Below are positions 1 through 64,000 of a stretch of 64,000 nt of DNA, piece after piece (position 1 is the stretch's first letter; the number at the start of each line of letters is the position of its first letter). The DNA comes from an uncultured Gammaproteobacteria bacterium (GTDB lineage: Bacteria > Patescibacteriota > Patescibacteriia > UBA9934 > CAZDDW01): the NCBI GenBank assembly GCA_965231015.1, contig OZ246408.1, positions 857,908 through 921,907 of the forward strand, in the 5' to 3' direction. A model generated the notes under the pieces. It had not been told where the DNA came from. It saw only the letters and a program-made list of their open reading frames with translations, and made no database searches. The translations under genes were made by a program, and so were the position numbers.

Positions 1-644
1 TTATTGAATGGGAGAAAGAACGTTTTTAGCCCCTTCAACTCCGTTGTCATGTATATCAAATCCGTGTCTACAGCAAAATGAGCCAAGCATCGTTTGAACC
101 GTAGCAAGGGCTCTTTTGGATCTCGGTCAACTCGATATTGTTGCACGGCATTTTTAACGGTCTGACCGGTTAATTGATTTTTGAGTTCAACTGTAAAAAT
201 TGGCAGACCATTCAAAAACAAAACAATGTCAATAGAATTCTCATTCTGATCACTATAATGAACCTGACGCATAACACTAAAGATGTTTGCGTCATACAGT
301 CGCTGGCTTTCCGGATTCATACCGGAGTTTGGCTTGAAGTAGGCCAAGTCAATTTTTTGTCCATGATCGGAAAATCCGTTCCGCAACACATCCAAGGTTC
401 CACGTTCTCGAATCTCTTTATCTAAACGATTGAAAACTTTATCATTGATCTGGTCCCCGTGGATTTCCAGGAGGCGTCCATATTTTTCTGATTGTGTATT
501 TTCAATGAATTCTAAAACCAGTTCCGGATCCATACAGACATTCTTCATGTATGCACTCGCCGGCCGAGTTTGATACCCATTTTCCTCCGTGAGGAACTCC
601 TCAATAAATTCCTCAAACCCAATTTCTTTGATATTAGTAGTCAT
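1..644 (-). CDS. hsdR: Type I restriction enzyme R subunit (HsdR), N-terminal ~214 aa only; ORF runs open off the window start
   Basis: ATG at 644 (rc), reading frame open to position 1 with no stop; PD-(D/E)xK-like segment IDIVLFLNGLPIFTVELKN and HsdR-typical TFFLPFN motif; start overlaps stop of upstream ORF (ATGA-type coupling). Confidence 0.65.
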   Translation of the reverse strand, partial: MTTNIKEIGFEEFIEEFLTEENGYQTRPASAYMKNVCMDPELVLEFIENTQSEKYGRLLEIHGDQINDKVFNRLDKEIRERGTLDVLRNGFSDHGQKIDLAYFKPNSGMNPESQRLYDANIFSVMRQVHYSDQNENSIDIVLFLNGLPIFTVELKNQLTGQTVKNAVQQYRVDRDPKEPLLRFKRCLAHFAVDTDLIYMTTELKGLKTFFLPFN

Positions 645-646
645 AA

Positions 647-1363
647 TTATTTCTCATCCATCCAAGTAAAGTCTTGGTTTTGACATCTGATAGCTTTTTC
701 TGGACAATGAGCAGTTAATACTTCTAAGGATTGTTCTTCAAGTTTTTGTAGTTCACGATATTGTTTGTATTTACCTTCACCAATTCTAGTGTCTCCCACT
801 AACTCCTTTGGCATAATCGACAAATCGATCCATTTTGTCATAAGACTCAGAGCGATTAAGTCATAACGCAGTTGAGCTAATCGCTTCTTTAAAAATCGCT
901 CTTGTACTTCTTGGTTGTTGTGTTGCAAACCAAATTTATCATATTTTTCAATTTGTTCAATATCTAGCACAATTGTACTGATTTGGCTTTGCTCTTCAAT
1001 GGTATAAAATAAATCTAAATATTGACCACTTGCTAGAATGCGCTTTAAGTTTGGTGCGTTGTAAATTTTGCTTAGATATTTTGGAAAAGGTTTGAAGCCC
1101 TTTGTCGCTTCTTTGAGATCTGACATTACTTGTCCTAGATTAACAATATCTTCAAGGCTTGCAAAATATAGAGTTCTGATTTCAACTTTGATCACTTCTT
1201 TTAATCTGTGCCATTGTATCCGTTTTCGATTCCAGCTAATCCAATAAGTAACAACTGAGATAAATGCTGTGGCTGCAGCAATCCCAAAAGAAGCAATAGT
1301 CGCCCATTGTGTTACTAATTGAATTGTATCAACGGTTTCTTGGGCCATATTATTCCACAACAA
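647..1363 (-). CDS. hypothetical membrane-anchored protein (238 aa) embedded between hsdS and hsdR
   Basis: ORF with one predicted N-terminal TM helix (WATIASFGIAAATAFISVVTYWISW) then ~190-aa soluble domain; start overlaps hsdS 3' end by 14 nt, stop abuts hsdR start; no recognisable family. Confidence 0.55.
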   Translation of the reverse strand: MLWNNMAQETVDTIQLVTQWATIASFGIAAATAFISVVTYWISWNRKRIQWHRLKEVIKVEIRTLYFASLEDIVNLGQVMSDLKEATKGFKPFPKYLSKIYNAPNLKRILASGQYLDLFYTIEEQSQISTIVLDIEQIEKYDKFGLQHNNQEVQERFLKKRLAQLRYDLIALSLMTKWIDLSIMPKELVGDTRIGEGKYKQYRELQKLEEQSLEVLTAHCPEKAIRCQNQDFTWMDEK

Positions 1364-2708
1364 TCTTCCCAGTCACCGCGTGCGAAATCAGCGACGAGCG
1401 GTATTCTTGAATTAACCTGATCGACTTTTGGATTTTTTTGATAGCTCTATCAATCTCCAATGTTTTCTTATCTAAAAAATATGCAATGTTTTTTTGAATA
1501 GACGTACTGGGTACAGGTATTGATTCCGTAAAATATGATTTGACATCTAGATTCTGAATACCAGTTGTCTGCTTTATGAACTTTTTATTGACTCCTTTAA
1601 CGTACATAGCTCTATTGAGATATGTAAAGTACTTTGAGTCGACAGAATCATTTAATCGTATAGTTTCAATGAAATTTGAATTTACTGCGGTGTTGTTCAA
1701 ATCAAACTGGACAATTCTGCCAACTGGTGTCTTTTCTCCACCTCCAGACTTCTCAAGTAATAGATCACCAAGCTGCAGTTTTTTTGAGCTAAGATGATTC
1801 CTCGCTACATCTCGGAAAGTGTAACCCTCAGGCTTTAATCTAAGATTTGTATAAACAAAGTCAGCAACTCGGACACATAATGTTCCAGTTTCTTCAGTCG
1901 CTTCACCATCACCCCATGTTCCACCAAAGTGAGTGCTAATGAAATCCTTTTGCCTTTGGACATCCCACCCCTCTGGCATCTCGCCAATCCATTCAACACC
2001 CGAATCTTTCATCTTCACATTCGGATCCAGGCCTTTTGTAACAGCTTGCGTAATCAAAGCCGCGCGTTTTTCTTTCAGAAGCTCGATCTGCTTCTTTTTC
2101 TTTTTCTCCACCTCATCAATCACGGCCGTTTTTTCATCAAGAAAATCTGCAATGCGTTTTTGTTGATCTGCTGATGGAAGCAGAACGCCGAGTCGTTCAA
2201 AATCATGTCGTTTTACTTGAAGTGAATTTGGTCGAACCCCATAAAGTAGGCTGGTATATTTTTGAACATACTCATATGAACGTAATAAATAGTGAGCGAA
2301 ACGACTCTCGATCTTATTACTTAAATAGTAACTCTGATAGGCCGGGCTAACGTATCCGTCAAGGGCTGAAACTCCTAGTCCTTTAAAGTTCAACCACATA
2401 GTATTAACGACAAGTTGACCCTTATGAACAATGCGATAGTTACTATTATCTTCTGAGACTAATTGACCGTCATTTGTTGTCACATTCCTGGGCTCAACTC
2501 CTCGATACCCTGATACAGATAACGCAAGCTCAAAATCAGGGTGATCTTTAACGCGTTCATCACTTGCCCACATGACAAATTTTAATGGTTTAAAAATCCA
2601 GTCATTTGGAATATGCACAATCCATTCAACACCTGAATTTTTCATCTCCTTTTTGTCTCGTAATGTGTATTTCATATTTATTGCCACAAATTTACAAACC
2701 AATTCCAA
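1350..2708 (-). CDS. hsdS: Type I restriction-modification specificity subunit HsdS (two target-recognition domains)
   Basis: Duplicated TRD lead-in motifs GVEWIVHIPNDW / GVEWIGEMPEGW, conserved central and C-terminal coiled-coil repeats (LDEKTAVIDEVEKKKKKQIELLKEKRAALITQAVTGKL / YFLDKKTLEIDRAIKKIQKSIRLIQEYRSSLISHAVTGKI); alternative internal starts at 2675/2645 possible. Confidence 0.85.
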   Translation of the reverse strand: MELVCKFVAINMKYTLRDKKEMKNSGVEWIVHIPNDWIFKPLKFVMWASDERVKDHPDFELALSVSGYRGVEPRNVTTNDGQLVSEDNSNYRIVHKGQLVVNTMWLNFKGLGVSALDGYVSPAYQSYYLSNKIESRFAHYLLRSYEYVQKYTSLLYGVRPNSLQVKRHDFERLGVLLPSADQQKRIADFLDEKTAVIDEVEKKKKKQIELLKEKRAALITQAVTKGLDPNVKMKDSGVEWIGEMPEGWDVQRQKDFISTHFGGTWGDGEATEETGTLCVRVADFVYTNLRLKPEGYTFRDVARNHLSSKKLQLGDLLLEKSGGGEKTPVGRIVQFDLNNTAVNSNFIETIRLNDSVDSKYFTYLNRAMYVKGVNKKFIKQTTGIQNLDVKSYFTESIPVPSTSIQKNIAYFLDKKTLEIDRAIKKIQKSIRLIQEYRSSLISHAVTGKIVVE

Positions 2709-3070
2709 TCAAGACCGAAAAACGCCAGTAAACCAATGAGCAGGGCCAGGATAGCTAGAGCTGCTTGGAAATCATTTTTAACCCAACGCCAAAGACGATA
2801 TTTAATTTTGAGCTCACTTCTACCTGCATTTGTTATTCCAACGTAAATCCCTGGAATTCCGCCACCGCTTCTACCGTTCTGTTTAATTATGAAATTTTGT
2901 GACTCCAATGTATCACAGGCATGAGCGACACGGGATTTGAAATAGTCAACATGTTTTCTTACATCTTCTTTATACCCTCTATCAAGCAAGGCTTTTTTTA
3001 GATTAGAAACAGTAATCTTCATATCATCTCGTACTAACACCTTTAGAATGTCCTTGTGTAATTTTTCCAT
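2678..3070 (-). CDS. small protein (130 aa): N-terminal winged-helix-like region, C-terminal TM helix; embedded between hsdM and hsdS
   Basis: ORF begins 2 nt after hsdM stop and overlaps hsdS start by ~31 nt; C-terminal hydrophobic stretch AALAILALLIGLLAFFGL; no family recognised. Confidence 0.45.
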   Translation of the reverse strand: MEKLHKDILKVLVRDDMKITVSNLKKALLDRGYKEDVRKHVDYFKSRVAHACDTLESQNFIIKQNGRSGGGIPGIYVGITNAGRSELKIKYRLWRWVKNDFQAALAILALLIGLLAFFGLDWNWFVNLWQ

Positions 3071-3072
3071 AC

Positions 3073-5112
3073 CTACATCTGATCAATCAATGACTTAAGT
3101 TCTGATTCGACCTGCTCGATATCTTTCTGAATTTCATCCAGTGATCGTGGGGCTTCATACTTGTAGAAGAATCGTGTTACCGGGATTTCGTAGCCAACTT
3201 TTCCGACTTTATTATCCTTGTGATCCTTTTTACTTTCATCAATCCATGCATCAGCAACATAAGGTTTTACTTCTTCTTCAAAATAGTCGTTAACATCTTG
3301 ATTCAGTGGAACATTTTCCGTATCGCGTAAACTCGAATCAGCTTGCTGCTTGTCTTGGCTATCCAAAAAGACATCCGCTGTTTCATCATGCTCGGAAAGA
3401 GCATTAACGATTGCCTTTTTAAGCGGAGCGGGTAATTTGAGATCGTTATTTTTCCATATACCCTCAAGCAATTTTATGTATTCATTTCCATTCTTAAATA
3501 ACTCAGTGGACATCTCGCTAAGTGCTGAAATGATGCTGTCTTGAAGCTTAATTCCGGCTTCAATTTCTTCATTGCCTTTATCGCCTTTTTTCTTCGAAGT
3601 AGCCAGCTTTTGAAAAACCTGCTCCTCTTTTAGCGCTTCAACACGTTCTGGAGTTACCTGAAAATTGAGCCTTAGTGGGCGTTCGATTGTAATCTGACGG
3701 TATCCAAAACCTTCGTTGTTGAAGATTTTTGAGTATTCATTCTCTTCAAACTTTGAATATAGCTCAACAATCTTTTTTCTGTCTTCTTCGGTGATTTCAT
3801 TGCGTTTGTTGCCAAGACTTTTGCGCATCTTTTCAGACATGCCTCGAGCGTCAATGATTTGCACCTTGCCTTTGCGCTCGTCAGGCTTTCGGTTTGTTAT
3901 AAACCAGAGATAGGTTGGAATACCTGTATTGAAGAAAAGTTGATCTGGCAAGGCAATGATAGTCTCTAGCCAATCGTTCTCTAGAATCCAGCGTCGGATT
4001 TCACTTTCTCCGCTACCCGCATCTCCAGTGAAGAGTGGTGACCCGTTGAAGACAATGCCCAGACGCGATCCGCCTTCGTGCTCGGGTCGCATTTTTGAAA
4101 TGAGGTGTTGTAGGAATAACAACTGACCATCAGAAACCCGCGGTGTACCAGCTCCAAAACGACCGGCGTATCCACGTTCTTCTTCACGCTCGATTACTTG
4201 CTTGTCTTTTTTCCAATCTATACCAAACGGAGGGTTGGTGAGCATGTAGTCAAAGTCTTTACTGAAAAACTGATCATTAGAGAGGGTGGAGGCGATGGAA
4301 TGATCCTTTTCTCCGCCTTTGATATTATTCGGATCTTCACCCTTAATCAGCATATCCGCCTTACACATGGCATAGGTAACCGGGTTCAATTCTTGACCGT
4401 AAAGATAAATGTCAGCGTTACTTTTGATATCTTTCTTAATATGATCTTTGGCAACCGAGAGCATTCCACCAGTACCACAGGCACAGTCGTAAATGGTTTT
4501 AATCAGATGTTCTTTTTGAAGTTTTTTTTGGTCAGGGGCGAAGAGGACTTCAACCATGACTTTAATAACATCTCGTGGAGTGTAATGTTCTCCCGCGGTT
4601 TCGTTAGATTGTTCGGCAAACTTTCGAATAAGCTCTTCGAAGATTGAACCCATCTCATGATTGTCCACTCGGTCCGGGTGAAGATCAACCTTGTTGATGA
4701 TTTTGATAATTTCGTAAAGCAGATTACCACCTTCTAGGCGATCTAGCTGGCGGTCAAAGTCAAACTTCTCAATGATGTCAGTGATGTTTTCGCTAAACTT
4801 GCTCAGATAATCACGAAAGTTTTGTGCAATACCCGATGGATCCTCAAGTAAATTATTAAAATCATATTCTGAGATATTATAAAATCCAACTCCACTGGTT
4901 GCTTTCAGGATTGGGTCAAGATCATTAATTTCTCCACTGAGCTCGTTGTATTGCTCAAGTACAGCCTTCTTGGTTGGTGCAAGCAACAAATCCAAACGTC
5001 GAATCACGACCAAAGGGAGAATTACATCTTGGTACTCGTGCTGCTTCCAGCCACCTCGAAGAATGTCAGCGATATTCCAAATTAATTGTGCTTTTTCTTT
5101 GAAGTTGTTCAT
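3073..5112 (-). CDS. hsdM: Type I R-M N6-adenine DNA methyltransferase subunit HsdM (679 aa, with C-terminal extension)
   Basis: SAM-binding motif I DCACGTGGML and catalytic motif IV NPPFG; HsdM-N-like N-terminus; followed by hsdS and hsdR. Confidence 0.9.
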   Translation of the reverse strand: MNNFKEKAQLIWNIADILRGGWKQHEYQDVILPLVVIRRLDLLLAPTKKAVLEQYNELSGEINDLDPILKATSGVGFYNISEYDFNNLLEDPSGIAQNFRDYLSKFSENITDIIEKFDFDRQLDRLEGGNLLYEIIKIINKVDLHPDRVDNHEMGSIFEELIRKFAEQSNETAGEHYTPRDVIKVMVEVLFAPDQKKLQKEHLIKTIYDCACGTGGMLSVAKDHIKKDIKSNADIYLYGQELNPVTYAMCKADMLIKGEDPNNIKGGEKDHSIASTLSNDQFFSKDFDYMLTNPPFGIDWKKDKQVIEREEERGYAGRFGAGTPRVSDGQLLFLQHLISKMRPEHEGGSRLGIVFNGSPLFTGDAGSGESEIRRWILENDWLETIIALPDQLFFNTGIPTYLWFITNRKPDERKGKVQIIDARGMSEKMRKSLGNKRNEITEEDRKKIVELYSKFEENEYSKIFNNEGFGYRQITIERPLRLNFQVTPERVEALKEEQVFQKLATSKKKGDKGNEEIEAGIKLQDSIISALSEMSTELFKNGNEYIKLLEGIWKNNDLKLPAPLKKAIVNALSEHDETADVFLDSQDKQQADSSLRDTENVPLNQDVNDYFEEEVKPYVADAWIDESKKDHKDNKVGKVGYEIPVTRFFYKYEAPRSLDEIQKDIEQVESELKSLIDQM

Positions 5113-5963
5113 ATAAGTGGTTTGAATAGTTGTGTGTACTCATGGAGATGAAAAACTCTATGTCTATCTTTTCCGGTCACCTCTTTGAGAACGTTAAGTT
5201 TTACAAGCTCCTTAAACAATTCATTGATCGTCTGGTAAGTACTTTTCTCTTGATAGCTATTCTGAAGTTCCTTGATGGTAAACTGCGGCTTTTCCATCAT
5301 ACATGGTAACAGACCCTGAAAAAGATCTTTGCGTTGTTTGGCAAAGCCATTCGTCCGCTCCTTATATTTTCCATCTAGTGTCCTGATGTTGTGAAGTAGA
5401 CTGATGATTAATTCTGTCTGTTCCGCAACTTGTTGATTTGGGTCATGGGTGTTGTTCTGCATCCGTGAAAATATAAGAATGGGGGCCAAGAGAACACTTC
5501 GTTCGACAAGATACATGTTGGCAATCAAATCTGCCACTAGTTCATTGCCTTTATGAAATGGCGATATTTGTAAAAAATTCTGATATAACTGGATAGCGCT
5601 TTCGAAAATATTATCTTTCGAGTTGTGCTTGACTAACAACCTTTGCAGTGCCTTCTGTTTATCTTGGGAACGCCATTCACCCGGCTGGTAATTATATGTC
5701 TCTTTTTGCGAAAAGATCTGACGATGCAGTGAAGCGATGGCGTCTAAAAAATCTTCTCTGACCTTCGTCGGTTTAATAAAGGCAGTGATAAACCGCGATT
5801 CAGTCACTGGTAGCTGACCATGATTCTCATCAATTATTTGCTGTGTAAAAGCTAATTTAGCCAAAGAATAGCGCATTAATAGCGCAAATTGCGATGATTC
5901 TATCCATCCATTGATCTTCCCGATGTTGAGAAGTGCTAATTTTTCTGGCGCAATATGTTGCAT
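5109..5963 (-). CDS. Fic/Doc-family-like protein with degenerate active-site motif and C-terminal wHTH-like domain; first gene of the R-M operon
   Basis: Segment ISPFHKGNELVADLIANMYL aligns to the Fic HPFx[DE]GNGRxxR motif but with H->S, D->K, G->E, R->L substitutions; stop overlaps hsdM start (5109-5112). Confidence 0.45.
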   Translation of the reverse strand: MQHIAPEKLALLNIGKINGWIESSQFALLMRYSLAKLAFTQQIIDENHGQLPVTESRFITAFIKPTKVREDFLDAIASLHRQIFSQKETYNYQPGEWRSQDKQKALQRLLVKHNSKDNIFESAIQLYQNFLQISPFHKGNELVADLIANMYLVERSVLLAPILIFSRMQNNTHDPNQQVAEQTELIISLLHNIRTLDGKYKERTNGFAKQRKDLFQGLLPCMMEKPQFTIKELQNSYQEKSTYQTINELFKELVKLNVLKEVTGKDRHRVFHLHEYTQLFKPLI

Positions 5964-5977
5964 ATCTTATTCAGAGT

Positions 5978-6006
5978 TTGACAAAGATTACTGATTGTGA
6001 TAATAC
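5978..6006 (+). promoter_or_regulatory. sigma70-like promoter for the divergent DUF2130-like gene (TTGACA-N17-TAATAC), sharing its -10 hexamer region with the minus-strand promoter
   Basis: TTGACA at 5978-5983, 17-nt spacer, TAATAC at 6001-6006; overlaps the minus-strand -10 at 6000-6005. Confidence 0.45.
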
Positions 6007-6029
6007 CAAAAGGCTAATTAATTGTCAAG
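6000..6029 (-). promoter_or_regulatory. sigma70-like promoter for the Fic-hsdM-hsdS-hsdR operon (TTGACA-N17-TATTAT on minus strand)
   Basis: rc of 6024-6029 = TTGACA, 17-nt spacer, rc of 6000-6005 = TATTAT; ~28 nt upstream of Fic-like ATG at 5963. Confidence 0.5.
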
Positions 6030-6045
6030 TAAATACTCAAATAAT

Positions 6046-7263
6046 ATGACCGAACAAACTATAATTTGCCCTGAGTGTAGCGCAGAAATCCCCTTAAATA
6101 AAGCGCTTACAGGAAAAATTCATGCTGAGCTTCGCAAGGAAATGAACGCAGAGCTTCAGGACAAGAGGACTGAGCTTGCCCAAAAAGAAACACAATTTGC
6201 TAAACAGCAGGAGGATTTGCAAAAAACAATTGATGCCCGTGTAGCAAAGGAGCGAGCGGAAATTGCCAAGCAAGCGAAAGATGAGGCTACAAAAGTGCTT
6301 GATCTTCAACTCAAGGATCTCCAAAAAGCCAATGAAGAAAAGGGACAGGAGTTGAAAGCTATGAAGGAGGCCGAGTTAGAGCTTCGTAGGCAAAAACGTG
6401 AAATTGAAGCGCGAGAAAAAAACCTCCAGCTCGAGTTTGAACGCAAAATGGATACTGAACGAGAAAAAATTGCTGAAGATGTGAGAAAAGCTGCTGCAGA
6501 AGAGAGTCGGCTTAAGGTTGCAGAAAAGGACAAACAGATTGCCCAAATGAACAAAACGATTGTGGATCTAAAACGAAAAGGTGAACAAGGCTCCATGCAA
6601 ATCCAAGGTGACGTGCAAGAAGATGGCCTGAAGATTCAGCTGCAGAATATTTTCCCTATTGATACCATCGAGGATGTCCCGACTGGAATTAAAGGAGCTG
6701 ACTTGGTGCATCGCATACGAACCGACCTTGGTCAAGAAGCTGGTACGATTCTCTGGGAATCAAAAAATACTAGGGCATGGAATGGTGGCTGGGTGAAAAA
6801 ACTCAAGGATGACCAGGCGTCTGTTAAGGCTGATGCATGTATCTTAGTTTCTCAAGCATTACCTGATGGGATCGATGATTTTGGATATGTCGACGGAGTA
6901 TGGGTGTGCAAATATCGCTCAGCTGCGTCTTTGGCGTCTGTGCTACGCCACAGCGTTGTTGAAATCTCACAAGTTAAGCAGTCGTTAGTGGGTAAGGATC
7001 AAAAAATGGAGCTTCTTTATAACTATTTATCCGGAAGCGAATTCCGAAACCGTGTAGAAAACATCGTTTCTGCATTCACAGGCATGCAGTCGGATCTTGA
7101 AACCGAAAAGCGTTCCATACAGCGCACATGGAAGAAGCGTGAAAAAGAAATTGAACGTGTAATCACTAATACGTCTGGGATGTATGGAGACCTTCAAGGT
7201 CTCATTGGTGCTTCGCTTAAAACAATCCGGTCTCTCGAACTATCAAGTGGGGATGAAGATTAA
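6046..7263 (+). CDS. coiled-coil protein with N-terminal CxxC and C-terminal PD-(D/E)xK-like domain (DUF2130-like)
   Basis: ORF track start is TTG at 6022; first ATG at 6046 (MTEQTIICPECSAEIPL); ~180-aa K/E/Q-rich coiled coil; C-terminal GADLVHRI...ILWESKNT resembles D...ExK nuclease motif. Confidence 0.5.
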   Translation: MTEQTIICPECSAEIPLNKALTGKIHAELRKEMNAELQDKRTELAQKETQFAKQQEDLQKTIDARVAKERAEIAKQAKDEATKVLDLQLKDLQKANEEKGQELKAMKEAELELRRQKREIEAREKNLQLEFERKMDTEREKIAEDVRKAAAEESRLKVAEKDKQIAQMNKTIVDLKRKGEQGSMQIQGDVQEDGLKIQLQNIFPIDTIEDVPTGIKGADLVHRIRTDLGQEAGTILWESKNTRAWNGGWVKKLKDDQASVKADACILVSQALPDGIDDFGYVDGVWVCKYRSAASLASVLRHSVVEISQVKQSLVGKDQKMELLYNYLSGSEFRNRVENIVSAFTGMQSDLETEKRSIQRTWKKREKEIERVITNTSGMYGDLQGLIGASLKTIRSLELSSGDED

Positions 7264-7358
7264 GGAAACCCGAGATGGTTTAGGTGAGAAAATTTTCCTA
7301 TTCGATAGAATAATAATATAACTGTTAGTATTGGGTGAATGTGCCATAATGCCCGCGT

Positions 7359-7862
7359 ATGATGGAGCAAGCTGAACAACTGGTGCGCGAGCGGATTACG
7401 GGCACGCGCAAAGGCATGGACAAGCCGGCCTGCACGCATTCGTTCAATGTGCGGGATATTCTGGCGAGGCACGGGTTTTCCGGTGAGGTGCAACTGGCCG
7501 GGCTGTTGCACGATGTGATCGAGGACGGGGGCGTGAGTTTGGACGAGCTAACAGCGCTCGGGTTTGGCGATCGGGTGGTAGAGCTCGTTAATCTGGCTTC
7601 GCACGACCTCGCGGTCGAAGGCTCGTACGAGCGCTGGGTCAAAATGATCGCGCGGCTGATTGACGCGACTGACGCCGAGGCTTGGGCCATCAAGCTCGCT
7701 GACATCCGCGACAACCTGCGCGACAGCCATGCTATGCCGAACAAAGAACAACAACTCTTGCTCCGCGAAGTCAAGGTCCGGCTAATGCTGGAGCTAACTA
7801 AAAATTTCAATGACCTGTCCGGTCTGCGCCAAGAACTGGCAAACGAGCTTAAGGCAATCTAG
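7359..7862 (+). CDS. small HD-domain hydrolase of RelA/SpoT type (small alarmone hydrolase-like)
   Basis: HSFNV...LAGLLHDVIEDGGVSLDELTALGFGDRVVELVNLASHD matches the SpoT/RelA HD hydrolase core (H...LLHDvIED...FG..V..LV). Confidence 0.55.
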   Translation: MMEQAEQLVRERITGTRKGMDKPACTHSFNVRDILARHGFSGEVQLAGLLHDVIEDGGVSLDELTALGFGDRVVELVNLASHDLAVEGSYERWVKMIARLIDATDAEAWAIKLADIRDNLRDSHAMPNKEQQLLLREVKVRLMLELTKNFNDLSGLRQELANELKAI

Positions 7863-7896
7863 TTTTTACTATTCGTTCGAATTAGAGCAAAAACAA

Positions 7897-7916
7897 AGAA
7901 GCCCCGAAAGGCTTCT
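7897..7916. terminator. 7-bp hairpin (AGAAGCC-CCGAAA-GGCTTCT) between convergent genes
   Basis: Perfect inverted repeat; no clear U-tract. Confidence 0.3.
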
Positions 7917-7936
7917 GAAGTGAGGATAAAGAGTGG

Positions 7937-8287
7937 TCAAGGATCAGTAGGACAAAGTGCGAGATTGCGATTCTGGAGCTCACCACTCTGTTCGGCTTTG
8001 AAGGTGGCAGTGTAGGTGCCGTCGGCATTGGGAGTAAGTTCGGTCAGGAAGTGGCGCTTGTAGGCCTCAGGGTGTCCGACCGCCAGCTCCTTGGTGAAGC
8101 GGGTGTTGTTCATGAACATGCGCACGTTTTCGATGCACTTCACATGTTCGGTGTCGATCACGCACTCGGCCCATTCGAGCCGGTTCTGGCTTTGGCAGTG
8201 CAGGACCGGAAGTCCGATCATGATGCCGATAATCAGTAGCCCGCCGACCAGGCTGACCCAGATATTTTCTTGCTCGCGCTTTTCCAT
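7937..8287 (-). CDS. small membrane-anchored protein (start taken at MEKREQ..., N-terminal TM helix)
   Basis: ORF in GC-rich island; hydrophobic IWVSLVGGLLIIGIMIGLPVL; longer ORF-track start at 8365 less likely. Confidence 0.4.
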   Translation of the reverse strand: MEKREQENIWVSLVGGLLIIGIMIGLPVLHCQSQNRLEWAECVIDTEHVKCIENVRMFMNNTRFTKELAVGHPEAYKRHFLTELTPNADGTYTATFKAEQSGELQNRNLALCPTDP

Positions 8288-8485
8288 GACTACTCCTTCG
8301 AAAGATCGTGCCTCAAACCTAGCAGAAAAATGAACACTGGTCAAGCCCATAAATTGACAAACCAAGCTTAAATGCTATAGTTATTTTTGAGAGGAGAAAA
8401 CAGCGCTTCGCGGTGCCTTACACATACTGATCGCAGTGGTCATATTACTTCATTTCCTTCAAAATCGACGACTGGTTGGACTAAC

Positions 8486-8773
8486 ATGAACAAGAACGCC
8501 TATTTTAGCAGCCTGATCCGCGAGCACGGCTTTAGCCGAGTGGCACACCAGATCGTGTACGAGCACGAGCGGCCGAGCAGTTCCCGCGCTGACTACTGGC
8601 GCCTTGAATTCACTGCTCAGACTGAGGACGATATGTACGTGCAAGGCCAGTTCACATCCGTGGGCTCGTCTGCCGGACAGCCAGCGCAAATCACCGGTCA
8701 GGTCACGAACCTACAGCCGATTTCAGCACAACAGTACCAACGGCTGGTGGCTGAATACGGCGGATTGGACTAG
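8486..8773 (+). CDS. hypothetical protein (start at MNKNAYF)
   Basis: ORF in GC-rich island, no family recognised. Confidence 0.3.
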   Translation: MNKNAYFSSLIREHGFSRVAHQIVYEHERPSSSRADYWRLEFTAQTEDDMYVQGQFTSVGSSAGQPAQITGQVTNLQPISAQQYQRLVAEYGGLD

Positions 8774-8781
8774 GGGGAAAG

Positions 8782-9231
8782 ATGAACCTGTGGCTCAAAC
8801 TGCAACACCTGTTCAGCCGGCGCTTCCAGGCGCGTTGCGGACACCGGACTTACCGGCGTGATCGCATCCAGGCCTATGGCTACAGCACCATCGTCACGCT
8901 CAGGACCGAGCACGAAACCACTCCCTACTGCCACCGCTGCCTGGAAGCCATGACCGCGCTGTGCCCGATCTGCCATTCGTCAATCTTCATTGGTGAACCG
9001 GTGCGGATCGTGGTGCCGCTGCGCGAAGACTTCGAAGTTCAGGAGGGCATGCGCACCTTTGACATTGATCAAAACCACATCAAAATGGTGGCCTGCCTGC
9101 GTTGCGCGGATACCATTGCGCTGATCAGCGGCATCTGGGTACCGCCAGGGGTGGTCCAGCTGATCGAATCCCCGCTCGAGCATGCTTGGCGCACTGGACA
9201 GCCCACAGTGGCCGAAATCTACTACCACTAA
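8782..9231 (+). CDS. Cys-rich hypothetical protein (CHRC...CPIC zinc-ribbon-like)
   Basis: ORF with CxxC x2 spaced ~12 aa; GC-rich island. Confidence 0.4.
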   Translation: MNLWLKLQHLFSRRFQARCGHRTYRRDRIQAYGYSTIVTLRTEHETTPYCHRCLEAMTALCPICHSSIFIGEPVRIVVPLREDFEVQEGMRTFDIDQNHIKMVACLRCADTIALISGIWVPPGVVQLIESPLEHAWRTGQPTVAEIYYH

Positions 9232-9314
9232 CTCCCGAGCCCTTCCTGAAGGGCTCGTTTCTTTTTGACAAATTAAAAGCGACCCGCATGATAACAGGTC
9301 GCGATTACGTTGTG

Positions 9315-9740
9315 TTAGCGACAAAGGTAGTAGTCTAAATCCCAGTCATCAACCGGGTTACCACAGGTGTCTTGTTCCATGACACACTCCCAGTCGTTAG
9401 TGAGCAACTTGGAACGGTGATGTCGGGGATGATCTTCGAAATAACTGATCTCTTCGTCAGTCAAATTAAGCCGATCGCGCAGTTTATCGCGCTCGAACAG
9501 AATCGGGTCCGTTGATGAACATTCTCGGAACATCGAACTGCACAAGATGCACTTGCACATCTGTTCGTGTTCGTAGTGTAAGTCTGCGAGCAGATGTATC
9601 ACCTTCTGGTCATGCTTGTCTGGATTCGGTCCGCGCTCATACCACAGAAATATTCCCACGAATGGATCGATCAAGATTAGCAAATACACCCCAATGATTA
9701 GACAAGAAATTATTAGATCTTTCCAATCTTGACGACGCAC
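9315..9740 (-). CDS. small membrane-anchored protein, tandem paralog A
   Basis: N-terminal TM helix; shares ERDKLRDRLNLTDEEISYFED / ...DLDYYLCR with adjacent ORF (QRDQLRDRLQFTDVEYEEFVQ / ...SLDYEYFAR). Confidence 0.5.
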   Translation of the reverse strand: MRRQDWKDLIISCLIIGVYLLILIDPFVGIFLWYERGPNPDKHDQKVIHLLADLHYEHEQMCKCILCSSMFRECSSTDPILFERDKLRDRLNLTDEEISYFEDHPRHHRSKLLTNDWECVMEQDTCGNPVDDWDLDYYLCR

Positions 9741-9742
9741 AA

Positions 9743-10186
9743 CTACCTCGCGAAGTACTCGTAGTCCAGGCTACCGTCGGCCTTAGTGAAAGCCGGGGGC
9801 TTATCCGGACAATGCCAGCTGGCAAGCACCAACTGCTCGCGTGTGGAGTCAGCACGTTGCACGAACTCTTCATACTCGACGTCCGTGAACTGGAGCCGGT
9901 CGCGCAGCTGATCGCGTTGGGTCAAGGATTCGGCCGAAGTCGGAAGGTCTTCGAGGTCAGTACCGTAGTATTCGCAAGTACAGGCCAGGTAGAAGTTGTT
10001 GTGTACCTCGGCCAGCTCGTCGAGCACAGCCTGGTTATCCTCAGACAGTGGTGGTTGAGTCAGGCCGTGGATCAGACCAATCACCCCGCAGATCACGAAG
10101 ATGACAAAGATCCCACCGATGACGTACATTTCTTTACGCATACTCTCTCCCGGAAAAAGTTCTGAATTCAGCATAGCAAAAATCAC
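9743..10186 (-). CDS. small membrane-anchored protein, tandem paralog B
   Basis: Same architecture and conserved blocks as 9315..9740; 2-nt spacing between the two genes. Confidence 0.5.
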   Translation of the reverse strand: MIFAMLNSELFPGESMRKEMYVIGGIFVIFVICGVIGLIHGLTQPPLSEDNQAVLDELAEVHNNFYLACTCEYYGTDLEDLPTSAESLTQRDQLRDRLQFTDVEYEEFVQRADSTREQLVLASWHCPDKPPAFTKADGSLDYEYFAR

Positions 10187-10270
10187 GACTTTGTCAAGGT
10201 TATTTCCTTGACATCTATCACTCCCAGTGCTATACTACCGCCCGCGTTCATATCAACACGGGGAGAAAAC

Positions 10271-10438
10271 ATGAACGACCCGACAAACGAGATTCAAGAC
10301 GTACCGGCGGACGAACGTGTGTTCGTCTGCGACTGGGTACCAGGCAGTGCTCTGCGCATCTGCTTCGTGCCGCTCGAGCCTGACTCGCCCGAGCCCACAT
10401 CTTCGAACCCGGATCAGCAGACGGATCCCGAACTCTGA
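10271..10438 (+). CDS. small acidic hypothetical protein (55 aa)
   Basis: ATG at 10271 preceded by GGGGAGAAAAC RBS-like sequence. Confidence 0.3.
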   Translation: MNDPTNEIQDVPADERVFVCDWVPGSALRICFVPLEPDSPEPTSSNPDQQTDPEL

Positions 10439-10645
10439 ACCCCAACGCAAAACCGAGCCCACGACGAGCTCGGCCCGCCCGAGGAGTATGTGAACTAGGC
10501 ACGAACAACACACACTCAATCACCAGCCGGACCCGTCTTCAAGGGCCCGGCGCGTTTTTTTCTTTGTTAGATTAAAAACGAAATCCCCAAGGTGAATTCC
10601 TTGGGGGGGTGAGTTAGTCATCACGTATATAGTGGAAGAAAAGAC

Positions 10646-10942
10646 ATGAGTGGATGTAGCTCTGAAGAAAAGCGCGCCCTTTCGAGCAGCCTGGGTCGCT
10701 TTTTCCTGGCTGTTCTGATCGGCTATGGCAGTTGGCTGGCGCTCGCCTATATCACCGTCTTCTGGATCAAGCCCCAGAACCATCTTCCGGACGTTGCCAA
10801 CTACATCATCGGAGCCCTTTTCATGATTGCCCTAGTCTTCTTCCCCCGTGTATCCCTTCGAATCTTCGGGATTACCAAGAAGATCCAACGCAATCCCTTC
10901 ACCACCGATGACTCCACAACCAAAAACCGAGCTAACGACTAG
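10646..10942 (+). CDS. small membrane protein (2 predicted TM helices)
   Basis: Hydrophobic segments FFLAVLIGYGSWLALAYITVFWI and IIGALFMIALVFFP. Confidence 0.4.
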   Translation: MSGCSSEEKRALSSSLGRFFLAVLIGYGSWLALAYITVFWIKPQNHLPDVANYIIGALFMIALVFFPRVSLRIFGITKKIQRNPFTTDDSTTKNRAND

Positions 10943-10990
10943 CTCGGTTCTATTCTGTAAATCCCGTGGATTGATTTATTACTGATTTTC

Positions 10991-12154
10991 TCAACTTTCA
11001 ACTGCTCCCAATACTTTTTCGATCACTGTATCGCTTGGATAACGCTTAAATAAAACTAGGGTTTCAGCATGATCCAAATTGAAATCTGGCTCATTTAAAA
11101 AAACTACCGAAGCCCGATTGTTCGAAAAATCAATCATGGCCACCTCGCCGCCGCTTTCTACATACTCTTTCAAAGACGTCATCATCTCTCCTTCGCTACC
11201 TCGGTATATCGGCCAAAAGTAAGCCACCCCATCCTTTTTTAACAACCGATCCATCTCCTCCCAATACACCTGAAACTCTTTACTTTTCATATTCGGAAAC
11301 ATGTGCGTGGACAACGACCAAGAAGCAACTAATCGATCAAATGATTCGTCTTCAAATGGTGTAGCCGGGAAAGCAGCTTTGACAAGATCAGCGTACTGAT
11401 ACTTTTTTAAGAACCGGTGCTCGGTGATCAGACGTCGGATTAAATCCTCTTGTTTTTCCTGACCAAACCCTTTATCGCGCAACGCCTCTTTCAAAACCGC
11501 CGGTTCAATTACCGTTTTGACCAAATGTGTGTCAGCAAAACTACGTTCCAGTTTAACTGCATCATACCAAAGTTCTCGCAAAGCATTACTTTCTTCAGCT
11601 TCTTCATCGACACGCCCTCTTAATTCAGCAATGGCATGACGTAAATCGCCCAAAATTGCCGTAGCCTCTGGATATTTTTCTAGATCTTGTGCGTCAGCAA
11701 TGTTGTGTATCTGTTCCAAGGTTTCTTCAATCTGATGAACCAGGTCTGGAAATGCATCTTCCAAATATTTTGCCTTACTCTCCATCTGTTGACCCTTCCA
11801 TTCTAAATTACTCTCCAAATGTTCCTCGGTATAAACAAACTCCGCTTCATCACCTGACTCATAATCTAAATTGGTCACCCCTTCCCGATCCAAAGTCTGC
11901 CATGGATCCCCAATATTCAAAACTTTTCCTGATTCTGGGAACAATTCTTTTACCGGAACTAAAGACTCATTCTCGTAATCTTGTTCTACTCGTCCGGTCA
12001 AAGCCTTTTCCTTGGCATCAACCGCCACAACCTTATCTGCAATTTCTTTTTTTATCTGTTCGAAGCGCTCACGCTCAGCTTCAAAAGTCTGATCTTGTTG
12101 ATCGAGTTCAGTATCATGTTTTGAACGAACCCGACCCATGCCTTCAATATACAT
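10991..12154 (-). CDS. hypothetical protein with methyltransferase-like C-terminal region
   Basis: C-terminal FDRLVASWSLSTHMF ... LLKKDGVAYFWPIY resembles class I SAM-MTase motifs II/III, but no clear GxGxG motif I. Confidence 0.45.
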   Translation of the reverse strand: MYIEGMGRVRSKHDTELDQQDQTFEAERERFEQIKKEIADKVVAVDAKEKALTGRVEQDYENESLVPVKELFPESGKVLNIGDPWQTLDREGVTNLDYESGDEAEFVYTEEHLESNLEWKGQQMESKAKYLEDAFPDLVHQIEETLEQIHNIADAQDLEKYPEATAILGDLRHAIAELRGRVDEEAEESNALRELWYDAVKLERSFADTHLVKTVIEPAVLKEALRDKGFGQEKQEDLIRRLITEHRFLKKYQYADLVKAAFPATPFEDESFDRLVASWSLSTHMFPNMKSKEFQVYWEEMDRLLKKDGVAYFWPIYRGSEGEMMTSLKEYVESGGEVAMIDFSNNRASVVFLNEPDFNLDHAETLVLFKRYPSDTVIEKVLGAVES

Positions 12155-12163
12155 ATGAACAAA

Positions 12164-12895
12164 TTATTTAGTATACCTCTCCACAAACCTTTTCAAAATC
12201 TCCATTGGGACTTCGATTTTTTCTTTGGACACTGTTTCGATTAACTGCTCGGCATCTTCTGGTGGGAAGTAGCCGGCGTGTTTGTAGATATTAATCCGCT
12301 CAACAATTCCAGGAACGTCGAGTTCCGGATGAAACTGGGCAGCGTAGACGTTTTGTTTGATTCGAAACATTTGTACCAGACAAGTGTTCGAGCTGGCAAG
12401 AAGAACGGCCCCAGCCGGCAAGGAATTACAACCTTCTTTGTGTCCTACAAAAGCCTGGAACTCGGTTGGTAGTCCAGCGAGTATTGGATCTTTGATTCCG
12501 TCTTCGTTAATTTTAATGGTTACTCCACCAACCTCTTCTCCTTCTTCTTTGGACACCTTACCTCCCCCGTGAGCTGTCAAAAATCCTACTCCAAGACAAA
12601 CTCCCAAAAATGGAAAGTCCTGTTCCACAACTTGATCAAGCAAGGCAAACAAATCTTTAATCACTCGCTTCTGATTAGCATCTCTTCCACTGTCTTTATC
12701 CGTCATATTGTACGGACCACCACCCAGAATTATTCCTGAATAATTTTCCAACTTAACATCTGGAATCCCAATCTTTTCCATCCGAACCCTCTGGACGTCA
12801 AATACTTCAAGACCTCCATACTTTAAAAATGCATCAAACTCTCCTTTTGAAGCTTCTTCTTCTGGCCGTGACTGTAAAATCAAAAATGGTTTCAT
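12164..12895 (-). CDS. class I glutamine amidotransferase-like protein (GATase1)
   Basis: Catalytic triad context GVCLGVGFL ... AAQFHPELD. Confidence 0.8.
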   Translation of the reverse strand: MKPFLILQSRPEEEASKGEFDAFLKYGGLEVFDVQRVRMEKIGIPDVKLENYSGIILGGGPYNMTDKDSGRDANQKRVIKDLFALLDQVVEQDFPFLGVCLGVGFLTAHGGGKVSKEEGEEVGGVTIKINEDGIKDPILAGLPTEFQAFVGHKEGCNSLPAGAVLLASSNTCLVQMFRIKQNVYAAQFHPELDVPGIVERINIYKHAGYFPPEDAEQLIETVSKEKIEVPMEILKRFVERYTK

Positions 12896-12913
12896 AGGTT
12901 ATCAATATTCTAT

Positions 12914-12935
12914 CCCACATTCGCACGAATTTGGG
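12914..12935. promoter_or_regulatory. 22-bp imperfect palindrome CCCACATTCGCACGAATTTGGG, candidate ArsR-family operator upstream of the GATase1 gene
   Basis: Identical copy at 13307-13328 upstream of the ArsR gene; half-sites CCCAcATTCG / CGAATtTGGG. Confidence 0.45.
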
Positions 12936-12946
12936 GTATAAAAGTT

Positions 12947-13207
12947 TTAAAGTAAATCAATTATAACACGACTCGAGATTGGTATTTCTTTATTTATTGA
13001 ATAAAAAATTTCACGACGAACCTGCTCGGTTTGCACTATTCCTACCTGACGTAAAATCGACAAGTGCCGGCTCGTTGATTTAAACGATAGTTTAATAATT
13101 TCAGATATTTCAGTAACCGTGGTCATGCCTTCCTGTTTCAAATATCTGAGAATTAATAACCGCCGCTCATTAGCCAATGCTTTTATTATTTTAGTCATGT
13201 TTTTCAT
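12947..13207 (-). CDS. ArsR/SmtB-family HTH transcriptional regulator
   Basis: LANERRLLILRYL...TVTEISEIIKLSFKSTSRHLSILRQVGIV matches ArsR HTH. Confidence 0.8.
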   Translation of the reverse strand: MKNMTKIIKALANERRLLILRYLKQEGMTTVTEISEIIKLSFKSTSRHLSILRQVGIVQTEQVRREIFYSINKEIPISSRVIIDLL

Positions 13208-13306
13208 AAATAAAAACTCACCTAAATTAATGGGGAGTCTTATCTATAAAACGAACTTACCATGTTTTTTATTACATGTCAATCGAGGTATGAAGACACT
13301 ATATCC

Positions 13307-13328
13307 CACATTCGCACGAATTTGGGAT
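13307..13328. promoter_or_regulatory. second copy of the 22-bp palindrome, candidate autoregulatory operator of the ArsR gene
   Basis: Exact repeat of 12914-12935 (with ~4 flanking identical nt). Confidence 0.45.
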
Positions 13329-13337
13329 ATATCAACT

Positions 13338-14114
13338 CTATTCCACTAGGCTAGCGATTCGTAGGCTCGTGGCAGGAATAGTGGGAAAGTGACAGACCAT
13401 CAATGATTCGACGAGATCATGGAATTCTAGAATGAGCTCACCCTTGATGGCGGGTTTGAGTAAATCATCCGGGGTTTCTTTGATACTGAAACGAAGAAGC
13501 TTCAGGGCTTCATCCGATATATCTCGGGCCGAGAACCAACGCTCTTCATCAGCTCGGCAACAATTATCACACACAATTCCACCTTTGAGGGCGTGCCAGC
13601 GAAAGGTGTTTGGCGTGACTGAGCGCCGACAAGAGATACAATGTCCGAGCTCAGGTCGATATCCGGAAAGATCGAGCAGTTTCAAGGCGAAACTTGCCAG
13701 CAGGTAACCGGAGCGCTCGGCCGAGACCTCGGGCATGGATCCGATGAACTCGAGCCAGCTAGTGAGTTCAGTGTAAAGGACAGGATCAGTTTCTTCAGCC
13801 CGGGTTCCGATATCGACTAGATGCAAGACTTGTCGAGCTAGTAACATCTTGTTCAAGTCCGAGCAAATGGGATGATAGGCCGCAAGTCGCTCTACTCCAG
13901 CCACAGTGTCGTAAACCCGACCTCGTACTACGAGCAGATCGAGCACAGCAAACGATTCCAAGTGCGGACCGAGCTTGGCTTGCATCTTGCGCGAACCGCG
14001 GGCCTGGAGCGATAGTTTGCCCCTGTCCTCAGTCAAAACAGAATAGACGCGATCCACTTCCCTGTGCTCGCGCCTCCCTAACACTATTCCTTTGGTTCGA
14101 AACAGAGTAGACAT
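13338..14114 (-). CDS. recO: DNA repair protein RecO
   Basis: N-terminal OB-fold region MSTLFRTKGIVLGRREHREVDRVYSVLTEDRGKLSL and C-terminal zinc motif CISCRR...CDNCC. Confidence 0.8.
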   Translation of the reverse strand: MSTLFRTKGIVLGRREHREVDRVYSVLTEDRGKLSLQARGSRKMQAKLGPHLESFAVLDLLVVRGRVYDTVAGVERLAAYHPICSDLNKMLLARQVLHLVDIGTRAEETDPVLYTELTSWLEFIGSMPEVSAERSGYLLASFALKLLDLSGYRPELGHCISCRRSVTPNTFRWHALKGGIVCDNCCRADEERWFSARDISDEALKLLRFSIKETPDDLLKPAIKGELILEFHDLVESLMVCHFPTIPATSLRIASLVE

Positions 14115-14511
14115 TTATTTTGTTTCATCAAACCAAGCCTGTAAAATAATCGCTGCTGCGATAGCATCTTCTTCAGCGGTAGCTCCGATTTCTTTTTGTG
14201 AACGGATTGCTTCAGCGGTGGTGTAACGCTCATCGATTTCCTGAACCGGGATCGAGACCTCGGCCTGAAGCTTTTTAACAAACTCGCGGGTTTTCTTGAG
14301 CTGCTCCGAGACACATCCTTCTACGGTCGACAACGGAGCTCCGACCACAACCTCATCAATCTGTTCTTCTCGGATTATCTCGACGATTCGTTGTACGGGC
14401 GAACGGCCGTTCGCCCGTACGCGTACAACCTCAAGCGGCACAGCCACTCTGGCCTCGTCCCCAAGCGCCAAACCAATCTTTTTATCTCCGTAATCAATTC
14501 CTAGATAGCGC
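14115..14511 (-). CDS. ruvX: YqgF/RuvX Holliday-junction-resolvase-like nuclease
   Basis: MRYLGIDYGDKKIGLALGD N-terminal signature; start taken at MRYLG. Confidence 0.85.
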
Positions 14512-14580
14512 ATACTGTCAAAGAAGCAACGAAGCAACGAAGCAAGCTTGTTTCTTTGTTTCGTTGTTTTATTGATTGAA

Positions 14581-15357
14581 TCATAATTCTGGCTGCGGGG
14601 TTAAAGTCTCAAACCCGTCAGCGGTCACCACAACCGTTACCTCAAAATGAGCTGAAAGGGAACCGTCCATTGTCGCACAAGTCCATCCATCATCAAGAGT
14701 TGTGATTTGATAATCTCCAGCAGTAATCATGGGCTCAATCGCCAAGCACATTCCTTCTACCATTTTAATTTTGGGCAAACTTGGATCAATAAAATTAGGA
14801 ATGCGCGGATCTTCGTGCACCGCGTGTCCAACCCCGTGCCCCACAAGCGAACGTACAATCCCAAAACCGGTTGGAGCCACAAACTTTTCAATGGCCGCAC
14901 CAATATCCCCAATTTCATTGCCGGGTTTTACTGCATCAAGCCCGGCGTGCAACGCATCCCGAGTTACTTCAATTAACTTTTCGGCTTCGTCCGTTATTTC
15001 ACCTACCGGCACGGTCACAGCCATATCAGTGTACATACCCTTATACTTACACCCAAGATCAAGCCCAATAATATCTCCATCTTTTAACTCAATGTCTCGC
15101 AAAGCCGGCCCGTGCACAATTTCATCATTGACCGAAGCACAAAGCGAAGACGGAAACGGATCCGTATCATGATGTCCGCTAAATTGTAAAAACGATGGTT
15201 CTCCACCGGCGATACGCATTGCTTTGGTAGCGGCTAAATCAAGCTCTGGCAGTTTGACACCGGGCTTGACCGCCCTGGCCGCGGCCTCAAGAGAACGCGA
15301 CAGAATCTCTCCACCTTCGCGCATAATAGTTATTTCTTCTGCTGATTTTCTTTTTGC
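14581..15357 (-). CDS. map: methionine aminopeptidase type I
   Basis: Metal-binding residues and motifs (DIIGLDLG, VGHGVGHAVHEDP, GMCLAIEPM). Confidence 0.9.
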   Translation of the reverse strand, partial: AKRKSAEEITIMREGGEILSRSLEAAARAVKPGVKLPELDLAATKAMRIAGGEPSFLQFSGHHDTDPFPSSLCASVNDEIVHGPALRDIELKDGDIIGLDLGCKYKGMYTDMAVTVPVGEITDEAEKLIEVTRDALHAGLDAVKPGNEIGDIGAAIEKFVAPTGFGIVRSLVGHGVGHAVHEDPRIPNFIDPSLPKIKMVEGMCLAIEPMITAGDYQITTLDDGWTCATMDGSLSAHFEVTVVVTADGFETLTPQPEL

Positions 15358-15361
15358 CATA

Positions 15362-15991
15362 TTATTCAATCGCGGCTTTTATTTTTTTATAAACATTTTC
15401 AATACTACCTGACCCATCAATTTTTTTTAGAATTCCCATTTCCTTAAATTTTTCAACAAGTGGCTCTGTATCTTCATGGTAAATTCGTAACCGTTCGCGA
15501 ATCGCCTCTGGCTTGTCGTCGCTCCTCTGAAGCAGAGACCCGCCACAATCATCACAAATATCTGCCACCTTGGGACGATTGTAATCAAGGTGATAAATTT
15601 TGCCACAACCTCCACAAATTTTGCGTCCAGACAGCCGACGCACAGATTCGGCTTCATCAAGCTCAATCAAGATGGCTAAATCAGGTTGATCAAAATCCAA
15701 GTATTGATTCAGTTGGTTTATATTACGCGGGTAACCATCAAGAATATACCCGTTAACTACATCGGCTTCCTTGATTCTATTGGCCACCATTTCACTTGTG
15801 ATGTAATCCGGTACTAGTTTACCATCTTTAATAAGAGCCTGCACTTTAATGCCAAGCTGAGTGCCGGATCCAATTTCAGCTCGAAATAAATCTCCGGTTG
15901 AAACCTGTGGAATACCAAGGTCTTCTGATAATTTTTGAGCCTGGGTTCCCTTTCCTACCCCCTGCGGCCCCATGAAAACAAATTTATTCAT
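15362..15991 (-). CDS. adk: adenylate kinase with zinc-binding lid
   Basis: P-loop GPQGVGKGTQ; lid CGGCG...CDDCG. Confidence 0.95.
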   Translation of the reverse strand: MNKFVFMGPQGVGKGTQAQKLSEDLGIPQVSTGDLFRAEIGSGTQLGIKVQALIKDGKLVPDYITSEMVANRIKEADVVNGYILDGYPRNINQLNQYLDFDQPDLAILIELDEAESVRRLSGRKICGGCGKIYHLDYNRPKVADICDDCGGSLLQRSDDKPEAIRERLRIYHEDTEPLVEKFKEMGILKKIDGSGSIENVYKKIKAAIE

Positions 15992-16058
15992 ATGAAGCTA
16001 GTTTATACTAAAAAACAAGGTCTTTCAACCTCGTTTTTATCATTTGACATTTATCATT

Positions 16059-17321
16059 CTAGTACTCGTACTCTCGCATAGCAATTTGCCCCTCAATCTG
16101 TTTGATCATGTCAATAATCACGGATACCACAATCAGGATTGAGGTTCCACCAATGACGAGCTGTGAAGTTCCGGTAAACTGCTGAACCACAATCGGTAGT
16201 ACAGCGATAACAGACAAAAATACGGCACCACCAATCAAAATTCGGTTCTTGACCCATTCAAGATAATCAGCTGTTGGTTCACCCGGCCGAATTCCCGGAA
16301 TAAAAGCTCCTTGCTTTTGCAAATTTTCAGCCACCCGATCCGGATGGAAAACAACTGAAGCGTAAAAGAAAGTGAAACCAAAAACCAAACCGAAGTAAGT
16401 GAGTCCGTAAATCAACTGATTCTGGAAAGCCTGCATGATCCATGTGGCTGCTGAACGTAACCATTCGGTTTCGGCATTCACAAAAAACTGGGCAACCATG
16501 GTTGGGAACAGTACCAAAGAAATAGCAAAGATGATAGGAATAACTCCAGCCATGTTTACTCTGATTGGCAAATGTGAAGCCACCCCGCCAAGCAACCTAC
16601 TACCTGAAAGACGGCGGGCATACTGAATTGGAATGTTACGCTGACCTTCATTTATCACCACCACGGTCACGATTGTGACTATGGTTACAGCTGTGAACAA
16701 AATCAAAGTAAAGAGCTCCGAGCCATCAAAGGTAACAAAGGTTCGTTGGAAGAAAGTTGGTAGACCGGCAATAATTCCAGCGAAAATCATAAGTGAAATC
16801 CCGTTTCCTATGTTGCGCTCACTAATAAGCTCTCCGAGCCACATCAGGAAAATGGTTCCGGCGGTCATAATCACGAGTGCGGAAATAATGTTTAATCCCA
16901 CAAACGCTACTTCATTACCAAGCTGCTGATTAAGAAGAGCCATTAATCCGTATCCTTGTAAAATCGCAAGTGGCACCGTGGCCAAACGAGTCCACTGATT
17001 GATTTTTTTTCGTCCAGCCTCTTCTTTTTGCATTTCTTCAAGTTTAGGCACAATCATCCCCAGAAGCTGGAAAATAATTGATGAGGTAATATACGGAGCA
17101 ACTCCCAGAGCCACTACAGAAAAATTATCAAGAGTTCCACCGGAAAAGATATTAAGAAGCCCAAAAAACTGGCTACCTTCAAAAAGTGACTGCAAGGCTT
17201 CTGTATTCACTCCCGGAATCGGGATGTGAGCAGCAAATCTGAAGATTACCAGCATGGCAATGACAAACAGAATACTATTTCTAAGTTCTGGAATTTTGAT
17301 GATCTTGCGAAGGCTAATCAT
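16059..17321 (-). CDS. secY: preprotein translocase subunit SecY
   Basis: 10-TM profile, conserved N-terminal segment IPIPGV, position after rplO. Confidence 0.95.
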
Positions 17322-17346
17322 AGCAAGTTAGCTTCGTTCTAGTAAT

Positions 17347-17796
17347 TTAGGCTACCACTGACCCACCGGAGGCTTCAATCTTTTCACGGGCTGAAGCTGA
17401 AACCTGACATCCTTTCACGGTCAGTTTAATCTTAATCTCTCCGTTACCGAGCACTTTCACTCCGTCCTTGGTATCTTTCACCAAACCTTTATTCTTTAAG
17501 GCGGCCGGATTTACAGTAGCTCCATCTTTGAATCCTTTTCCAAGATCAGCCACATTAACAACGGCCTTTTTGGCGTGTGGACTCTTAAATCCCCTTGTTT
17601 TCGGAATATTTAACATTATGGCACGAAGACCCTTCAACTTCAAACCGGACTTACCGCCTGAACGAGCTCGCTGCCCCTTCATTCCTCGACCAGAGTATTT
17701 GCCACGGTTAGAACCCCAACCACGACCAACTCGTTGCTTGGTCTTTTTCGCACCCTTAGCAGGGCGCAGGTTACTCATGTTTAATTCTTCGGCCAT
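17347..17796 (-). CDS. rplO: 50S ribosomal protein L15
   Basis: GRGWGSNRGKYSGRGMKGQ motif; directly follows rpsE (no L30 gene). Confidence 0.9.
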   Translation of the reverse strand: MAEELNMSNLRPAKGAKKTKQRVGRGWGSNRGKYSGRGMKGQRARSGGKSGLKLKGLRAIMLNIPKTRGFKSPHAKKAVVNVADLGKGFKDGATVNPAALKNKGLVKDTKDGVKVLGNGEIKIKLTVKGCQVSASAREKIEASGGSVVA

Positions 17797-17802
17797 ATAA
17801 AT

Positions 17803-18522
17803 TTACTTCTTGTCTTCTTTCTTAACTGGCTTCTTGTCCGCCTTAGATTTAGCAGTGACGGATTTGGCTGCTGGTTTCTTGGCTTCAGTATTTTTTCCCG
17901 CCATCTTCTTCGTGGCGGAATCCCGCCATGTAGCTGGGCGGGGCTTTGGAGCAGCTTTCTTCTTATTCTCTTTCTTTTCAGAATCTGTCTTTACTCCTTC
18001 CGGAACCTTTAAAGCTTCCAGGGCTTCCAGGGTTGCTTTAGCAATGTTGATTTTGTTGTTACAGCCCTTAATTTTACTGACGGCGTTTGGTACTCCGGCC
18101 AAATCCAACACTACTCGAATAGCTCCACCGGCTTTAAGCCCGGTTCCTTTAGGAGCAGGTTTTAAAAGCACAATGGCAGCTCCGAACTTGTGTTCGATTG
18201 CGTGCGGAATAGTTTCATCAATAAGCGGTACAGTTAGCAGCGTCTTCTTGGCCTGACGAAAAGCTTTATCAACGGCAATGGCCACATCAGCCCCCTTGGC
18301 TAACCCCACACCAACACGACCCTTACGGTCTCCAATAACAAGGCAAGCCCGGAAACTCAAACGCTTACCACCGGCAGTCACACGAGTAACTCGAGCTAAA
18401 TCCAAAATCTTCTGCTCAAACTCACGAGGTTCTTGGTGTCGCTTTCCCCGGCGCGGCTTGCGCTTGCCAGTGAATCGTTTTTTATTACCCGGCTTCACCG
18501 GATTGTTTTTCTTATCTTCCAT
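17803..18522 (-). CDS. rpsE: 30S ribosomal protein S5 with ~70-aa Lys/Ala-rich C-terminal extension
   Basis: S5 core (GRVGVGLAKGADVAIAVDKA...GAIRVVLDLAGV), K-rich tail. Confidence 0.9.
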   Translation of the reverse strand: MEDKKNNPVKPGNKKRFTGKRKPRRGKRHQEPREFEQKILDLARVTRVTAGGKRLSFRACLVIGDRKGRVGVGLAKGADVAIAVDKAFRQAKKTLLTVPLIDETIPHAIEHKFGAAIVLLKPAPKGTGLKAGGAIRVVLDLAGVPNAVSKIKGCNNKINIAKATLEALEALKVPEGVKTDSEKKENKKKAAPKPRPATWRDSATKKMAGKNTEAKKPAAKSVTAKSKADKKPVKKEDKK

Positions 18523-18526
18523 AGGA

Positions 18527-18895
18527 TTAAATTTTCAGTCCTGCTTCACGAGCTGCATCAGCTAAAGCCTTTACCCGTCCGTGGTATTTGAAACTACCTC
18601 GATCAAAGATTGCCTCATTTATACCGGCTTCCTTAGCTTTTTCAGCGGTTAATTTTCCTAAAGCTGCTGCAACTTGAATTGGTTTTTTACCCTTGCGTTC
18701 CGCTTCTGGCAAATGCTTGTCAGAAACCGCCAACAGGGTCTTTCGGGCATCGTCATCAATCGCTTGCACAGAAAGATGCTTAAGGCTCCGAAAAACAGAA
18801 AGCCGTGGTCGCTTGGCAGTACCATGAAGCTTAGCCCTGGTTCGAAGCCGGCGACGTTCAGCTAACTTTCTTTTGTTCTCAATTTTCTTACTCAT
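18527..18895 (-). CDS. rplR: 50S ribosomal protein L18
   Basis: RLSVFRSLKHLSVQAIDD ... GRVKALADAAREAGLKI. Confidence 0.9.
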   Translation of the reverse strand: MSKKIENKRKLAERRRLRTRAKLHGTAKRPRLSVFRSLKHLSVQAIDDDARKTLLAVSDKHLPEAERKGKKPIQVAAALGKLTAEKAKEAGINEAIFDRGSFKYHGRVKALADAAREAGLKI

Positions 18896-18898
18896 ATT

Positions 18899-19456
18899 TT
18901 ATTCAGCTGCTTTAGCGGCCTTTCCTGCCTTGCGGCGAACGACCTCATCAGCATACTTAATACCTTTACCCTTATAAGGCTCTGGCTTTCTAATCTTTCG
19001 CATCCGAGCAGCCACTTCTCCGACCATCTGACGGTCAGCCCCACTGACGGTTACGTTATTCTTTTCAATCGCTACATTGATTCCTTCTGGTACCTTAAAT
19101 TCAACCGGGTGCGAATAACCAACATCAAAAACCACATCCTTTCCCTTCATATTGACTTTATATCCAACTCCCACAACTTCTAAAGACTTGCTAAATCCCT
19201 CTGTTACTCCGGTGACCAAATTAGCAATGTTAGCCCGTACTGTCCCCCACATAGCTTTAGCTACCGGGTCTCCTGCATCAATCGGGTTGACTACTACAGC
19301 CTTACCTTCTTCCAAATCCTGAAGCTCAACCTTCACGACCGGGTGTAATTCAGTCTTCAAAGTTCCGTTCGGTCCCTTAACTTCAACAGCTTCGTCAGAG
19401 AGTTTGACCTCAACGCCGGCAGGAATCATGACTGGTTGTTTTCCAATTCGTGACAT
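18899..19456 (-). CDS. rplF: 50S ribosomal protein L6
   Basis: MSRIGKQPVMIPAGVEVK start; two L6 repeats. Confidence 0.9.
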   Translation of the reverse strand: MSRIGKQPVMIPAGVEVKLSDEAVEVKGPNGTLKTELHPVVKVELQDLEEGKAVVVNPIDAGDPVAKAMWGTVRANIANLVTGVTEGFSKSLEVVGVGYKVNMKGKDVVFDVGYSHPVEFKVPEGINVAIEKNNVTVSGADRQMVGEVAARMRKIRKPEPYKGKGIKYADEVVRRKAGKAAKAAE

Positions 19457-19463
19457 AACCAAA

Positions 19464-19856
19464 TTAATAAACTTCACAAATTATTTCTCCACCAAGATGA
19501 CGCTTCCGAGCCTCCTTGTTGGTCATCAAACCATTCGGTGTGGAAATAATGGCCACTCCCATGTCAGACAGCACTCGTGGCAATTCATTATGTTTTGCAT
19601 AAATCCGTCGTCCCGGTCGGCTGATTCGAGACATTTTGGTAATCACTGAATCTTTACCCTTATACTTAAGCTCAATTACCAACTCTTTAAAACTACCACT
19701 TTCTTTTTCACTTACCTTACCCACGTATCCCTCGCGCTCTAAAATTTTTGCCATGGCAAACTTTAACTTTGAGTATGGCAAAGCCACTTCCTTCTTATTA
19801 GTTGCGGAAGCATTGCGAATGCGAGTTAACATGTCAGAAATAGGATCAGTCATCAT
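19464..19856 (-). CDS. rpsH: 30S ribosomal protein S8
   Basis: MMTDPISDMLTRIRNA signature. Confidence 0.95.
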   Translation of the reverse strand: MMTDPISDMLTRIRNASATNKKEVALPYSKLKFAMAKILEREGYVGKVSEKESGSFKELVIELKYKGKDSVITKMSRISRPGRRIYAKHNELPRVLSDMGVAIISTPNGLMTNKEARKRHLGGEIICEVY

Positions 19857-19862
19857 ACCTTT

Positions 19863-20048
19863 TTACCAACTTGATTTTTTAATTCCAGGGATCTCACCCT
19901 TGTTGGCCAGCTCTCGAAAACAAATACGGCACAGTTTAAAATCACGCATATACCCACGATTTCGACCGCAACGCCAACATCGGTTCACTTTTCTAGTCAT
20001 GAACTTCGGATTTTTCTTAGATTTTGCAATCTGTGCTTCAGTGGCCAT
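19863..20048 (-). CDS. rpsN: 30S ribosomal protein S14 type Z (zinc-binding, 61 aa)
   Basis: [23 protein letters not shown]. Confidence 0.95.
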
Positions 20049-20050
20049 AA

Positions 20051-20614
20051 TTATTTGTCTTGTTTTTTAAATGGGAACCCCAGGGCTTTAAACAGAGTCA
20101 ATCCCTGTTCATGATTTGGGGCACTGGTTGTAATGTTAACTTCCAATCCGTGCAAAGATTCAATCTCATCCGGGTTAATTTCAGGAAAGGCAATATGTTC
20201 CTTAAAACCGTATGAAAAGTTTCCATTATCGTCAACAGCTGACTCTTTTATCCCTCGAAAGTCTGTCACACGGGCAAAAGTAACATTAACCAGTTTGTAC
20301 AAAAAGTCCCACATTTTAGGACCACGCAGGGTCACCTTCATTCCTACTACCATTCCTTCACGAATGTTAAAGCCGGCAATAGACTGACGGGCCTTTGTTT
20401 TAATCGGCTGTTGACCGGTGATCCGACGCAGAGTATCCTCGGCCACTTCCTGCATTTTCTGATCCATCTTGCTCTGATTCAAACCAACGTTCAAAGTCAT
20501 TTTTTCGATTCGCGGCACAGCCATGTGGTTATCATAACCATACTCTTTTTTAAGAGCCGGGATTACTTCCTTAGCAAATTGTTCTTTTAAAATAGCTGAC
20601 ATATTATTCTGCAT
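20051..20614 (-). CDS. rplE: 50S ribosomal protein L5
   Basis: L5 family sequence, operon position. Confidence 0.95.
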
Positions 20615-20936
20615 CTTCTACTTTACCATTTGAATGTACCACGCGAATTTTTTTACTTTTTCCATCCGCTTCTAAAGTTTTATAACCTACCCGACCGGTA
20701 GCTCCGGTTTTTGTTGAAACCAATTTTACATTGGAAATGTGAACTGGGACCGGAAATTGAATTTTTTGACCAGGCTGATCACGGCGCGGACTACGCAGGT
20801 GCCGAGTGGCCATATTCAAACCTTCCACCACAACTTTTTCAAGCTTAGGGAAAACCTGAATCACCTTACCCTCTTTTCCTTTGTCTTTTCCGGCAGTGAT
20901 TTTTACCTTGTCTCCGGTTTTGATCTTCAAAGCCAT
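20604..20936 (-). CDS. rplX: 50S ribosomal protein L24
   Basis: KIKTGDKVKITAGKDKGKEGKV KOW motif. Confidence 0.9.
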   Translation of the reverse strand: MALKIKTGDKVKITAGKDKGKEGKVIQVFPKLEKVVVEGLNMATRHLRSPRRDQPGQKIQFPVPVHISNVKLVSTKTGATGRVGYKTLEADGKSKKIRVVHSNGKVEDAE

Positions 20937-20940
20937 AGGT

Positions 20941-21312
20941 TTATAAAACTTCAGGAGCTAATGAAATAATCTTACTGTATCCGGCAGCGCGAAGTTCACG
21001 AGCCACTGGACCAAAGATACGAGTTCCTTTTGGTTCTTTGTTTTCTTTATCAATAATAACTGCTGCGTTTTCATCAAAACGGATGTATGAACCGTCGGCT
21101 CGTCGAGTCTCCTTTTTAGTTCGTACAATTACCGCCTGAACCACATCAGATTTCTTAACCGCTGAATGTGGTACGGCTTCTTTGACAACCGCGGTAACCA
21201 CGTCACCAATTCTAGCGTAGCGTTTCTTGTATCCACCGAGTACTCGAATAACTTTGAGGCGTTTTGCCCCGGTGTTATCGGCTACCATTAATCGTGATTC
21301 TTGCTGGACCAT
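20941..21312 (-). CDS. rplN: 50S ribosomal protein L14
   Basis: [27 protein letters not shown]. Confidence 0.95.
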
Positions 21313-21313
21313 A

Positions 21314-21580
21314 TTATTTTACTATTGATACCAGTCGCCATCGCTTATCCTTGGATAACGGACGACACTCTTCAAAGACAATCTTATCTCCGACCTTTAA
21401 TTCATTTTTTTCATCATGAACTTTAAATTTATTCGAGCGAACGTAACGCTTCAGGTACTTCGGATGGATCACCGTTCGTTCAACCTGAACCAAAGCTGTT
21501 TTATCCATCTTGGTTCCCACTACTTCACCGGTTAAACGGCGGTGTGTGTTTTTCTTCTTTTCTTCGCTCATATTATTCAC
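21314..21580 (-). CDS. rpsQ: 30S ribosomal protein S17
   Basis: [31 protein letters not shown]. Confidence 0.9.
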
Positions 21581-21794
21581 TTACTTTTTCACTTACTGCA
21601 ACTTGTCCCAAGGCGGTTTTAACTCGTGCGATCTCCCGCTTCACCTGTCGTACCTCTCGTACCTGAGCCAACTGGTTAGAAGCCAACTTAAACTTCAACT
21701 CATTCAATCGCTCAGTAAGCTCGGCGAGAGTTTTCTCTAGATCAGTCTTAGATTTTCCCTGAAACTTCTTAATCTGCATATGTTTAATTATCAA
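21573..21794 (-). CDS. rpmC: 50S ribosomal protein L29
   Basis: helical L29 profile, operon position between rplP and rpsQ. Confidence 0.85.
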
Positions 21795-22200
21795 GTCCGA
21801 TAATTTTAGTCTTCATCGGCAACTTGTGTGAAGCCAAACGCATGGCTTCTTCGGCTACGTCGTCTGGAACACCATCGATTTCAAACATAACTGTTCCTGG
21901 ACGAACCGGTACCATGTAATAGTCAACCGCACCTTTTCCTTTACCCATTGGCACCTCGGCACCCTTGGCTGTAACCGGATGATCAGGAAAGATTCGAATC
22001 CAGATAGATCCGCCACGCTTAACGTATCGAGTAATGGCTCGTCGAGCCGCCTCAATTTGACGCGAAGTTACCCAAGATTCTGTCTGAGCCTTAAGACCAA
22101 TCTTCCCAAAGGCAAGTTTAGTCTTGTTGGTAGCCAATCTTTTGCCGCTGGCGCGACCCTTGTGCCACTTTCTGTGTTTGACTTTTTTTGGCATCAACAT
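21784..22200 (-). CDS. rplP: 50S ribosomal protein L16
   Basis: [16 protein letters not shown] start. Confidence 0.95.
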
Positions 22201-22209
22201 ACGCGTGGG

Positions 22210-22878
22210 TTAGGCGGTCTTGTCAATTTTTTTATTATCTTCTTCAAAGACTTCGCCTCGGTTAATCCAGACCTTTACTCCAATTGTACCGTAGGTGGTC
22301 CAAGCCCTTACTCTCGCAAAGTCAATATCGGCTCGCAAGTTGTGCAAAGGAATACTACCATCTGAAATCTGCTCGGTTCGGGCAATGTCAGCACCGTTTA
22401 ATCGTCCGGCCACTGACACCTTCACACCCTTGGCTCCGGCTTTCATGACCCGTTCAATAGCTTGCTTCATACTGCGTCGGAACGGCATACGCTTTTCAAG
22501 CTCCGAAGCAATTTGCTGAGCCACAATCCTGGCCGAGAGCGAAGGCTTAGACACCTCTTGTACGTTTAGATTAATGTTAATTTTTCTACCGCGAAAATAC
22601 TTTTTCATTAATTTCTTTTTTAGGTCTTCAATCCCGGCTCCGGATCGACCAATGATAAATCCAGGCTTTGAGGAGTGAATGGTCACGGTAATACTTTTTG
22701 TTGCCCGTTCAATAACCACATGATCAACTGAAGCATCTTTCAATTCCTTTTCTAAGAAAGTCCGAATCTTGTGATCTTCTTCAAGCAGAGTCGGGAAGTC
22801 CTTGTTGGCAAACCAATTAGAATCCCAGCCACGAATAGTGGCAATACGGAAGGCTTTTGGATTTACTTTTCTACCCAT
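22210..22878 (-). CDS. rpsC: 30S ribosomal protein S3
   Basis: MGRKVNPKAFRIATIRGWDSNWFA; KH domain. Confidence 0.95.
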   Translation of the reverse strand: MGRKVNPKAFRIATIRGWDSNWFANKDFPTLLEEDHKIRTFLEKELKDASVDHVVIERATKSITVTIHSSKPGFIIGRSGAGIEDLKKKLMKKYFRGRKININLNVQEVSKPSLSARIVAQQIASELEKRMPFRRSMKQAIERVMKAGAKGVKVSVAGRLNGADIARTEQISDGSIPLHNLRADIDFARVRAWTTYGTIGVKVWINRGEVFEEDNKKIDKTA

Positions 22879-22880
22879 AA

Positions 22881-23441
22881 TTACTTTTTATCAGTTTGTC
22901 CGGCACCGCCGGACTTAGTAGTCTTTGTGGTTTTTTTGGCTGGAGCCTTTTTGACAACCGGTTTCTTAGCTGCTGGTTTCTTAGTTTTCCCGCCATCTTC
23001 AGCTTGGCGGGATCCTGCCACGCCTTTTGTCGGCGGGACTTTCTTAGTTTCTTTCTTTTCACTTTTAACTTCCTTGCCAACCTTTGTATCTTTTACATCT
23101 TTTGCATCCTTTCCATCACTCAACACCACCAAAATGTGCGAGGTTCGCTTTCGGATCGGAAATGCTCGACCATGAGCGCGAGGCTTCCAACGCTTAATAG
23201 TCGGTCCCTCATCAGCCATAATGGTTTTCACTACCAGGTCTTCTTCTTTCAGGTTGAAATTATGAACCGCATTGGCCGCAGCAGAATTGATCAGCTTCAA
23301 TACCGGCTTGGCCGCTGCTTTGTTCATAAACTGAAGCTGGTTTCGAGCTTCAGCCAACTTATTACCCCGCACAACATCAACCACCAACCGCACTTTACGC
23401 GGTGACATTCGAATAAATTTTGCGGTTGCTTTAACGTCCAT
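22881..23441 (-). CDS. rplV: 50S ribosomal protein L22 with ~70-aa Lys-rich C-terminal tail
   Basis: L22 core then KKxxKK-rich extension. Confidence 0.9.
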   Translation of the reverse strand: MDVKATAKFIRMSPRKVRLVVDVVRGNKLAEARNQLQFMNKAAAKPVLKLINSAAANAVHNFNLKEEDLVVKTIMADEGPTIKRWKPRAHGRAFPIRKRTSHILVVLSDGKDAKDVKDTKVGKEVKSEKKETKKVPPTKGVAGSRQAEDGGKTKKPAAKKPVVKKAPAKKTTKTTKSGGAGQTDKK

Positions 23442-23444
23442 ATC

Positions 23445-23720
23445 TTATTTCTGTTCTTTAGCCATTTTACCGCCATGACCCACAAACTTCCGAGTTGGCG
23501 CAAATTCACCTAGCTTATGACCAACCATGTTCTCAACAATCTTCACCGGCACATGAGTTCGTCCGTTGTGTACGGCAATGGTAAAGCCAACCATCTCTGG
23601 AGTGATGGATGAGGCTCGAGCCCAGGTCTTGATAACAGTTTTATCTCCCTGTTTCAAAGCCGTAATCTTTTTCTGTAATTTGGCGTCCACGTATGGACCT
23701 TTCTTTAAACTACGTGACAT
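23445..23720 (-). CDS. rpsS: 30S ribosomal protein S19
   Basis: [12 protein letters not shown]...HNGRTHVPV. Confidence 0.95.
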
Positions 23721-23731
23721 AATTGTTTTTA

Positions 23732-24574
23732 TTAGCGGCGCTTCTTCTTACGTCTTTCAATAATAAGCGCATCAGACGGTTTTTTACGGCGGGTTTTTAC
23801 TCCGAGAGCCGGCTTACCGGTTGGAGTCTTAGGGTGCTTCATACCAATAGCATTTGCACCTTCACCACCACCGTGGGGGTGGTCTACCGGGTTCATTACC
23901 TTACCACGAACAGTAGGTCGAAAACCGCGGTGACGCATTCTACCAGCTTTACCCCAGCGAATCAAACGTCGGTCAGGATTAGAGGTCTGACCAATGGTAG
24001 CCATACATGTTTTTGGCACCATCCGCACTTCTCCACTTGGGAGCTTCAAGGTTGCGTTCTTTCCTTCAACAGCCATAATCTGGGCTGTGGTACCGGCACC
24101 GCGCACCATCTGGCCACCCTTCCCTGGCTCAATCTCGATGTTGTAAACACCGATACCGGCAGGGATGTGCTCTAAGGCAAAACGGTTTCCAAGTTTAATC
24201 TCGCCTTTCTTTTGGCTAGACACAACTTCATCACCGGCCTTGAGCCCGATTGGGGCCACCATATAGCGCTTTTCACCATCTGCATAGTGCAAGAGGGCGA
24301 TGCGGGCGCCACGGCCTGGATCATACTGAATCTCAACCACCTTGGCTGGGACATCAAATTTATCTCGCTTAAAATCGACCACACGAACTTGTCGTTTAGC
24401 TCCGCCGCCACGGTGGCGTACGGTAATCTTCCCCTGGTTGTTACGTCCAGCCTTTTGCTTTTTTGATTTCAAAAGCTTTTTCACAGGCTTAGCCTTTGAA
24501 TCCACGTCCACAAAGGCGTCCACACTTGAAATGCGACGACCCGGGGTAGTTGGTTTGTAGCGTTTAACTGGCAT
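23732..24574 (-). CDS. rplB: 50S ribosomal protein L2 (start at ATG 24574; ORF-track GTG at 24592 less likely)
   Basis: [14 protein letters not shown] start; GHPHGGGEG motif. Confidence 0.95.
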
Positions 24575-24642
24575 AATTTTGGCTCGTCGCACGTCGCACG
24601 TCGTTTAGCAACGACGGGCGATTTGCTACGGGCGATTTTCTT
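24575..24642 (-). repeat. (GACGTGC)n heptamer repeat plus conserved hairpin module (CGUCGUU-loop-AACGACG, GCGAUUUGC) between rplW and rplB
   Basis: Transcript sense reads CGACGUGCGACGUGCGACGAG; same module at 26371-26440; heptamer also at 55679-55706. Confidence 0.5.
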
Positions 24643-25098
24643 TTATACTCCTTCGTAAACATCAATCTTAGTTCCTTTTGGCAAAGTCACAATGGCTTTT
24701 TTCCAATCGTTCTGACGACCTTGCACTCGACCAAAGCGAACCTTCTTTCCCTTATAATTGGCAATATTAACCTTGACCGGCTGAACGCCATACATGGCCT
24801 TGATTGCCTGAGCCACCTGAACCTGATTTGCATTCCTCTTAACCACGAATACGTACTGTCCGGCATCCGCTAAAACGGCTGACTTTTCAGTTACATGAGG
24901 GCGGATAATCACATTCTCCAAACCTTCGATCATGGTTCCTTTTGGTCGAATTGAACCCTCAGCCTTCTCGGTTTTCTTAGCTTTTTTTGCCTTCTTGACC
25001 TTATCAGTCTTATCAGACTTCTTGGTATTCTCAGCCTTCTTGCCCTCAGCTACCTCTTGCTCTTTTTGCTTGCGAAATTTGTCGAAAAATCCAGCCAT
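24643..25098 (-). CDS. rplW: 50S ribosomal protein L23 with Lys-rich N-terminal extension
   Basis: L23 core at C-terminus (IIRPHVTEKSAVL...); start taken at MAGFFDKF overlapping rplD stop. Confidence 0.9.
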   Translation of the reverse strand: MAGFFDKFRKQKEQEVAEGKKAENTKKSDKTDKVKKAKKAKKTEKAEGSIRPKGTMIEGLENVIIRPHVTEKSAVLADAGQYVFVVKRNANQVQVAQAIKAMYGVQPVKVNIANYKGKKVRFGRVQGRQNDWKKAIVTLPKGTKIDVYEGV

Positions 25099-25099
25099 A

Positions 25100-25738
25100 T
25101 TACTTAGTAGCTTTATAGGTTTCGTTAACGAGAGCAGCTGCATCCTTACTGATAAGAATGTAGTCGTGAGAAAGAACGTCGACTACGTTCAAACTCTTGG
25201 CTCCGATCGTGCTAAGCTTGGGGATGTTGCGAGCGGCTCGCTTCACCACCTGATTAGCCGGATCAATAACCACCAAGGTTTTTTTGCCTGCGTTTGGTAA
25301 TTTACCAAGTAAATTAGCAAAAACTTTGGTCTTGGCCTCGGACAGCTCCAAAGTATCCACGACCACAAATCGGTCATGAGCCACCTTGTCACTCAAGGTC
25401 ATGGCCAAAGCTTTTCGCTTGGCTTTCTTGTTAATTTTACGAGAAAAATTCTGATTCTTACTAGGTCCAAAAGTTACTCCACCACTTCGCCACAAAGGAG
25501 AACGAATGGTACCGGCTCGAGCTCGGCCAGTTCCCTTCTGACGCCATGGCTTACGACCACCGCCTCGAACCTCTGATCGGTCTTTGGCGTGAGCAATAGC
25601 CTGACGAGCGTTGGCCTGTTGAATCACCACTGCTTCGTGAACCAAATTTGGATCAACTACAACTTCAAACATATCCTTAGCCAGTTCCATTTCACCGGTT
25701 GCCTCACCTTTCTGATTGTAGACTTTTACTTTTGCCAT
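25100..25738 (-). CDS. rplD: 50S ribosomal protein L4
   Basis: L4 family sequence, operon position. Confidence 0.95.
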   Translation of the reverse strand: MAKVKVYNQKGEATGEMELAKDMFEVVVDPNLVHEAVVIQQANARQAIAHAKDRSEVRGGGRKPWRQKGTGRARAGTIRSPLWRSGGVTFGPSKNQNFSRKINKKAKRKALAMTLSDKVAHDRFVVVDTLELSEAKTKVFANLLGKLPNAGKKTLVVIDPANQVVKRAARNIPKLSTIGAKSLNVVDVLSHDYILISKDAAALVNETYKATK

Positions 25739-25743
25739 ATTAT

Positions 25744-26370
25744 TTAGTTACCCCAAATATTCTTACCGGTTCGGGAACGAACAAAAACTAAACTGTTTCG
25801 TGCCCCTGGAACAGCACCTTTTATCGCCAAAGTGTTGGTTTTTGGATCAATCGCGACAACCTCTAAATTCTTGACAGTTACTCGATCATTTCCCATACGA
25901 CCTGGCATACGAGTTCCTTTCAAAACTCGCTGTGGACCCTGAGCTCCAATGGAACCTGGCATTCGTAACTGATCTTTGTGACCGTGAGATGCAGGACTTC
26001 CATGAAAACCGTGTCGCTTCACAACACCTTGAAAACCCTTTCCTTTTGAAGTACCGACAATGTCTACCTTATCACCTTCTTCAAACAGATTGACTTTAAT
26101 TTTGTCTCCCGGTTTTAGATCCGTTTCATCAACTCTGAACTCACGAGTTAAACCTACCGGACCAAACTCCTTAGCCCGTGATACCTGAGCTTTGTTGACC
26201 TTTTTGGTTTCACCGAATCCAACCTGAACCGCTGAATATCCGTCTTTGTCTTTAGTTCGCACATCAGTAACAACACATGGGCCAGCCTGAATCAAGGTAA
26301 CCGGAATTACGGTACCGTCTTCCTTGAAGATCTGACTCATTTCGAGTTTTTTACCAATGATGAATTTCAT
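25744..26370 (-). CDS. rplC: 50S ribosomal protein L3 (start at ATG 26370)
   Basis: MKFIIGKKLEMSQIF start typical of L3. Confidence 0.95.
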   Translation of the reverse strand: MKFIIGKKLEMSQIFKEDGTVIPVTLIQAGPCVVTDVRTKDKDGYSAVQVGFGETKKVNKAQVSRAKEFGPVGLTREFRVDETDLKPGDKIKVNLFEEGDKVDIVGTSKGKGFQGVVKRHGFHGSPASHGHKDQLRMPGSIGAQGPQRVLKGTRMPGRMGNDRVTVKNLEVVAIDPKTNTLAIKGAVPGARNSLVFVRSRTGKNIWGN

Positions 26371-26440
26371 AAGAGATCGCACGTGGCACGTCGTTCAAAA
26401 CGACGAGCGATTTGCGACAAGCGACGTGCTTTTTCCAGCT
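26371..26440 (-). repeat. second copy of heptamer-repeat + hairpin module immediately upstream of rplC start
   Basis: Transcript sense GCACGUCGCUUGUCGCAAAUCGCUCGUCGUUUUGAACGACGUGCCACGUGC; aligns with 24575-24642 element. Confidence 0.5.
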
Positions 26441-26782
26441 TCTTAACACAAAAGCCAGAGATCGTTTTACAGAAATTTATAAAACAGTCTCTGACCCCAT
26501 GCGGCTATTGGGTTGCTGATGTGATTTATTGAAAACTTGTCTCCTACCCAATCTCTAGAAGCTGCAGGAAGGTTTTCGCGACTTATGCCCGCCCGTAATT
26601 CACGCGATCTTTCTTCTTGGTTCTAAGGTTGGTGTTTCTTTGGTGTTTCTACTGATAATTCTTTCAAAATTCTTCACCCTACAAGGCGTGGGGTAACAAA
26701 TTCGGAGATGTACTTAATGGTACATTGACGGATTTGTGGGGCCCCGCAACGAAGTAGGTGGAGTAATTTCGGGAGAATTGTA

Positions 26783-27169
26783 TTACATTTTTATTTCTAC
26801 GTCAACCCCTGCCGGTAAATTCAAACTCATCAATGAATCAACTGTTTTTTCGCTTGGGTTAACGATATCGATCAAACGCTTGTGCACACGCATTTCGTAC
26901 TGATCACGACTGGTTTTGTGAACGAAGGTAGACCGGTTCACGGTATACTTACGCTTTTCAGTTGGTAATGGAATTGGACCCAAAACCTTAGCCCCGGTTC
27001 GCTCAGCAGTTTTGATAATGGTTGCTGTAGCCTGGTCGATGATCTTGTGGTCGTAAGCACGAATCTTAATTCGAATTCGCTGCTTGGTTTTGTCTTCAGT
27101 TTTGTTGGTTGCTTTGTCAGTCACAAATTTCTTCGAAAGAACAGGTTCAATGTTAGCGAGGCGAGCCAA
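26783..27169 (-). CDS. rpsJ: 30S ribosomal protein S10 with ~28-aa N-terminal extension (start codon uncertain; TTG at 27167-27169 in ORF track)
   Basis: [31 protein letters not shown] core; no in-frame ATG near the canonical start. Confidence 0.9.
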
Positions 27170-27182
27170 AAGGCTCGCCTCG
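27157..27182 (-). promoter_or_regulatory. 11-bp GC-rich hairpin (CGAGGCGAGCC-AAAA-GGCTCGCCTCG) spanning the tuf-rpsJ junction / putative rpsJ start
   Basis: Perfect inverted repeat; no U-tract. Confidence 0.35.
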
Positions 27183-27192
27183 AAAACTTGAT

Positions 27193-28383
27193 TTAATTAA
27201 CAATCTTGGTTACTACACCAGCTCCAACAGTTCGTCCACCTTCACGAATAGCAAAACGCTGCTGTTCCTCAAGAGCAATCGGCTGGATAAGCTTAACGGT
27301 TGCACCATTAATGGTGTCACCTGGCATAGCCATTTCTACTCCTTCTGGCAAGGTTACTTCACCGGTAACGTCAGTAGTTCGGATGTAGAACTGTGGCTTG
27401 TAACCCTTAAAGAATGGCTTGTGTCGTCCACCCTCTTCTTTGGTAAGAGCATACAGTTCACACTCAAACTCGGTATGTGGGGTTACAGTACCAGGAGCAG
27501 CCAAGACCTGACCACGCTCAACTTCATCCTTCTTGGTTCCACGGAGCAGGATTCCAGCGTTGTCACCGGCCTGACCTTGATCAAGAGTCTTGTTAAACAT
27601 TTCCACACCAGTAACAGTGGTCTTGGTAGTGTCTTTAATACCAACCATTTCAACTTCCTCACCGGTCTTAACAATTCCACGCTCGATTCGTCCAGTTACA
27701 ACTGTTCCACGTCCCTCAATTGAGAAAACGTCTTCAATCGGCATCAGGAATGGCTTATCAACGTCACGTTGTGGTTCAGGAATATATTCATCAAGCTTGG
27801 CAAGTAGTTCTTTAATTGGCTTGGCAGCCTCTTCGTCTGAAGGATTCTCAAGAGCCTTAAGAGCAGAACCACGAATAATTGGAGTTTCATCTCCTGGGAA
27901 TTCGTACTGCTTAAGAAGGTCTCGAATTTCTTCTTCAACCAGGTCAATAAGCTCCGGGTCATCTACCATGTCAACTTTGTTTAAGAAAACAACAATGGCA
28001 GGAACACCAACCTGACGAGCGAGCAAAATATGCTCACGAGTCTGTGGCATTGGACCATCAGCTGCTGACACAACGAGAATTGATCCGTCCATCTGAGCAG
28101 CACCGGTAATCATGTTTTTTACGTAGTCGGCGTGTCCTGGACAGTCAACGTGAGCGTAGTGACGCTTATCGGTTTCGTACTCAACGTGAGAAGTAGCAAT
28201 GGTAATTCCACGCTCTTTTTCTTCCGGAGCGTTGTCAATCTGGTCAAAACCCTTGGCCTGACCACCACCCATGACAGAAGCCACGGCGGTAATAGCCGCA
28301 GTAAGAGTGGTTTTACCGTGGTCAACGTGACCAATGGTACCCACGTTTACGTGCGGTTTTGATCGTTCAAATGTATCGGCCAT
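27193..28383 (-). CDS. tuf: elongation factor Tu
   Basis: [23 protein letters not shown]-motifs. Confidence 0.98.
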
Positions 28384-28444
28384 AAATTTGGCTAAAATTG
28401 GTTATTAATATAGTTAAATAATTGCCTTTTTTGTAGGCGGCACT

Positions 28445-28473
28445 AGTATAACAAAAAGCCTAAAACAATGCAA
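28445..28473 (-). promoter_or_regulatory. sigma70-like promoter for tuf (TTGCAT-N17-TATACT on minus strand)
   Basis: rc of 28468-28473 = TTGCAT, rc of 28445-28450 = TATACT; ~55-nt leader to tuf ATG. Confidence 0.45.
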
Positions 28474-28513
28474 GCCCCAATTCCCCATGTTTTCCACCTA
28501 GAATTAGGGAATT

Positions 28514-28891
28514 TTACTCCACTGGTTCGAGGTAGAATTGCTCGTCTTCGCCGTCATCGTTCTCTTCTGTACTTTCTTCACTTAAATTAGCTAAATTTTC
28601 GTTCGGAAAAGCTTCATCAGTCAAGTTTGGGCTATATGATGGAGATTCTGGCTCATAATTTGGAGTTTGAACCGGGGGTTCTGGAGTTGGTGGAACTGGC
28701 TGAGTGGTCTGTTCCAGAGCTAAATCATCATCAAAATAGTCGAATTCCGCGGTTCCCAGGGCCTCAATAATAGCCTCATACTCATCAAAATCCATGATAA
28801 CAACAGCCTGTTCCCCTTCCGGGTCAGTCACCACCATGCGGTCGCCAGTGCGGCGAACCAGGTCTAAAATGCGCTTAAATTGGTTATTCAT
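28514..28891 (-). CDS. acidic protein: Phd/YefM-antitoxin-like N-terminal ~50 aa + disordered Pro/Glu-rich C-terminal tail
   Basis: FKRILDLVRRTGDRMVVTDPEGEQAVVIMDFDEYEAIIEAL resembles YefM/Phd fold; no adjacent toxin gene. Confidence 0.35.
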   Translation of the reverse strand: MNNQFKRILDLVRRTGDRMVVTDPEGEQAVVIMDFDEYEAIIEALGTAEFDYFDDDLALEQTTQPVPPTPEPPVQTPNYEPESPSYSPNLTDEAFPNENLANLSEESTEENDDGEDEQFYLEPVE

Positions 28892-29254
28892 ATTAGGCTT
28901 ATCTTACCGATTTTTAGGGGATTGTCAAGGGAAGGCTTGGAAGGTCAGGAAGGCCCAGCCTTCTTGGCCTTCTCTCGCCCGTGGTTCCCTAACCGGACCC
29001 GCGGGTGTTTTTTGTTTCCGCTACTTCGAGCACGACGGAGGTTAATGGACATTTTTGACCGTTCCGGTCAGACGGGGTGACGAGGACTGTTTGAAGCCGA
29101 GCGTCCACCAAAACAAAAAAAGCGAGGCAAGTCCCGCAGTCAAGAGAAAAATGTTCATTTTCTACCTCCGGCGAGCACAGAAAGGCGGCCGGTTTCTTTT
29201 TTCCGGTTTTCTTTGCCGGTCCAAAGAAAACCGGGCTATTTTTCCAACTCGAAA

Positions 29255-29277
29255 GCCCCAGGGTTAGACCCTGGGGC
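29255..29277 (-). terminator. 10-bp hairpin GCCCCAGGGT-TAG-ACCCTGGGGC downstream of GC-island gene 29326..30609
   Basis: Perfect stem; followed on minus strand by UUUCGAGUUGG (weak U-tract). Confidence 0.35.
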
Positions 29278-29325
29278 TGACGTGGATCTCCCACGAGGGG
29301 AGATAATGTGAGGAGGGTTGGTAGT

Positions 29326-30609
29326 CTACTTGACCTGCTCGGTCTTGTAGACCGTGCAGGTCTTGTAGGTACCAGTGGCGTCCTTGCTGTTGCGAGCGCA
29401 ACGACGGTCAACGCCGTCCGGGCACTCGAAGAGCAAGATGTGGTGGTCCAACAACTGGTAGCTCTGGCAGGTGGTCGATTCCTGATCGACCAGCTCGGAG
29501 CTCGACGTGCACTCGTCGGCGTGAGCCGGCGGATTCTTGCTCCCGTAGTCCATGATCGGCACGAGGAGCGCGAAGGCCAGCACAGCTGCGGCCACCGCGG
29601 CCTTGGCCACGGTACGACCGACCTGACGCGGCTGGCGCGTCGACATGATCTCGGTGATCTCGGTCTCGTCGTAGGTGACGTCGTCGTCCGGGTCCAGGCT
29701 CTCGATGACGGGCTCGGTGGCGGCCAGGCGTGCCTGGGCCATCAAACCATCCTCGATCCCGTTCACTCGACCCTTGAGCGCGTCGTGTTCGTCAGTCTGG
29801 ATCCGGATGATCTCGCGAAGCTCCGCGAGGTCTCGCTCCGACATCTGTCGGACGAACTCGGCGATCATCTCGGTCTCTTCTGATCGCACCTCGGCCTCGG
29901 TTCGGACAGTTCCGGCCAGATCCGTGAGACGCTGATCGATCTGTGCGATCTGCCGCGAACGGTCGGCGCCGTGCTCGAACAGTCGCTTGATGTCGGCGTG
30001 ATGCTCGGCCGTACGGGTCTTGAGCCCCGTCACGTCGCGGCCGTGTCCGTCCACGCGGTTCGTCAGCTTCTCCGCATCAGCTCGGATCTCGGTCCGCTCT
30101 TTGTCGGCCCGGTTGATCTGCGTCACCATATGCCGGGTCAGATGAACGAACGCTCGCTGGCGCTCTGCCAGCTCGAGCCGCTGGCGTCGAGCCGTCCGTT
30201 GCTCGTCCTCGATCGCCTTGAGCTTGTTGTGCACCTTCAGGTTCAAGTTCCCGAGTTGTCTCTTGATCCCGGCCCGCTCGTCGTTGGCGATCTTCCGGCC
30301 GGTGAGGAGCTTGGCCAGCTCCTTACGGAACTCGTCGAAGTCCTGCCTGAGCTTGGGAACCTCGCGCCGCTCGATCTGCTTGATCCTGGCTTTCAGGGTC
30401 TTCTGCTTGCGCACGAGCAGATTCAACTCCTCGTCCACATCGAGCTCCAGCACGAGGTCGTCCAGCTCTTCACCAAGGTCGACATCATCCGCATCGTCCG
30501 GCTCGGCACCACAGAACTCGGGCACATCGATGTAGCTCTGACTGGCTCGTTCGGTCTCGCACCTGTTCAAGGTCTCGAGCCAATGAGCAGCCTGCTTATC
30601 ACTCGTCAT
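29326..30609 (-). CDS. coiled-coil protein with C-terminal TM anchor and Cys-rich extracytoplasmic tail (start at MTSDKQ, RBS GGGAGGAGGAA)
   Basis: Long E/R/K-rich heptad region, hydrophobic AAVAAAVLAFALLVPIM, terminal Cys cluster; G/C-ending codon bias. Confidence 0.5.
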   Translation of the reverse strand: MTSDKQAAHWLETLNRCETERASQSYIDVPEFCGAEPDDADDVDLGEELDDLVLELDVDEELNLLVRKQKTLKARIKQIERREVPKLRQDFDEFRKELAKLLTGRKIANDERAGIKRQLGNLNLKVHNKLKAIEDEQRTARRQRLELAERQRAFVHLTRHMVTQINRADKERTEIRADAEKLTNRVDGHGRDVTGLKTRTAEHHADIKRLFEHGADRSRQIAQIDQRLTDLAGTVRTEAEVRSEETEMIAEFVRQMSERDLAELREIIRIQTDEHDALKGRVNGIEDGLMAQARLAATEPVIESLDPDDDVTYDETEITEIMSTRQPRQVGRTVAKAAVAAAVLAFALLVPIMDYGSKNPPAHADECTSSSELVDQESTTCQSYQLLDHHILLFECPDGVDRRCARNSKDATGTYKTCTVYKTEQVK

Positions 30610-30873
30610 CGGGGGTTCCTCCTCCCGTTGTTGGTTGCAAATTTTAAATGCCACTGCCCTACTTTTAAGCCAAAACTGGGCTTAATTTCGAACTAAGTAA
30701 ATTATCAGAAAAAGGGTAGTTTGTCAACCCCCTGTCGTACGGGACTGACCTCGTTCAACAAGGTCAAGAGTTATCCTATAATTAGAAGCCCCCGACACAA
30801 GCGTCACACATTCGTTCGTGTGAGCCCATGTCAGGGGCAGAGCCGCCGAGATCTTCGGCGGGAAGGGGGTTTT

Positions 30874-31938
30874 TTAGGACTGGGGGTGAAGCGCGTTCCA
30901 GTCCGCTTCGAGTGCCTGGAGCATCTCGTCGCGGTGCGGGAACGCCTGATCCACGAGCCGCAGCTCGTAGTGGGCGCGCTTGACGCGCGCTTCGGACTTG
31001 GTCTTGTCGAACCGGGTCGACAGCGTGGCGATCGCCCACTTGTAACGAGCGATCTGATCCGCGCCGGAGTGACCTCGACCGGCGTCCACGTACCGGTTCA
31101 AATACGTGAGCTCCATCTCGCCGAGGCTCGTCTTGATCTCGGAGACCGTCTTGTCCTCCTGCTGGAGGACCCCGAGCTTGAACTCGAGGTCACGGAAGTC
31201 GGCTCCCGCGGCCCGCCAGTGGCTTGCGAGCACGGTCCCGGATTCGAGGGAATCGAGCCCGATGGCCGTCACGACCTCCGGGTCGGCGTTGCGGATGGCG
31301 GTCACGACCTGGAACACGACGTTCGGGTCGGCCGTGGCGTGCGCCATGATCGCCGGCAGCTCCGGACACTCCGGGAGCAGACCGAGCTGGGTCGGCACCT
31401 CGACGGGCATACCCGCGGCCACGTAGGCCGCGAACACGTTGGACCAGTTCTGGAGGTAAATGGGTACCTCCTGCTCCCCGGCCACCACGGCGCCGTCACG
31501 ATCGAACTCGCGGAGCATGACCGTGACGATGTTCGGTCCGACTTCGCGCGGGAGCTGGGGCCAGCCGGTCGTGTCGATCGACTCGAACAGCTTGGCCGCG
31601 GCGTAGTAGGGCCGCAGCTTCTTCAGGGCCCTGGCGTTCATCTCGTCCACGTGAACCTGCGGGTCCACGGGAACTTCGATCGCGGGTTCAGGCTCGGACT
31701 TGGGCTCGACCGCGGGTGCGGGTGCGGCCGGACTCGCCGGCTGTCCGGTGGCCGTCTCGACGACCTGCTCGGGCTGCTCCACAGCCCGCTTGTTCTTGAC
31801 CGCCTTGACGATCAAGAAGGTCGCGGTCAGTCCGACCATGATCAAGAACACCACCAGACCGCCGACGGCGGGCCACATCCAGCGCGGCAGCGGTGCCTCT
31901 TCCGTGAGAACGGGGGATGAAACATGTTCCGTGGTCAT
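30874..31938 (-). CDS. membrane-anchored hypothetical protein (start at MTTEHV; N-terminal TM helix WMWPAVGGLVVFLIMVGLTATFLIV)
   Basis: Longest ORF in this GC-rich segment, sensible composition; antisense 399-aa ORF is R/G/L-rich. Confidence 0.5.
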   Translation of the reverse strand: MTTEHVSSPVLTEEAPLPRWMWPAVGGLVVFLIMVGLTATFLIVKAVKNKRAVEQPEQVVETATGQPASPAAPAPAVEPKSEPEPAIEVPVDPQVHVDEMNARALKKLRPYYAAAKLFESIDTTGWPQLPREVGPNIVTVMLREFDRDGAVVAGEQEVPIYLQNWSNVFAAYVAAGMPVEVPTQLGLLPECPELPAIMAHATADPNVVFQVVTAIRNADPEVVTAIGLDSLESGTVLASHWRAAGADFRDLEFKLGVLQQEDKTVSEIKTSLGEMELTYLNRYVDAGRGHSGADQIARYKWAIATLSTRFDKTKSEARVKRAHYELRLVDQAFPHRDEMLQALEADWNALHPQS

Positions 31939-32105
31939 CTCTTCCTCCTTGCTATTTTGGGCCCTTTCGGGCTCCCGTTTTGGGGCCCGTACAGGGCGAA
32001 TCAAAGCGTCCGAGGGTGAAAAATTTCACCTGTTACGAACGACGTAATGTATCATATTTTAGCCAAAAAGTCAACCCCTAAAGGTTGTTTTTGGCCAAAA
32101 TATAA

Positions 32106-32136
32106 CTAAAAAGGGGTACCCACAAGGGGCACCCCT
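32106..32136 (-). terminator. rho-independent terminator immediately downstream of fusA
   Basis: minus-strand AGGGGUGCCCCUUGUGGGUACCCCU hairpin followed by UUUUUA. Confidence 0.5.
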
Positions 32137-32154
32137 ACAATAATTTCCTTTTCC

Positions 32155-34245
32155 TTACTCCGCTTTCTTGCTTCCCCGCTTTTCAATAATCTCATCTGCC
32201 ACATTCTTTGGCACATCTTCATAGTGATCAAATTCCATGCTGTAGCTGGCACGACCCTGGGTAATACTTCTAAGCTCCGTAGCGTAACCAAACATTTCAG
32301 CCAGTGGAACATGAGCCTCAACAACCTTCATGTTTCCCCGGTCTCGCATTTCCTGAATTTGAGCCCGTTTTGCGTTCAAGTCTCCGACCACAGTTCCCAT
32401 AAACTCTTCCGGGGTCACAACTTCAACCGCCATGATCGGCTCAAGCAAAGTAATTCCAGCATTCTTGGCCGCAGCCTGAAAAGCCATAGAACCGGCGATC
32501 TTAAAGGCGGCTTCAGACGAGTCAACTTCGTGATAGCTTCCGTCATATACAGTACACTTGATGTCGAGCACCGGATATCCGGCCAGAACTCCGCGTTCCA
32601 TAGCTTCCTTAACACCCTTTTCAATAGGTCCAATAAATTCCTTTGGAATCACACCACCCTTAATTTCATCATAAAACTCAAACCCGGTTCCCTGCTCAAG
32701 CGGTTCCAAGCGTAACCAACAGTGCCCATACTGTCCACGGCCACCTGATTGGCGGACAAATTTTCCTTCAGCCTCAGCGGTTTTCTTAATACTTTCTTTG
32801 TAGGCCACTTGCGGAGCACCCACGTTGGCCTCCACTTTGAACTCACGTTTCATGCGATCCACGATAATGTCCAAGTGCAGCTCTCCCATTCCGGAAATGA
32901 TGGTCTGGAGAGTATCATCATCAGTTCTCACCTGGAAGGTTGGATCTTCTTCGGCTAACTTGGTAAGCGCCACACCCATCTTTTCCTGGTCAGCTTTGGT
33001 CTTTGGCTCAATCGCCACAGAAATAACCGGTTCTGGGAAAGTAATGGATTCAAGCACTACTGGATTATCCGGGTCACACAAAGTCTGACCGGTTGTAGTG
33101 TTCTTAAGTCCTACCACAGCAGCAATATCTCCGGCATAAATTTCATCGATTTCCTCACGCGAGTTAGCGTGCATTCGCAGCAATCGACCAATTCGTTCCT
33201 TGTTTCCGGTTGAAGCATTCAAAACATACGATCCTGACTTCAAGACGCCGGAATAAACTCGGACAAAAGCCAGTTTTCCAACGAAAGGATCGGTTGCAAT
33301 CTTGAAAGCCAAAGCCGCAAACGATTCTTCATCACTCGCATGGTGCTCAATCTTTTTCTCTTCATCATCCGGATCAGTTCCCTCAACTGCCGGTACCTCA
33401 AGTGGGCTTGGCAGGTAATCAACCACGGCATCAAGCAAAGGCTGAACTCCCTTATTTTTCAGAGCTGACCCACAGAACACAGGAATAAGTTGCAAGCTAA
33501 CCACAGCTTTGTGTAATACCTTTTTTAAATCTTCATGAGGGATATCTTCGCCGGACAAATACTTTTCCATTAAGGCTTCATCATTTTCTACAATGGCTTC
33601 AATCAACTTGCCACGCCATTCTTCTGCGGTTGCCTTCATGTCCTCCGGAACATCAACCACGTCCATATCTTTTCCAAGGTCATCATTGTAAATAGTGGCC
33701 TTCATGGTTAGAAGATCAATGATTCCCTTAAAGTTATCTTCAGCACCGATTGGTAGTTGAGCTGGCAGGGCCTTGGTAGTCAATCGTTCGTGGATTGAAT
33801 CCAAGTCTGCAAAGAAGTCAGCTCCAGTTCGATCAAGTTTATTGATATAACAAATTCGCGGCACGTTGTATTTATCAGCCTGGTGCCAAACAGTTTCTGA
33901 CTGTGGCTCAACACCGGCCACACCGTCAAACACAACCACACCACCGTCGAGCACACGCAAAGAACGCTCCACCTCAACAGTGAAGTCAACGTGTCCCGGG
34001 GTGTCGATAATGTTCACACGGTGATCTTTCCAAAAACAGGTAGTCGCCGCAGAGGTAATGGTAATTCCACGCTCCTGCTCCTGCTCCATCCAGTCCATTT
34101 CCGCTTCACCTTCGTGCACCTCACCGATTTTATGCTTCTTGCCGGTGTAGAAAAGCACACGCTCGGTCACGGTTGTTTTACCAGCATCAATGTGAGCAAT
34201 GATTCCGATGTTACGAGTTTTTTCAAGAGAATATTCTCGAGGCAT
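32155..34245 (-). CDS. fusA: elongation factor G
   Basis: [18 protein letters not shown]-motifs; 696 aa. Confidence 0.98.
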
Positions 34246-34283
34246 ATTGAGTAATTTTCAATTTACTAAGTTTCAATTTTCAA

Positions 34284-34748
34284 TTATCTTGCAAAGTGGG
34301 CAAACGCTCGGTTGGCCTCAGCCATCCTCTGCACGTCTTCTTTCTTTTTAACAGCGTCGCCTTCGTTGTTAGCAGCAGCCATGAGTTCATCAGCTAATCT
34401 TTCTGCCATAGGCCGACCACTTTTTGATCGAGCCGCAGACAGGATCCAACGATAGGCTAAGGTGAGCCGACGCTCACCCCGCACCGGGTGCGGAATCTGA
34501 TAGTTAGCTCCACCAACTCGACGTGAACGAACCTCAAGGGCCGGTCCCACGTTCTTAATGGCGGCCTCGAAGACTTCGACCGGATCTTTTTTGGTTTTAT
34601 CCGCAATAATATCAAAACAATTATAGACCACCTGACGAGCAGTGGTCTTTTTTCCGTCATACATGACGTAATTAATCAGCTTGGCAATTTCCAGATTGCC
34701 AAACTTTGGATCCGGATTTAACCGGCGTTTAGAGGCACGTTTTCCACG
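34284..34748 (-). CDS. rpsG: 30S ribosomal protein S7
   Basis: [18 protein letters not shown] start, S7 profile. Confidence 0.95.
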
Positions 34749-34827
34749 CATAGTATTCTTCAAGTTACCGCTTACTTCCCCCGTGGAACAAGGTACTCGG
34801 CAACTGACAGTTAGTAATTAGTGAGTG

Positions 34828-35250
34828 TTAACTCTTTTTTGGCTTTTTAGTTCCGTACTTGCTTCGTCCCTGATTTCTTCCTTCAACTCCGGCGGTATCA
34901 TATACTCCACGGACAATGTGATATCGCACACCTGGCAGGTCAGGCACTCGGCCACCTCGAAGAAGCACAATTGAGTGCTCCTGAAGGTTGTGACCTTCCC
35001 CTGGGATATAAGCAGTAACTTCAGTTCCGTTAGAGAGCCGAACACGAGCAATCTTTCGGATAGCTGAGTTTGGTTTCTTTGGGGTAGTTGTGGTCACCTT
35101 CACACAAACTCCACGTTTAAACGGACTACCTTTGGGAAGATTGGTAGTTTTTCGGTGCAGAGTATCCAAAGTATACTGCATGGCAGGTGACTTACTCTTG
35201 GTTTTGGTTGTCTTCCGCCCTTTGCGGATCAATTGACTAGTAGTAGGCAT
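34828..35250 (-). CDS. rpsL: 30S ribosomal protein S12
   Basis: [12 protein letters not shown]...PKKPNSA..RVRL. Confidence 0.95.
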
Positions 35251-35313
35251 AATTTCAATATATCTCGAAGTGCCGAAATATTAACACAAGGCTAAATTTA
35301 GGTCAACCCCGAA

Positions 35314-35994
35314 TTATCCAGCAAATATTAAAGACAGGAATGATAAACAATTGGTGCCCACAAGAGCCGAACAGGCCGCAAAGGAAGGCACACTAATAAA
35401 GGCAAAAATTGGAATATTGGTAATAATAGCTATTAAAACTGCGATCAAAAGAATGGTTGGCCCTTTTTGTAAAACAAAAGCGCGAAGTTTGGTGTATTTT
35501 GGTGCGTCAAAAATCGCTAGAAACAACTTAGAACCATCAAGCGGGTGAATCGGAATGATATTAAAAAGCAACAAAAACATGTTGATTAAGATAAACAACA
35601 CCAAAAAAATAACCAACAAATTTAACTCAGTGAAGACATTTGCTGCTAAAAGTCCTCGTAAAACAAGGGCTGAAACAATAGCGAGGATCAAATTAGAAGC
35701 CGGTCCGGCCAAACCCACAATAACCGAGTCCCACTTTGGATTCTTTAAATTATTAGGGTTATACGGTACAGGCTTTGCCCAACCAAAACCGAGCAACAAC
35801 AAAGGAATAAAACCAAACCAATCAATATGGGACAACGGATTCAAAGTAAGCCGCCCGGCCCGCTCGGCAGTCAGATCTCCGCGCCATTTAGAAGCTGCAG
35901 CGTGGGAAAATTCATGTACGGTCAAAGCCATCAAAATGGCTACTACCCACACAACACCCACTGCCGGATCATTGAAAAAAAAATTAAGAAACAT
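35314..35994 (-). CDS. site-2 protease family zinc metalloprotease (peptidase M50)
   Basis: HEFSHA (HExxH) and NIIPIHPLDGSK motifs in polytopic membrane protein. Confidence 0.8.
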   Translation of the reverse strand: MFLNFFFNDPAVGVVWVVAILMALTVHEFSHAAASKWRGDLTAERAGRLTLNPLSHIDWFGFIPLLLLGFGWAKPVPYNPNNLKNPKWDSVIVGLAGPASNLILAIVSALVLRGLLAANVFTELNLLVIFLVLFILINMFLLLFNIIPIHPLDGSKLFLAIFDAPKYTKLRAFVLQKGPTILLIAVLIAIITNIPIFAFISVPSFAACSALVGTNCLSFLSLIFAG

Positions 35995-36070
35995 ACGTCA
36001 GGTATTCTACACGACTTGCCAAAAATGGTCGACCATGATATTCTCTCGTCGTTCGTTAATTGAATTTTAT

Positions 36071-36298
36071 ATGGCTCAATTTTGTGATTTTTGTGGCCGT
36101 GGCCCGCTGACAGCTCAAAATCGAAGCAAGTCAATGGTGGCTACCCGCAAACGAATGAAGATAAACTTGCAGAACAAAACCATTGATGGGAAAAAAGTAA
36201 AAGTTTGCACTAAATGTCTTAAAACCCAGAGCAAGGGAAAGACTCTGAAGCAGACCGAAACAAAATCAGTGGGTACACGCAGCAAGAGAGGCAAATAG
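36071..36298 (+). CDS. rpmB: 50S ribosomal protein L28
   Basis: MAQFCDFCGRGPLTAQNRSKSMVATRKR... matches L28; only the 3' part of ORF 35555..36298 is real. Confidence 0.85.
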   Translation: MAQFCDFCGRGPLTAQNRSKSMVATRKRMKINLQNKTIDGKKVKVCTKCLKTQSKGKTLKQTETKSVGTRSKRGK

Positions 36299-36322
36299 GA
36301 AAACCGCGGAAGTCCGCGGTTT

Positions 36323-37060
36323 TTACTTTGATTTTTTCACTACTTTTTCAATAAACAAATTTGGAATACGGTTAGCGTGCGGTGAACGCATTAATTTTTT
36401 TTCTACTTCCTTGCGTTCGCCTGAATTAAAAAAATATTTTCTTTCGTAGTACGTTAAACGGATCACCACATCCGAATGATCTAATTCAGGATGAAACTGA
36501 AAGGCATAAATTGGTTCACCCGGAAAAACAAACGCTTCACAGCACTTATTTGCAGAGCTAACCAATTCAATAGCTCCATCCGGCACTTTTGTCACAGAAT
36601 GATTATGCCCAATTTGCACATGAAAAGATCCTGGCAACTCACCAAGCAACTGATCCGTTACTGCGTGAAGGGTTTTTTTCATTTCAATTGAACCAATTTC
36701 TTTTAAATTATCATCTTGTACTACAGTTCCTCCAAAAGCAAGAGCTGCCACTTCATGTCCGTAACCAATAGCTAATAAAGGAATTTGCTTCGCCCGAATA
36801 ATTTTTAAAAGTTCCATAATTTGAGGCAAGCTTTCTGGATGACCTCCCCCTTTAACATAACGGCCAGTCCCAGCCAGGATCACAGCATCCTTACCTTCCA
36901 ACAAGTGCTCTCCAATTTCATCAGTGAAAACATTAACGCGAAAAAAATTTTCCTGTGGCACGTCAATCATTCGGTCAAAACACAAAAATTCATGTTCACT
37001 CATTTCATCATCACGCGCTTGCAGGAAAAGAATTTTAATATTGTCTTTTTCTTTGCTCAT
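36323..37060 (-). CDS. GATase1-like protein, paralog of 12164..12895 with nucleophile Cys replaced by Tyr
   Basis: LLAIGYGHEVAALAFGG aligns to FLGVCLGVGFLTAHGGG (C->Y); AFQFHPELD retained. Confidence 0.7.
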   Translation of the reverse strand: MSKEKDNIKILFLQARDDEMSEHEFLCFDRMIDVPQENFFRVNVFTDEIGEHLLEGKDAVILAGTGRYVKGGGHPESLPQIMELLKIIRAKQIPLLAIGYGHEVAALAFGGTVVQDDNLKEIGSIEMKKTLHAVTDQLLGELPGSFHVQIGHNHSVTKVPDGAIELVSSANKCCEAFVFPGEPIYAFQFHPELDHSDVVIRLTYYERKYFFNSGERKEVEKKLMRSPHANRIPNLFIEKVVKKSK

Positions 37061-37112
37061 AGGTCTTCCAAGACGCTAGCAGATTTTTTGGTTTTTGTCC
37101 ATTGTTCGGGTC

Positions 37113-37138
37113 TAAAAAACGCGCCTGTGCGCGTTTTT
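37113..37138 (-). terminator. rho-independent terminator (AAAAAACGCGC-ACAG-GCGCGUUUUUU) at 3' end of ncRNA candidate
   Basis: perfect GC stem flanked by A-run and U-run. Confidence 0.6.
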
Positions 37139-37440
37139 TATTCATCCATCCAAGATGGTCGCGTCGACCCCCTGTGGGCTTGTCGAACCACACGGAATCG
37201 ACACACCATCTTACGCCATAATGCGGTAAGCACGCCGACGTATTGGAGCTTCGCCAGATTGGGCTGCAATGGCTCTTTCCCAATATGGGTGTATCCCGCT
37301 TCCAAGTCACGGTGGGTGCAGCCGTAGCCACAGGACCGTGTTGGATGCGGTGCGAACCGCTTTCAGATCTTACCCCGCGCGGACGGGGGTCCAATCTTAG
37401 TTTTGAAAGTTAATGCCCGTTGCAGTTACCAATCTGTGAA
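37139..37440 (-). ncRNA. structured ncRNA candidate (~260-300 nt, ~56% GC); RNase P RNA-like helix layout but unclassified
   Basis: Minus-strand extended -10 TGTTATAAT (rc of 37448-37456) upstream and intrinsic terminator downstream. Nested long-range helices AAGAUUGG/CCAUCUU and GACCCCC/GGGGGUC, hairpin GCGGU-UCGC-ACCGC, long-range 7-bp CCUGUGG/CCACAGG pairing next to 3' end (P4-like). Canonical RNase P motifs not clearly present; no tmRNA tag ORF. Confidence 0.4.
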
Positions 37441-37477
37441 GCATTGATATTATAACATATATTTAGCTAAATCAAGG

Positions 37478-37505
37478 ACTAAAATAGAGGGTTTATACCC
37501 CTCTA
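37478..37505 (-). terminator. rho-independent terminator downstream of the M20 peptidase gene
   Basis: AUAGAGGG-loop-CCCUCUAU hairpin followed by UUUUAGUCC on minus strand. Confidence 0.5.
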
Positions 37506-37543
37506 TTCCACAACTTTTTCCCCAGGTTTATCAACAGCTAAAC

Positions 37544-38635
37544 TTATTTTTGACTGGACCTATGCTTAAGAAAAGCTTCAATGAATTTAGCCAACCGAAC
37601 CAATTGACGCACCGGCTGCTCCTCAAAACGGCTGTGCATTTTACGCGCACCATACCCGGTATTAACTGTTACGATTCCCTTGCCATTAAAAATATTGGCA
37701 TCGGCTCCGGCGTTAGAAACATTCTGTTTTGTCTTCCATCCAAGCAACTTGTGAACTGAACGGATTTCTTTAATCAGTGGATCAGTCATTTTAAACTGAT
37801 AGCCGGGTAGCTCGAAACTGACCTCGAGCTTCGAGCTAACCACATGTTGTTTTTTGATTCGAAACAACTCGGCCTTTACCTTGTTGTTTAATTGATCAAG
37901 TCTTGTTTTACGAAGGCTCCGAATTTCCCCCCTCACCATACACTCATCCGGAACAATATTACTCGCTTCCCCCCCTTCGATCCGACCAAAGTTCATGGTT
38001 GTATCTTTATCGACACGACCAAGTTTGAAACTTGATATAAAATCAGCGGCAGCAGCAATAGCGTTACGTCCGTCTTCCGGATGTGCCCCGGCGTGAGCAG
38101 ATTTGCCTTTGAAGTTCACGGTGAACATGGTGGCATAGGGTGAAGCCAGAACTACAGTCGGCACATCAGTTCCGCGATCAAAACACAAAGCTTGTTTTGA
38201 TTTCAATTTGGAAGTGTCTAGCTCGCGGGCTCCAAACAAACCAATCTCCTCTTGAACCGTAATAACGATTTCGGTTGCTGGAAACTTTTCACCGTCTTCC
38301 TTAAGCGAAGTCAGGGCCTCAATAATTCCAGCTATAGCAGATTTATTATCCGCGCCACAAACTCCCTTGCCCCAGTTACCAATCACCCCATTACGAACGG
38401 TCGGAGTTGACCCACCGTTATTTAAAACTGTATCCATGTGCGCAGCCAGCATAATAGGTCGTCCAGAACCATTAATCTTCCCAATAATGTTTCCCATCTT
38501 GTCCTGACAGAGAGAATTACAAAACGGCTTTAACTGCCGCATAATTTCTTTGGCAATCTTAGCTTCTTTAAGTGAGGGACTATCAATCCCTCCGAGTTTA
38601 ATGAAATTTTTAGTGATTCGTTTTTGGTTGATCAT
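37544..38635 (-). CDS. M20-family metallopeptidase (peptidase T / tripeptidase-like); start at MINQKR
   Basis: HMDTV, GADNKS, EEIG metal-binding motifs. Confidence 0.8.
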   Translation of the reverse strand: MINQKRITKNFIKLGGIDSPSLKEAKIAKEIMRQLKPFCNSLCQDKMGNIIGKINGSGRPIMLAAHMDTVLNNGGSTPTVRNGVIGNWGKGVCGADNKSAIAGIIEALTSLKEDGEKFPATEIVITVQEEIGLFGARELDTSKLKSKQALCFDRGTDVPTVVLASPYATMFTVNFKGKSAHAGAHPEDGRNAIAAAADFISSFKLGRVDKDTTMNFGRIEGGEASNIVPDECMVRGEIRSLRKTRLDQLNNKVKAELFRIKKQHVVSSKLEVSFELPGYQFKMTDPLIKEIRSVHKLLGWKTKQNVSNAGADANIFNGKGIVTVNTGYGARKMHSRFEEQPVRQLVRLAKFIEAFLKHRSSQK

Positions 38636-38643
38636 AGTTTTAA

Positions 38644-38672
38644 AAAGTAGATGGCTGCGCGCAGTGGGCCTA
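38644..38672 (-). terminator. GC hairpin (GCUGCGCG...CGCGCAGC) + U-run downstream of ATP-grasp-like gene
   Basis: inverted repeat 38644-38672 followed on minus strand by CAUCUACUUUUUAAAA. Confidence 0.4.
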
Positions 38673-38748
38673 CTACGCGCAGCCGGAGGATCGAGACGAA
38701 GGAGAGTTACACCTCGTATCTTCACTATAGCACAGCGGGGCGCTTTGG

Positions 38749-40068
38749 CTAAGGAGTGAGTTCTGATTGATCAGCTTGTTCGACTTCGAGAGCATAGAGC
38801 TCCTGAAGCGATCCGGCGATCATGTACATGCTAACCTTGCCCTCAGCAAGTGAAGCCGCATTTGCCAAAGCAATCCCGGGCTTTCCATCACCCTGATAAG
38901 CTCGGCCATTCAAAACATTATCCACCACGTCCTTGTAGGCCATGCCTTTTGGAACCTGGGTGTTCAGAAGCGTCACCGCCACGTTGCCACCGAAGCGATC
39001 AATGACCTGCATGGCACAAGCCGCCGCACTGTCAGCCGCGATCTTGCGAGCGTTGACTTCGAGCACGAAGACAACAACCTCGCCTGCGTGGTGCACCACG
39101 ATCAGATCGACTCCGATAGTGCGTGGACGATCAACCCCAATGCCGAGCTGAACCGCCTGCCGACCGATCACGTCTACAATGGGTCGGGCGACGATCCATT
39201 CCTTGGCCGGAATAACAGACTCGCCAAACGCGGTACGGTCACCAATGTGGGCGTCTCCGTCCGTGAGCTGTTCGGCCGAAAACAACACCCGATGTCGATC
39301 CTTTTCTACGAGAAGCACCACGGCTACCTCGTGCATGTCAAAGCGGTCTCGCGGATATCCAGCCTCAGCAATCAACCCGTGGTGCAGGTGAGTACGCAGA
39401 AAATCACTAACTTCGGCCCTGTCCTTCTCCGGAGTCCATCGAAGGATACCATCTCCCCCATCAAAGCCCGGTCGCTTCAAAAAGATGGTGTCCGTCTCGG
39501 GCAAACCACGATCGGCCACGTCATGCTCAATGAGACGGCGCACTCGTTTGATCTCTTCGATCGTGCTCACAAAACGCCAAGGAGCAAATACTCCGGTTCC
39601 GTTGGCAAGCACTCGAGCTTCCAATTTATCATCGAGCTTGACGGCAATCTTGGGGTGAGGCGCAGTGATCTGTTCGGGACGCAGACCAAGTGCCTGGGGT
39701 AGCTGCTCAACATCACGACGGATGAAAAAGTCCAAGTCATGTCCGGCTTCAGTAAAACTCTGCATGATTCGCAGTAATTCCGGTGAGTCGGTAATAGCCT
39801 GGCTGATGTTAGCCTCACTAACCAGGATGAGATCTTTGGCCCCGACCTGCATTCGCTGATGATCAGTATGACAGGCCTCGATGTTTGATCGGGCTTGTTC
39901 ATTTGCTACACAGACCGCGGCTACATGCGGGTAGATCATACCGCGGCTCGGGTACCCGGGCAGAAGTCCCGAGATCCCGTGCAGAAAATGAAACGGATAC
40001 ATGTCGTGAACGTGCACCTCGGGATTGAGATACACCTGATCCAACAAGGCTCGTTTGTTAGAATCCAT
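38749..40068 (-). CDS. ATP-grasp-like protein (putative carboxylate-amine ligase); start at MDSNKR
   Basis: C-terminal LIVVHHAGEVVVFVLEVNARK resembles ATP-grasp Mg/ATP-binding strand (vlEvN). Confidence 0.4.
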   Translation of the reverse strand: MDSNKRALLDQVYLNPEVHVHDMYPFHFLHGISGLLPGYPSRGMIYPHVAAVCVANEQARSNIEACHTDHQRMQVGAKDLILVSEANISQAITDSPELLRIMQSFTEAGHDLDFFIRRDVEQLPQALGLRPEQITAPHPKIAVKLDDKLEARVLANGTGVFAPWRFVSTIEEIKRVRRLIEHDVADRGLPETDTIFLKRPGFDGGDGILRWTPEKDRAEVSDFLRTHLHHGLIAEAGYPRDRFDMHEVAVVLLVEKDRHRVLFSAEQLTDGDAHIGDRTAFGESVIPAKEWIVARPIVDVIGRQAVQLGIGVDRPRTIGVDLIVVHHAGEVVVFVLEVNARKIAADSAAACAMQVIDRFGGNVAVTLLNTQVPKGMAYKDVVDNVLNGRAYQGDGKPGIALANAASLAEGKVSMYMIAGSLQELYALEVEQADQSELTP

Positions 40069-40227
40069 GTTATTCTGGGCCCCCTGTTTTGTTGTATGGT
40101 CCTTGACTTTTAACAAAGTCACAAATAAGTAAAAACAATTTTTAACCATTTGTGAATTTGTTAAACAGTCGGCCGCGGACTCAAGGTTCATTTATGAAAC
40201 CCTGGGTCCGCGAACCGAGAAGACTAG

Positions 40228-41469
40228 TCACCAGTTGAGCTCGGCGTGACGCTCGTACACCGCATCCCGCACCCGAGCCATGCTGTCAAAATCCGGACCA
40301 AAAGTCGCGAAGTAACAACTTCCGCACTGTGGCAGGAAGTTATAAGGGACAAGCCCGAGCCGGGTCTGCACGGTGAGCAACTGATCTGCGAAGGCGTTCA
40401 GAATCTCGGAGTAGTCAATGTCCTGCGGAATCTTCATGTTGCGATTATCAAAAGCCGCCACCCGACCGTACAGGAAATAGCTGGCCGTCACCGGATAGTA
40501 GGTGGCCGTGGCTCGACCATCGACCTCGCAGGTGGCCACCTCCCCGGTCGTGAAGTTGATCATGTGGTCAGCCCCACCGCGGCCGAAAAAACCCATTGCC
40601 TTCAAACACGCAATAGACTTTTCCGTAGCACACATGACCTTCTTGTAGATCTTGGACGGCAGATTCTTTGGCAAAGTGAAGCTACCGGCGAAATCCGTTT
40701 CGTCACCATCGGTCAAGATGTGCTGACCAAATACACCAAGAATCTCATGGGCTCCCCTCGGGTAAATTACGAACGGGGTCGAGATATCCTGGTCGTGCGG
40801 GAAGTATTCCTGAACCACTACCAGTTCGTCAGTCAGATTTCTGAGTCGCTCATCCTCTTCGCTCGTGACATTGAACTGTCCAAGACTGCTAGCCTGGCTG
40901 GTCGGCTTGATTCGTACCTTCTCGAAACGCCCAAGACTGAGCAAGTGGCGCACGAGTGAGCCAACATGAGCCGGTGTGGTGAAACCGCCCACCGGCACCC
41001 GCAGACCCTTAATGCTCCGACCTACCGTTTTGAAACCAGCTCCGTTTCGAAAATAGCACTCACCCATATTCTGCTGAAACACATCCTTGCTGTTGGCCTG
41101 CCGGCATGTTTTGAACGGCGGCAAGTTCACAGGTACATCCAGCCAACAAAATGCTTCACGTAGCCGTGTGGTACGACCGGAAAAAAATTCAATGTCAGAC
41201 CGGCGAAGCACCTCCAAATGGGCTTGCTTTTCCACAGACACGCTCCGACTCAATCCGGCATCATGAATTCGCAGTCGAATGAGGTGATCTGGCGGACAGC
41301 AAAGACCAAGTGAAGCCAAATGAGGCAGTTCGGGCAAATCGTCCTCTCCGACCACCAACAGATAATTGTTTGGCCCAGTCGCTATCGCGGCTCGACGCCA
41401 GTACTCCATCAACTGCCAAGGCATGTTGTCGATAGAATCGACAGTATCATGAGCCAACACGATGGTCAT
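40228..41469 (-). CDS. second ATP-grasp-like / GspS-like hypothetical protein; start at MTIVLAHD
   Basis: ELVVVQEYF and GADHMINFTTGEVATCEVDGR segments reminiscent of ATP-grasp core; weak. Confidence 0.35.
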   Translation of the reverse strand: MTIVLAHDTVDSIDNMPWQLMEYWRRAAIATGPNNYLLVVGEDDLPELPHLASLGLCCPPDHLIRLRIHDAGLSRSVSVEKQAHLEVLRRSDIEFFSGRTTRLREAFCWLDVPVNLPPFKTCRQANSKDVFQQNMGECYFRNGAGFKTVGRSIKGLRVPVGGFTTPAHVGSLVRHLLSLGRFEKVRIKPTSQASSLGQFNVTSEEDERLRNLTDELVVVQEYFPHDQDISTPFVIYPRGAHEILGVFGQHILTDGDETDFAGSFTLPKNLPSKIYKKVMCATEKSIACLKAMGFFGRGGADHMINFTTGEVATCEVDGRATATYYPVTASYFLYGRVAAFDNRNMKIPQDIDYSEILNAFADQLLTVQTRLGLVPYNFLPQCGSCYFATFGPDFDSMARVRDAVYERHAELNW

Positions 41470-41919
41470 TAAAACCCCCTGGTGATTAGTTGTATTTAAA
41501 AGAGCAAGATTACTCTCCCCAAGTGAAGACGCGCTCAAATGGGGCACCGATTCCCGTTAGAAGGGACGAGCGCTTGTAAAAAGCTGCTCAGCCAGTTCGA
41601 CTGGCATTGGTGAACACGTCTTCGCTTGGAAAGGCCACTTAGTAAAACAAAACTGCCGCACTTCATTTAGCGCGGCAGTTGAAATCAAACTAACAGGAAC
41701 TAGTTTATTCAACCACCGACGCACCAATGACAAAGTAAAAAGCGCGGCAATTGTGCCAGAGCATAATGGTCTTGTCAATTGATACGTGGGAATTTTTCAT
41801 ATTTCAATGGATAAAATGATACCCTACGCTTAAATACGTGTCAAATAGGCTTATCTACACCTCTTGAAAAAAATACACATATGGACTATAATGAGGCCAA
41901 AATTAGATATACTCTATTT

Positions 41920-42516
41920 ATGGCAAAAGACAGACCAAGCCCAAAACAGGAGACCACCTATCTAATGGTCAAGCCGGATGGTGTTCGTCGCGGCATCATT
42001 GGTGATATTGTAAAGCGAATTGAAGAACGTGGCCTTAAGATTGTTGCCATGCGCATGGAACAAGCTGACCACGACAAGATGGACAACCATTATCCTAAGG
42101 ATGAAGAGTGGATCGCTCGAGTTGGAGGAAAGACCTTGAAGACTTACGAAAAAGCCGGATGGGATGCTAACGAAGAACTCGGCACCGATGACCCGCTAGA
42201 AATTGGAAAAATGGTTCGAGGATGGTTGATTGACTTCATGACTTCAGCCCCAGTTGTAAAAATGGCTGTGCAAGGAGTCCGAGCCGTTGATATGGTTCGA
42301 AAAATTGCTGGACCGACTATTCCAGCTGACGCTGACATGGGAACCATTCGTGGTGACTACTCAATCGACAGTCCGTTGATCGCCAACGAAGAAAAACGAC
42401 CAATCTTGAACATTGTGCATGCGTCTGAAACACCAGAAGAAGCAGAGCACGAGTTGAAGCACTGGTTTGAAGAAGATGACATTTGCGAATACAGTCGCAT
42501 GGACGAGAACATGTAA
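41920..42516 (+). CDS. ndk: nucleoside diphosphate kinase with ~40-aa internal insertion
   Basis: TYLMVKPDGVRRGIIGDI, IRGDY, NIVHASE motifs. Confidence 0.85.
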   Translation: MAKDRPSPKQETTYLMVKPDGVRRGIIGDIVKRIEERGLKIVAMRMEQADHDKMDNHYPKDEEWIARVGGKTLKTYEKAGWDANEELGTDDPLEIGKMVRGWLIDFMTSAPVVKMAVQGVRAVDMVRKIAGPTIPADADMGTIRGDYSIDSPLIANEEKRPILNIVHASETPEEAEHELKHWFEEDDICEYSRMDENM

Positions 42517-42581
42517 GAATGTCAAATTGATAAATATCAAATGTCAAAAAAGGCGGGGTGCAAAACCTGTCTTTTTGGTTT

Positions 42582-44978
42582 CTAAAACATCAACGGGTTA
42601 GCTTTGACCGTATACTCTATCCCGTCGGTAATCATAAGAACGTCTCCGTCTATGTCTGTTCGATATAATTTTGTTTCGTTGTTTTGATACCGAGCTACAA
42701 CTGCCGGATGCGGGTGACCGTATGAATTCTCGCCTACTGTAATGACTCCAATCTCAGGATCAACCACTTGAATGAACTCGACTGAACTTGAAGTTAGGCT
42801 TCCTTGGTGTGGAACTTTCAGCACATCAACGTCTCCGATCGAATATGCAAGTTCGTTTTCCTGCTCAACATACATATCACCAGTCAGAAGTACTGAACTT
42901 TCTTCATAATCAACTCGCAATACTATTGAAGTCTCGTTAATATCCGAAGCATTTTTATTTTCAAATGATTCCTCTGGCCAAAGGGCTTGAATTGTAATTG
43001 AACCGATTGAGATGTCCTGTGGATAATCAACCAAGATGAGTTCAGACGGTTCAAGCTTCACTCGGCTCAACCATTCTTCATAAATATTTGATCCATAATT
43101 CACTCCGGTCATCACAATCTGATCTACCTGATAGCGTTCCAGTACCTCGACGAGTCCTGAAACGTGATCCGCATGCGGATGTGTAAGCACCACCATGTCA
43201 AGCGAACGATCCCAGGCCGGCATGACGGTCCCCAGTTTTGAAAGCACAACCTCGCCTGGTCCCCCGTCCACAAGGATCTGTTCCCCGTCCGGGGTTTCAA
43301 TGAAGATGGCGTCTCCTTGCCCGACGTCAAAAAACCAAACTCGCATTTTATCTCCGGTGTTTAAACTGGTTCCGGCTGTATCAAAAGACCCAAACAAGAT
43401 CGAGAAAATTATCAAAAAAGAAATTGAAACTGAAGCGAGGACCGGACGGCGCCGATCAATCACAGATTCATAATCAGGTTTTGGTTTTTGAAATAATATT
43501 CCAATCACTAATAACAATAACAAGGCAGCAAGCGCGGCCACAATTTCTTGAAATGGAATTTGCACCAAGGCGTTTGGAATAGCCGCAAACCAGCGAACAA
43601 CATAAAGCACGATCGAAAGAAGTGACCAAGCCGGAACAACCAAAATCGAAGCGACTCCAGTTGAAACAAAGCTCACAGCAATTGCTAAAGCCCCAAGAGC
43701 CATGGTGTACGGCACAAGTGGCAGCACAAGCAGATTAACCAGAACCGAAACTATCGAGACTGCTCCGAATTGCCAGATAAGAATCGGTAAAGACATGCCA
43801 GTGGCTGCAACTGTGGAGACAATGGCTTCACGAAAACCGCCGGTCGTCGGAATGAATTGGAACCAGTGCTCAATACGCGGCACAAGTAACACGAGTCCGA
43901 TGGTGGAAACAAATGAGAGTTGGAACCCAACATCATCGAGCAATAGGTACGGATTCACTGCAAGCATCACCACCGCAGTGAGCGCCAGAATGTTTCGCAC
44001 TGACGCTGTTGAACTCGCGCGTCCCAGACCACGACCAAACAAAACTACGAGCCCCATGATTCCAGCACGTGTCACAGCTGGATCCAATCCGCTCATGATC
44101 ACGTAGATCCCGATCATGGCTGCCACAATAGCGAGCGCGGTTTTGCGACGAAACACCAGAGCCACGAGAGCCAAAAACAAAAAACGAGAAAAGATTGAGA
44201 CATTGTAACCCGATGCGGCGAGAATGTGCGAGGTGCCAGTTGATACAAAGTCATCGCGAATGTCGGATGAGAGTGAGCCCTTGCCTCCGAATAATAACCC
44301 GGCAAGAAAGGTTGACTGTGGTTCTGAAAAAATTTGCTCAGTTTTGTTGAGCACGCTACGTTTGAAACCAAAAATTACTCCGCGCCAACCGTCACTGGTT
44401 CTTTCTTGAATACTTAAAGATTCCGGTCGCCAACAAACCGCCAACACCCCACGTGAACGCAAATATTTGTCATAAGCAAACCCTTCAAACGGCTCTGGAA
44501 CTTCTAGCTGACACCGAAAAGCAATCTGGTCTTCGTATTCAAGCTGCGGATACTTGGGAGCCCAAATCATTACTTGCCCAAGCGAATGAGTCTGACCAAT
44601 TACAACATCATCAATCACCACCTGCTGAGCTTCTGCCTTTTCAACCACTTCATCTGAAATTATCCCCTCAACCCTTATCTGACGATTCACAGAGTCAGAC
44701 ACAAGATTAGCTTCAACTGGAAATGAGGTTTCGGAAAAACGCCACAGACCCAAAATAAAAAATAAGCACACAAGCAACAAGACTCGGGCTGGCTTATTGG
44801 ACCACATAATAATTACAACTGCTGCAATAATAAAAATCGGTACAATCAACCAAAGGCTTGGCAGAGCAACCTCATTTAATGCCCCGATCAATATTCCAAA
44901 CAAAAAACCAAGCAGCACTACAAAGAGTGACTTGGACTTAGAATTAACCATGTCGTAAACCCATTCCTTCATAATCAA
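42582..44978 (-). CDS. comEC: ComEC/Rec2-family DNA internalisation protein (membrane competence domain + metallo-beta-lactamase domain)
   Basis: multiple TM helices; VLTHPHADHVSGL HxHxDH motif. Confidence 0.85.
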   Translation of the reverse strand: MIMKEWVYDMVNSKSKSLFVVLLGFLFGILIGALNEVALPSLWLIVPIFIIAAVVIIMWSNKPARVLLLVCLFFILGLWRFSETSFPVEANLVSDSVNRQIRVEGIISDEVVEKAEAQQVVIDDVVIGQTHSLGQVMIWAPKYPQLEYEDQIAFRCQLEVPEPFEGFAYDKYLRSRGVLAVCWRPESLSIQERTSDGWRGVIFGFKRSVLNKTEQIFSEPQSTFLAGLLFGGKGSLSSDIRDDFVSTGTSHILAASGYNVSIFSRFLFLALVALVFRRKTALAIVAAMIGIYVIMSGLDPAVTRAGIMGLVVLFGRGLGRASSTASVRNILALTAVVMLAVNPYLLLDDVGFQLSFVSTIGLVLLVPRIEHWFQFIPTTGGFREAIVSTVAATGMSLPILIWQFGAVSIVSVLVNLLVLPLVPYTMALGALAIAVSFVSTGVASILVVPAWSLLSIVLYVVRWFAAIPNALVQIPFQEIVAALAALLLLLVIGILFQKPKPDYESVIDRRRPVLASVSISFLIIFSILFGSFDTAGTSLNTGDKMRVWFFDVGQGDAIFIETPDGEQILVDGGPGEVVLSKLGTVMPAWDRSLDMVVLTHPHADHVSGLVEVLERYQVDQIVMTGVNYGSNIYEEWLSRVKLEPSELILVDYPQDISIGSITIQALWPEESFENKNASDINETSIVLRVDYEESSVLLTGDMYVEQENELAYSIGDVDVLKVPHQGSLTSSSVEFIQVVDPEIGVITVGENSYGHPHPAVVARYQNNETKLYRTDIDGDVLMITDGIEYTVKANPLMF

Positions 44979-46263
44979 TCTCTGACTCTGAAAGTCCTAA
45001 ATCAGACAACAAATTCTTCCCATCAATCACCACCGGTTGATTCATTGACTCTGCTATTTTTTGAAAATCAACCGCTCGGAACTCCGGCCATTCGGTTAAC
45101 ACGAGTAATACATCAGCTTTATTAGCCGCCTCAAACGCACTTTGTGCGTATTCGATTCGAGAACCGAAAATTTTTCGCGCATTGTTTTCAGCTTGCGGGT
45201 CATAAGCCACAATATCAGCCCCGTCTGCATAACATTTCGAGATCACGTCAATCGCCGCAGACTCACGAACATCATCCGTTCCATTTTTAAAAGCCAACCC
45301 CCAAACCGCAATTCGCCTTCCGTTTAAGTCACCTATTTTAGACCGAACTTTCGAAACAAAACGCTCTCGTTGTCGGTTATTCACCTCAATAACTGAACCA
45401 AGTAATTGAAAGTCATATCCATCTGAACCTGCTATCTGATACAGGGCTGAAACATCCTTGGGGAAGCAAGACCCGCCATAACCTATTCCGGCCTTTAAGA
45501 AGGACTCACCGATCCGTTTATCAAGCCCAATAGCGTGAGCGACTTCGCGCACGTCGGCTCCGTTTTGTTCTGCCACGTTAGCAATCTCGTTAATAAAACT
45601 GATCTTGGTAGCTAAAAATGCATTAGCTGCGTACTTGGCAAGTTCTGCTGATTCTGGACTCATCACCAGTTTAGTGCACTCAATGGGTTTATATAATTCC
45701 ATGATTAGGTCGCCTGCCCAAATCTCATCTACTCCGACCACTATTCGGTCCGGCTTGATAAAATCGTTGATAGCTGAACCTTCTCGTAAAAATTCTGGAT
45801 TCGATGCAACCACAATCGAGACCAACTTAGGATCCCGCCCAGCATCAGTTATGGCTTGATCGATTATCTTTTTAACCCTTCGAGAAGTCCCAACTGGCAC
45901 GGTTGATTTATCAATGACGTAAGCATTGTGATCAATATTCGATCCAATCTCGCGAGCCACGTTTTCTACAAAACTCAAATCTACTTTTCCGGTCTCAAGA
46001 GGTGGCGTGCCGACACAAATAAAAATAAAAGAGGCTTCATGCACTCCTTCGGCTAACGTCGTTGTAAATCGTAAGGTTTTATTTTTTACCCCCTCGGCTA
46101 CAAGCTCGGCTAAGCCCGGTTCATAAAACGGAACCTGACCGGCCTCGAGCTCGGCAATCTTTTCTTCATTATTATCAACACAAACTACCTTATGCCCAAA
46201 AGACGCCAAACACGCCCCGGTCACGAGTCCCACATATCCTGTACCAATGATTGCGATATCCAT
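44944..46263 (-). CDS. UDP-glucose/GDP-mannose 6-dehydrogenase family nucleotide-sugar dehydrogenase
   Basis: MDIAIIGTGYVGLVTGACLA Rossmann start; GGSCFPKD catalytic Cys motif. Confidence 0.85.
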   Translation of the reverse strand: MDIAIIGTGYVGLVTGACLASFGHKVVCVDNNEEKIAELEAGQVPFYEPGLAELVAEGVKNKTLRFTTTLAEGVHEASFIFICVGTPPLETGKVDLSFVENVAREIGSNIDHNAYVIDKSTVPVGTSRRVKKIIDQAITDAGRDPKLVSIVVASNPEFLREGSAINDFIKPDRIVVGVDEIWAGDLIMELYKPIECTKLVMSPESAELAKYAANAFLATKISFINEIANVAEQNGADVREVAHAIGLDKRIGESFLKAGIGYGGSCFPKDVSALYQIAGSDGYDFQLLGSVIEVNNRQRERFVSKVRSKIGDLNGRRIAVWGLAFKNGTDDVRESAAIDVISKCYADGADIVAYDPQAENNARKIFGSRIEYAQSAFEAANKADVLLVLTEWPEFRAVDFQKIAESMNQPVVIDGKNLLSDLGLSESEIDYEGMGLRHG

Positions 46264-46297
46264 AGGCCGCCACCTTACCAAAAAAATTGACCCTCGT

Positions 46298-47479
46298 CTA
46301 ATCGAGCTGATTCATAAGAAGCGACGCAATCGCTCCGACAATAAAGGCAATGTAAAGTGGGACAAAAAGAAGCAGAACAAAAACGAGAGCAATCGAAATC
46401 ACGCGCCCCAGACAGATCGCCATTTCACGGATCACGGTATATTCGTCCACGTAATGTCCGGCGTCAGCCGCGCGTTCGTACATCAAAACATCAAAAGGTG
46501 TCCGTAGCACAATCAAAGCAAAATTATGAAAAGTGGAGGCAATGAAAATCGTAAAAGCAGTGTTGACGAACATCTTGGCCAGATAACCAAAAGCATACAA
46601 ACCAGAACCCCACTTCATCATTTTGTGACGAGGATGTTTGTCTGCCCAATTTCCCATTACAATACGCAAAATGACGCCAACCAGAACAATCACTGAAGTG
46701 AGCGCTCCAACCTCAAGATAGTTTCCCTGTAAGATCTCAAAAATAAACACCGGCCAAATCAATGCTCCCACAGTAATCTCGGCACCTTCTGCGGCGTAGG
46801 CCGTAACCATTCGTCGGTTCTTTTTACTAAAAAATTCTTTGAAGGTTTGCCAATAGGTAAAAGAATACTCTTCTTCAAACTTTTTTGTAAAAAAGAGCGG
46901 CATAATGGAAGAAATAATAATCGCAGCCGCAACCAAAAACAATGAATCATAATCGTACCAAGCCAGAATAAAGCCTGCCGCTAAAGGCATCACAACACTG
47001 ACCACTGAAGAAAGTCCATTTAGGAGTCCAAGGGTTCGACCTCGTTTTCCTTTTTCGGTCAACTCGGCAAACTCAGTGTGAAACGGAGTCCAATAAAGCA
47101 TCCGCCAAGCATTTTGCAAAACTGAAGCTGTGATCAAAAACCAAATCGCAAAATTGGGATCCCAAAAAGAAAAGACCAAATAGAAACCGGTCACAAATAC
47201 CACCGCCAACATTTTACTTGTTCGCAAACCGATCTTAGACATGATCATAGCACCGGGTGCCATCAAGAAAAAGCTTGCTAAAAATGTAAAGAAGTAGTAA
47301 CCGAGCAGGTAATCAGTCGAATTATTAAATTGCTCGTAAAGAAAGATTGGCAAGAACAGCCCGAGCAGACCGGCACCGATTTGAATGATCAACCGGTTAG
47401 AGTAGAGCAAAGATAGTCCCGGTGAAAGATGCGGGACTATATGAAAACGGCTGTATCCTTTTAATTTCCTCCAAGGCAT
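46298..47479 (-). CDS. MFS-type transporter
   Basis: ~12 hydrophobic segments. Confidence 0.7.
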   Translation of the reverse strand: MPWRKLKGYSRFHIVPHLSPGLSLLYSNRLIIQIGAGLLGLFLPIFLYEQFNNSTDYLLGYYFFTFLASFFLMAPGAMIMSKIGLRTSKMLAVVFVTGFYLVFSFWDPNFAIWFLITASVLQNAWRMLYWTPFHTEFAELTEKGKRGRTLGLLNGLSSVVSVVMPLAAGFILAWYDYDSLFLVAAAIIISSIMPLFFTKKFEEEYSFTYWQTFKEFFSKKNRRMVTAYAAEGAEITVGALIWPVFIFEILQGNYLEVGALTSVIVLVGVILRIVMGNWADKHPRHKMMKWGSGLYAFGYLAKMFVNTAFTIFIASTFHNFALIVLRTPFDVLMYERAADAGHYVDEYTVIREMAICLGRVISIALVFVLLLFVPLYIAFIVGAIASLLMNQLD

Positions 47480-47483
47480 TAAT

Positions 47484-49877
47484 TTATAGTACGAAGTTAA
47501 TCATGCGACCGGGAACGTAGACCGTCTTTTTGACCTGCTTCCCTTCTAAGTATTTTTGAACGTTAGTGTCAGCCTGGGCGCGTTCAGATGCTTCTTCTTC
47601 AGGCAAATCTGGGGCAACCTCAATAGTGGCACGCAACTTGCCATTGACTTGCACCGGTAAATTCACGAGTTCGTCTTTGGCGAGTTCTTCATCAAACTCT
47701 GGCCAGGGTTGTTCGGTCACCGAATTTGGGTGTCCGGTCTTTTCCCAGAGTTCCTCGGCAATGTGTGGTGCAAATGGGTTTAACAAAACAATCAGGCCAT
47801 CAAAAACTTCAGCTGGTACAGCCTCAGCCTTTTGCATTTCGTTTACGAGAATCATCAACGCCGAGATGGCCGTATTAAACTTGGTTTCTTCAATATCCTT
47901 ACCGACTTTCTTGATAGTCTTGTGCAGCAAGCGGACTAAATCTTTGTTTTCAACTTCGTCTGAAACGTCACTTTGCAAATTCCAAACTTTTTCCAAAAAG
48001 CGTCGCACTCCAACTACTCCGTTAGTGCTCCAAGGAATGGCTTCTGAAAACGGACCCATAAACATTTCATAAACCCGAAGTGTATCAGCGCCATACTGCT
48101 CAACTACTTCATCCGGGTTTACCACATTTCCCCAAGACTTACTCATCTTGCGACCGTCTTCTGCTAATACCAGACCGTGACTTGTTCGTTTGGCATACGG
48201 CTCAGTAGTTGGCACAAGACCTCGATCAAACAAAAACTTGTTCCAAAAACGTGAGTACAACAAGTGTAAAGTTGTGTGCTCCATTCCACCATTATACCAA
48301 TCAACCGGCATCCAGTACTTGAGCTTGTCGCTCGCCGCAAATTGCACGTCGTTCTTTGGATCACAGTAACGCAAGAAGTACCAGCTTGATCCGGCCCAGT
48401 TTGGCATGGTGTCGGTTTCGCGTTCTGCTTCCCCACCGCACTCTGGACACGTTGTCTTCACCCAATCGTCAATTGCGGCCAGCGGCGACTCGCCAGAATC
48501 GGTCGGTTCATACTTTTCAACCTCAGGCAATTCAACTGGCAACTGATCATCCGGCACAGCCACCCAACCACATTTGTCACAATGCACGAGTGGAATCGGC
48601 TCACCCCAGTAGCGCTGGCGGGAGAACACCCAATCACGCAATTTAAAATTTGTTTCAGCCTGACCGAGTTTATTTTTTTCTAACCAATCAATGATTTTCT
48701 TCTTGGCTTCTCCAACATTTTGACCATCTAACATTTCTGAGTGTACCAACTTCCCGTCCCCAATATAAGCTTCCTTTTCGATGTTCCCTCCTGAGATTAC
48801 TTCTCGAATCGGTAAATCAAATTTCTTAGCAAACTCATAATCACGCTCATCATGTGCCGGCACAGCCATAATCGCTCCGGTTCCATACCCCATCATGACA
48901 TAATCCGCCACCCACACCGGAATCTTTTCTCCATTCACCGGATTCACCGCATACGCCCCGGTGAACACTCCGGTCTTTTCTTTAGTATCATCCCCACGAT
49001 CGATCTCGGTCATAGCAGCAGCTTTTTGACGGTACTGTCTCACTTCATCGCGGTGCTCATTTCTCGTAATCTTGTCCAAGAGTCCGTGCTCTGGAGCCAG
49101 CACCATGTAGGTTGCGCCAAATAATGTATCAGGGCGAGTAGTAAAGACTTCGATCTGTTGATTCGAGTCAGCAACTTCAAACTTTACTCGAGCTCCTTCA
49201 TTCCGCCCGATCCAATTTATTTGTTGAGCCTTGATCTTATCCAGGTAATCAAGTCCATCCAAGTCTTCGATCAATCTGTCCGCGTACTTGGTAATCGCGA
49301 TCATCCATTGTTCCTTATCCCGCTTTTCTACTTCGCCGTGACACCGTTCACACTTTCCATCCACTACTTCTTCATTGGCCAGTCCAATCTTACAAGACAG
49401 ACACCAATTAATTGGTTGACCGGCTTTGTAAGCCAGTCCGGCTTTGAAAAACTGAATGAATTGCCACTGCGTCCATTTATAATAATCCGGATCAGTGGTA
49501 TTTACTTCGCGTGACCAATCAAAAGAAATTCCGAGCGACTTCAACTGTCGTCGAAAAGTATCGATATTTTCACGTGTCACTTCTTGAGGCTTGCGACCGG
49601 TTTTGATAGCAAAGTTTTCGGTTGGCAAACCGAAGGCATCCCAACCAATTGGATACAAAACGTTGTATCCCTCCATGCGGCGTTTGCGGGCTACCACATC
49701 AAGTGCTGAATAACTGCGCGGGTGTCCTACATGAAGTCCGGCTCCGGACGGATACGGAAACTCAATCAAACAAAAAAACTTAGGCTTCTTTGAGCCATCC
49801 TCGGCTTGATAAAAATTCTTTTCCTCCCAAAACTTCTGCCACTTGGGCTCAATTTCATGATGATTATATCTGTCCAT
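47484..49877 (-). CDS. leuS: leucyl-tRNA synthetase
   Basis: HVGH (HIGH) and KMSKS motifs; N-terminal IEPKWQKFWEEKNFY. Confidence 0.95.
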   Translation of the reverse strand: MDRYNHHEIEPKWQKFWEEKNFYQAEDGSKKPKFFCLIEFPYPSGAGLHVGHPRSYSALDVVARKRRMEGYNVLYPIGWDAFGLPTENFAIKTGRKPQEVTRENIDTFRRQLKSLGISFDWSREVNTTDPDYYKWTQWQFIQFFKAGLAYKAGQPINWCLSCKIGLANEEVVDGKCERCHGEVEKRDKEQWMIAITKYADRLIEDLDGLDYLDKIKAQQINWIGRNEGARVKFEVADSNQQIEVFTTRPDTLFGATYMVLAPEHGLLDKITRNEHRDEVRQYRQKAAAMTEIDRGDDTKEKTGVFTGAYAVNPVNGEKIPVWVADYVMMGYGTGAIMAVPAHDERDYEFAKKFDLPIREVISGGNIEKEAYIGDGKLVHSEMLDGQNVGEAKKKIIDWLEKNKLGQAETNFKLRDWVFSRQRYWGEPIPLVHCDKCGWVAVPDDQLPVELPEVEKYEPTDSGESPLAAIDDWVKTTCPECGGEAERETDTMPNWAGSSWYFLRYCDPKNDVQFAASDKLKYWMPVDWYNGGMEHTTLHLLYSRFWNKFLFDRGLVPTTEPYAKRTSHGLVLAEDGRKMSKSWGNVVNPDEVVEQYGADTLRVYEMFMGPFSEAIPWSTNGVVGVRRFLEKVWNLQSDVSDEVENKDLVRLLHKTIKKVGKDIEETKFNTAISALMILVNEMQKAEAVPAEVFDGLIVLLNPFAPHIAEELWEKTGHPNSVTEQPWPEFDEELAKDELVNLPVQVNGKLRATIEVAPDLPEEEASERAQADTNVQKYLEGKQVKKTVYVPGRMINFVL

Positions 49878-50050
49878 ACCCTGTAGTACAACTTCGGACT
49901 TGAGTCGTCAGTTATTTCCAGTTAACGTTGCAAAGTAAACAACCTAAATTGGTTTTCAGCAATCGTGGATTAAATCTACCCGGATACTCAACATCCGAAG
50001 TTGTCCTACCGGGCATACGCTTCCGATCGTATCATAAATAAGCCTAAAAT

Positions 50051-50085
50051 TAAAGAGTGGACCGAACCGGACCACTCGCTTTTTC
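50051..50085 (-). terminator. rho-independent terminator downstream of rhodanese-like gene / upstream of leuS leader
   Basis: GAGUGGUCCGGUUCGGUCCACUC hairpin followed by UUUAAUUUUAGG on minus strand. Confidence 0.5.
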
Positions 50086-50090
50086 TTTGC

Positions 50091-50432
50091 CTAACTACCT
50101 CCGCCGAACTCTAGCGGAAAACCGTTATCCAACCAGGCTCTAAATCCATCTTTTAATAATTTTACGTTAGTGTATCCAAGTTTGAGAAGCTCTTCGTATG
50201 GTTGGCCGTATTTTTCCGACTCTTCCATTTCAACATGAATCACCATGTTGGTATCTTTGTCCGGATAGATTTCAGTTAAATTTTTTACAAAATCATTCTC
50301 AAACGGGACGTTAACTGCGCCCGGGATATGGTTATGCTCAAAATCGTGCGCATCACGCGCATCAACCACCTCGATCTCATGTTTATCAACGAGCTCTTTG
50401 AGCTCCGGAGCAGTTATGTAGTTTTGTGACAT
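50091..50432 (-). CDS. rhodanese-like domain protein lacking the catalytic cysteine
   Basis: DARDAHDFEHNHIPGAVNVP and C-terminal GYTNVKLLKDGFRAW; active-site loop MVIHVEMEESEKYG has no Cys. Confidence 0.65.
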   Translation of the reverse strand: MSQNYITAPELKELVDKHEIEVVDARDAHDFEHNHIPGAVNVPFENDFVKNLTEIYPDKDTNMVIHVEMEESEKYGQPYEELLKLGYTNVKLLKDGFRAWLDNGFPLEFGGGS

Positions 50433-50459
50433 AGGCCTTATTGATTATTGTCACTGATA

Positions 50460-51695
50460 CTATATCACGTTTTTCTCTTTCATTGCAGACTCGATTCGCT
50501 CCATGGCTACAATAAATGCTGCGCGTCGCATGTCAATCTTGAGTTCCTCGGCCTTATTCCAAACCGCGTTGAATGCTTCCTGCATGATCGGTTTAAGCTT
50601 GGCAAAAACCTCCTCTTCACTCCAATGTTCCCCTTTCAAGTTCTGATCCCACTCAAAGTAACTCACGGTCACACCGCCAGCGTTAGCCAGAATGTCTGGA
50701 GCAACATGAATTCCTTTTTGGAATAAAACCTCATCGGCTTCTGGAGTAGTTGGCCCGTTAGCGAGCTCGACGAGAACTTTAGCTTTAACTCGATCTGCAT
50801 TCTCGGCAGTGATCACGTTTTCCAAAGCAGCAGGCACCAAGACGTCACATTCTGTTTCGAACACTTGCATCGGATCACTAATTGTTTCCCCGCCAGCAAA
50901 TTCACTGACCGGGTTTCGAGCTGTCTTGTGTTCAACAAGCGCTGGAATATCAAGCCCATCAAAATTTGTAACGCCACCTCGGGAATCAGCTACAGCCACA
51001 ACTTTGAATCCAGCTGCGTGCATTAAGCTGGCCATGTGCATTCCCGCGTTCCCAAAACCATGAATCGCCACAGTTGCACCGTCAGTAATCCCAACCTTGG
51101 CTTTTAACTCTTCAAACACGTAGAATCCGCCTTGTGCGGTTGCAGTTCCCCGGCCCTCGCTTCCACCATTTTCAATCGGCTTACCTGTAATCACAGCTCC
51201 ACTAGTGTCGCCGGTAATCTTGCTGTACTCGTCAGCCATCCAGGCCATAATCTGCGGGGTGGTGTAAACGTCTGGGGCAGGAATATCTTTGTCCGGTCCA
51301 ATCACTGGCACCATTCCGCGGATCCAACCACGAGACAATTTTTCAAGCTCAGTTTCCGAAAGCTCTTTCGGGTTCACCGTGATACCGCCCTTTCCGCCAC
51401 CAAGCGGGATGTTTACTACCGCACACTTTAAAGCCATCCAAAAAGACAAAGCTTTTACTTCATTGATGTCAGTATCCTGATGATAGCGAATTCCACCCTT
51501 GTACGGACCTCGAGCTGAATTGAATTGAACTCGATACCCCTCATAAATTTCTAGACTCCCATCGTTACGACGAAGCGGAATGTTAATTCTAACTTCTCGT
51601 TCTGGTGATGCTAACGCTTTTAGAAAATCATCTGAAAAGTCAGCGGCTTTTGCAGCTCGAGACAACTGCTCGAGTGCATTGGTAAATGGATTCAT
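50460..51695 (-). CDS. gdhA: Glu/Leu/Phe/Val dehydrogenase family (glutamate dehydrogenase)
   Basis: PLGGGKGGI glycine-rich catalytic motif; Rossmann GFGNAG. Confidence 0.9.
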   Translation of the reverse strand: MNPFTNALEQLSRAAKAADFSDDFLKALASPEREVRINIPLRRNDGSLEIYEGYRVQFNSARGPYKGGIRYHQDTDINEVKALSFWMALKCAVVNIPLGGGKGGITVNPKELSETELEKLSRGWIRGMVPVIGPDKDIPAPDVYTTPQIMAWMADEYSKITGDTSGAVITGKPIENGGSEGRGTATAQGGFYVFEELKAKVGITDGATVAIHGFGNAGMHMASLMHAAGFKVVAVADSRGGVTNFDGLDIPALVEHKTARNPVSEFAGGETISDPMQVFETECDVLVPAALENVITAENADRVKAKVLVELANGPTTPEADEVLFQKGIHVAPDILANAGGVTVSYFEWDQNLKGEHWSEEEVFAKLKPIMQEAFNAVWNKAEELKIDMRRAAFIVAMERIESAMKEKNVI

Positions 51696-51696
51696 A

Positions 51697-52620
51697 TTAT
51701 TCTATTTCTTCTAAGTATCGTTTAGCATCAAGCGCGGCGGCGCAACCATCTCCGGCGGCCCACACAGCTTGACGATATACCCAGTCACGAACATCCCCGG
51801 CTGCGAACACACCCGGAATATCTGTGGCGGTAGTGTCAGGCTTGGTTTTAATATATCCTTTTTGTAATTCAAGTTGGTCAGAAAAAATTTCTGTACTCGG
51901 CTTGCGGCCAATGGCCACAAATAATCCTTGTACATCCAGTTCTGTCTCTTCATTGGACTGATTATTGATTATCTTCAGCTTGGTGATTCCTTTTTCATCT
52001 CCCAAAATTTCTTTCACTTCAGTGTTGTACATGAATTCAATTTTTTGATCATCTTCCGCTCGCTTTTGCATAATCTCTGAGGCTTTTAACTCATCTCCCC
52101 GAACTAAAACTGTTACCTTAGACGCAAAACGAGTCAGAAACGTGGCTTCTTCCATAGCAGAATCTCCTCCGCCTACCACAGCAATTTCTTTATCCTTGAA
52201 AAAGAACCCATCACAGGTGGCACAAGCCGATACTCCTCGTCCGCGATATTCGTTTTCACCCGACACACTAAGCCAGCGAGCTTCAGCCCCGGTAGCAATA
52301 ATCACACTTTTGCCTTGATATTCAGCTTCGGCAGTCTTAACTAGCTTAGGATCTCCTTTAAGATCAACTGACTCAACCGTTTCGGCCACCACCTTGGTTC
52401 CAAAACGCTCTGCCTGCTTTTTAAAATTCTCCATTAATTCCGGACCCATAATCCCTTCCGGAAACCCTGGATAGTTTTCTACTTCCGTGGTGGTCATGAG
52501 TTGTCCGCCGATCTGCCCACCCCCGAACAACAAAACTCGAAGATCAGCCCGCGAAGCATAAATCGCGGCCGTGTAGCCGGCTGGACCGGAACCAATAATA
52601 ATAATGTCGTATAGCTCCAT
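51697..52620 (-). CDS. trxB: thioredoxin-disulfide reductase
   Basis: IIIGSGPAGYTAA FAD site; CATC redox motif. Confidence 0.9.
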   Translation of the reverse strand: MELYDIIIIGSGPAGYTAAIYASRADLRVLLFGGGQIGGQLMTTTEVENYPGFPEGIMGPELMENFKKQAERFGTKVVAETVESVDLKGDPKLVKTAEAEYQGKSVIIATGAEARWLSVSGENEYRGRGVSACATCDGFFFKDKEIAVVGGGDSAMEEATFLTRFASKVTVLVRGDELKASEIMQKRAEDDQKIEFMYNTEVKEILGDEKGITKLKIINNQSNEETELDVQGLFVAIGRKPSTEIFSDQLELQKGYIKTKPDTTATDIPGVFAAGDVRDWVYRQAVWAAGDGCAAALDAKRYLEEIE

Positions 52621-52647
52621 ATGTCCAAAATAAATTTTTAGAGCACC

Positions 52648-52959
52648 CTAGAGGTGCTTAGAGATTTTCTCTTCAAGAACATCTTTTCCCATTGCTCCAG
52701 CAAACTGATCAACTACCTGGCCGCCTTTAAAAATCATAAAAGTTGGAATTGAAAGAATATTGTGCTCCTGAGCCAGAGCCTGATTCTCATCTACATTCAC
52801 CTTCACCACTTTAGCCTTGCCTTCCATATCTTTACTAAGCTCCTCCACAATCGGAGCCATCATTTTACATGGACCACACCAGGGAGCCCAAAAATCTACG
52901 AGCACTGGCATATCAGCACTCATTACCTCGTCTTGAAAGTTGTCTTGAGTAACTTCCAT
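52648..52959 (-). CDS. trxA: thioredoxin
   Basis: WAPWCGPCK. Confidence 0.95.
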   Translation of the reverse strand: MEVTQDNFQDEVMSADMPVLVDFWAPWCGPCKMMAPIVEELSKDMEGKAKVVKVNVDENQALAQEHNILSIPTFMIFKGGQVVDQFAGAMGKDVLEEKISKHL

Positions 52960-52978
52960 AAAAATTCATTTAATTTTT

Positions 52979-55009
52979 TTATCGTTTAGAAACGCCTTCA
53001 ATTTTCAACTGACGCTGTTTTTGTTCTTCAGTATAAATCTCTAAAATATCACCCACATCAGCCTTTACCTTTCCTTTGTATTGAATACCACACTCCTGTC
53101 CTTTCAAAACCTCTGAGGTATCCTGTTTATTAGCTTGCAATTTAAGCATCTCTGCTTCACCAATAATATCCTCTCCGCGCATTATGCGCAACTTTGAGTC
53201 TTTTACTGCTGTTCCCTCGATAACCTTACCCCCGATAATAAAGCCATTGTCCAACTTCTTAAAGTTGGCCAGGACTTCAGCCTTACCATGTTCCTTCACA
53301 ATCGTTTCCATTGGCATGATCTTTTCTATGCGTTCAATCACGTCTTCAAAAAGTTTATAAATCACAGAAACTTCCTTGATCTCCACTTCTTTATCTCGAG
53401 CCAATTCCGCGGCTGTTGCTGAAGGGGTGACATTGAAAGCATAAATCACTGCATCACTGGCTTCTGCATTCATAACCTCAACATCAGTAACTGAACCAAG
53501 ACCCTTGTTAATCACATTAACCTCCACATCCGGATTCTTTTGAACTTTTTCCAGCATGCCAAGCACTGCTTCAAGTGAACCTAACACATCAGCTTTGATA
53601 ATGATATTTAGTTCCGGTTTTTTGTCTTCCTCATCTTCTGTTGCAACGTGTTGAGTTTTAGCCGCCCCTAATTCTTCAAACACGGCCGTCTTGGCTGTCT
53701 TTAACCGGTCTTTCTTCAAATCCTTAATATTATCTGGAACCTCCACAATATCACCCACGGTCGGAGCAGCCTTAAACCCTAAAATACGAATTGGGGTTGA
53801 CGGCGGAGCCTCTTTTACGTCTCGACCTAGATAATTTTTCATCGACTTCACTCGTCCATACAAAACACCATGTAAACCAAGTGTATCTCCTACTTTTAAT
53901 GTCCCGGTCTGAATCAAAACCGTGGCCACAGGTCCGGCTCCGGCATCAATCTGCGAATCAATCACAGTACCAATTGCCGGACGATCCGGATTAGCCACAA
54001 TTTTGTCTTTTTCCAAGTCAGCCACCAAAAGCAACATATCAAGCACCTCATCAATTCCTTGCATTTGTTTGGCAGAAATCGGTACCATGATGGTTTTGCC
54101 ACCCCAATCTTCCGGGGTAAGACCGTATTCAGCCAGTTGCCCCTTAACCATATCAATATTATTTGGAGCTTTATCAATTTTATTAAGAGCAACAATAAAC
54201 GGCATCCCTGAAGCCTTAATAATATCGATTGCCTCCTTAGTCTGGGGCTGAACCCCATCGTCAACCGCCACAACGAGAATGGCAATATCTGCCACCTTGG
54301 CACCTCGTGAACGCATGACCGTAAAAGCTTCGTGTCCCGGGGTATCAATAAAAGTAAGAGGGTGATTTTTGCGCTCCACCTGGTACGCTCCAATATGCTG
54401 AGTGATTCCACCAGCCTCTTCATCAACTACGTTAGTAGAACGGATAGCGTCCAAAAGTTTAGTTTTTCCATGATCAACGTGCCCCATTACCACTACAACC
54501 GGTGGGCGCGGCTTAACAGTCTCTTCAGCTGACATTATTTCTTCAGCTCTTTCTTGGGCCTCTACCTGTTCTTCGGTCTCTTGACTCTCACCTGCCGATA
54601 CAGCCTCAAATCCAAGATCACCAGCAAGAATAGAAGCGGTTTCAAAATCGATCTTATCATTCAACGAAAGCAACATTCCGGCCTTCATGATTTCCTGCAT
54701 GACGCGAGCGACCGGCAAATTCAAATAACCGGCCAATTCCCGAACAGTGGTTGAAGAAGGTAATTCCACTTGTGGCACATCCTTGGGTGATTCTTCCACG
54801 TCAGTTTCTACTTGGGTTTTTTGTAAATCTCTTTTAGCCTTTAATCTTTCTCGCTTCCGATATTCTGCCCAGGCCTCAATAATCTGATGAGCAATTCGGT
54901 CATCAACTTTAATGGCCCGACGACCAATACTAAAACCAAGCTCCGGTAATTTATCCCGTAGCTCTTCAGGGTTTACGTTCAGTTTTCTGGCTAGTTCAGT
55001 TACGTTCAT
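52979..55009 (-). CDS. infB: translation initiation factor IF-2 (short N-terminal region)
   Basis: [20 protein letters not shown]1 motif; 676 aa. Confidence 0.95.
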   Translation of the reverse strand: MNVTELARKLNVNPEELRDKLPELGFSIGRRAIKVDDRIAHQIIEAWAEYRKRERLKAKRDLQKTQVETDVEESPKDVPQVELPSSTTVRELAGYLNLPVARVMQEIMKAGMLLSLNDKIDFETASILAGDLGFEAVSAGESQETEEQVEAQERAEEIMSAEETVKPRPPVVVVMGHVDHGKTKLLDAIRSTNVVDEEAGGITQHIGAYQVERKNHPLTFIDTPGHEAFTVMRSRGAKVADIAILVVAVDDGVQPQTKEAIDIIKASGMPFIVALNKIDKAPNNIDMVKGQLAEYGLTPEDWGGKTIMVPISAKQMQGIDEVLDMLLLVADLEKDKIVANPDRPAIGTVIDSQIDAGAGPVATVLIQTGTLKVGDTLGLHGVLYGRVKSMKNYLGRDVKEAPPSTPIRILGFKAAPTVGDIVEVPDNIKDLKKDRLKTAKTAVFEELGAAKTQHVATEDEEDKKPELNIIIKADVLGSLEAVLGMLEKVQKNPDVEVNVINKGLGSVTDVEVMNAEASDAVIYAFNVTPSATAAELARDKEVEIKEVSVIYKLFEDVIERIEKIMPMETIVKEHGKAEVLANFKKLDNGFIIGGKVIEGTAVKDSKLRIMRGEDIIGEAEMLKLQANKQDTSEVLKGQECGIQYKGKVKADVGDILEIYTEEQKQRQLKIEGVSKR

Positions 55010-55049
55010 AAGTGCGGCTAGTGTACAAAAAATGAGCTAAAAAGTCAAT

Positions 55050-55340
55050 TATAAAGGGGCGGTTAAGTTGGAATCGGACCAAGCTTAACCGCCCCGGCGC
55101 GTGTGGCTGACGCAAGACAACTGCATCAACCGGGCAACGAACCGTCGAAGTGGGAGGAATCGCGGCTCGTAAAGAACTTGGGAAGGTGCGGCAGGGAGCG
55201 GGGTATCCCTGCCGCACCCGGGTGAGTCCGGTGAGGGAGCCGGACGTAGGAGCCTGGAATGGTCGGGGCAACCGGAGAGCACGCCAAGCGCCCGTGTATC
55301 GCTCTCCGGCGCCCCTGCACCATGTCGCTAAATTAACGCT
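55050..55340 (-). ncRNA. structured ncRNA candidate (~285 nt, ~62% GC) in infB/truB divergent intergenic region; class unresolved
   Basis: Consensus -35 TTGACA on minus strand (rc of 55359-55364) preceded by AT-rich heptamer repeats. 16-bp hairpin (55055-55094) followed on minus strand by UUUAUAAUU = intrinsic terminator. Perfect 13-bp hairpin GGUGCGGCAGGGA/UCCCUGCCGCACC (55185-55218); 9-bp CCGGAGAGC/GCUCUCCGG helix; no coding potential. Confidence 0.35.
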
Positions 55341-55365
55341 AACACCCACCTATAATTATGTCAAG

Positions 55366-55405
55366 ATACTTTATACTTTATACTTTATACTTAATACTTT
55401 ATACT
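55366..55405. repeat. tandem heptamer repeat (ATACTTT)x5.5 immediately upstream of truB ATG
   Basis: atacttt atacttt atacttt atactta atacttt atact. Confidence 0.6.
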
Positions 55406-55413
55406 GCTCACAT

Positions 55414-56109
55414 ATGCAAGGCTTTATTTTAATTGACAAACCAACTGACTGGACCAGCCACGATGTTGTGAATCGAGTTCGAAAGCTGACCGGCGAACGC
55501 AAAGTCGGCCACGCCGGCACCCTGGATCCGTTTGCGACCGGGTTGCTGATTATTGGGGTTGGAAAAAAATACACTAAACAACTAGGTGAACTGATTGGGC
55601 TCAACAAAGAATACGAGGCAACGTTTGTTCTTGGTGCCACGAGCGCTACCGATGACCCGGAAGGACCAATCACTGAACGACGTGCGACGTGCGACGTGCG
55701 ACGTGCCCAAATCGAGGAGGCCATGAAAAAATACATGGGCGAAATCGACCAAGTTCCTCCGCGTTTTGCTGCCATTAAAAAAGACGGCAAGAAGTTATAC
55801 GAAAAAGCTCGAGCTGGAGAAGAATTTGAACCTGAATCTCGCAAGGTCAGAGTCGATGAATATGAGCTTCTCAAAACATCAGACGATAATCACAAATTAA
55901 AAGTCCGGATCAAATGTGGATCCGGGACCTATATTCGAGCTTTAGCGCGAGACTTAGGAAACGATCTTGGAGTCGGCGGTTATGTAAGTGAGCTTAGACG
56001 AACTAGGGTGGGAGACTTTGATGTTTCCGATTCAACACCCCTTGAGGAACTCGCCCCTAACAACATCGAGTCAAAAATTTTTCAAAAAGAAGAAGCGGGA
56101 TCCCGGTAG
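55414..56109 (+). CDS. truB: tRNA pseudouridine(55) synthase TruB, containing an in-frame (GACGTGC)x4 repeat
   Basis: MQGFILIDKPTDWTSHDVVNRVRKL...GHAGTLDP catalytic Asp motif; repeat encodes ERRATCDVRRAQ. Confidence 0.9.
   Translation: MQGFILIDKPTDWTSHDVVNRVRKLTGERKVGHAGTLDPFATGLLIIGVGKKYTKQLGELIGLNKEYEATFVLGATSATDDPEGPITERRATCDVRRAQIEEAMKKYMGEIDQVPPRFAAIKKDGKKLYEKARAGEEFEPESRKVRVDEYELLKTSDDNHKLKVRIKCGSGTYIRALARDLGNDLGVGGYVSELRRTRVGDFDVSDSTPLEELAPNNIESKIFQKEEAGSR
55679..55706 (+). repeat. (GACGTGC)x4 heptamer repeat inside truB coding sequence
   Basis: same heptamer family as rplB/rplC upstream modules, in transcript sense. Confidence 0.6.
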
Positions 56110-56128
56110 GATTCCGCTTCGGAAGAAA

Positions 56129-56232
56129 TGGTGAGGCCAGATGGAATCGAACCATCGACCGCTGGGGCTCCTCTGGACCATCTAGAACTTGACGACCCAT
56201 ACCCAGTGCTCTACCAGCTGAGCTATAGCCTC
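56129..56232 (-). tRNA. tRNA gene (104 nt, CCA-encoded) with ~28-nt insertion/intron-like segment in the anticodon-loop region; isotype undetermined
   Basis: acceptor GAGGCUA/UGGCCUC, U8A9, D-arm GCUC-AGCUGGUA-GAGC, anticodon stem CUGGG/CCCAG separated by 35 nt instead of 7, variable CGGUC, T-arm GAUGG-UUCGAUU-CCAUC, discriminator A + CCA. Confidence 0.55.
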
Positions 56233-56251
56233 ACTTAAAAGTACTTTTTGT

Positions 56252-56322
56252 GTTGCGGTCAAGTCATGCCGGCCAGATGTGCCAGGGGGAGGTCACATGT
56301 GACCCAAGGACCTGACCGCAAC
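56252..56322. promoter_or_regulatory. nested palindromic structure (10-bp outer stem GTTGCGGTCA/TGACCGCAAC enclosing perfect 14-nt palindrome GGTCACATGTGACC) just upstream of the tRNA
   Basis: inverted repeats read directly. Confidence 0.3.
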
Positions 56323-56662
56323 GAAACAATTTATACCAAACTCTCAAAAAACTGTCAAGCCCAGCTAAAATAGGCCTGTTTTTGGTTCCCTTGCCAAAAA
56401 GAAAAAAGCGTGCTAGTGTGCTTTTGTAATTAATGATTATATTATTGAAGGTCGGTTGATTTTTGAGGATACGAAAAATCCCTGAAACGGACGTGTACGA
56501 ACGAAACATTATGACGTTTAACTTCAACTTTTTGAAACTTTCGTCGAGCCTGACTCGACTAAAGCGACAATTGAACGCCTTAAACTAAGGGACAGCGAGT
56601 CCTAATTTTTCGTACCTAGATATCCCGTCGAGGGACAATCCGACCTCCAAGCTAAAAACTCT

Positions 56663-58192
56663 ATGGATCCAATTTTTGCCATAGCTGCTCTTGGGGGACT
56701 TTTGTTAGGGCTTATTGGTGGATACGCCATTCGCAAAACCGTAGCGAAGGGTAATTTGAATTCCGCTGAAGCCAAGGTAGACAAAATGCTGGCCGAGGGT
56801 AAAGCTAAATATCAGGAAGTTCTCCTAAAGGCTAAAGAAAAAGCCATTGCTATTATTGATGAGGCTAAAAAAGAAGAACGGGATCGCCGACGCGAACTTC
56901 AGGAAACTCAAAAGCGTTTAGAAAAACGTGAATCACTGTTTGATAAAAAAATTATCGAGGTTGAATCAAAGCAGGGTGAAATTGAGAAGAAAGCCAAACG
57001 AATTGAAGAAATCAAGACTCAAATTAAAGACTTGCACGCTCAAGAAATGGCCAAACTGCAAGAAGTAGCCGGCATGAGTCAGGACGATGCAGCCAAACGA
57101 CTTTTTGAACTGGTTGAAAAAGATCAGCAAGAAGCTCTGATGAGTCGAGTAAGAAAATTAGAACAAATGACTGAGGAGGAGCTAGAGCGCGAGAGCCGTA
57201 AACTGGTTTCCTTGGCCATCACTCGTTACGCTTCTTCCCAAGCTACTGATACCACCACCACATCTGTTGATCTACCAAGTGATGAGATGAAGGGTCGTAT
57301 CATTGGAAAAGAAGGTCGAAATATTAAAGCATTGGAACAATTAACCGGGTGCGAAATCATTGTGGATGACACTCCGGAGATGATCACTATCAGCGGTTTC
57401 TCCCCTATCCGTCGCCAGGTAGCCAAACGAGCTCTTGATATTTTGATCAAGGATGGGCGCATTCATCCGGCTCGCATTGAGGAAGCGGTTGGCGAGGCCA
57501 AAAAGAGTTTGGCACTCGATATCAAAAAGGCTGGTGAAGATGCACTGTATGAACTTGGCATCCCGGTTTCATCTATTGATCCGAAACTTGTGTCAATTCT
57601 GGGTCGTCTGCGCTTTAGAACTAGCTATGGACAAAACGTCTTGCAACACTCAATTGAGGTGGCTCAACTTTCAGCCTTGATTGGTGAGGAATTGGGAGCG
57701 GACGTGGCCATCTGTCGCAAAGGCGGATTGTTCCATGACGTTGGAAAAGCGGTTGATCATGACATGCAGGGAGCTCATCCTGAAATTGGTTATAACATCA
57801 TGAAAAAGTTTGGCCTTCCAGAAGAGATCTGCTATCAATCAATCGCCCACCACGAAGACCGACCAAAAACAATTGAAGGGGCTATCATTAAAGCCGCTGA
57901 CGCGATTTCCGGTGCTCGCCCAGGAGCTCGAAAACAGACACTGGAACAATTTATTCAACGCATGGAAGAGCTGGAACAAACTGCTAGTCAGTTCCCTGGA
58001 GTGGAAAAAGCCTACGCTATTCAAGCCGGACGCGAAATACGTGTCTTTGTGACTCCACAAGAAGTAGACGATTTTACTGCTTACAAGATGGCTAAGGAAA
58101 TTGCCAGTAAAATTGAATCTGAACTACAATACCCTGGAGAAGTTAAAGTGACTTTGATCCGAGAAACTCGAGTAGTTGAATATGCCAAATAA
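56663..58192 (+). CDS. rny: ribonuclease Y
   Basis: N-terminal TM anchor, coiled coil, KH domain (GRIIGKEGRNIK), HD domain (HSIEVA...HDVGK). Confidence 0.95.
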   Translation: MDPIFAIAALGGLLLGLIGGYAIRKTVAKGNLNSAEAKVDKMLAEGKAKYQEVLLKAKEKAIAIIDEAKKEERDRRRELQETQKRLEKRESLFDKKIIEVESKQGEIEKKAKRIEEIKTQIKDLHAQEMAKLQEVAGMSQDDAAKRLFELVEKDQQEALMSRVRKLEQMTEEELERESRKLVSLAITRYASSQATDTTTTSVDLPSDEMKGRIIGKEGRNIKALEQLTGCEIIVDDTPEMITISGFSPIRRQVAKRALDILIKDGRIHPARIEEAVGEAKKSLALDIKKAGEDALYELGIPVSSIDPKLVSILGRLRFRTSYGQNVLQHSIEVAQLSALIGEELGADVAICRKGGLFHDVGKAVDHDMQGAHPEIGYNIMKKFGLPEEICYQSIAHHEDRPKTIEGAIIKAADAISGARPGARKQTLEQFIQRMEELEQTASQFPGVEKAYAIQAGREIRVFVTPQEVDDFTAYKMAKEIASKIESELQYPGEVKVTLIRETRVVEYAK

Positions 58193-58976
58193 AACACTTC
58201 TCGTTTTTGGAGACATTATTGGCCGCCTTGGCCGGGAAACCCTCGCTCGCGAGCTTCCCGGCCTTTTGGCTGAACACAAACCGGATCTTGTTGTTGCCAA
58301 CGCGGAAAACTTGGCGCACGGCTTTGGGGTCACTAAAAAAATTATTGAAAAATTAAGAGATGCAGGGATAGACATTTTTACAAGCGGTAATCACATTTGG
58401 TCCAATCCCGGCTTTCAGGATTGTTTAGATGAACCTGAACTTGCTAAGCGTATAATCCGGCCACTCAATGACCTTTGCTCTGAAGGCCTGGGTTATACTG
58501 TAATTGAAAAAAATACTGATCGGTTTCTTATCATTAATTTATCCGGTACCGTCTTCATGAACCAGGAATATCCAAGCCCGTTTTATGCCGTTGACAAGGT
58601 ATTAAAAGATTTAAAGGACGAAAAATTTGATGCAATCCTGGTTGACTTTCACGCTGAGGCAACAAGTGAAAAAGCCGTGCTTGGACTTTACCTGGATGGA
58701 CGGGTGACCGGATTTTACGGCACACATACTCATGTTCCCACAGCAGATGAAAGAATCCTACCCCAAGGAACAGCTTTCATCACGGATATCGGCATGGTTG
58801 GAGTTCACAATGAAGCCATTGGTGGTCGTTATGATATGATTGTTGAAGAAATGAAAGATGGTAGATTGGGAAAATATGAAGTACCAGAAAAGGGTTCTGT
58901 AGAAATCAACGGACTTGTTGTTAAAGCTCAAGACGGGTTAGCCAAAGAGGTAAAAAGAATTCGCAAAATCGTATAA
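58182..58976 (+). CDS. ymdB: YmdB-like metallophosphoesterase (2',3'-cyclic-nucleotide phosphodiesterase family)
   Basis: LLVFGDIIGRLGRE...VVANAENLAHGFG...SGNHIW; conserved position after rny. Confidence 0.8.
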   Translation: MPNKTLLVFGDIIGRLGRETLARELPGLLAEHKPDLVVANAENLAHGFGVTKKIIEKLRDAGIDIFTSGNHIWSNPGFQDCLDEPELAKRIIRPLNDLCSEGLGYTVIEKNTDRFLIINLSGTVFMNQEYPSPFYAVDKVLKDLKDEKFDAILVDFHAEATSEKAVLGLYLDGRVTGFYGTHTHVPTADERILPQGTAFITDIGMVGVHNEAIGGRYDMIVEEMKDGRLGKYEVPEKGSVEINGLVVKAQDGLAKEVKRIRKIV

Positions 58977-59055
58977 TCCGCTAAGTCTTGCATAATTATC
59001 AGTATTCCGCTATAATAACACAAGAAATTAAAACTACACTTAATCCTTTTTCAAT

Positions 59056-59349
59056 ATGAACAAAGCAGAGCTTGCCGCGCGTATAGCCGACAAAACCAAT
59101 GTTCCCAAGAAAACGGCCGAAGAGTTTGTCGAGGCATTTCAAGAAATCGTCACCCGAACTCTCATGGAAGGGGGCGAAGTAACCATTGCCGGGTTTGGAA
59201 CCTTTTCTGCCCGCACCCGCAAAGGCCGCATTGGTGTAAATCCTCAAAATCCTTCAGAAAAAATTGAAATTCCACCGGTTGTTGTCCCGAAATTCAAAGC
59301 CGGTAAGGCACTTAAAGATTCTCTCAAGGGAAAGCGAGAAATCATATAA
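59056..59349 (+). CDS. hup: DNA-binding protein HU
   Basis: MNKAELAARIADKTNVPKKTAEEFVEAF...GFGTFSARTRKGRIGVNPQN. Confidence 0.95.
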   Translation: MNKAELAARIADKTNVPKKTAEEFVEAFQEIVTRTLMEGGEVTIAGFGTFSARTRKGRIGVNPQNPSEKIEIPPVVVPKFKAGKALKDSLKGKREII

Positions 59350-59411
59350 GCAGATAATTTAAAACGAGCCTCCAATTCGGAAGCTCGTTTTGATTTTACT
59401 GAAACCGTAAT

Positions 59412-59966
59412 CTATTCAGCACCGCGCATGGTTGCAAAAATCTCAGCAAAGTTCTCGACTTCGTATAAGAAGACGGAGAAGATTAGCAGTCCGTTTTTGT
59501 GTTCGTGCAAATAGTGGATTTTATTGTTACTGACAGAAGTTGTGTTTTCCATTTCAGTAACCATAAATCCGCCCTGATTTATTTTCTCTTCACGCAAAAT
59601 TTCTGTTCCACCGGCATATTCGTTATTAAGGGCGGCTTTAAATTCGTCCATGTTCATGCCTTCAGCAAAATACACAAAAACGATTGGATCATCTTTTTCT
59701 CCTCGAGTGGGATCAACCAATGACAAAATGAAACGCATCTCCTGGTCAAGATATTTGGTAGTGTCATCAATCTCCTTTTCTTTCAAATTATACATTCCCG
59801 GATATTGAAAAGAAAAACCAAACTCTTCATTGGAGTATGCCGGCCAAGTTGGAACTGTAGTGGCGGTCTCATACGGAGTTTCTTCCCCCTTACATCCTGC
59901 TCCCATCCCAACCACCAGGGCAAGAGCCGCGAAAGCCAAAACGACTTTTTTCATATTATTCTTCAT
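59412..59966 (-). CDS. putative lipoprotein
   Basis: signal peptide + lipobox VGMGAGC. Confidence 0.55.
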   Translation of the reverse strand: MKNNMKKVVLAFAALALVVGMGAGCKGEETPYETATTVPTWPAYSNEEFGFSFQYPGMYNLKEKEIDDTTKYLDQEMRFILSLVDPTRGEKDDPIVFVYFAEGMNMDEFKAALNNEYAGGTEILREEKINQGGFMVTEMENTTSVSNNKIHYLHEHKNGLLIFSVFLYEVENFAEIFATMRGAE

Positions 59967-61227
59967 TTAGATATGTTTCGATCTCACTTTCAAGATCGTT
60001 TAATTTAACTAGTCTGGTTTCATCACTACTTCGATACTTCCATTCAACTGAATCCTCAGCCAAAGTCTTTTCTGAGACAACGAGTCGTAGTGGGATTCCG
60101 ATCAAATCAGCGTCAGCAAACTTAGCCCCGGCCGAGGTGTCCCGCTCGTCCCACAGTACCTCGACTCCTTCTTCTTCCAAGTCATCGTGCAAAGCGCTGG
60201 CCACTTCTTCGATCCGACCTTGAACTGTTTCATCTTTCGAACTCAAAGTCACAATCTCAATATCAAATGGGGCCACGGTCTTTGGCCACACTATTCCCTT
60301 TTCATCATGATGGACCTCAGTGATTGACCCAACCAAACGAGAAATACCGATTCCATAACAACCCATGATAAGCCGGATTGGTTTTCCATCTTCACCTGCC
60401 ACATCAAAGTTAGTAGCATCAGTGTATTTTGTTTCGAGTGGAAAAATATTACCGACCTCAATAGATTTAATAGCCTCGATTTTTCCCTTGCCGCAACTTG
60501 GGCACTTATCACCATTTTCGTGTTCAACTAACTCCTTATTCTTGGCGTAATCACATGAATCACACCCAAAGACAATATCTTCTCCGTATGGAGTCGCAAC
60601 CTGAAACTCGTGTGTTACAAGATCAGTGAACGACCCTCCGCCCGCTTCAACAATTCTGGCATCCAACCCACATCGGTCAAATACATTCAAATACGCTTCT
60701 TTAGACTTTTCGTAATAATCTTCAAAGTCGGCTTCATTAAGATGGAAGCTATACATATCTTTCATAACAAACTCTCGACCTCGAAGCAGACCAGACTTTG
60801 CCCGGGCTTCATTTCGAAACTTTGTCTGAATCTGATACATGGATACAGGAAAATCTTTGTAAGATTTTACATATGTCTTAACAAGAGGTGTAACAACTTC
60901 TTCATGAGACCAGCCGAGGGCATAGTCCTTTTTTCCGTATCCTTCGGTTTTGAAAGCAACTTCTTCCTCCCATCGTCCGGTTCGTTCCCATTCAGATTTA
61001 GGGATTAGGGCTGGCATTAAAATTTCCTGGCCGTCAATGGCATCCATTTCATCACGGACAATATCTTTAACTCGTTCGAGCACACGAAGTCCGAGCGGAA
61101 GGTAGGTATAAATCCCAGCCGCAAGTTGATTAATAAATCCTCCCTGAAGCAGAAGTCTGGCGTTAGCTGAATTTGCGTCAGTTGGCTTCATTTTATTAGT
61201 TTTTCCGAAAAGTTTTGAGTATTTCAT
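59956..61227 (-). CDS. proS: prolyl-tRNA synthetase (short bacterial type lacking editing insertion)
   Basis: class II aaRS motifs (FRNEARAKSGLLRGREFVMKDMYSF; GCYGIGISR). Confidence 0.9.
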   Translation of the reverse strand: MKYSKLFGKTNKMKPTDANSANARLLLQGGFINQLAAGIYTYLPLGLRVLERVKDIVRDEMDAIDGQEILMPALIPKSEWERTGRWEEEVAFKTEGYGKKDYALGWSHEEVVTPLVKTYVKSYKDFPVSMYQIQTKFRNEARAKSGLLRGREFVMKDMYSFHLNEADFEDYYEKSKEAYLNVFDRCGLDARIVEAGGGSFTDLVTHEFQVATPYGEDIVFGCDSCDYAKNKELVEHENGDKCPSCGKGKIEAIKSIEVGNIFPLETKYTDATNFDVAGEDGKPIRLIMGCYGIGISRLVGSITEVHHDEKGIVWPKTVAPFDIEIVTLSSKDETVQGRIEEVASALHDDLEEEGVEVLWDERDTSAGAKFADADLIGIPLRLVVSEKTLAEDSVEWKYRSSDETRLVKLNDLESEIETYLNEE

Positions 61228-61296
61228 ACGCGGCTATACTACCAAAATCAGGACTCGGCGGCAAGCCCGGCAGAGCCGGGTCTGGCTTCGCCAGAC

Positions 61297-61324
61297 AAAA
61301 AATCCGTTTTTTGAACGGATTTTT
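61297..61324 (-). terminator. rho-independent terminator downstream of tRNA-Arg
   Basis: AAAAAAUCCGUU-loop-AACGGAUUUUUU on minus strand. Confidence 0.65.
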
Positions 61325-61401
61325 TGGTACAGGCGGAAGGATTCGAACCCTCGGCCTTCTGGTCCGAAGCCAGACGCTCTATCCAGCTGAGCTACGCCTG
61401 C
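61325..61401 (-). tRNA. tRNA-Arg (anticodon UCG), CCA encoded
   Basis: GCAGGCG acceptor, D-arm GCUC-AGCUGGAUA-GAGC, anticodon loop CUUCGGA, T-arm GAGGG-UUCGAAU-CCUUC. Confidence 0.85.
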
Positions 61402-61677
61402 ATGGTTTCCAGTTTCGATCTTCGGAATCGATTAATTTGAGCCTATCCCAATTCTTTTTTGAGGATTAATTTCATAAATTCGAGCAGATTGATTCAAATA
61501 ATTTTTGAGTCAATACAATTGTATTGGTGAGAAAATTTTTGGATCAAGATGCAAAATTTTGGAATTCAGACCAAAAACGGAATTTGGGAATAGGTTCAAT
61601 TTGTAGCCGCAGTATAGCGAAGATATTGACATTTGTCAACCAATCAGGTATATTCGTGGCACGCAAGGACAAATATT

Positions 61678-61755
61678 GCCCTGTTAGCTCAGCCTGGTTA
61701 GAGCAGTTGCCTCTTAAGCAAACGGTCGTAGGTTCAAATCCTACACAGGGCACCA
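61678..61755 (+). tRNA. tRNA-Lys (anticodon CUU), CCA encoded
   Basis: GCCCUGU acceptor, D-arm GCUC-AGCCUGGUUA-GAGC, anticodon loop CUCUUAA, T-arm GUAGG-UUCAAAU-CCUAC, ACAGGGC-A-CCA. Confidence 0.85.
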
Positions 61756-61788
61756 AAAAACCACGGGTTTATTCCCGCGGTTTTTTTC
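61756..61788 (+). terminator. rho-independent terminator after tRNA-Lys
   Basis: AAAAAACCACGGG-UUUAUU-CCCGCGGUUUUUUU. Confidence 0.6.
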
Positions 61789-62347
61789 TTGTCCCGTTTG
61801 GCGGGATGTTTGTTCTCGAATACACACAACCGCAATACTCTTGCCGGTATACGTCGAATTCTTTTGCGAGTAACTGAGACAGGTCTTCTCCTCCACCTTT
61901 CTTCCAATCTCGATCCACAAACTCGATCCCATACTCTTGGGCCGCTTCGAACCCGATCGGATTTACCTTGGTAGCCGACTTTCGTCGACCGACCGTGAGC
62001 GTGGTCGCAAACGCGTCGTATCCGTGTTCAGAAGCGTAACATGCGGTGGTACCGAGCCGGTGACTAAAACAGAGACTGCATCGATTTTCACCCTCTCGAT
62101 CCGAAGCATGACCCCGAACCGCTTCGAACCAACCCTGCGGATTATATTCTACTTCGATCAAAACCAGATCAAGCTCACGTGCCATTTCTCGAACCGATTC
62201 CAACCGTCGGACATACTCCTCTTTCGGATGGATGTTTGGATTAAAATAAAAAAGGTCAAGGTCATAATCATGCACCAACCTCCTGGGCACCCATGATCCA
62301 CAGGTGCCACAACAAACATGTAATAACAGCTTTGGTTTCATTACCAA
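61769..62347 (-). CDS. queH: epoxyqueuosine reductase QueH (DUF208 family)
   Basis: N-terminal KLLLHVCCGTCGS Cys cluster typical of QueH. Confidence 0.7.
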   Translation of the reverse strand: MVMKPKLLLHVCCGTCGSWVPRRLVHDYDLDLFYFNPNIHPKEEYVRRLESVREMARELDLVLIEVEYNPQGWFEAVRGHASDREGENRCSLCFSHRLGTTACYASEHGYDAFATTLTVGRRKSATKVNPIGFEAAQEYGIEFVDRDWKKGGGEDLSQLLAKEFDVYRQEYCGCVYSRTNIPPNGTRKKPRE

Positions 62348-63036
62348 CCCTTCTTTTCAATGGCATTCGCGGCCGCATCAACTTGTGCCTCATGTTTACT
62401 AGTCCCCTCTCCTTCAGCCACGAGCTCCTTTCCAAGATATACTCCAACCACAAATTTTTTATTATGATCCGGTCCGGTTTCTTCCATAACCTTATAACTT
62501 GGAGTAACCCCGAATTTGTCCTGAGCCGCTTCCTGAAAACGGCTTTTTGGATCAATATATAATTTTTGCTCCAAAACCCTGGGCAACTCTGACAAAATTG
62601 TGCGTCCGATAAAATCTTTTGACACGTCCCAGCCATGATCAACATAAATGGCTCCAATTATCGCCTCAAGAGCATTGGCCAAAATGTAACGCCTGGCTTT
62701 GGTGCTTGTATCCTTGGCCTCCCCCTTAGACAAATACATATATTCGTTCACGCCTAAGTTGTTGCAAACATCGGCACACATTTCCGCGTTTACAAGAGCC
62801 GCTCGCCAATTAGTTAACTCTCCTTCGGGATTATCATAATTATCATAAAGATGCTCGGTTACCACGAGCTCTAAAACCGCGTCTCCTAAGAACTCGAGAC
62901 GCTCATTGTGCCCCAAATGAAAACTTGGGTGTTCATTGATATATGAACGATGAACAAGCGCTTGGCGCAGCGTATCCTTATCCTGAAACGTCACACCGAG
63001 AGCTTCTTCCAACGCACTTAGATCTTTTTCTGACAT
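62341..63036 (-). CDS. rnc: ribonuclease III
   Basis: ERLEFLGDAVLELVVTEHLY catalytic signature; C-terminal dsRBD. Confidence 0.95.
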   Translation of the reverse strand: MSEKDLSALEEALGVTFQDKDTLRQALVHRSYINEHPSFHLGHNERLEFLGDAVLELVVTEHLYDNYDNPEGELTNWRAALVNAEMCADVCNNLGVNEYMYLSKGEAKDTSTKARRYILANALEAIIGAIYVDHGWDVSKDFIGRTILSELPRVLEQKLYIDPKSRFQEAAQDKFGVTPSYKVMEETGPDHNKKFVVGVYLGKELVAEGEGTSKHEAQVDAAANAIEKKGW

Positions 63037-63066
63037 GTGATTTGGTTAATGATAGATAAATAATGG

Positions 63067-63573
63067 TTAATTGGACTCCTTTGGATCTCCTGAGTCTTTT
63101 GAATCCTTTGTCTCCTTTTTCTTAGGCGGCTCCTTATCTACTTTCTTTTCTTCTCCATTCTTTAACATGTCTTTATAAATTGCTCCGAGTACCCCATTTA
63201 TGAAACGTCCTGAAGCCTCACCACCGAAACTCTTTCCAAGCTCAATCGCTTCATTGATCGCCACCTTGCTAGGTACGTTTTCTGAAAATTTGAGTTCATA
63301 TGTTCCAAGTCGCAAAATATTTCGATCAATCGTCGTAATAGTTTCAAGTGGCCAGTCCGGAGCAAATTGTGTAATCAAACTGTCGATCTCATCTTGGTTA
63401 TTTAAAACTCCCTCGACCAATTCCATAATAAAACCGCCGTCGTCAAACTGCGGAGCAAATTCTTGTTTATTGTTCTCTACAAATTCTGGGATTCGATCTG
63501 TTGGTTGTTCCAAAAAATCCCACTGATATAAAGATTGAAGGGCAATGTTTCGGGCAAGGTGTCGATTGGACAT
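63067..63573 (-). CDS. nusB: transcription antitermination factor NusB with K/E-rich C-terminal extension
   Basis: MSNRHLARNIALQSLYQWDF N-terminus. Confidence 0.85.
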   Translation of the reverse strand: MSNRHLARNIALQSLYQWDFLEQPTDRIPEFVENNKQEFAPQFDDGGFIMELVEGVLNNQDEIDSLITQFAPDWPLETITTIDRNILRLGTYELKFSENVPSKVAINEAIELGKSFGGEASGRFINGVLGAIYKDMLKNGEEKKVDKEPPKKKETKDSKDSGDPKESN

Positions 63574-63637
63574 AAATGTACGTAAGAACTAAGGGGCTTA
63601 TTGATTAAAGGATACCACAGAAAGCTAAAACCGGGAA

Positions 63638-63949
63638 TTACTTCCCCGGCTTGTCAGCTTTGGTATTGGCTGCTTGATTAACCTGAGCTTTTTTCTCTGC
63701 CTCAGCACTAGCGGTCTCAATGTCAGCTGGAGCTTCGGCTTTGGCCTCGCGGCGCATCGCTCGTTCGGCTTCTCGACTGGTATCCACTACCTGCTTTTTA
63801 CTGTAAAAACCACAGTTTTCACAAGCGTGGTGTGGCTGCACCGGCTTATCACACTTAGGACAACTTGTAATAGTAGCTGAACTAAGAGCGTGATGGGCCC
63901 GGCGACGGCGGGTTTTTCCATGAGTTTGTCGTCTTACAGGTACGGACAT
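63638..63949 (-). CDS. rpmF: 50S ribosomal protein L32 with C-terminal extension
   Basis: MSVPVRRQTHGKTRRRRAHHAL...CPKC...CENCGFY. Confidence 0.85.
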   Translation of the reverse strand: MSVPVRRQTHGKTRRRRAHHALSSATITSCPKCDKPVQPHHACENCGFYSKKQVVDTSREAERAMRREAKAEAPADIETASAEAEKKAQVNQAANTKADKPGK

Positions 63950-64000
63950 ACAAATTGATTCAAATTATTGTGGCAGAATAGTATCAATTTAGCTAAATTT

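Follow-up and report, generated by a model that had tools for sequence, protein, structure and literature searches.

A GC-rich accessory-gene islet beside a type I RM cluster in a Patescibacteria-like genome

Introduction

Morons, found in lambdoid phages, are autonomous promoter-gene-terminator units of deviant composition that are inserted between phage genes. In Patescibacteria, genomic islands are reportedly common and include a type I RM island, and up to 13% of genome length has been ascribed to HGT, mostly from Patescibacteria to Patescibacteria (PMC12455944). The GC-rich islet described here belongs to this known class of Patescibacteria genomic islands, and its units may be likened to morons. 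It was analyzed within a 64,000-nucleotide stretch of DNA (the window) from a genome of roughly 1.0 Mb and about 45% GC, whose CPR/Patescibacteria-like taxonomy and pan-genome context we infer, its lineage having no entry in the GTDB representative set.

Results

Extent and composition. A two-change-point likelihood fit, searched over positions 5000 to 13000, gave GC contents of 0.412 in the left flank, 0.536 inside the segment, and 0.415 in the right flank (Table 1). For the interval 7300 to 10950, GC content was 53.2% versus 45.4% in the remaining window, with a z score of 5.2 against background 3.65-kb windows (0.444 ± 0.017; maximum, 0.470). The initial annotation had described a jump from ~42% to ~58 to 62% GC; the island is real and its edges were nearly as placed, but the higher values were reached inside genes only. 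Windows of 200 nt within island genes peaked at 0.59 to 0.635 GC, and the spacers and par141 went down to 0.415 to 0.49. Island coding DNA had 55.3% GC and a GC3 of 0.685, and the spacers had 44.7% GC (individually, 38 to 52%). The annotated use of G/C-ending codons was borne out, with a GC3 of 0.67 to 0.75 in seven of the eight genes and 0.54 in par141 versus a window median of 0.43 (MAD, 0.038), as was the mixed gene orientation (+ - + + - - + +; n = 8). The dinucleotide distance of the island, 92, lay outside the null range (49 ± 15), and its tetranucleotide z-score correlation with the backbone was 0.50, about one SD from the null of 0.59 ± 0.08. The sliding-profile check suggested at the outset confirmed the GC step, but the oligonucleotide signature was only moderately deviant.

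Table 1. Features of the GC-rich segment and its flanks (window coordinates)
Feature	Position	Strand	Evidence
GC-rich segment	7351..10950	.	Change points; 53.6% GC vs 41% in either flank
Left flank: DUF2130 gene, last in low-GC type I RM (hsdR/S/M)-Fic-DUF2130 cluster	6022..7263	+	Pfam 8.4e-68
HD, 167-aa stand-alone RelA/SpoT-type HD_4 hydrolase	7359..7862	+	GC 57.7%, GC3 0.71
Hairpin + T-run terminator after TM1, between convergent HD and TM1	7897..7916	-	Terminator scan
TM1, 116 aa, no detected relative, N-terminal hydrophobic anchor (residues 6-33)	7937..8287	-	Hydropathy
Promoter-like site 5' of p95-p149 unit (TTGACA-16-TATAGT, with TG)	8354..8381	+	11/12 matches, near-consensus
p95, 95 aa, soluble, no detected relative	8486..8773	+	GC3 0.70; gene call on L001
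p149, 149 aa, three CxxC pairs, no detected relative	8782..9231	+	GC3 0.75
Intrinsic terminator after p149	9236..9257	+	9-bp stem + T-run
Intrinsic terminator after par141 (GCGACC...GGGTCGC + T-run)	9279..9302	-	Terminator scan
par141, 141-aa membrane-anchored paralog, 8 Cys	9315..9740	-	GC3 0.54; hydropathy
par132, 132-aa membrane-anchored paralog, helical C-terminal domain	9743..10141	-	GC3 0.71
Back-to-back divergent promoter-like sites	10170..10236	par132 10197-10170 minus; p55 10208-10236 plus	10 and 11/12 matches, both TG
p55, 55 aa, acidic, soluble	10271..10438	+	GC3 0.70
Structured p55 3' region: hairpin CCGAGC-N8-GCTCGG, then hairpin 10526-10551 + T7	10452..10566	+	Fold z = -2.07
p98, 98 aa, two TM segments	10646..10942	+	GC3 0.67; hydropathy; gene call in SRR7048221 assembly
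Hairpin at p98 end, between convergent p98 and methyltransferase-like gene; right edge	10925..10949	+	Terminator scan
Right flank: methyltransferase-like core gene (387 aa; GC3 0.38)	10991..12154	-	Methyltransf_11 7.1e-06

Genomic setting. The islet is located at the boundary between the type I RM-Fic-DUF2130 defense cluster (GC3 of the DUF2130 gene, 0.39; HsdR, HsdM, Methylase_S, and Fic gene calls on L001) and a core block of methyltransferase-like, GATase, RecO, RuvX, map, adk, secY, and ribosomal protein genes. Contig L093, from a sister species, was collinear from map through RuvX, RecO, and GATase to the methyltransferase-like gene, with 77 to 79% nucleotide identity in the flanking genes. 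The methyltransferase-like gene, the first to be syntenic with the sister species, had 78.8% amino acid identity to L093 3140-4300, and similarity ended at window position 10989. This comparison covers the right boundary only, and the 257 nt of L093 visible past the edge were 37% GC, unrelated, and encoded nothing island-like. The break supports placing the island, as read from these sequences, in a variable spot beside the RM-Fic-DUF2130 cluster, and it favors acquisition. GC3 of the core gene RecO was raised in both sister species (0.53 and 0.58 to 0.61), so high GC3 alone is no proof of recent import. In the vicinity, the two sister species likewise differed in an ArsR gene and in a 23S-IVP gene.

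The HD gene. The annotation of a SpoT-like HD hydrolase was upheld by matches to Pfam HD_4 (47.1 bits; cutoff, 27.2; E = 2.7e-12) and to the TIGR00691 spoT_relA N-terminal region (2.5e-11), and the best PDB matches were Lmo0812 (4yf1, 6.9e-11), Rel/RelA hydrolase domains, and Mesh1. Residues H27, H51, D52, E55, D56, K112, D115, and N119 were invariant in an alignment of 34 HD-family sequences. Judged by sequence, HD is a single-domain small alarmone hydrolase-like protein with intact catalytic residues, and its most likely activity would be the metal-dependent hydrolysis of (p)ppGpp- or (p)ppApp-type alarmones. Relatives were found in CPR-type contigs; among 54 of them, 50 were nameless and four were source-named, comprising two Candidatus Uhrbacteria and two with a function label only. 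The nearest were those of L013, L016, and L003 (65, 59, and 56% identity, respectively), a clade with genes of 58 to 61% GC in surroundings of 37 to 49% GC, and this GC content was constant over 56 to 88% identity. Distant homologs had the GC content of their own hosts, as in Uhrbacteria L009 (GC3, 0.43). In L013, a lone GC-rich HD gene is flanked by AbiEii and hsdM, and in L003 the HD gene is flanked by NERD and by an N6_N4 methyltransferase with AAA_15; RM or Abi genes adjoin HD in both of the subclade contigs, of three, that have readable neighbors. HD may be grouped with the adjacent defense cluster through this evolutionary association, and a defense role of the island genes can be proposed.

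The remaining genes. Six of the eight island proteins had no detected relative, three of these six having been searched to a limited extent. TM1, predicted as a gene in three assemblies, contains four Cys residues and has a GC3 of 0.71 and a GAAGGAG ribosome-binding site. The p95 and p149 genes, 8 nt apart, likely form one operon; family searches with p95 gave no match, and p149 matched itself only among 5.8 billion proteins. All zinc-ribbon matches of p149 in Pfam were below threshold, and its AlphaFold single-sequence model was unusable (pLDDT, 33). The products of par141 and par132 proved to be tandem paralogs, as annotated (26% identity across 106 aa; E = 3e-12 by BLASTP), and par141 starts 2 nt past par132 in an operon. 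In the 5.8 billion proteins, neither had a relative except the metagenomic protein P0077 of contig L012, the single outside homolog of par132 (E = 1.4e-16), and GC3 was ~0.71 in both genes despite 41% identity. The AlphaFold model of par132 (pLDDT, 75) had no fold match in the PDB (best E > 8). Furthermore, the par132 promoter was almost identical to the sequence 5' of P0077, a p55 homolog lay divergent from P0077 (62% identity over 37 aa; E ~2e-10 by tblastn), and window positions 10190 to 10383 were 70% similar to L012 in nucleotide sequence. One unrelated contig, L012, thus carries counterparts of p55 and par132 together with the divergent promoters, and a hairpin of the par141 terminator type also follows the L012 genes. 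The first p55 3' hairpin was repeated (34 nt) at 10914 to 10947. An N-terminal TM helix, initially attributed to most of the proteins, was found in three of the eight (TM1, par141, and par132) and was overstated for the other five; by hydropathy, p98 has two TM segments, and HD, p95, p149, and p55 are soluble. The three are small, Cys-containing proteins with an N-terminal anchor that are most likely displayed on the outer face of the membrane, and they probably evolve fast; from this predicted topology, a role in cell-surface interaction can be suggested.

Expression signals. The promoter scan yielded nine promoter-like sites versus 2.5 ± 1.5 expected, the three best lying 5' of p95, par132, and p55 and all having an extended -10. 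Hairpin terminators followed TM1, p149, par141, and p98; these promoter and terminator calls are consensus matches. A Shine-Dalgarno sequence preceded TM1, p149, par141, par132, and p55. Island spacers and promoter-like sites were of native type. The islet would thus be an accretion of about five self-contained, moron-like transcription units, namely, HD; TM1; p95-p149; par132-par141 divergent from p55; and p98. In most of them, a sigma-70-type promoter and a Shine-Dalgarno sequence would precede the coding region and a hairpin terminator would follow it, so that expression independent of the neighbors is possible.

Discussion

We consider it probable, though well short of certain, that positions 7351 to 10950 are a genuine accessory-gene islet composed of separately acquired, horizontally transferred units, with genes drawn from a GC-richer pool of accessory genes that is as yet unsampled. 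In other contigs, HD and the p55/par132 pair occur independently of each other, so the island is not one block. Of the proposal of horizontally acquired high-GC DNA, the foreign-looking composition and the variable site were retained, but not the single block or a recent actinobacterial or phage source. Counting against a composite import are the lack of insertion marks and of a donor match, the near-native tetranucleotides, and the native-type spacers and promoters. In addition, the steady GC content in par132/P0077 and the HD subclade does not easily fit a simple recent import followed by amelioration.

An assembly chimera, with a low-GC genome joined to pieces of a high-GC genome, had been raised initially and would account for the compositional jump itself and for the fragmentation of the SRR7048221 assembly, which is interrupted inside the island near 7422 and again from 8598 to 8663. 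However, a 40.7-kb Logan contig of run SRR7048225 matched window positions 1 to 17862 at 100% identity, three contigs of run SRR7048221 covered positions 1 to 7422, 7397 to 8598, and 8663 to 14131 at 100% identity, and both junctions were also present in the 1.0-Mb NCBI contig. The steps in composition fell at gene ends, the island promoters and terminators were of the same type as in the rest of the window, and contigs of other samples likewise paired a GC-rich HD gene with low-GC surroundings. With both junctions reproduced by two separate sequencing runs, a chimera was excluded, its probability being negligible. That a high-GC actinobacterial host, or its phage, recently passed a single block to an episymbiont is very improbable. 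The direction of the GC shift agrees with such a transfer, which is plausible in CPR biology, but no island protein had a detected actinobacterial relative, there was no actinobacterial member among the four source-named HD relatives, and the two that carried a taxon name were Candidatus Uhrbacteria; the only actinomycetotal match overall was that of RecO (29%), unrelated to the island. The block would also have to contain spacers of 38 to 52% GC with native-type promoters, a par141 gene with GC3 far below that of its neighbors, and modules that are distributed separately. A decayed prophage or integrated element that had lost its mobility genes, leaving small genes as leftover morons or superinfection exclusion-type membrane proteins, is improbable as well, if less so. 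It would suit the moron-like build of the units, each with its own promoter and terminator and all differing from the flanks in composition; small membrane proteins are usual in such regions, and phages carry members of the HD family (phrog_990, 4.5e-17; tblastn gave distant matches in jumbo and Listeria phages). Nonetheless, no integrase, structural, or replication genes, tRNA gene, flanking direct repeats, or att-like repeats were found at the island, and the suggested search for phage homologs was negative for the seven non-HD proteins, which had no tblastn match in 50,697 phage or 72,556 plasmid records. When HD, p149, and the par132 family were scanned against IMG/VR, no close relative turned up, and the sole family-level match of HD was a gene at native GC on a 26%-GC, code-25 contig.

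The alternative that we rate highest, while still unlikely, is that these are native, vertically inherited genes whose GC3 is kept by a gene-specific process (GC-biased gene conversion or composition selection), with no recent import. Gene conversion would here act in a recombination-prone variable region, and the raised GC3 of RecO in both species indicates that the lineage can keep gene-specific GC without recent transfer. Orthologs as divergent as those of par132 and of the HD subclade hold high GC3 in lower-GC contexts, the tetranucleotide signature is near that of the backbone, and the promoters are of native type, that of par132 being conserved in L012. On the other hand, the island sequence is absent beside the methyltransferase-like gene of the sister species, most of its proteins are without detected relatives, the GC3 excess of ~+0.27 is far above that of RecO (~+0.10), and the more remote HD homologs match their host's GC.

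The composite islet can be set beside several known systems. Like integron gene-cassette arrays, it lines up short genes of mixed composition that have neither a known function nor detected relatives; unlike them, its genes are in mixed orientation with their own promoters, its hairpins are short terminators and not attC sites, and no integrase is adjacent. HD resembles the small alarmone hydrolases (Lmo0812 and metazoan Mesh1/HDDC3) in its single HD_4 domain and in the invariant H..HD..ED..K..D..N residues. It differs in that its nearest relatives adjoin RM/Abi genes and not toxSAS toxins, in that a Pfam search found no alarmone synthetase (RelA_SpoT domain) encoded beside it, and in being at most 38% identical to any characterized or phage homolog. 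The likeness to phage morons lies in the promoter-like site and hairpin terminator of the units (consensus matches), the composition shifts at unit borders, and the small membrane or unknown-function products, whereas the islet units stand in a chromosome without a recognizable surrounding prophage. From described Patescibacteria/CPR islands (PMC12455944), the islet departs in lacking mobility genes or an identifiable donor, in being pieced together from very small units whose promoters are of native style, and in being GC-richer than the genome, the neighboring RM block being slightly GC-poorer. Like them, the islet is accessory DNA of deviant composition that adjoins a type I RM system, belongs to a very small genome, is absent from the same site in a close relative, and has a mostly hypothetical content.

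Composition, borders, and assembly of the GC-rich island

The GC-rich island was found where the initial annotation had placed it. A two-change-point likelihood fit put its borders at 7351 and 10950, with GC contents of 0.412, 0.536, and 0.415 to the left, inside, and to the right, respectively, and the interval 7300-10950 had 53.2% GC, compared with 45.4% for the remainder of the window. In 1-kb windows, the part from 7 to 11 kb had a GC of 0.50-0.56, up from about 0.40-0.44 outside; in 200-nt windows, it rose from 0.43 at 7201-7400 to 0.605-0.615 at 7401-7700 and was 0.385 at 10901-11100, with dips to 0.415-0.49 inside the island that corresponded to spacers and par141. The content of 58-62% GC first ascribed to the stretch holds for gene interiors only, because the stretch as a whole has 53.2-53.6%, at a z of 5.2 against background 3.65-kb windows (0.444 +/- 0.017; maximum, 0.470).

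The G/C-ending codons were evident in all eight island genes, whose GC at third codon positions (GC3) was 0.54-0.75, against a window median of 0.43 (MAD, 0.038; about 80 ORFs) and 0.38-0.41 in the genes flanking the island. Spacer GC was 44.7% in the island versus 39.7% in the backbone. The dinucleotide distance between island and backbone was 92, just outside the null (49 +/- 15; maximum, 90), and the tetranucleotide z-score correlation with the backbone was 0.50, about one SD under the null (0.59 +/- 0.08).

The island is real and not an assembly chimera, the alternative raised by the initial annotation and now ruled out. A 40.7-kb Logan contig from SRR7048225 was 100% identical to the window over 1-17862, and three contigs from SRR7048221, each 100% identical, tiled 1-7422, 7397-8598, and 8663-14131. 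Because contigs of two runs match at 100%, both junctions have been independently reproduced. Three contigs, one of them the 1,002,985-bp NCBI contig, carried the exact protein of HD, the leftmost island gene.

Gene content

The eight genes lie in mixed orientation, as first described. The tandem paralogs were also upheld: par141 and par132 are 26% identical (E = 3e-12) and, judged from this alignment, are true but old paralogs. An N-terminal transmembrane (TM) helix, previously attributed to most of the proteins, was present in only three of the eight by hydropathy. Long ORFs on the reverse strand, for example, at 7325-7810 and 9812-10165, were rejected as by-products of high GC.

Genes and promoter-like sites of the GC-rich island, in window coordinates
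Feature	Coordinates	Strand	GC3	Description
HD	7359-7862	+	0.71	167 aa
TM1	7937-8287	-	0.71	116 aa; N-terminal hydrophobic anchor; 4 Cys
Promoter-like site	8354-8381	+		upstream of p95
p95	8486-8773	+	0.70	95 aa; soluble
p149	8782-9231	+	0.75	149 aa; three CxxC pairs; begins 8 nt past p95
par141	9315-9740	-	0.54	141 aa; membrane-anchored; 8 Cys
par132	9743-10141	-	0.71	132 aa; anchored; 2 nt upstream of par141
Promoter-like site	10197-10170	-		upstream of par132
Promoter-like site	10208-10236	+		upstream of p55
p55	10271-10438	+	0.70	55 aa; acidic
p98	10646-10942	+	0.67	98 aa; two TM segments

The seven proteins other than HD had nothing above threshold in Pfam, NCBIfam, PADLOC, or PHROGs. A structure model of par132 was helical and usable (pLDDT, 75) and had no match in a PDB fold search; the model of p149 was unusable (pLDDT, 33). 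The anchored, Cys-containing proteins are probably located on the cell surface and evolving fast. No integrase or transposase was matched in the island by Pfam, NCBIfam, or PHROG profiles, the nearest tRNA was 45 kb away, and no flanking direct repeats were present beyond chance.

Expression signals

Promoters and terminators are reported here as consensus matches. A promoter scan identified 9 sigma-70-like sites in 3.85 kb (expected, 2.5 +/- 1.5), and the three best all had an extended -10 TG. The island held 5 of the 18 strong promoter matches of the window on 6% of its length. The backbone had matches that were just as good, including those ahead of the Fic-hsdM operon and of the tRNAs, so the island signals are of native type. 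Terminators of the hairpin-plus-T-run kind were predicted by a terminator scan 3' of TM1, p149, par141, and p98, a structured region with a final hairpin and T7 followed p55, and good Shine-Dalgarno sequences preceded TM1, p149, par141, par132, and p55.

Directly after the near-consensus promoter-like site upstream of p95 stood a Shine-Dalgarno-like GAGAGGAG (8389-8396) without a usable start codon. The called p95 start lay about 98 nt downstream of it and had no clear ribosome-binding site; the 98-nt leader (within 8382-8485) was not unusually structured (z = +0.97). A 34-nt repeat with 82% identity was found at 10440-10473, directly past p55, and at 10914-10947, overlapping the final codons of p98; both copies carried the hairpin CCGAGC-N8-GCTCGG, and the repeat may be a terminator module common to both genes or be left over from a cassette duplication. 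No RNA element was returned when the island was scanned against Rfam in E-value mode.

HD, a predicted alarmone hydrolase

The SpoT-like HD hydrolase named in the initial annotation was confirmed at the profile level: HD matched Pfam HD_4 (PF13328) over residues 7-138 with 47.1 bits (cut-off, 27.2; E = 2.7e-12) and the N-terminal hydrolase region of TIGR00691 at 2.5e-11. Its best solved relatives were Listeria Lmo0812 (6.9e-11), the hydrolase domains of Rel/RelA, and Mesh1. The residues H27, H51, D52, E55, D56, K112, D115, and N119 were invariant in the family alignment (34 members including HD), and the metal-binding and catalytic residues aligned to those of Lmo0812 and RelA in PDB alignments. 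The 167-aa protein is single-domain, with solely HD-type domains and no synthetase or regulatory domains in Pfam. On sequence grounds, HD is thus a stand-alone RelA/SpoT-type hydrolase and a probable metal-dependent alarmone hydrolase travelling with restriction-modification (RM) and Abi clusters. Profile-library scans of the eight island and two flanking proteins detected no member of the synthetase family (RelA_SpoT, PF04607). A toxSAS toxin paired with a small alarmone hydrolase (SAH) antitoxin was dismissed, as no synthetase gene adjoins HD.

In total, 54 relatives of HD were found, all with no more than 59% identity, and the two named to taxon were both from Candidatus Uhrbacteria; the homolog of Uhrbacteria GW2011_GWE2_45_35 had housekeeping neighbours and a native GC3 of 0.43. 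The closest relatives, which formed one clade with HD, lay on contigs L013 (65% identity), L016 (59%), and L003 (56%), those of L013 and L016 being 88% identical to one another. Throughout this clade, gene GC was 58-61%, against 37-49% in the surrounding sequence. In L013, the homolog was a solitary GC-rich gene with an AbiEii pair on one side and hsdM-AAA_21-hsdS-hsdR on the other; in L003, it was flanked by a NERD gene and by an N6_N4 methyltransferase gene with AAA_15; and in the window, HD comes after hsdR/S/M-Fic-DUF2130. The subclade was GC-rich in four separate low-GC contexts, three of them within or adjoining an RM, NERD, or Abi cluster. An extra N-terminal extension of about 90 aa with a zinc-ribbon-like double CxxC was present in the close relatives P0002, P0009, P0012, and that of L013 and absent from HD; the L013 copy (1542-2276) appeared cut off at its C terminus.

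Two more distant HD-family loci, L021 8001-8477 (36% GC) and L096 6001-6717 (26% GC; from IMG/VR, adjoining McrB-like sequence), were open only when TGA was read as sense, that is, with the Gracilibacteria/Absconditabacteria-like code 25. Since these loci need code 25, the HD family spans several lineages of the CPR.

Relatives of the other genes and searches for a donor

Among 5.8 billion proteins, par141, par132, and p149 matched only themselves, and a first metagenome search with the par132 family found nothing. A HMMER search of 1.84 billion representatives added one real par132 homolog, P0077 (E = 1.4e-16); a second match to the paralog profile, the 2085-aa P0078, was discarded as a spurious eukaryote-like coiled-coil repeat. 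The unrelated 2.6-kb contig L012 encodes P0077 together with a homolog of p55, 62% identical over 37 aa, and the pair has the divergent arrangement that it has in the window. P0077 has TTGACAAAGCCGCGGTTTTTGCTATGG as its upstream promoter, which almost equals that of par132, TTGACAAAGTCGTGATTTTTGCTATGC, and the p55 promoter and 5' region had 70% DNA identity. Between the window and L012, the promoters of the pair were less diverged than its proteins. Both copies of the pair had GC3 of 0.60-0.72. The distribution of the HD gene differed from that of the p55/par132 module.

The high-GC actinobacterial host or phage suggested as the donor was not borne out. None of the few source-named matches to any island protein was from Actinobacteria, and no GC-rich phage source was found in IMG/VR or the phage collections. 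The seven non-HD proteins, concatenated for tblastn, had no match in phage or plasmid collections; relatives of TM1, p95, and p98 were sought by this search, by profile libraries, and by exact-sequence cluster look-up. IMG/VR searches with HD, p149, par132, and the par132 family alignment gave nothing, and those with the HD family alignment gave distant or native-GC matches only, the sole family-level one being the 26%-GC contig. An alignment of RecO, a core gene to the right of the island, matched GTDB representative contigs once, at 29%, in Actinomycetota; the lineage of the window is absent from those representatives. Cluster look-ups of 30 window proteins yielded no names, and the exact EF-G sequence had no record. 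These searches yielded no donor lineage with homologs closer than the recipient's relatives, and both taxon-named relatives of HD are CPR (Uhrbacteria).

The right edge in a sister species

A sister species (SRR28370465, SRR28370467) had 81-87% nucleotide identity to the window across most of the ribosomal operon, and its RecO protein was 91% identical. Its contig L093, with the gene order map-RuvX-(23S-IVP)-RecO-GATase-methyltransferase-like, could be aligned to window positions 15364 down to 10989, with 77-79% identity. Similarity then broke off at the right edge of the island, two bases beyond the methyltransferase-like gene's stop codon, and the final 257 nt of L093 before the contig end (37% GC) had no DNA or protein match in the window.

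Other small gains and losses lie close to the island. An ArsR-type HTH gene (12947-13207; 34% GC) separates RecO and GATase in the window only, the two genes abutting in L093, and only the sister species had a 23S-rRNA-IVP gene (L093 1219-1593), located between RuvX and RecO. RecO (13338-14114), core and syntenic, had GC3 of 0.53 in the window and 0.58-0.61 in the sister species; because this core gene keeps a raised GC3, gene-specific GC heterogeneity is, in this lineage, not confined to imported genes.

Other features of the window

A second, stronger GC-rich block (28950-32050; up to 66% GC; GC3, 0.81-0.85) sits between Phd/tuf and fusA within the str operon. It encodes a 442-aa protein, which has a coiled coil as well as a TM segment at the C terminus and a Cys-rich tail, and a 376-aa protein with an N-terminal TM anchor, with no Pfam match and only sub-threshold NCBIfam matches. 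A third GC-enriched block (38749-41547), downstream of an M20 peptidase gene, encodes proteins of 480 and 439 aa (GC3, 0.56-0.60) without Pfam or NCBIfam matches, the former also without a PDB match. Paralogy among the three GC-rich blocks was sought and none was found. The tRNA-Arg(TCT) gene at 56133-56220 was called at 88 nt, with an Rfam match at 56132-56232, beyond standard tRNA length, which may indicate an insertion or intron. At 17347-18522, uL15 directly follows uS5 with no uL30 between them, which is consistent with, and not proof of, CPR affiliation. Together with the 1.0-Mb contig, the HD relatives named as Uhrbacteria, and the relatives using code 25, the missing uL30 points to a probable place in the CPR.

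Origin of the island and comparison with known systems

Horizontal acquisition, as proposed initially, stands in part: the island most likely consists of accessory DNA that was assembled by horizontal transfer, but it is not one single block, and a host actinobacterium or phage donor was not demonstrable. Small self-expressing cassettes, drawn from an unsampled, GC-richer pool of accessory genes, would have piled up as a patchwork at a variable site between the defence cluster and the core block. Such a patchwork of cassettes, with the HD hydrolase and the surface proteins, is the best-supported reading when the findings are taken together. The main rival holds that the island genes are native and that their high GC is actively maintained. 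It accommodates the raised GC3 of RecO in both species, the same high GC3 held by highly diverged orthologs, and a tetranucleotide signature close to that of the backbone; it fits poorly with the synteny break at the right edge, the size of the GC3 shift, and the many island proteins, the majority, without detectable relatives. If the patchwork reading is right, the island is an assembly-verified case in which a reduced 1-Mb genome has acquired, at the border of an RM cluster, small genes associated with the cell surface and with defence, each promoter-gene-terminator unit arriving separately.

A broader proposal, which we regard as rather unlikely, is that tiny self-expressing cassettes from a distinct GC-rich pool of accessory genes circulate between low-GC CPR-type genomes and that this pool includes an SAH subclade that holds 58-61% GC over 56-88% protein identity, repeatedly beside RM/Abi genes. 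If it were true, there would be either an ongoing supply of genes from a GC-rich reservoir not yet sampled (a host or mobile element), from which the identity of the host might be traced, or some process that keeps GC high in cassette genes, and the hydrolase would serve defence islands as a functional accessory, for instance by neutralising toxins or signals of the alarmone type. Genomic islands of Patescibacteria and small alarmone hydrolases are already known; the one point beyond the routine is the GC-rich, defence-linked SAH subclade, which bears on the source of CPR accessory genes and offers a lead on stand-alone SpoT-like hydrolases where the stringent response may be missing.

Two known systems were considered and rejected. 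An integron cassette array is at odds with the mixed orientation, the presence of only short terminator hairpins, and the lack of attC in the island and of IntI in the flanks, and for a diversity-generating retroelement target, neither repeats nor a reverse transcriptase were seen. Phage morons have their own promoter and terminator; in the island, promoter consensus matches were enriched (9 versus 2.5 +/- 1.5) and well placed, and predicted terminators came after four units. Morons lie in a prophage or phage genome, and no phage genes occur in or around the island. With genomic islands, the segment shares a deviant composition (GC, GC3, and dinucleotide distance), whereas the usual hallmarks, an integrase or transposase, a tRNA target, and flanking repeats, were not found. 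Genomic islands have been reported to be frequent in Patescibacteria, a type I RM island included, and most of the transfers to take place between members of the group (PMC12455944), and since such islands have already been described there, the present one belongs to a known category. With the small alarmone hydrolases, HD shares the HD_4 profile match, the retained catalytic residues, and the single-domain architecture.

Follow-up and report, generated by a model that had tools for sequence, protein, structure and literature searches.

Palindromic heptamer-repeat modules occupy two intercistronic spacers of the S10/spc operon in a member of the Patescibacteria

Simple-sequence repeats with heptameric units are over-represented in the intergenic DNA of bacteria, and slippage by the polymerase has been put forward as an explanation, according to the passage on this point in the study of GGGAATC repeats (PMC4692102, citing Mrazek 2007). 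The TAACTGA repeats of marine Beggiatoaceae, which are present also in cyanobacteria and Bacteroidetes, consist of 7-nt units in 2-6 tandem copies (MacGregor 2015, PMC4679880); they are mostly intergenic and 'forward', end a few nucleotides upstream of starts that usually lack a ribosome-binding site, and are found inside ribosomal-protein operons, L3 and fusA being among the genes that they precede; a few copies lie inside ORFs (PMC4679880). Their function is unknown, and a cis-acting RNA role was proposed for them by MacGregor (PMC4679880). The GGGAATC arrays of Xanthomonas and the GGGGA(T/C)T arrays of Nostoc are found at the same gene pairs in related species, with variable length and sequence, some of them being inverted and capable of forming stem-loops (Rehm 2015, PMC4692102). 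REP sequences and REPINs are short, imperfect palindromic doublets, extragenic and dispersed, for which hairpins are predicted in single-stranded DNA or mRNA (Bertels & Rainey 2011, PMC3116915).

Here, we describe a palindromic module built on the heptamer GACGTGC in a 64-kb stretch of DNA from a Uhrbacteria-like organism of the Patescibacteria (the window, meaning the whole stretch that was analysed), whose TruB and L2 have their best matches in "Candidatus Uhrbacteria" and "Patescibacteria group" MAGs. The GC content of the window is 45.9%; its S10/spc ribosomal-protein operon lies on the minus strand, with S10, L3, L4, L23 and L2 confirmed by Pfam, and TruB, LeuRS, EF-G, RuvX and Map were confirmed in the window in the same way. 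In the literature searched we found nothing on the GACGTGC repeat itself, nor on heptamer repeats in Patescibacteria.

Modules at the rplB and rplC junctions and their partial copies in coding sequence

Two paralogous modules of ~55-68 nt occupy the rplW-rplB gap and the gap before rplC (Table 1). Copy 1 exactly fills the gap that separates the rplB ATG at 24574 from the stop codon of rplW (TAA, 24643-24645); in mRNA sense it reads AAGAAAATCGCCCGTAGCAAATCGCCCGTCGTT-GCTA-AACGACGTGCGACGTGCGACGAGCCAAAATT and is followed directly by that ATG. Its 5' half is made of four degenerate heptamers (GAAAATC GCCCGTA GCAAATC GCCCGTC), its centre of CGTCGTT, the loop GCTA and AACGACG, and its 3' half of GACGTGC GACGTGC GACGAGC and, just before the ATG, CAAAATT. 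Copy 2 reads GCACGTCGCTTGTCGCAAATCGCTCGTCGTT-TTG-AACGACGTGCCACGTGCGA in the same sense, followed by TCTCTT and the rplC ATG, and its units are GCACGTC GCTTGTC GCAAATC GCTCGTC, then GTT-TTG-AAC, then GACGTGC CACGTGC GA. The plan common to both, in mRNA sense, is four degenerate heptamers, a 3-4-nt loop and two to three GACGTGC units, with a core that can be written as GCAAATCGCYCGTCGTT-N3-4-AACGACGTGC. Both modules are imperfect palindromes of 19-24 bp that span the distance from the stop codon of the preceding gene to a point 7-8 nt short of the next ATG; they are quasi-palindromes in which either arm shows 7-nt periodicity, and in copy 1 TRF reports 2.7 copies of a period-7 repeat at 24585-24603 with a 100% match. 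A Shine-Dalgarno (SD) motif is absent at both downstream starts, that of rplB as well as that of rplC.

Table 1. Positions of the modules, their neighbouring genes and further short-unit arrays in the window
Feature	Coordinates	Strand	Basis and remarks
Module copy 1	24575..24642	-	Entire rplW-rplB spacer; sequence, inverted repeat, fold
Module copy 2	26377..26429	-	6 nt upstream of rplC ATG (26370), downstream of conserved leader-like RNA
rplB (L2)	23732..24574	-	Pfam Ribosomal_L2_N, Ribosomal_L2_C; N-terminus MPVKRYKP agrees with homologues; downstream of copy 1
rplW (L23)	24643..25143	-	Pfam Ribosomal_L23; upstream of copy 1
rplC (L3)	25744..26370	-	Pfam Ribosomal_L3 and translation; downstream of copy 2
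AAC and perfect (GACGTGC)x4 inside truB	55676..55706	+	TRF, translation, protein and DNA alignments
Possible degenerate half-copy inside leuS	48330..48353	-	20/24 identical to copy 1 3' arm
map-ruvX spacer, 67 nt, inverted octamers	14514..14580	-	TRF, sequence, fold; Pfam Peptidase_M24, RuvX
(ATTGAAA)n direct heptamers, spacer before fusA	34246..34283	-	TRF, autocorrelation, EF-G domains
(ATACTTT)x5.7	55366..55405	+	TRF score 73, alignment A3

The inverted repeat of copy 1 (I2) has 24-nt arms, 24582-24605 and 24610-24633, which are 79% complementary and enclose a 4-nt loop, and that of copy 2 (I4) has 19-nt arms of the same 79% complementarity around a 3-nt loop. The hairpin is longer than a 7-bp stem because its 5' arm consists of four degenerate heptamers (GCAAATC, GCCCGTC and similar) that lie opposite the GACGTGC units. 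A first-pass annotation, made from the sequence of the window, had placed the intergenic copies before rplB and rplC with coordinates and sequences that all proved correct, and had them end within ~15 nt of the start codon, the distance to the ATG being more exactly 7-8 nt. Its CGUCGUU-loop-AACGACG hairpin is present too, but the extent was understated, the arms being 24 and 19 nt long; the box that it gave as GCGAUUUGC is a plus-strand reading, the mRNA sense of which is GCAAAUCGC, and belongs to the 5' arm. Of the three loci it counted, all were recovered, the third being the four-unit in-frame copy in truB, and a degenerate half-copy in leuS is a possible fourth.

Direct repeats (D2 and D8) connect copy 2 to copy 1, and over a core of ~45 nt the two modules are ~92% identical, non-repeat parts included (16/17 positions on the left and 18/19 on the right). 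Given this common core, copies 1 and 2 are paralogues and not separate slippage products. Chance similarity of low-complexity sequence might still be considered, since the units are short and CG-rich words are conspicuous in a genome of 46% GC. However, GACGTGCGACGTGC, with up to 2 mismatches allowed, has 8 matches in the 64-kb window against 0.30 expected, a count that none of 100 shuffles reached; moreover, the CGTCGTT-N3/4-AACGACG hairpin and the 17-mer GCAAATCGCCCGTCGTT are confined to these loci, against 0-0.15 expected in the window for these 17-18-nt non-repeat parts. The match counts and the restricted non-repeat parts refute the chance explanation, to which we give practically no credence, and the earlier claim that the sequence is non-random is borne out by the identity of the core between the copies.

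At 55679-55706 the truB gene (55414-56109, plus strand) contains four perfect GACGTGC units in tandem, which read ERRATCDVRRAQ and for which TRF gives 4.1 copies of period 7 with a 100% match (55678-55706). The array is in frame, encodes (E)RRATCDVRRA in a variable loop of TruB and leaves the length of the protein unchanged: alignment with 15 homologues (A1) shows no indel, the loop being ITERRATCDVRRAQIEE in the window and IKINETARELTRDEIEA in a 77%-identical homologue, and in the DNA alignment (A3) 35 nt of the window truB replace 35 nt of unrelated sequence in the relative L326. The patch begins at an AACGA that the relative has as well and that is in this sense ancestral. Judging from these alignments, the truB array resembles a patch made by conversion or template switching without a change of length, or an in-situ homogenisation, and does not resemble an insertion. 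The leuS half-copy, AACGACGTGCAATTTGCGGCGAGC, is composed of AAC GACGTGC AATTTGC GGCGAGC, read as KNDVQFAAS(D), and shows no indel against the LeuRS of T. thermophilus; the LeuRS domains were confirmed, and AAC-GAC encodes a conserved N-D. Since these codons are conserved, part of the 20/24 match is due to coding constraint, and the half-copy is a possible remnant of the module.

Just upstream of copy 2, between rpsJ and rplC, we observed a block of ~200 nt that is kept in all close relatives and is detectable down to 76% L2 identity. Its predicted consensus structure comprises 39 pairs, 13 of them with compensatory changes, and ends in a hairpin and a U-tract; Rfam gives no match to it (E<=5). 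The block looks like an undescribed ribosomal-protein leader or attenuator, and it may merit more attention than the heptamer module.

Turnover among relatives and a wider class of 7-8-nt arrays

Three relatives whose L2 is 84% identical to that of the window (L243, L244 and L245) lack the element, their rplW-rplB gap being 2-5 nt long; more distant relatives with measurable junctions mostly have gaps of 1-7 nt, and a few have gaps of 24-30 nt. As the ancestral junction is tight (1-7 nt), the 68-nt spacer is derived and is itself the element. The closest relative (L241/L242) has an L2 that is 94% identical, and its rplB, rplW, rplC and rplD are 84-87% identical at the DNA level. Its rplW-rplB spacer is 74 nt long, is 53% identical to that of the window and consists of a GC-rich hairpin (GCCGT-TTTGT-ACGGC) with flanking 7-mer-like units; before rplC it carries a (GTTAAAA)n-AATT-(TTTTAAC)n palindrome (-25.1 kcal/mol, z = -4.9) that is 44% identical to copy 2. 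With 53% and 44% identity in the spacers against ~85% in the genes, the sequence is not conserved, and this comparison of sequences shows that the module turns over far faster than the genes that flank it. What persists, by the same comparison, is the place and the architecture, namely inverted arrays of short units that reach from stop to start. The central stem differs between the window and L241 by one compensatory change, T-A to C-G; conservation of sequence or structure with covariation was not found at the orthologous sites of L241, L243, L244 and L245. Polymorphism in unit number was seen neither between L241 and L242, which are equal, nor between L001 and the window, which are equal as well.

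Arrays of this kind are not limited to the GACGTGC unit. Period 7 is the commonest non-triplet tandem period in the window: there are 7 such arrays, where Markov simulations give 1.9, and five of these seven are intergenic, although intergenic DNA makes up only a few percent. Among the relatives, we sampled 413 kb of ribosomal-protein operon loci with heuristic gene calls and counted 30 intergenic arrays of period 7, 17 of period 8 and 13 of period 14, against 3-9 for each of the periods 9-13. Such arrays are carried by 28 of the 122 co-directional spacers of at least 40 nt; 24 of 56 arrays start no more than 11 nt from a stop codon, and 23 of 56 end 2-15 nt before the next start. Many form inverted pairs and long hairpins (inverted-pair hairpins occur in L252, L274, L287, L156 and L206), and each lineage has its own unit.

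Within the window, the map-ruvX spacer is built from (AACGAAAC/AAAGAAAC), AAGCTT and (GCTTCGTT)n, ending 5 nt before the ATG, with TRF arrays of period 8 at 14519-14545 and 14548-14569. The spacer before fusA holds direct heptamers (TRF 34253-34285, period 7, 4.6 copies; period-7 autocorrelation 0.58), and the ATACTTT array ends 8 nt before the truB ATG, where relatives keep an array whose unit drifts. The same layout recurs in the atp operon of a marine MAG of 40% GC (L156), where one spacer closes with GACGAGC/GACGTGC units that stop 6 nt short of the atpG ATG. In 8 kb of another Patescibacteria genome (L206) there are five period-7 arrays, among them ~4.5 in-frame units of GACGTGC in the pgi gene. 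In L274 a GC-rich mini-hairpin of 27 nt lies in mid-array and is absent from L275.

The unit itself does not stand out. A GACGTGC 19-mer has 1 match in viral contigs, against 15 and 9 for two control heptamers matched in composition and CpG content, and as the controls are commoner there we rejected the idea that GACGTGC is a special cross-phylum motif. The 19-mer CGACGTGCGACGTGCGACG has at least 119 matches in GTDB genomes, and among the matches listed are GC-rich Acidobacteriota, Actinomycetota and similar groups; since the unit is not special relative to controls, these many matches mirror how common heptamer arrays are, in general, where GC content is high. The hairpin module (TCGCNCGTCGTTN{2,6}AACGACGTGC) had 0 exact matches in JGI metagenomes. 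A separate contig search returned a 7-kb Logan contig from the same organism.

Orientation relative to the mRNA, which the first-pass annotation had called conserved, does hold at the 3-4 loci of the window, but these are too few for significance; the argument is weak also because the module is quasi-palindromic and the paralogous copies 1 and 2 belong to the same operon. Among 127 GTDB arrays of (GACGTGC)n, in genomes unrelated to the window and with rough calls from a heuristic gene caller, there is a weak overall preference, with 82 flanks facing in sense and 73 in antisense, and where these arrays abut stop codons (within 10 nt) 20 are sense and 7 antisense.

Folding, origin and possible roles

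The predicted RNA fold of copy 1 has -29.7 kcal/mol (z = -2.76), and that of copy 2 -23.6 kcal/mol (z = -0.54), the latter being no better than shuffles. In the outer helix predicted for copy 1, GUAUAA, which comprises the last codons and the stop of rplW, pairs with UUAUGC, which contains the rplB start, this stop/start pairing being a single minimum-free-energy prediction. The antisense strand is at least as stable as the sense strand (sense vs antisense: copy 1, -27.1 vs -31.8; copy 2, -22.4 vs -22.7), the mean sense/antisense difference over 12 such spacers is +0.2 kcal/mol, and a strand-specific structure, in which G-U pairs would make the sense strand more stable, was not seen. Such symmetric Watson-Crick complementarity is what a DNA palindrome gives, not selection on one transcript, and as far as these computed folds go the symmetry of the modules is one of the DNA level.

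Neither hairpin is followed by the U-tract of an intrinsic terminator (the next sequences are CCAAAAUUAUG and AUCUCUUAUG); a terminator scan gave one weak match inside copy 2 and a total of 4 against a shuffle expectation of 2.9, and the combined promoter and terminator scan showed nothing above expectation. Rfam gave no match at the modules, either at gathering thresholds over the whole window or at E<=5 on 24400-26900. SD-like motifs occur in only 7 of 80 ORFs. A split-SD model, in which the hairpin would bring a GGAG at the 3' end of rplW near the rplB AUG, was dropped for this reason and because the GAAGGAG there encodes a conserved YEGV. As SD motifs are hardly used, the downstream cistrons probably rely for their translation on coupling and on an A-rich, unstructured segment around the AUG.

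We favour, with a probability of roughly 0.6, the view that the GACGTGC module belongs to the simple-sequence repeats, as a hairpin-forming array of heptamers that is young, specific to its lineage and tolerated, was made by slippage and palindrome-templated copying and was spread by ectopic copying. On our best reading it is one case of the 7-8-nt arrays, often in inverted pairs, that create and fill intercistronic spacers in the operons of Patescibacteria. The comparisons presented above show that the spacers are derived, paralogous, fast-evolving, 7-nt-periodic palindromes of a widespread class; slippage and template switching as their origin is what we infer from the architecture of the module. 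Arrays would grow by replication slippage, 7-base units being an over-represented size class of bacterial simple-sequence repeats, and intrastrand, palindrome-templated strand switching would copy one arm onto the other and so preserve complementarity. The module could then have reached a second junction by ectopic template switching or by gene conversion, with microhomology such as AACGA as the seed, and the same process could have placed length-preserving patches in tolerant loops of truB and possibly of leuS.

As part of the polycistronic transcript, the module would fold as an imperfect hairpin of ~20-25 bp, the base of which may hold the upstream stop and the downstream AUG together (in copy 1, GUAUAA of rplW with UUAUGC of rplB). 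In a genome with so little use of Shine-Dalgarno sites, initiation coupled to termination could keep the downstream cistron translated, and a hairpin that leaves 7-8 A/U-rich nucleotides free at the AUG would be tolerated. The module would accordingly be near-neutral or mildly modulatory and not a dedicated regulator.

On an alternative reading the module is a cis-acting RNA, in which the heptamers and the hairpin would bind a protein (e.g., S1, a cold-shock protein, a CsrA-like factor or L2/L3) or occlude the start, and would in this way tune the translation of rplB and rplC. The mRNA sense of both intergenic copies and their end 7-8 nt before an SD-less AUG would fit such a role, as would the predicted pairing of the rplB AUG with the end of rplW in copy 1 and the analogous TAACTGA repeats before L3, fusA and S1 in Beggiatoaceae (PMC4679880). 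The recurrence of hairpin arrays at the same junctions in other lineages, together with the one compensatory stem change relative to L241, could reflect selection for an RNA hairpin. However, the sequence is unconserved even in the relative with 94% L2 identity and the element is absent in those with 84%, the sense strand has neither a folding advantage nor G-U asymmetry, Rfam has no match, and GACGTGC, which is not enriched over control heptamers, is also part of the truB reading frame, a position in which a translational operator would be meaningless. We therefore regard a cis-acting RNA as unlikely, with a probability that is small but not negligible; the first-pass suggestion of an RNA-level regulatory element does not hold for a conserved element, which is absent or unalignable in relatives and has neither an Rfam match nor a sense-strand advantage, and the modules may affect the translation of rplB and rplC, though nothing here requires that they do. 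A broader version of this thought is that inverted 7-8-nt arrays from the stop to just before the next start are a selected intercistronic device of Patescibacteria at large, whose long hairpin, in genomes with little use of SD sites, would keep the stop close to the start for termination-reinitiation by 70S ribosomes, or else determine how the mRNA is processed and how stable it is, the sequence churning while the architecture is kept and the GACGTGC module being one allele. We consider this improbable; if the architecture were selected, it would offer a handle on translation coupling within the operons of SD-poor Patescibacteria.

The suggestion of a miniature mobile repeat fared differently, in that its two halves part company. 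'Miniature repeat' is a fair description, since the paralogous core includes non-repeat parts; mobility is kept as a rival reading, according to which the module is a non-autonomous element of the REPIN, MITE or SDR type, a palindromic doublet moved in trans by a transposase such as a RAYT or an IS200-like Y1 enzyme, with gene junctions as the usual targets and an occasional in-frame insertion into a gene. It would account for a ~45-nt core that is ~92% identical at two junctions, for partial copies in truB and possibly leuS and for the absence of the module from the orthologous sites of relatives; the doublet architecture resembles REPINs (PMC3116915), and the 27-nt mini-hairpin present in L274 and not in L275 indicates that small insertions do occur in such arrays. 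Yet neither copy has a target-site duplication, nor terminal inverted repeats other than the array itself, the copies in coding sequence leave length unchanged and are therefore not insertions, the exact-pattern scan of JGI metagenomes gave no further copy of the hairpin module, a non-exhaustive scan of the 64-kb window identified no transposase, and units peculiar to each lineage at the same sites fit local generation better than the spread of a single element. A mobile element hence seems to us quite doubtful, and we keep to a slippage-born, tolerated simple-sequence repeat as the preferred reading.

The modules have a practical consequence as well. As the arrays hold in-frame GTG and TTG codons and no stop codons, gene callers are misled, and spurious N-terminal extensions can be called for rplB, rplC and truB alike. 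Streamlined genomes of ~1 Mb, moreover, still generate and tolerate fast-evolving structured spacers, and even repeat patches in truB.

Comparison with described repeat families

The palindromic elements of Rickettsia (RPE) reportedly lie both between genes and, in frame, inside housekeeping genes. They are 100-150 bp long and lengthen the host protein. The GACGTGC modules likewise form a palindromic repeat family with both intergenic copies and in-frame copies in housekeeping genes; unlike RPE, the truB and leuS copies are 24-31 nt long and protein length is unchanged. A MITE has terminal inverted repeats and a target-site duplication, whereas no direct duplication flanks either copy of the module, and its palindrome spans the whole element and not the termini alone. 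Guide arrays of the CRISPR or TIGR type carry unique spacers of 20 nt or more between their repeats, whereas the 7-mers of the module are contiguous and spacer-free. With REPINs the modules share an inverted doublet of short repeats that forms an extragenic hairpin (24-nt and 19-nt arms); REPINs, in contrast, are not tandem heptamers, number in the hundreds and are linked with a RAYT gene (PMC3116915).

The resemblance to tandem heptamer families is closer, since the 7-nt unit stands head-to-tail at least 2-3 times and the arrays are enriched in non-coding DNA over both coding DNA and chance, as in the STRR, TAACTGA and GGGAATC types. As with the GGGAATC and GGGGA(T/C)T repeats, the heptamers are intergenic, occupy the same junctions, vary strongly and form inverted pairs, but those repeats are G-rich and quadruplex-forming (PMC4692102), while GACGTGC has no G-runs and forms a Watson-Crick hairpin. 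Cyanobacterial STRR sequences are likewise tandem heptamers enriched in non-coding DNA, with several unit families per genome and slippage as the suggested origin; they are described as long direct arrays, whereas here we find a stop-to-start palindrome inside operons and a composite module copied between junctions. The TAACTGA repeats come nearest. Like these, GACGTGC repeats occur in a ribosomal-protein operon, before L3 among other genes, and also inside ORFs; the modules are intergenic, in mRNA sense and 7-8 nt before an SD-less ATG, a likeness in orientation and position that with n=2 has no statistical weight. GACGTGC is stop-free in all frames, whereas forward TAACTGA has stops in all three (PMC4679880), and its arrays are paired with an inverted degenerate array to give a long hairpin, against 1 inverted repeat in 170 in BOGUAY (PMC4679880). 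A further difference is that 3-4 GACGTGC copies lie in 64 kb, each related lineage has a different unit, and the phylum is Patescibacteria. Our findings thus extend the heptamer-repeat phenomenon (STRR, TAACTGA, GGGAATC) to the Candidate Phyla Radiation, which is a modest addition, and the notable aspect of this variant is the palindromic stop-to-start arrangement inside the most conserved operon of the cell.

A conserved non-coding block between rpsJ and rplC

Between rpsJ and the heptamer module that precedes rplC (copy 2), we found a conserved non-coding stretch (Table), which nhmmer detected in every close relative, with a weak match at 76% L2 identity. RNAalifold predicts nested helices in its 5' part and a hairpin in its 3' part, the latter followed by UUUUGUGUU, and in the alignment of the block (A4) compensatory changes occur at 13 of the 39 predicted pairs. 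An Rfam search to E ≤ 5 returned no match to the block. We propose it as a candidate for a new ribosomal-protein leader or attenuator, perhaps one for L3/L4, of Uhrbacteria-like Patescibacteria.

Features of the window and of the comparison loci (L-numbers) from other genomes
Feature	Location	Strand	Remarks
Conserved non-coding block, ~200 nt	window 26443-26640	minus	between rpsJ stop (26783) and copy 2
Same block in relatives	L241 1361-1562; L243 2085-2285; L245 2083-2272; L246 1289-1505; L247 1314-1520		
Heptamer array	window 55366-55405; L326 ~40-80; L327 ~1440-1495		immediately 5' of truB ATG; alignment A3
Repeat-derived start extensions	rplB GTG 24592; rplC GTG 26382; truB (listed site 55150)		
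L23 N-terminal extension, ~70 aa	window 24958-25040		within rplW; lysine-rich (KKAENTKKSDKTDKVKKAKKAKKTEKAEG)
tRNA-Arg(TCT)	window 56133-56220		88 nt by ARAGORN
AATGATA/AATGTCA heptamers	window 16036-16058 and 42518-42548		immediately 3' of stop codons
GC-rich mini-hairpin, 27 nt	L274 ~4085-4111		CCCTCGACTTCGCTCGAGGTCTACG; rplB-rpsS spacer

Repeats, start sites and gene calling

The array preceding truB keeps its position in two relatives, but the heptamer itself drifts: it is ATACTTT in the window and CCTGTAC-like in L327 (DNA alignment A3). The same array contains TATACT, which resembles a -10 box and recurs every 7 nt in the divergent infB/truB promoter region.

The arrays at rplB, rplC and truB lack stop codons in every frame and carry in-frame GTG codons, so ORF finders extend these three genes upstream into repeat sequence. 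For TruB, the publicly recorded protein (P0001) has 319 aa, vs ~231 aa in homologues. Across the whole window, GGAG, GAGG, AGGA or AAGG lies 4-14 nt upstream of the start in only 7 of 80 heuristically called ORFs with unrefined starts, and most starts either follow A/T-rich sequence or overlap the preceding stop. The N-terminal extension of L23 is encoded by a degenerate repeat with a 9-nt period, and the Pfam L23 domain begins only at residue 77 of the window protein. The tRNA-Arg(TCT) gives an Rfam match of 101 nt (56132-56232) against a 71-position model, and may contain an insertion or intron.

Related arrays and mini-hairpins in other genomes

Among the matches listed from GTDB genomes (L122-L240), unrelated GC-rich bacteria, including Vicinamibacterales SMAG_U3631, Acidobacteria MGR_bin286 and Porticoccus W117, carry (GACGTGC)n arrays at several loci per genome, the longest comprising at least 13 units, with frequent decay to GTGCTGG or GTGCGAG. 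By heuristic gene calls on these listed matches, the arrays preferentially adjoin stop codons, and those within 10 nt of a stop lie in sense orientation in 20 cases vs 7 in antisense.

The related AT-rich heptamers AATGATA/AATGTCA, which at both loci precede a hairpin and T-tract resembling a terminator, look like a second small repeat family of the window. In L274, the mini-hairpin occupies the exact middle of an AT-rich octamer palindrome and is missing from the otherwise nearly identical rplB-rpsS spacer of L275; L156, a 40%-GC marine MAG, has a similar GC-rich hairpin, GCCCCGTTTGCGGGGT, in the middle of its array. The central GC-rich mini-hairpins of these two arrays bring to mind mobile hairpin repeats of very small size.

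Follow-up and report, generated by a model that had tools for sequence, protein, structure and literature searches.

Two GC-rich genes between fusA and tuf of a CPR-like bacterium: a probably old, clade-specific locus that retains foreign-type coding signals

How long have two GC-rich genes been located between fusA and tuf in a small, CPR-like bacterium with a genome of 44% GC, and what keeps them GC-rich? The str operon of Escherichia coli and Bacillus subtilis has the order rpsL-rpsG-fusA-tuf, and in the retrieved non-CPR loci with fusA upstream of tuf these two genes are 6-164 nt apart. The window analyzed here (the whole stretch of 64,000 nt) shows the same gene order on its minus strand, with strong Pfam matches for rpsL (34828-35250), rpsG (34284-34763), tuf (EF-Tu, the downstream flank, 27193-28383) and rpsJ (26783-27169). 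The upstream flank fusA (EF-G, 32155-34245; GC3 0.45) matches Pfam GTP_EFTU, EFG_III, EFG_IV and EFG_C. It is followed by a terminator, about 3.2 kb with two reading frames (ORF-A and ORF-B), an acidic ORF and finally tuf. An earlier note on this DNA regarded the entire segment as a compositionally foreign insertion into a core operon or as a misassembly. Here, we show that ORF-A and ORF-B are real genes inherited across related lineages, and that both the acidic ORF and the promoter of tuf belong to the native DNA.

Unlike the operon of E. coli and B. subtilis, the cluster of the window and of related CPR bacteria has a terminated fusA, a tuf with its own promoter and a Phd/YefM-like acidic gene between both, and it is therefore not one transcription unit. 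The intrinsic terminator of fusA, already noticed at first reading, is borne out as a 10-bp stem (7 G-C pairs) followed by TTTTT (32106-32136, minus strand), with its hairpin 18 nt behind the stop codon. A terminator-like hairpin occurs at the matching place in L089, a relative in which the site is empty (alignment read by eye). The proposed sequence TTGCAT-N17-TATACT upstream of tuf was also found by sequence reading (28445-28473, minus strand). That it arose in response to an insertion is not supported, since the same promoter precedes tuf in L089 and in L093. The acidic gene (28514-28928 on the minus strand including its promoter; ORF 28514-28891) is preceded by TTGACA-N16-TAAGAT (28901-28928, minus strand, promoter scan), and L089 too has separate promoters for this gene and for tuf. 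Fusion of fusA and tuf into a single unit, adjacent and with neither terminator nor promoter between them, is thus not what the locus displays.

The N-terminal ~45 residues of the acidic ORF resemble Phd/YefM type II antitoxins and match Pfam PF02604 just above the threshold (31.9 bits, with the cutoff at 29.8; E 1e-7), which indicates the Phd/YefM N-terminal fold; the match to NCBIfam phd_fam falls below the cutoff of that family. In contrast with such antitoxins there is no toxin gene beside it, since the gene is bounded by its own promoter on the upstream side and by tuf immediately downstream, an arrangement that recurs in L089, L093, L008, L010 and L013. A further difference is the long acidic tail, which ends with QFYLEPVE in the window; the C-terminal motif QFYLEP(V/I)E is invariant among homologues. 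Its position upstream of tuf is also fixed among CPR lineages: homologues directly precede tuf in L089, L093, L006, L008, L009, L010 and L013, including five more distant CPR loci, with fusA opposite in three or four of these five (not in L009). Being present both in the relative with the empty site and in the distant loci, the acidic gene is not part of any insertion, and only the two GC-rich genes are additional if compared to L089. The supposedly universal adjacency of fusA and tuf is thus routinely broken in CPR bacteria by a conserved small acidic protein.

GC content per kilobase rises from 0.41-0.48 to 0.59-0.66, and 200-nt windows reach 0.62-0.72 between about 29300 and 32000. The jump over about 3 kb that had been described is therefore real but discontinuous, with a dip to 0.45 at 30600-30800, the site of the ORF-B promoter, and with only 0.52-0.55 in the last ~430 nt (28892-29325). 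Values of GC1/2/3 are 0.69/0.43/0.87 for ORF-A and 0.66/0.39/0.82 for ORF-B, compared with a GC3 of 0.29-0.46 (about 0.41) in native genes. Foreign-like composition is a property of these two ORFs but not of the acidic ORF with its native GC3 of 0.41. The supposed match of this stretch (island 2) with islands 1 and 3 did not hold, as the ORFs of the latter have a GC3 of only 0.54-0.75, their content is different and no sequence is shared with island 2.

Both genes lie in cassettes of their own on the minus strand. The ORF-A promoter TTGACT-N17-TGnTACATT with an extended -10 (32046-32074, promoter scan) is conserved in the window, L003, L087 and L093. The leader of ~105 nt (31939-32045) contains hairpins at 32007-32041 and 31961-31997 and the Shine-Dalgarno (SD) site AAGGAGG (31944-31950); nearly all of its 26 pairs are preserved among three lineages (RNAalifold), and the first hairpin occurs in L093 as well. 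ORF-A (30874-31938, 354 aa) encodes an N-terminal transmembrane helix, a Pro/Ala-rich linker and a ~250-aa domain. Its topology is ambiguous because the charges flanking the helix disagree between homologues. Behind it follows a terminator region of two hairpins (30784-30861), conserved in four lineages with compensatory changes at 5 pairs.

ORF-B (29326-30609, 427 aa) is preceded by the promoter-like site TTGACA-N15-GATAAT (30697-30727), which was recognized by sequence reading, has a 15-nt spacer outside the range of the promoter scan (16-18 nt) and is almost identical in L003 and L087. The leader (30610-30696) has a hairpin TTAAGCC...GGCTTAA (30665-30685) and the SD site GGGAGGAGG (30618-30626); according to alignment and folding of three lineages the stem is retained and the loop is variable. 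The protein comprises an acidic N-terminus, a predicted coiled coil of ~240 residues, a transmembrane helix near the C-terminus and a tail of ~75 residues with four conserved Cys. An alignment and fold of three lineages also revealed a conserved 3' element (29250-29324), consisting of a CCAACCCTCCTCA motif and two hairpins, the second terminator-like, with compensatory changes at 7 pairs. Within the subsequent spacer (28929-29249; GC 0.52-0.55) there are a palindrome of 33 nt (29203-29235), a possible hydrophobic ORF of 38 aa that has GGAGG (29042-29158, minus strand) and, at 28976-29005, a hairpin whose conservation extends to L088.

That both proteins are membrane-anchored and encoded on the same strand, as first supposed, agrees with one predicted transmembrane helix in each. 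Their coding nature is evident from the GC1/2/3 pattern, a dN/dS of 0.36-0.39 (0.39 for ORF-A, with substitutions mostly at codon position 3) and the conserved helix and Cys residues. They evolve fast under weak purifying selection: orthologues of ORF-A are 63% (L003) and 39% (L087) identical, those of ORF-B 70% (L003) and 32% (L087/L088), with no difference in the transmembrane helix of ORF-B, RTVAKAAVAAAVLAFALLVPIMD, between window and L003. The non-coding parts of both cassettes (promoter, leader, terminator) are better conserved than the proteins. Searches in Pfam, NCBIfam, PHROG and PDB sequences gave neither a significant match nor a confident fold match. AF2 models were poor (pLDDT 56 for ORF-A and 52 for ORF-B), that of ORF-B showing long helices at low overall confidence. 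Both products are probably envelope proteins, with a plausible role at the surface of an episymbiotic cell or in its contact with a host. Genes for abundant surface proteins, e.g., those of S-layers, combine strong promoters with long structured 5' leaders. With their near-consensus promoters, structured leaders (~90-105 nt), strong SD sites and strong terminators the cassettes resemble such genes, but both proteins differ in having neither a signal peptide nor similarity to any S-layer family.

Sharp GC steps might suggest an assembly chimera in which CPR DNA was joined to DNA of a high-GC organism, and Logan contigs from two runs indeed end within the region, at 29206 and 29052. These contigs are, however, 100% identical to the window over 34098-29206 and 29052-20514, so that only 29053-29205 lies outside the retrieved independent contigs, and the break at 29206 sits inside the palindrome. 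In two other assemblies the stretch from fusA to ORF-B forms one contiguous piece, orthologous loci of four other projects tie the GC-rich ORFs to fusA at one end and to the acidic ORF with tuf at the other, and the GC dips match conserved promoters. The order fusA, GC-rich gene(s), acidic ORF and tuf recurs in three diverged lineages from other projects, and misassembly can practically be dismissed. L003-L005 (fusA 96% identical at the amino acid level) possess ORF-A' and ORF-B'; L087/L088 and L091 (94%) have ORF-A'', ORF-B'' and one extra ORF (GC3 0.67 in L088) before the acidic ORF; L093 (88%) has a single GC-rich ORF. In L089 (90%) a gap of 125 nt separates the fusA terminator from the acidic ORF and tuf, i.e., the syntenic site is empty there and occupied in L003, L087/L088 and L093. 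Promoter, first leader hairpin, SD site and terminator are homologous in the window, L003, L087 and L093, with compensatory changes. At least three and probably four of the sampled lineages share an ancestor that already possessed the cassettes, and one lineage appears to have lost them.

This age bears on the view that DNA of a high-GC donor entered the str region recently, according to which GC-richness would be an un-ameliorated footprint. The empty site in a related genome, the GC3 of 0.82-0.87 against about 0.41 in native genes and the SD sites would fit: GGAGG-type sites occur upstream of ORF-A and ORF-B in every lineage and were found at 0 of ~40 native starts. But the same cassettes occupy the same site in lineages separated by a fusA dS of ~1.15 and by deeper splits, and the related contigs have 77-82% nucleotide identity to the window, which rules out near-identical strains. 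Silent-site divergence of both ORFs equals that of fusA, and the AT-rich promoters between them are conserved among the carriers. At the locus no integrase or transposase and no nearby tRNA were found, and the sole flanking repeat (28383-28411 / 28865-28893) has no conserved counterpart in relatives. An integron-like array is not indicated either, as there is no integrase and no shared repeat bounding the cassettes, each of which has its own promoter. The two proteins, for which a BLAST search had been suggested, gave no homologue outside the clade, and neither 5.8 billion nor 1.84 billion proteins, nor phages, plasmids and IMG/VR contained one outside this locus. A fresh transfer is therefore highly improbable. 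As neither donor nor outside homologue emerged, the case for horizontal origin is confined to composition and SD site; an ancient transfer from a high-GC donor is plausible.

The contrast between well conserved non-coding flanks and poorly conserved ORFs could also reflect a hot-spot, at which recombination repeatedly swaps in coding parts of a GC-rich pool that has not been sampled, be it the host or other CPR strains, with conserved promoter, leader and terminator as fixed ends and fusA and tuf as long homology arms. The L093 protein shows no detectable homology to ORF-A (BLASTP E 0.15, hhalign E 0.025), so that replacement of the coding part and not divergence may apply there. Cargo varies by lineage, since L088 has its extra ORF and the fusA-tuf gap of L006 contains two type-IV-pilin-like genes, and many silent differences are G<->C. 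On the other hand, the graded similarity of ORF-A and ORF-B follows the fusA tree (63-70%, then 32-39% identity), the retained synonymous signal (0.29 for ORF-A, 0.37 for ORF-B) is the same as in fusA (0.28), and sequences of such a pool are absent from every database searched. Repeated swapping thus seems unlikely.

In every lineage the GC3 of ORF-A and ORF-B is 0.80-0.92. A crude two-state relaxation model, calibrated on third positions of fusA and tuf (both selected genes), allows for an ancestral GC3 of 1.0 a maximum of 0.76 at the depth of the split between window and L003 and of 0.64-0.72 at deeper splits. The observed values exceed this ceiling, and amelioration is not seen. According to this model the GC-richness of both ORFs has lasted far beyond the time in which a foreign insert should have lost it by passive decay. 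Polarised silent changes in ORF-A, although small in number, show no excess of S>W: G<->C occurs 11 times, S>W 3 times and W>S 2 times, compared with 0, 19 and 23 in fusA; pairwise ratios of G<->C to S<->W are 25/38 for ORF-A, 11/63 for ORF-B and 6/176 for fusA. Despite near-saturating silent-site turnover, both ORFs have kept two features that are foreign to resident genes, namely the SD site and a GC3 of 0.8-0.9.

Free interchange of G and C at silent sites would also result from a regional GC-biased process, e.g., biased gene conversion at a recombination hot-spot, acting with no selection on composition. Values above background also occur in the spacer (0.52-0.55) and in the extra ORF of L088 (GC3 0.67). 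However, GC returns to background within ~100 nt at the promoters, the non-coding spacer is far less GC-rich than third positions, and the bias is uneven among codon families, with Gly and four-fold Arg not S-biased. We consider such a process a rather improbable cause.

The most probable reading, to which we assign a probability of roughly 0.6, is an old, clade-specific and fast-evolving locus for envelope proteins, with active maintenance of its foreign-type coding signals. The fusA-tuf gap would represent a permissive slot in this CPR-like clade: as fusA has its own terminator and the acidic gene and tuf have their own promoters, extra genes would be tolerated and neither neighbor disturbed. 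In the lineage of the window the slot holds two self-contained expression cassettes, each with near-consensus sigma-70 promoter, structured leader (~90-105 nt), strong SD site, ORF and hairpin terminator. ORF-A would be anchored by its N-terminal helix, and ORF-B would expose a long coiled coil to the cytoplasm, with the anchor near the C-terminus and the small four-Cys tail predicted outside the cell. Their genes may derive from a single ancient entry from a high-GC, SD-using source, and the present composition is probably held by selection or a local bias on silent-site G/C and not a fading footprint.

Variable surface loci between core genes are exemplified by pneumococcal cps (dexB-aliA) and O-antigen clusters (galF-gnd). 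The fusA-tuf slot resembles them in its fixed position, highly conserved flanks and lineage-specific, fast-diverging, envelope-related cargo, including the other cargo found in the same slot of another CPR bacterium (L006). It differs since the cargo consists of one to three small orphan membrane proteins and no biosynthetic cluster and is GC-rich, not AT-rich.

In Patescibacteria, compositional genomic islands and horizontally acquired regions were described (mSystems 2025, PMC12455944). The locus shares with them atypical composition, novel "phylogenetically ambiguous" genes and translation-gene neighbors such as tuf. In contrast with those islands, it contains no mobility genes, tRNA or repeats, it is inherited across diverged lineages with unrelaxed composition, and each of its genes has a conserved promoter as AT-rich as resident DNA.

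Tentatively, the two genes may be seen as a separate regime maintained by selection, with high-GC codons and strong SD sites in a genome that is otherwise AT-leaning and SD-less. In a bold version their signals may be tuned to another translation environment, e.g., that of a high-GC, SD-using host, because message or DNA is used in the host or because the proteins mimic or interface with host envelope proteins. In a milder version selection may favor unusually stable or tightly controlled mRNAs of abundant, fast-evolving surface proteins.

Compositional islands commonly count as dated traces of gene transfer, which become weaker over time. In the present case an island-like signature (GC3 ~0.85 and SD-led initiation) has outlasted near-saturating silent turnover in several lineages of a bacterium that is reduced and probably depends on a host. 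If the "foreign" state of these genes is due to selection, dating of transfers by composition can err badly in such genomes, small genomes may use two coding dialects for distinct gene classes, and the pair would be an easily located candidate for fast-evolving envelope or host-contact proteins.

The window has a GC content of about 44% and carries most of its genes on the minus strand. Around the gap under study the gene order is M50 peptidase, rpsL, rpsG, fusA, about 3.77 kb, tuf and rpsJ, with strong Pfam support. The terminator of fusA (gene 32155-34245, -; Pfam) starts 18 nt past the stop codon and consists of a 10-bp hairpin with seven G-C pairs and a T-run (32106-32136, -). Past this point GC is 0.59-0.66 when counted per kb, and 200-nt windows reach 0.62-0.72; the GC-rich block is broken by a dip to 0.45 near 30600-30800, and the 430 nt at its end (28892-29325) have 0.52-0.55. 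It contains ORF-A (30874-31938, -; 354 aa, ATG behind AAGGAGG) and ORF-B (29326-30609, -; 427 aa, ATG behind GGGAGGAGG). An acidic ORF of native composition with a Phd/YefM-like N-terminus follows (28514-28891, -), then a promoter TTGCAT-N17-TATACT (28445-28473, -) and tuf itself (27193-28383, -; Pfam). The GC-rich two-gene segment, the fusA terminator and the tuf promoter all lie where an earlier note had placed them.

That note left open whether the segment is a horizontal transfer into a core operon or a misassembly. The exact ORF-A protein is present on contigs of two runs in the independent Logan assemblies; between 34098 (within fusA) and 29206 these contigs match the window with 100% identity. 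A further Logan contig, of 40.7 kb, matches equally well between 29052 and 20514, where the fetched stretch ends, and so includes the acidic ORF, tuf and the S10 operon. The sole stretch outside this coverage is 29053-29205; one contig break sits in a 33-nt palindrome, and no repeated 31-mers from this stretch occur elsewhere in the window. Since the Logan contigs end at 29206 and 29052, the sequence of 29042-29235 may be variable or hard to assemble. With identical Logan contigs, and with the same arrangement in diverged lineages from unrelated projects, misassembly is refuted and the GC-rich segment is no assembly artefact.

These related lineages show both occupied and empty sites. In L003-L005 (three runs; fusA 96% identical in amino acids and 82% in nucleotides) the counterparts ORF-A' and ORF-B' share 63% and 70% of amino acids with the window, with GC at third codon positions (GC3) of 0.80-0.82. 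In L087/L088 (ENA, JGI), where fusA is 94% identical over the C-terminal 201 aa present on these contigs, ORF-A'' (239 aa, 39% identity, GC3 0.92) and ORF-B'' (378 aa, 32%, GC3 0.80) are found. Here the slot holds a third extra gene on the opposite strand (L088 3218-4150, -, continuing in L091 3-686; 310 aa, GC3 0.67), which has no family match and no counterpart in the window; L088 and L091 share 784 identical nt, so that the locus reaches the acidic ORF (70% identity). L093 (GCA_964480695.1; fusA 88%) contains one GC-rich ORF of 424 aa with an N-terminal helix and GC3 of 0.88, followed by the acidic ORF and tuf, all on one 27.6-kb contig. In L089 (GCA_054038955.1; fusA 90%, tuf 91%) the site is empty and GC is flat: fusA is followed by a terminator-like hairpin, a 125-nt gap, the acidic-gene promoter, the acidic ORF and tuf. 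By comparison with L089 the added DNA in the window covers about 28929-32105, from the fusA terminator to the acidic-gene promoter. In a neighbour-joining tree of fusA the window pairs with L003, L088 joins next, and L089 and L093 fall outside. A direct repeat (28383-28411 / 28865-28893) was considered as an att-like site; it is not conserved in L089 and L093 and was taken as chance.

The empty site also shows what does not belong to the insertion. The acidic ORF, which the earlier note had counted as part of it, is present in L089 (4843-5211) as in L093 (5232-5549), and homologues with the same N-terminal motif lie directly upstream of tuf in the more distant CPR loci L006 (5729-6010), L008 (7494-7889), L009 (5667-6212), L010 (7591-7836) and L013 (3897-4319), with fusA on the far side in all loci except L009. 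The note had further called tuf re-driven by its own promoter, but this is not owed to the insertion, as the same tuf promoter is kept in L093 and in L089 with its empty site. As both the acidic ORF and this promoter are native in relatives, the str cluster of this clade already consisted of separate transcription units. About 40 homologues of the acidic gene were found, PF02604 being detected in most, and the closer ones share an invariant C-terminal QFYLEP(V/I)E; in the protein the Phd/YefM-like N-terminus is followed by a disordered acidic tail. About 9 nt separate the end of its -10 element from the ATG, which makes the mRNA nearly leaderless. Because a toxin partner gene is lacking and the position beside tuf is fixed across CPR, the gene is not to be classed with toxin-antitoxin modules; its product could be associated with translation factors instead of being an antitoxin.

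ORF-A and ORF-B have GC at the three codon positions of 0.69/0.43/0.87 and 0.66/0.39/0.82, respectively, against a GC3 of 0.29-0.46 in native genes (0.41 over 12,117 native codons), and these values mark them as genuine coding frames of high-GC type. Long antisense ORFs occur on the plus strand at 30721-31920, 29971-30696 and 29308-29883. For the first two, which were checked in this respect, the values (0.83/0.45/0.67 and 0.76/0.35/0.67) mirror the GC3-rich sense frame, and both were rejected as by-products. From their architecture both proteins are probably single-pass membrane proteins. ORF-A begins with a hydrophobic helix, followed by a Pro/Ala-rich linker and a domain of about 250 aa, and its orientation is ambiguous. 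In ORF-B an acidic N-terminus leads into long helices; a helix spans residues 330-349, and the short tail carries conserved cysteines. The helix at 330-349 is identical between the window and L003 and four tail cysteines are kept in all three lineages (by eye), which suggests that the short C-terminal tail lies outside the cell. Homologues beyond the fusA-tuf locus were found neither in an index of 5.8 billion proteins nor in GenBank phages, PLSDB plasmids or IMG/VR, and a HMMER scan of 1.84 billion representatives with the ORF-A profile returned only the protein of L087.

Each of the two genes is a complete expression unit. The ORF-A cassette comprises a promoter TTGACT-N17-TGnTACATT (32046-32074, -), a leader of about 105 nt with two hairpins, the Shine-Dalgarno (SD) site AAGGAGG, the ORF and a double-hairpin terminator (30784-30861). 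The ORF-B cassette comprises a promoter-like site TTGACA-N15-GATAAT (30697-30727, -), a leader hairpin TTAAGCC...GGCTTAA, the SD site GGGAGGAGG, the ORF and a conserved CCAACCCTCCTCA motif, past which two hairpins fold (29250-29324, -). Conservation of these non-coding parts far exceeds that of the proteins. The AT-rich promoters are kept in every lineage that carries cassettes, and the leaders fold with nearly every pair retained. The ORF-A terminator folds in four lineages with compensatory changes at five pairs, and the 3' element of ORF-B has seven pairs with compensatory changes in three lineages. For ORF-A, promoter and first leader hairpin can be aligned across the window, L003, L087 and L093. 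The L093 protein shows no significant similarity to ORF-A (BLASTP E 0.15, hhalign E 0.025), although the two alignments are colinear; the shared flanking signals identify its gene as the positional counterpart of ORF-A despite this dissimilarity. Directly past the ORF-B stop lies CTACCAACCCTCCTCA (29309-29324, -), near-invariant in three lineages, which contains CCUCC, the complement of the SD. A role of the CCCTCCTCA motif past ORF-B as anti-SD regulator was set aside, as RNAalifold predicts that it forms a local stem with GGGAG farther downstream. Known RNA families gave no match above chance in 28300-32300.

The palindrome (29203-29235, -) lies in the spacer past ORF-B, as does, behind GGAGG, a possible hydrophobic ORF of 38 aa (29042-29158, -; including a T7 run), which has no record in the gene collection. 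A hairpin CCCGCGG(G/T)TCCGGTT(A/G)GGGAACCACGGGCG (28976-29005, -) is kept in the distant L088 (about 3150-3180), the rest of the spacer around it being unalignable between the two.

Both cassettes keep their SD site in all lineages. About 40 native starts, including those of tuf (28383), fusA (34245) and rpsL (35250), were checked for GGAGG, AGGAG or GAGGA at a distance of 4-12 nt upstream without a single match, and the reverse scan of the window found SD motifs at plausible starts only at ORF-A, ORF-B and one or two others. The latter are a membrane ORF of island 1 (AGGAG at about 8297, -) and perhaps an ORF starting near 41965 (+). ORF-A and ORF-B thus stand apart from the resident genes twice, by the GC-rich composition of their codons and by the SD sites that serve as initiation signal.

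The age of the cassettes was judged from the silent sites. Between the window and L003, dS and dN/dS are 1.15 and 0.025 for fusA, 0.68 and 0.39 for ORF-A, and 0.61 and 0.36 for ORF-B. As synonymous differences level off sooner under a strong composition bias, we used the retained signal, i.e. the excess of same-codon identity over an independent codon draw at codons with conserved amino acid. It amounts to 0.28 for fusA, 0.29 for ORF-A and 0.37 for ORF-B, so the cassettes are as old as the split of window and L003 and not younger. In a crude two-state (G/C vs A/T) relaxation model, calibrated on third positions of fusA and tuf, a gene starting from a GC3 of 1.0 could retain at most 0.76 at the depth of window and L003, 0.68 at that of L088, 0.69-0.72 at that of L093 and 0.64-0.69 at that of L089. 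The observed values (0.87/0.82 in the window, 0.82/0.80 in L003, 0.92/0.80 in L087/L088 and 0.88 in L093) are above these ceilings. Silent changes polarised with L088 as outgroup, in small counts, comprise 11 between G and C, 3 from G/C to A/T and 2 in the reverse direction for ORF-A, against 2, 12 and 6 for ORF-B and 0, 19 and 23 for the fusA C-terminus. Pairwise, G-C exchanges and differences between G/C and A/T number 25/38, 11/63 and 6/176 for ORF-A, ORF-B and fusA, respectively. In the simplest reading, which is well supported though short of proof, third positions keep changing yet stay at G or C. The bias is uneven among codon families: Gly and four-fold Arg lack it, the same families being the most A/T-biased in native genes, and the preferences per family correlate weakly with those of native genes (r 0.49, p 0.03; Spearman not significant). 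At the promoters about 100 nt suffice for GC to return to background, and the spacer reaches only 0.52-0.55; this is somewhat more in line with selection acting on the coding sequence than with a bias that is regional alone.

Judged by composition, an ancient acquisition from a high-GC, SD-using donor would be the natural origin. Horizontal transfer into a core operon, as proposed in the earlier note, agrees with the foreign-like composition and with the empty site in L089, but a recent transfer does not hold, as mobility genes, a donor and amelioration were not found; the observation stands and its interpretation is supported in part only. In Patescibacteria, genomic islands and transferred genes have been described near translation genes including tuf, often with novel sequences (PMC12455944). 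The fusA-tuf locus shares with them the compositional anomaly and the presence/absence polymorphism, and differs from a recent genomic island in the points just named. The supposed match with islands 1 and 3 failed: neither DNA nor protein similarity to the fusA-tuf segment exists, and a common origin was rejected. Both islands (7300-10200 and 38749-41547) have moderately raised GC (GC3 0.54-0.75); in island 1 one ORF has an HD domain, while several small ones, four of them with a predicted transmembrane helix, have no family match, and island 3 contains two ORFs of 440-480 aa without Pfam matches. Elsewhere in the window, tRNA-Arg(TCT) (56133-56220, -) has 88 nt, with an Rfam match covering 101 nt, and is longer than a standard tRNA, which suggests an insertion or intron.

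The gap itself is not specific for these cassettes. In L006, a CPR MAG of 29% GC, the gap between fusA and tuf measures 3.5 kb and is occupied by two type-IV-pilin-like genes (2726-4129 and 4173-5519; 467 and 448 aa) with native composition and FTL(V/I)ELL N-termini, which makes the gap a recurrent site of lineage-specific envelope genes; in the retrieved non-CPR loci with fusA upstream of tuf it measures 6-164 nt. From the fast divergence of the proteins, their tightly kept expression signals and the pilin-like cargo of L006, an envelope or host-contact role is most likely for ORF-A and ORF-B, with a probability of roughly 50-60%. The locus may be likened to variable surface loci held between conserved genes, and in promoter and leader design the cassettes would resemble genes for abundant surface proteins. 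The fusA-tuf locus is of an ordinary kind, a permissive gap occupied by accessory genes; its one unusual trait is that foreign-type coding signals have been kept in the long term.
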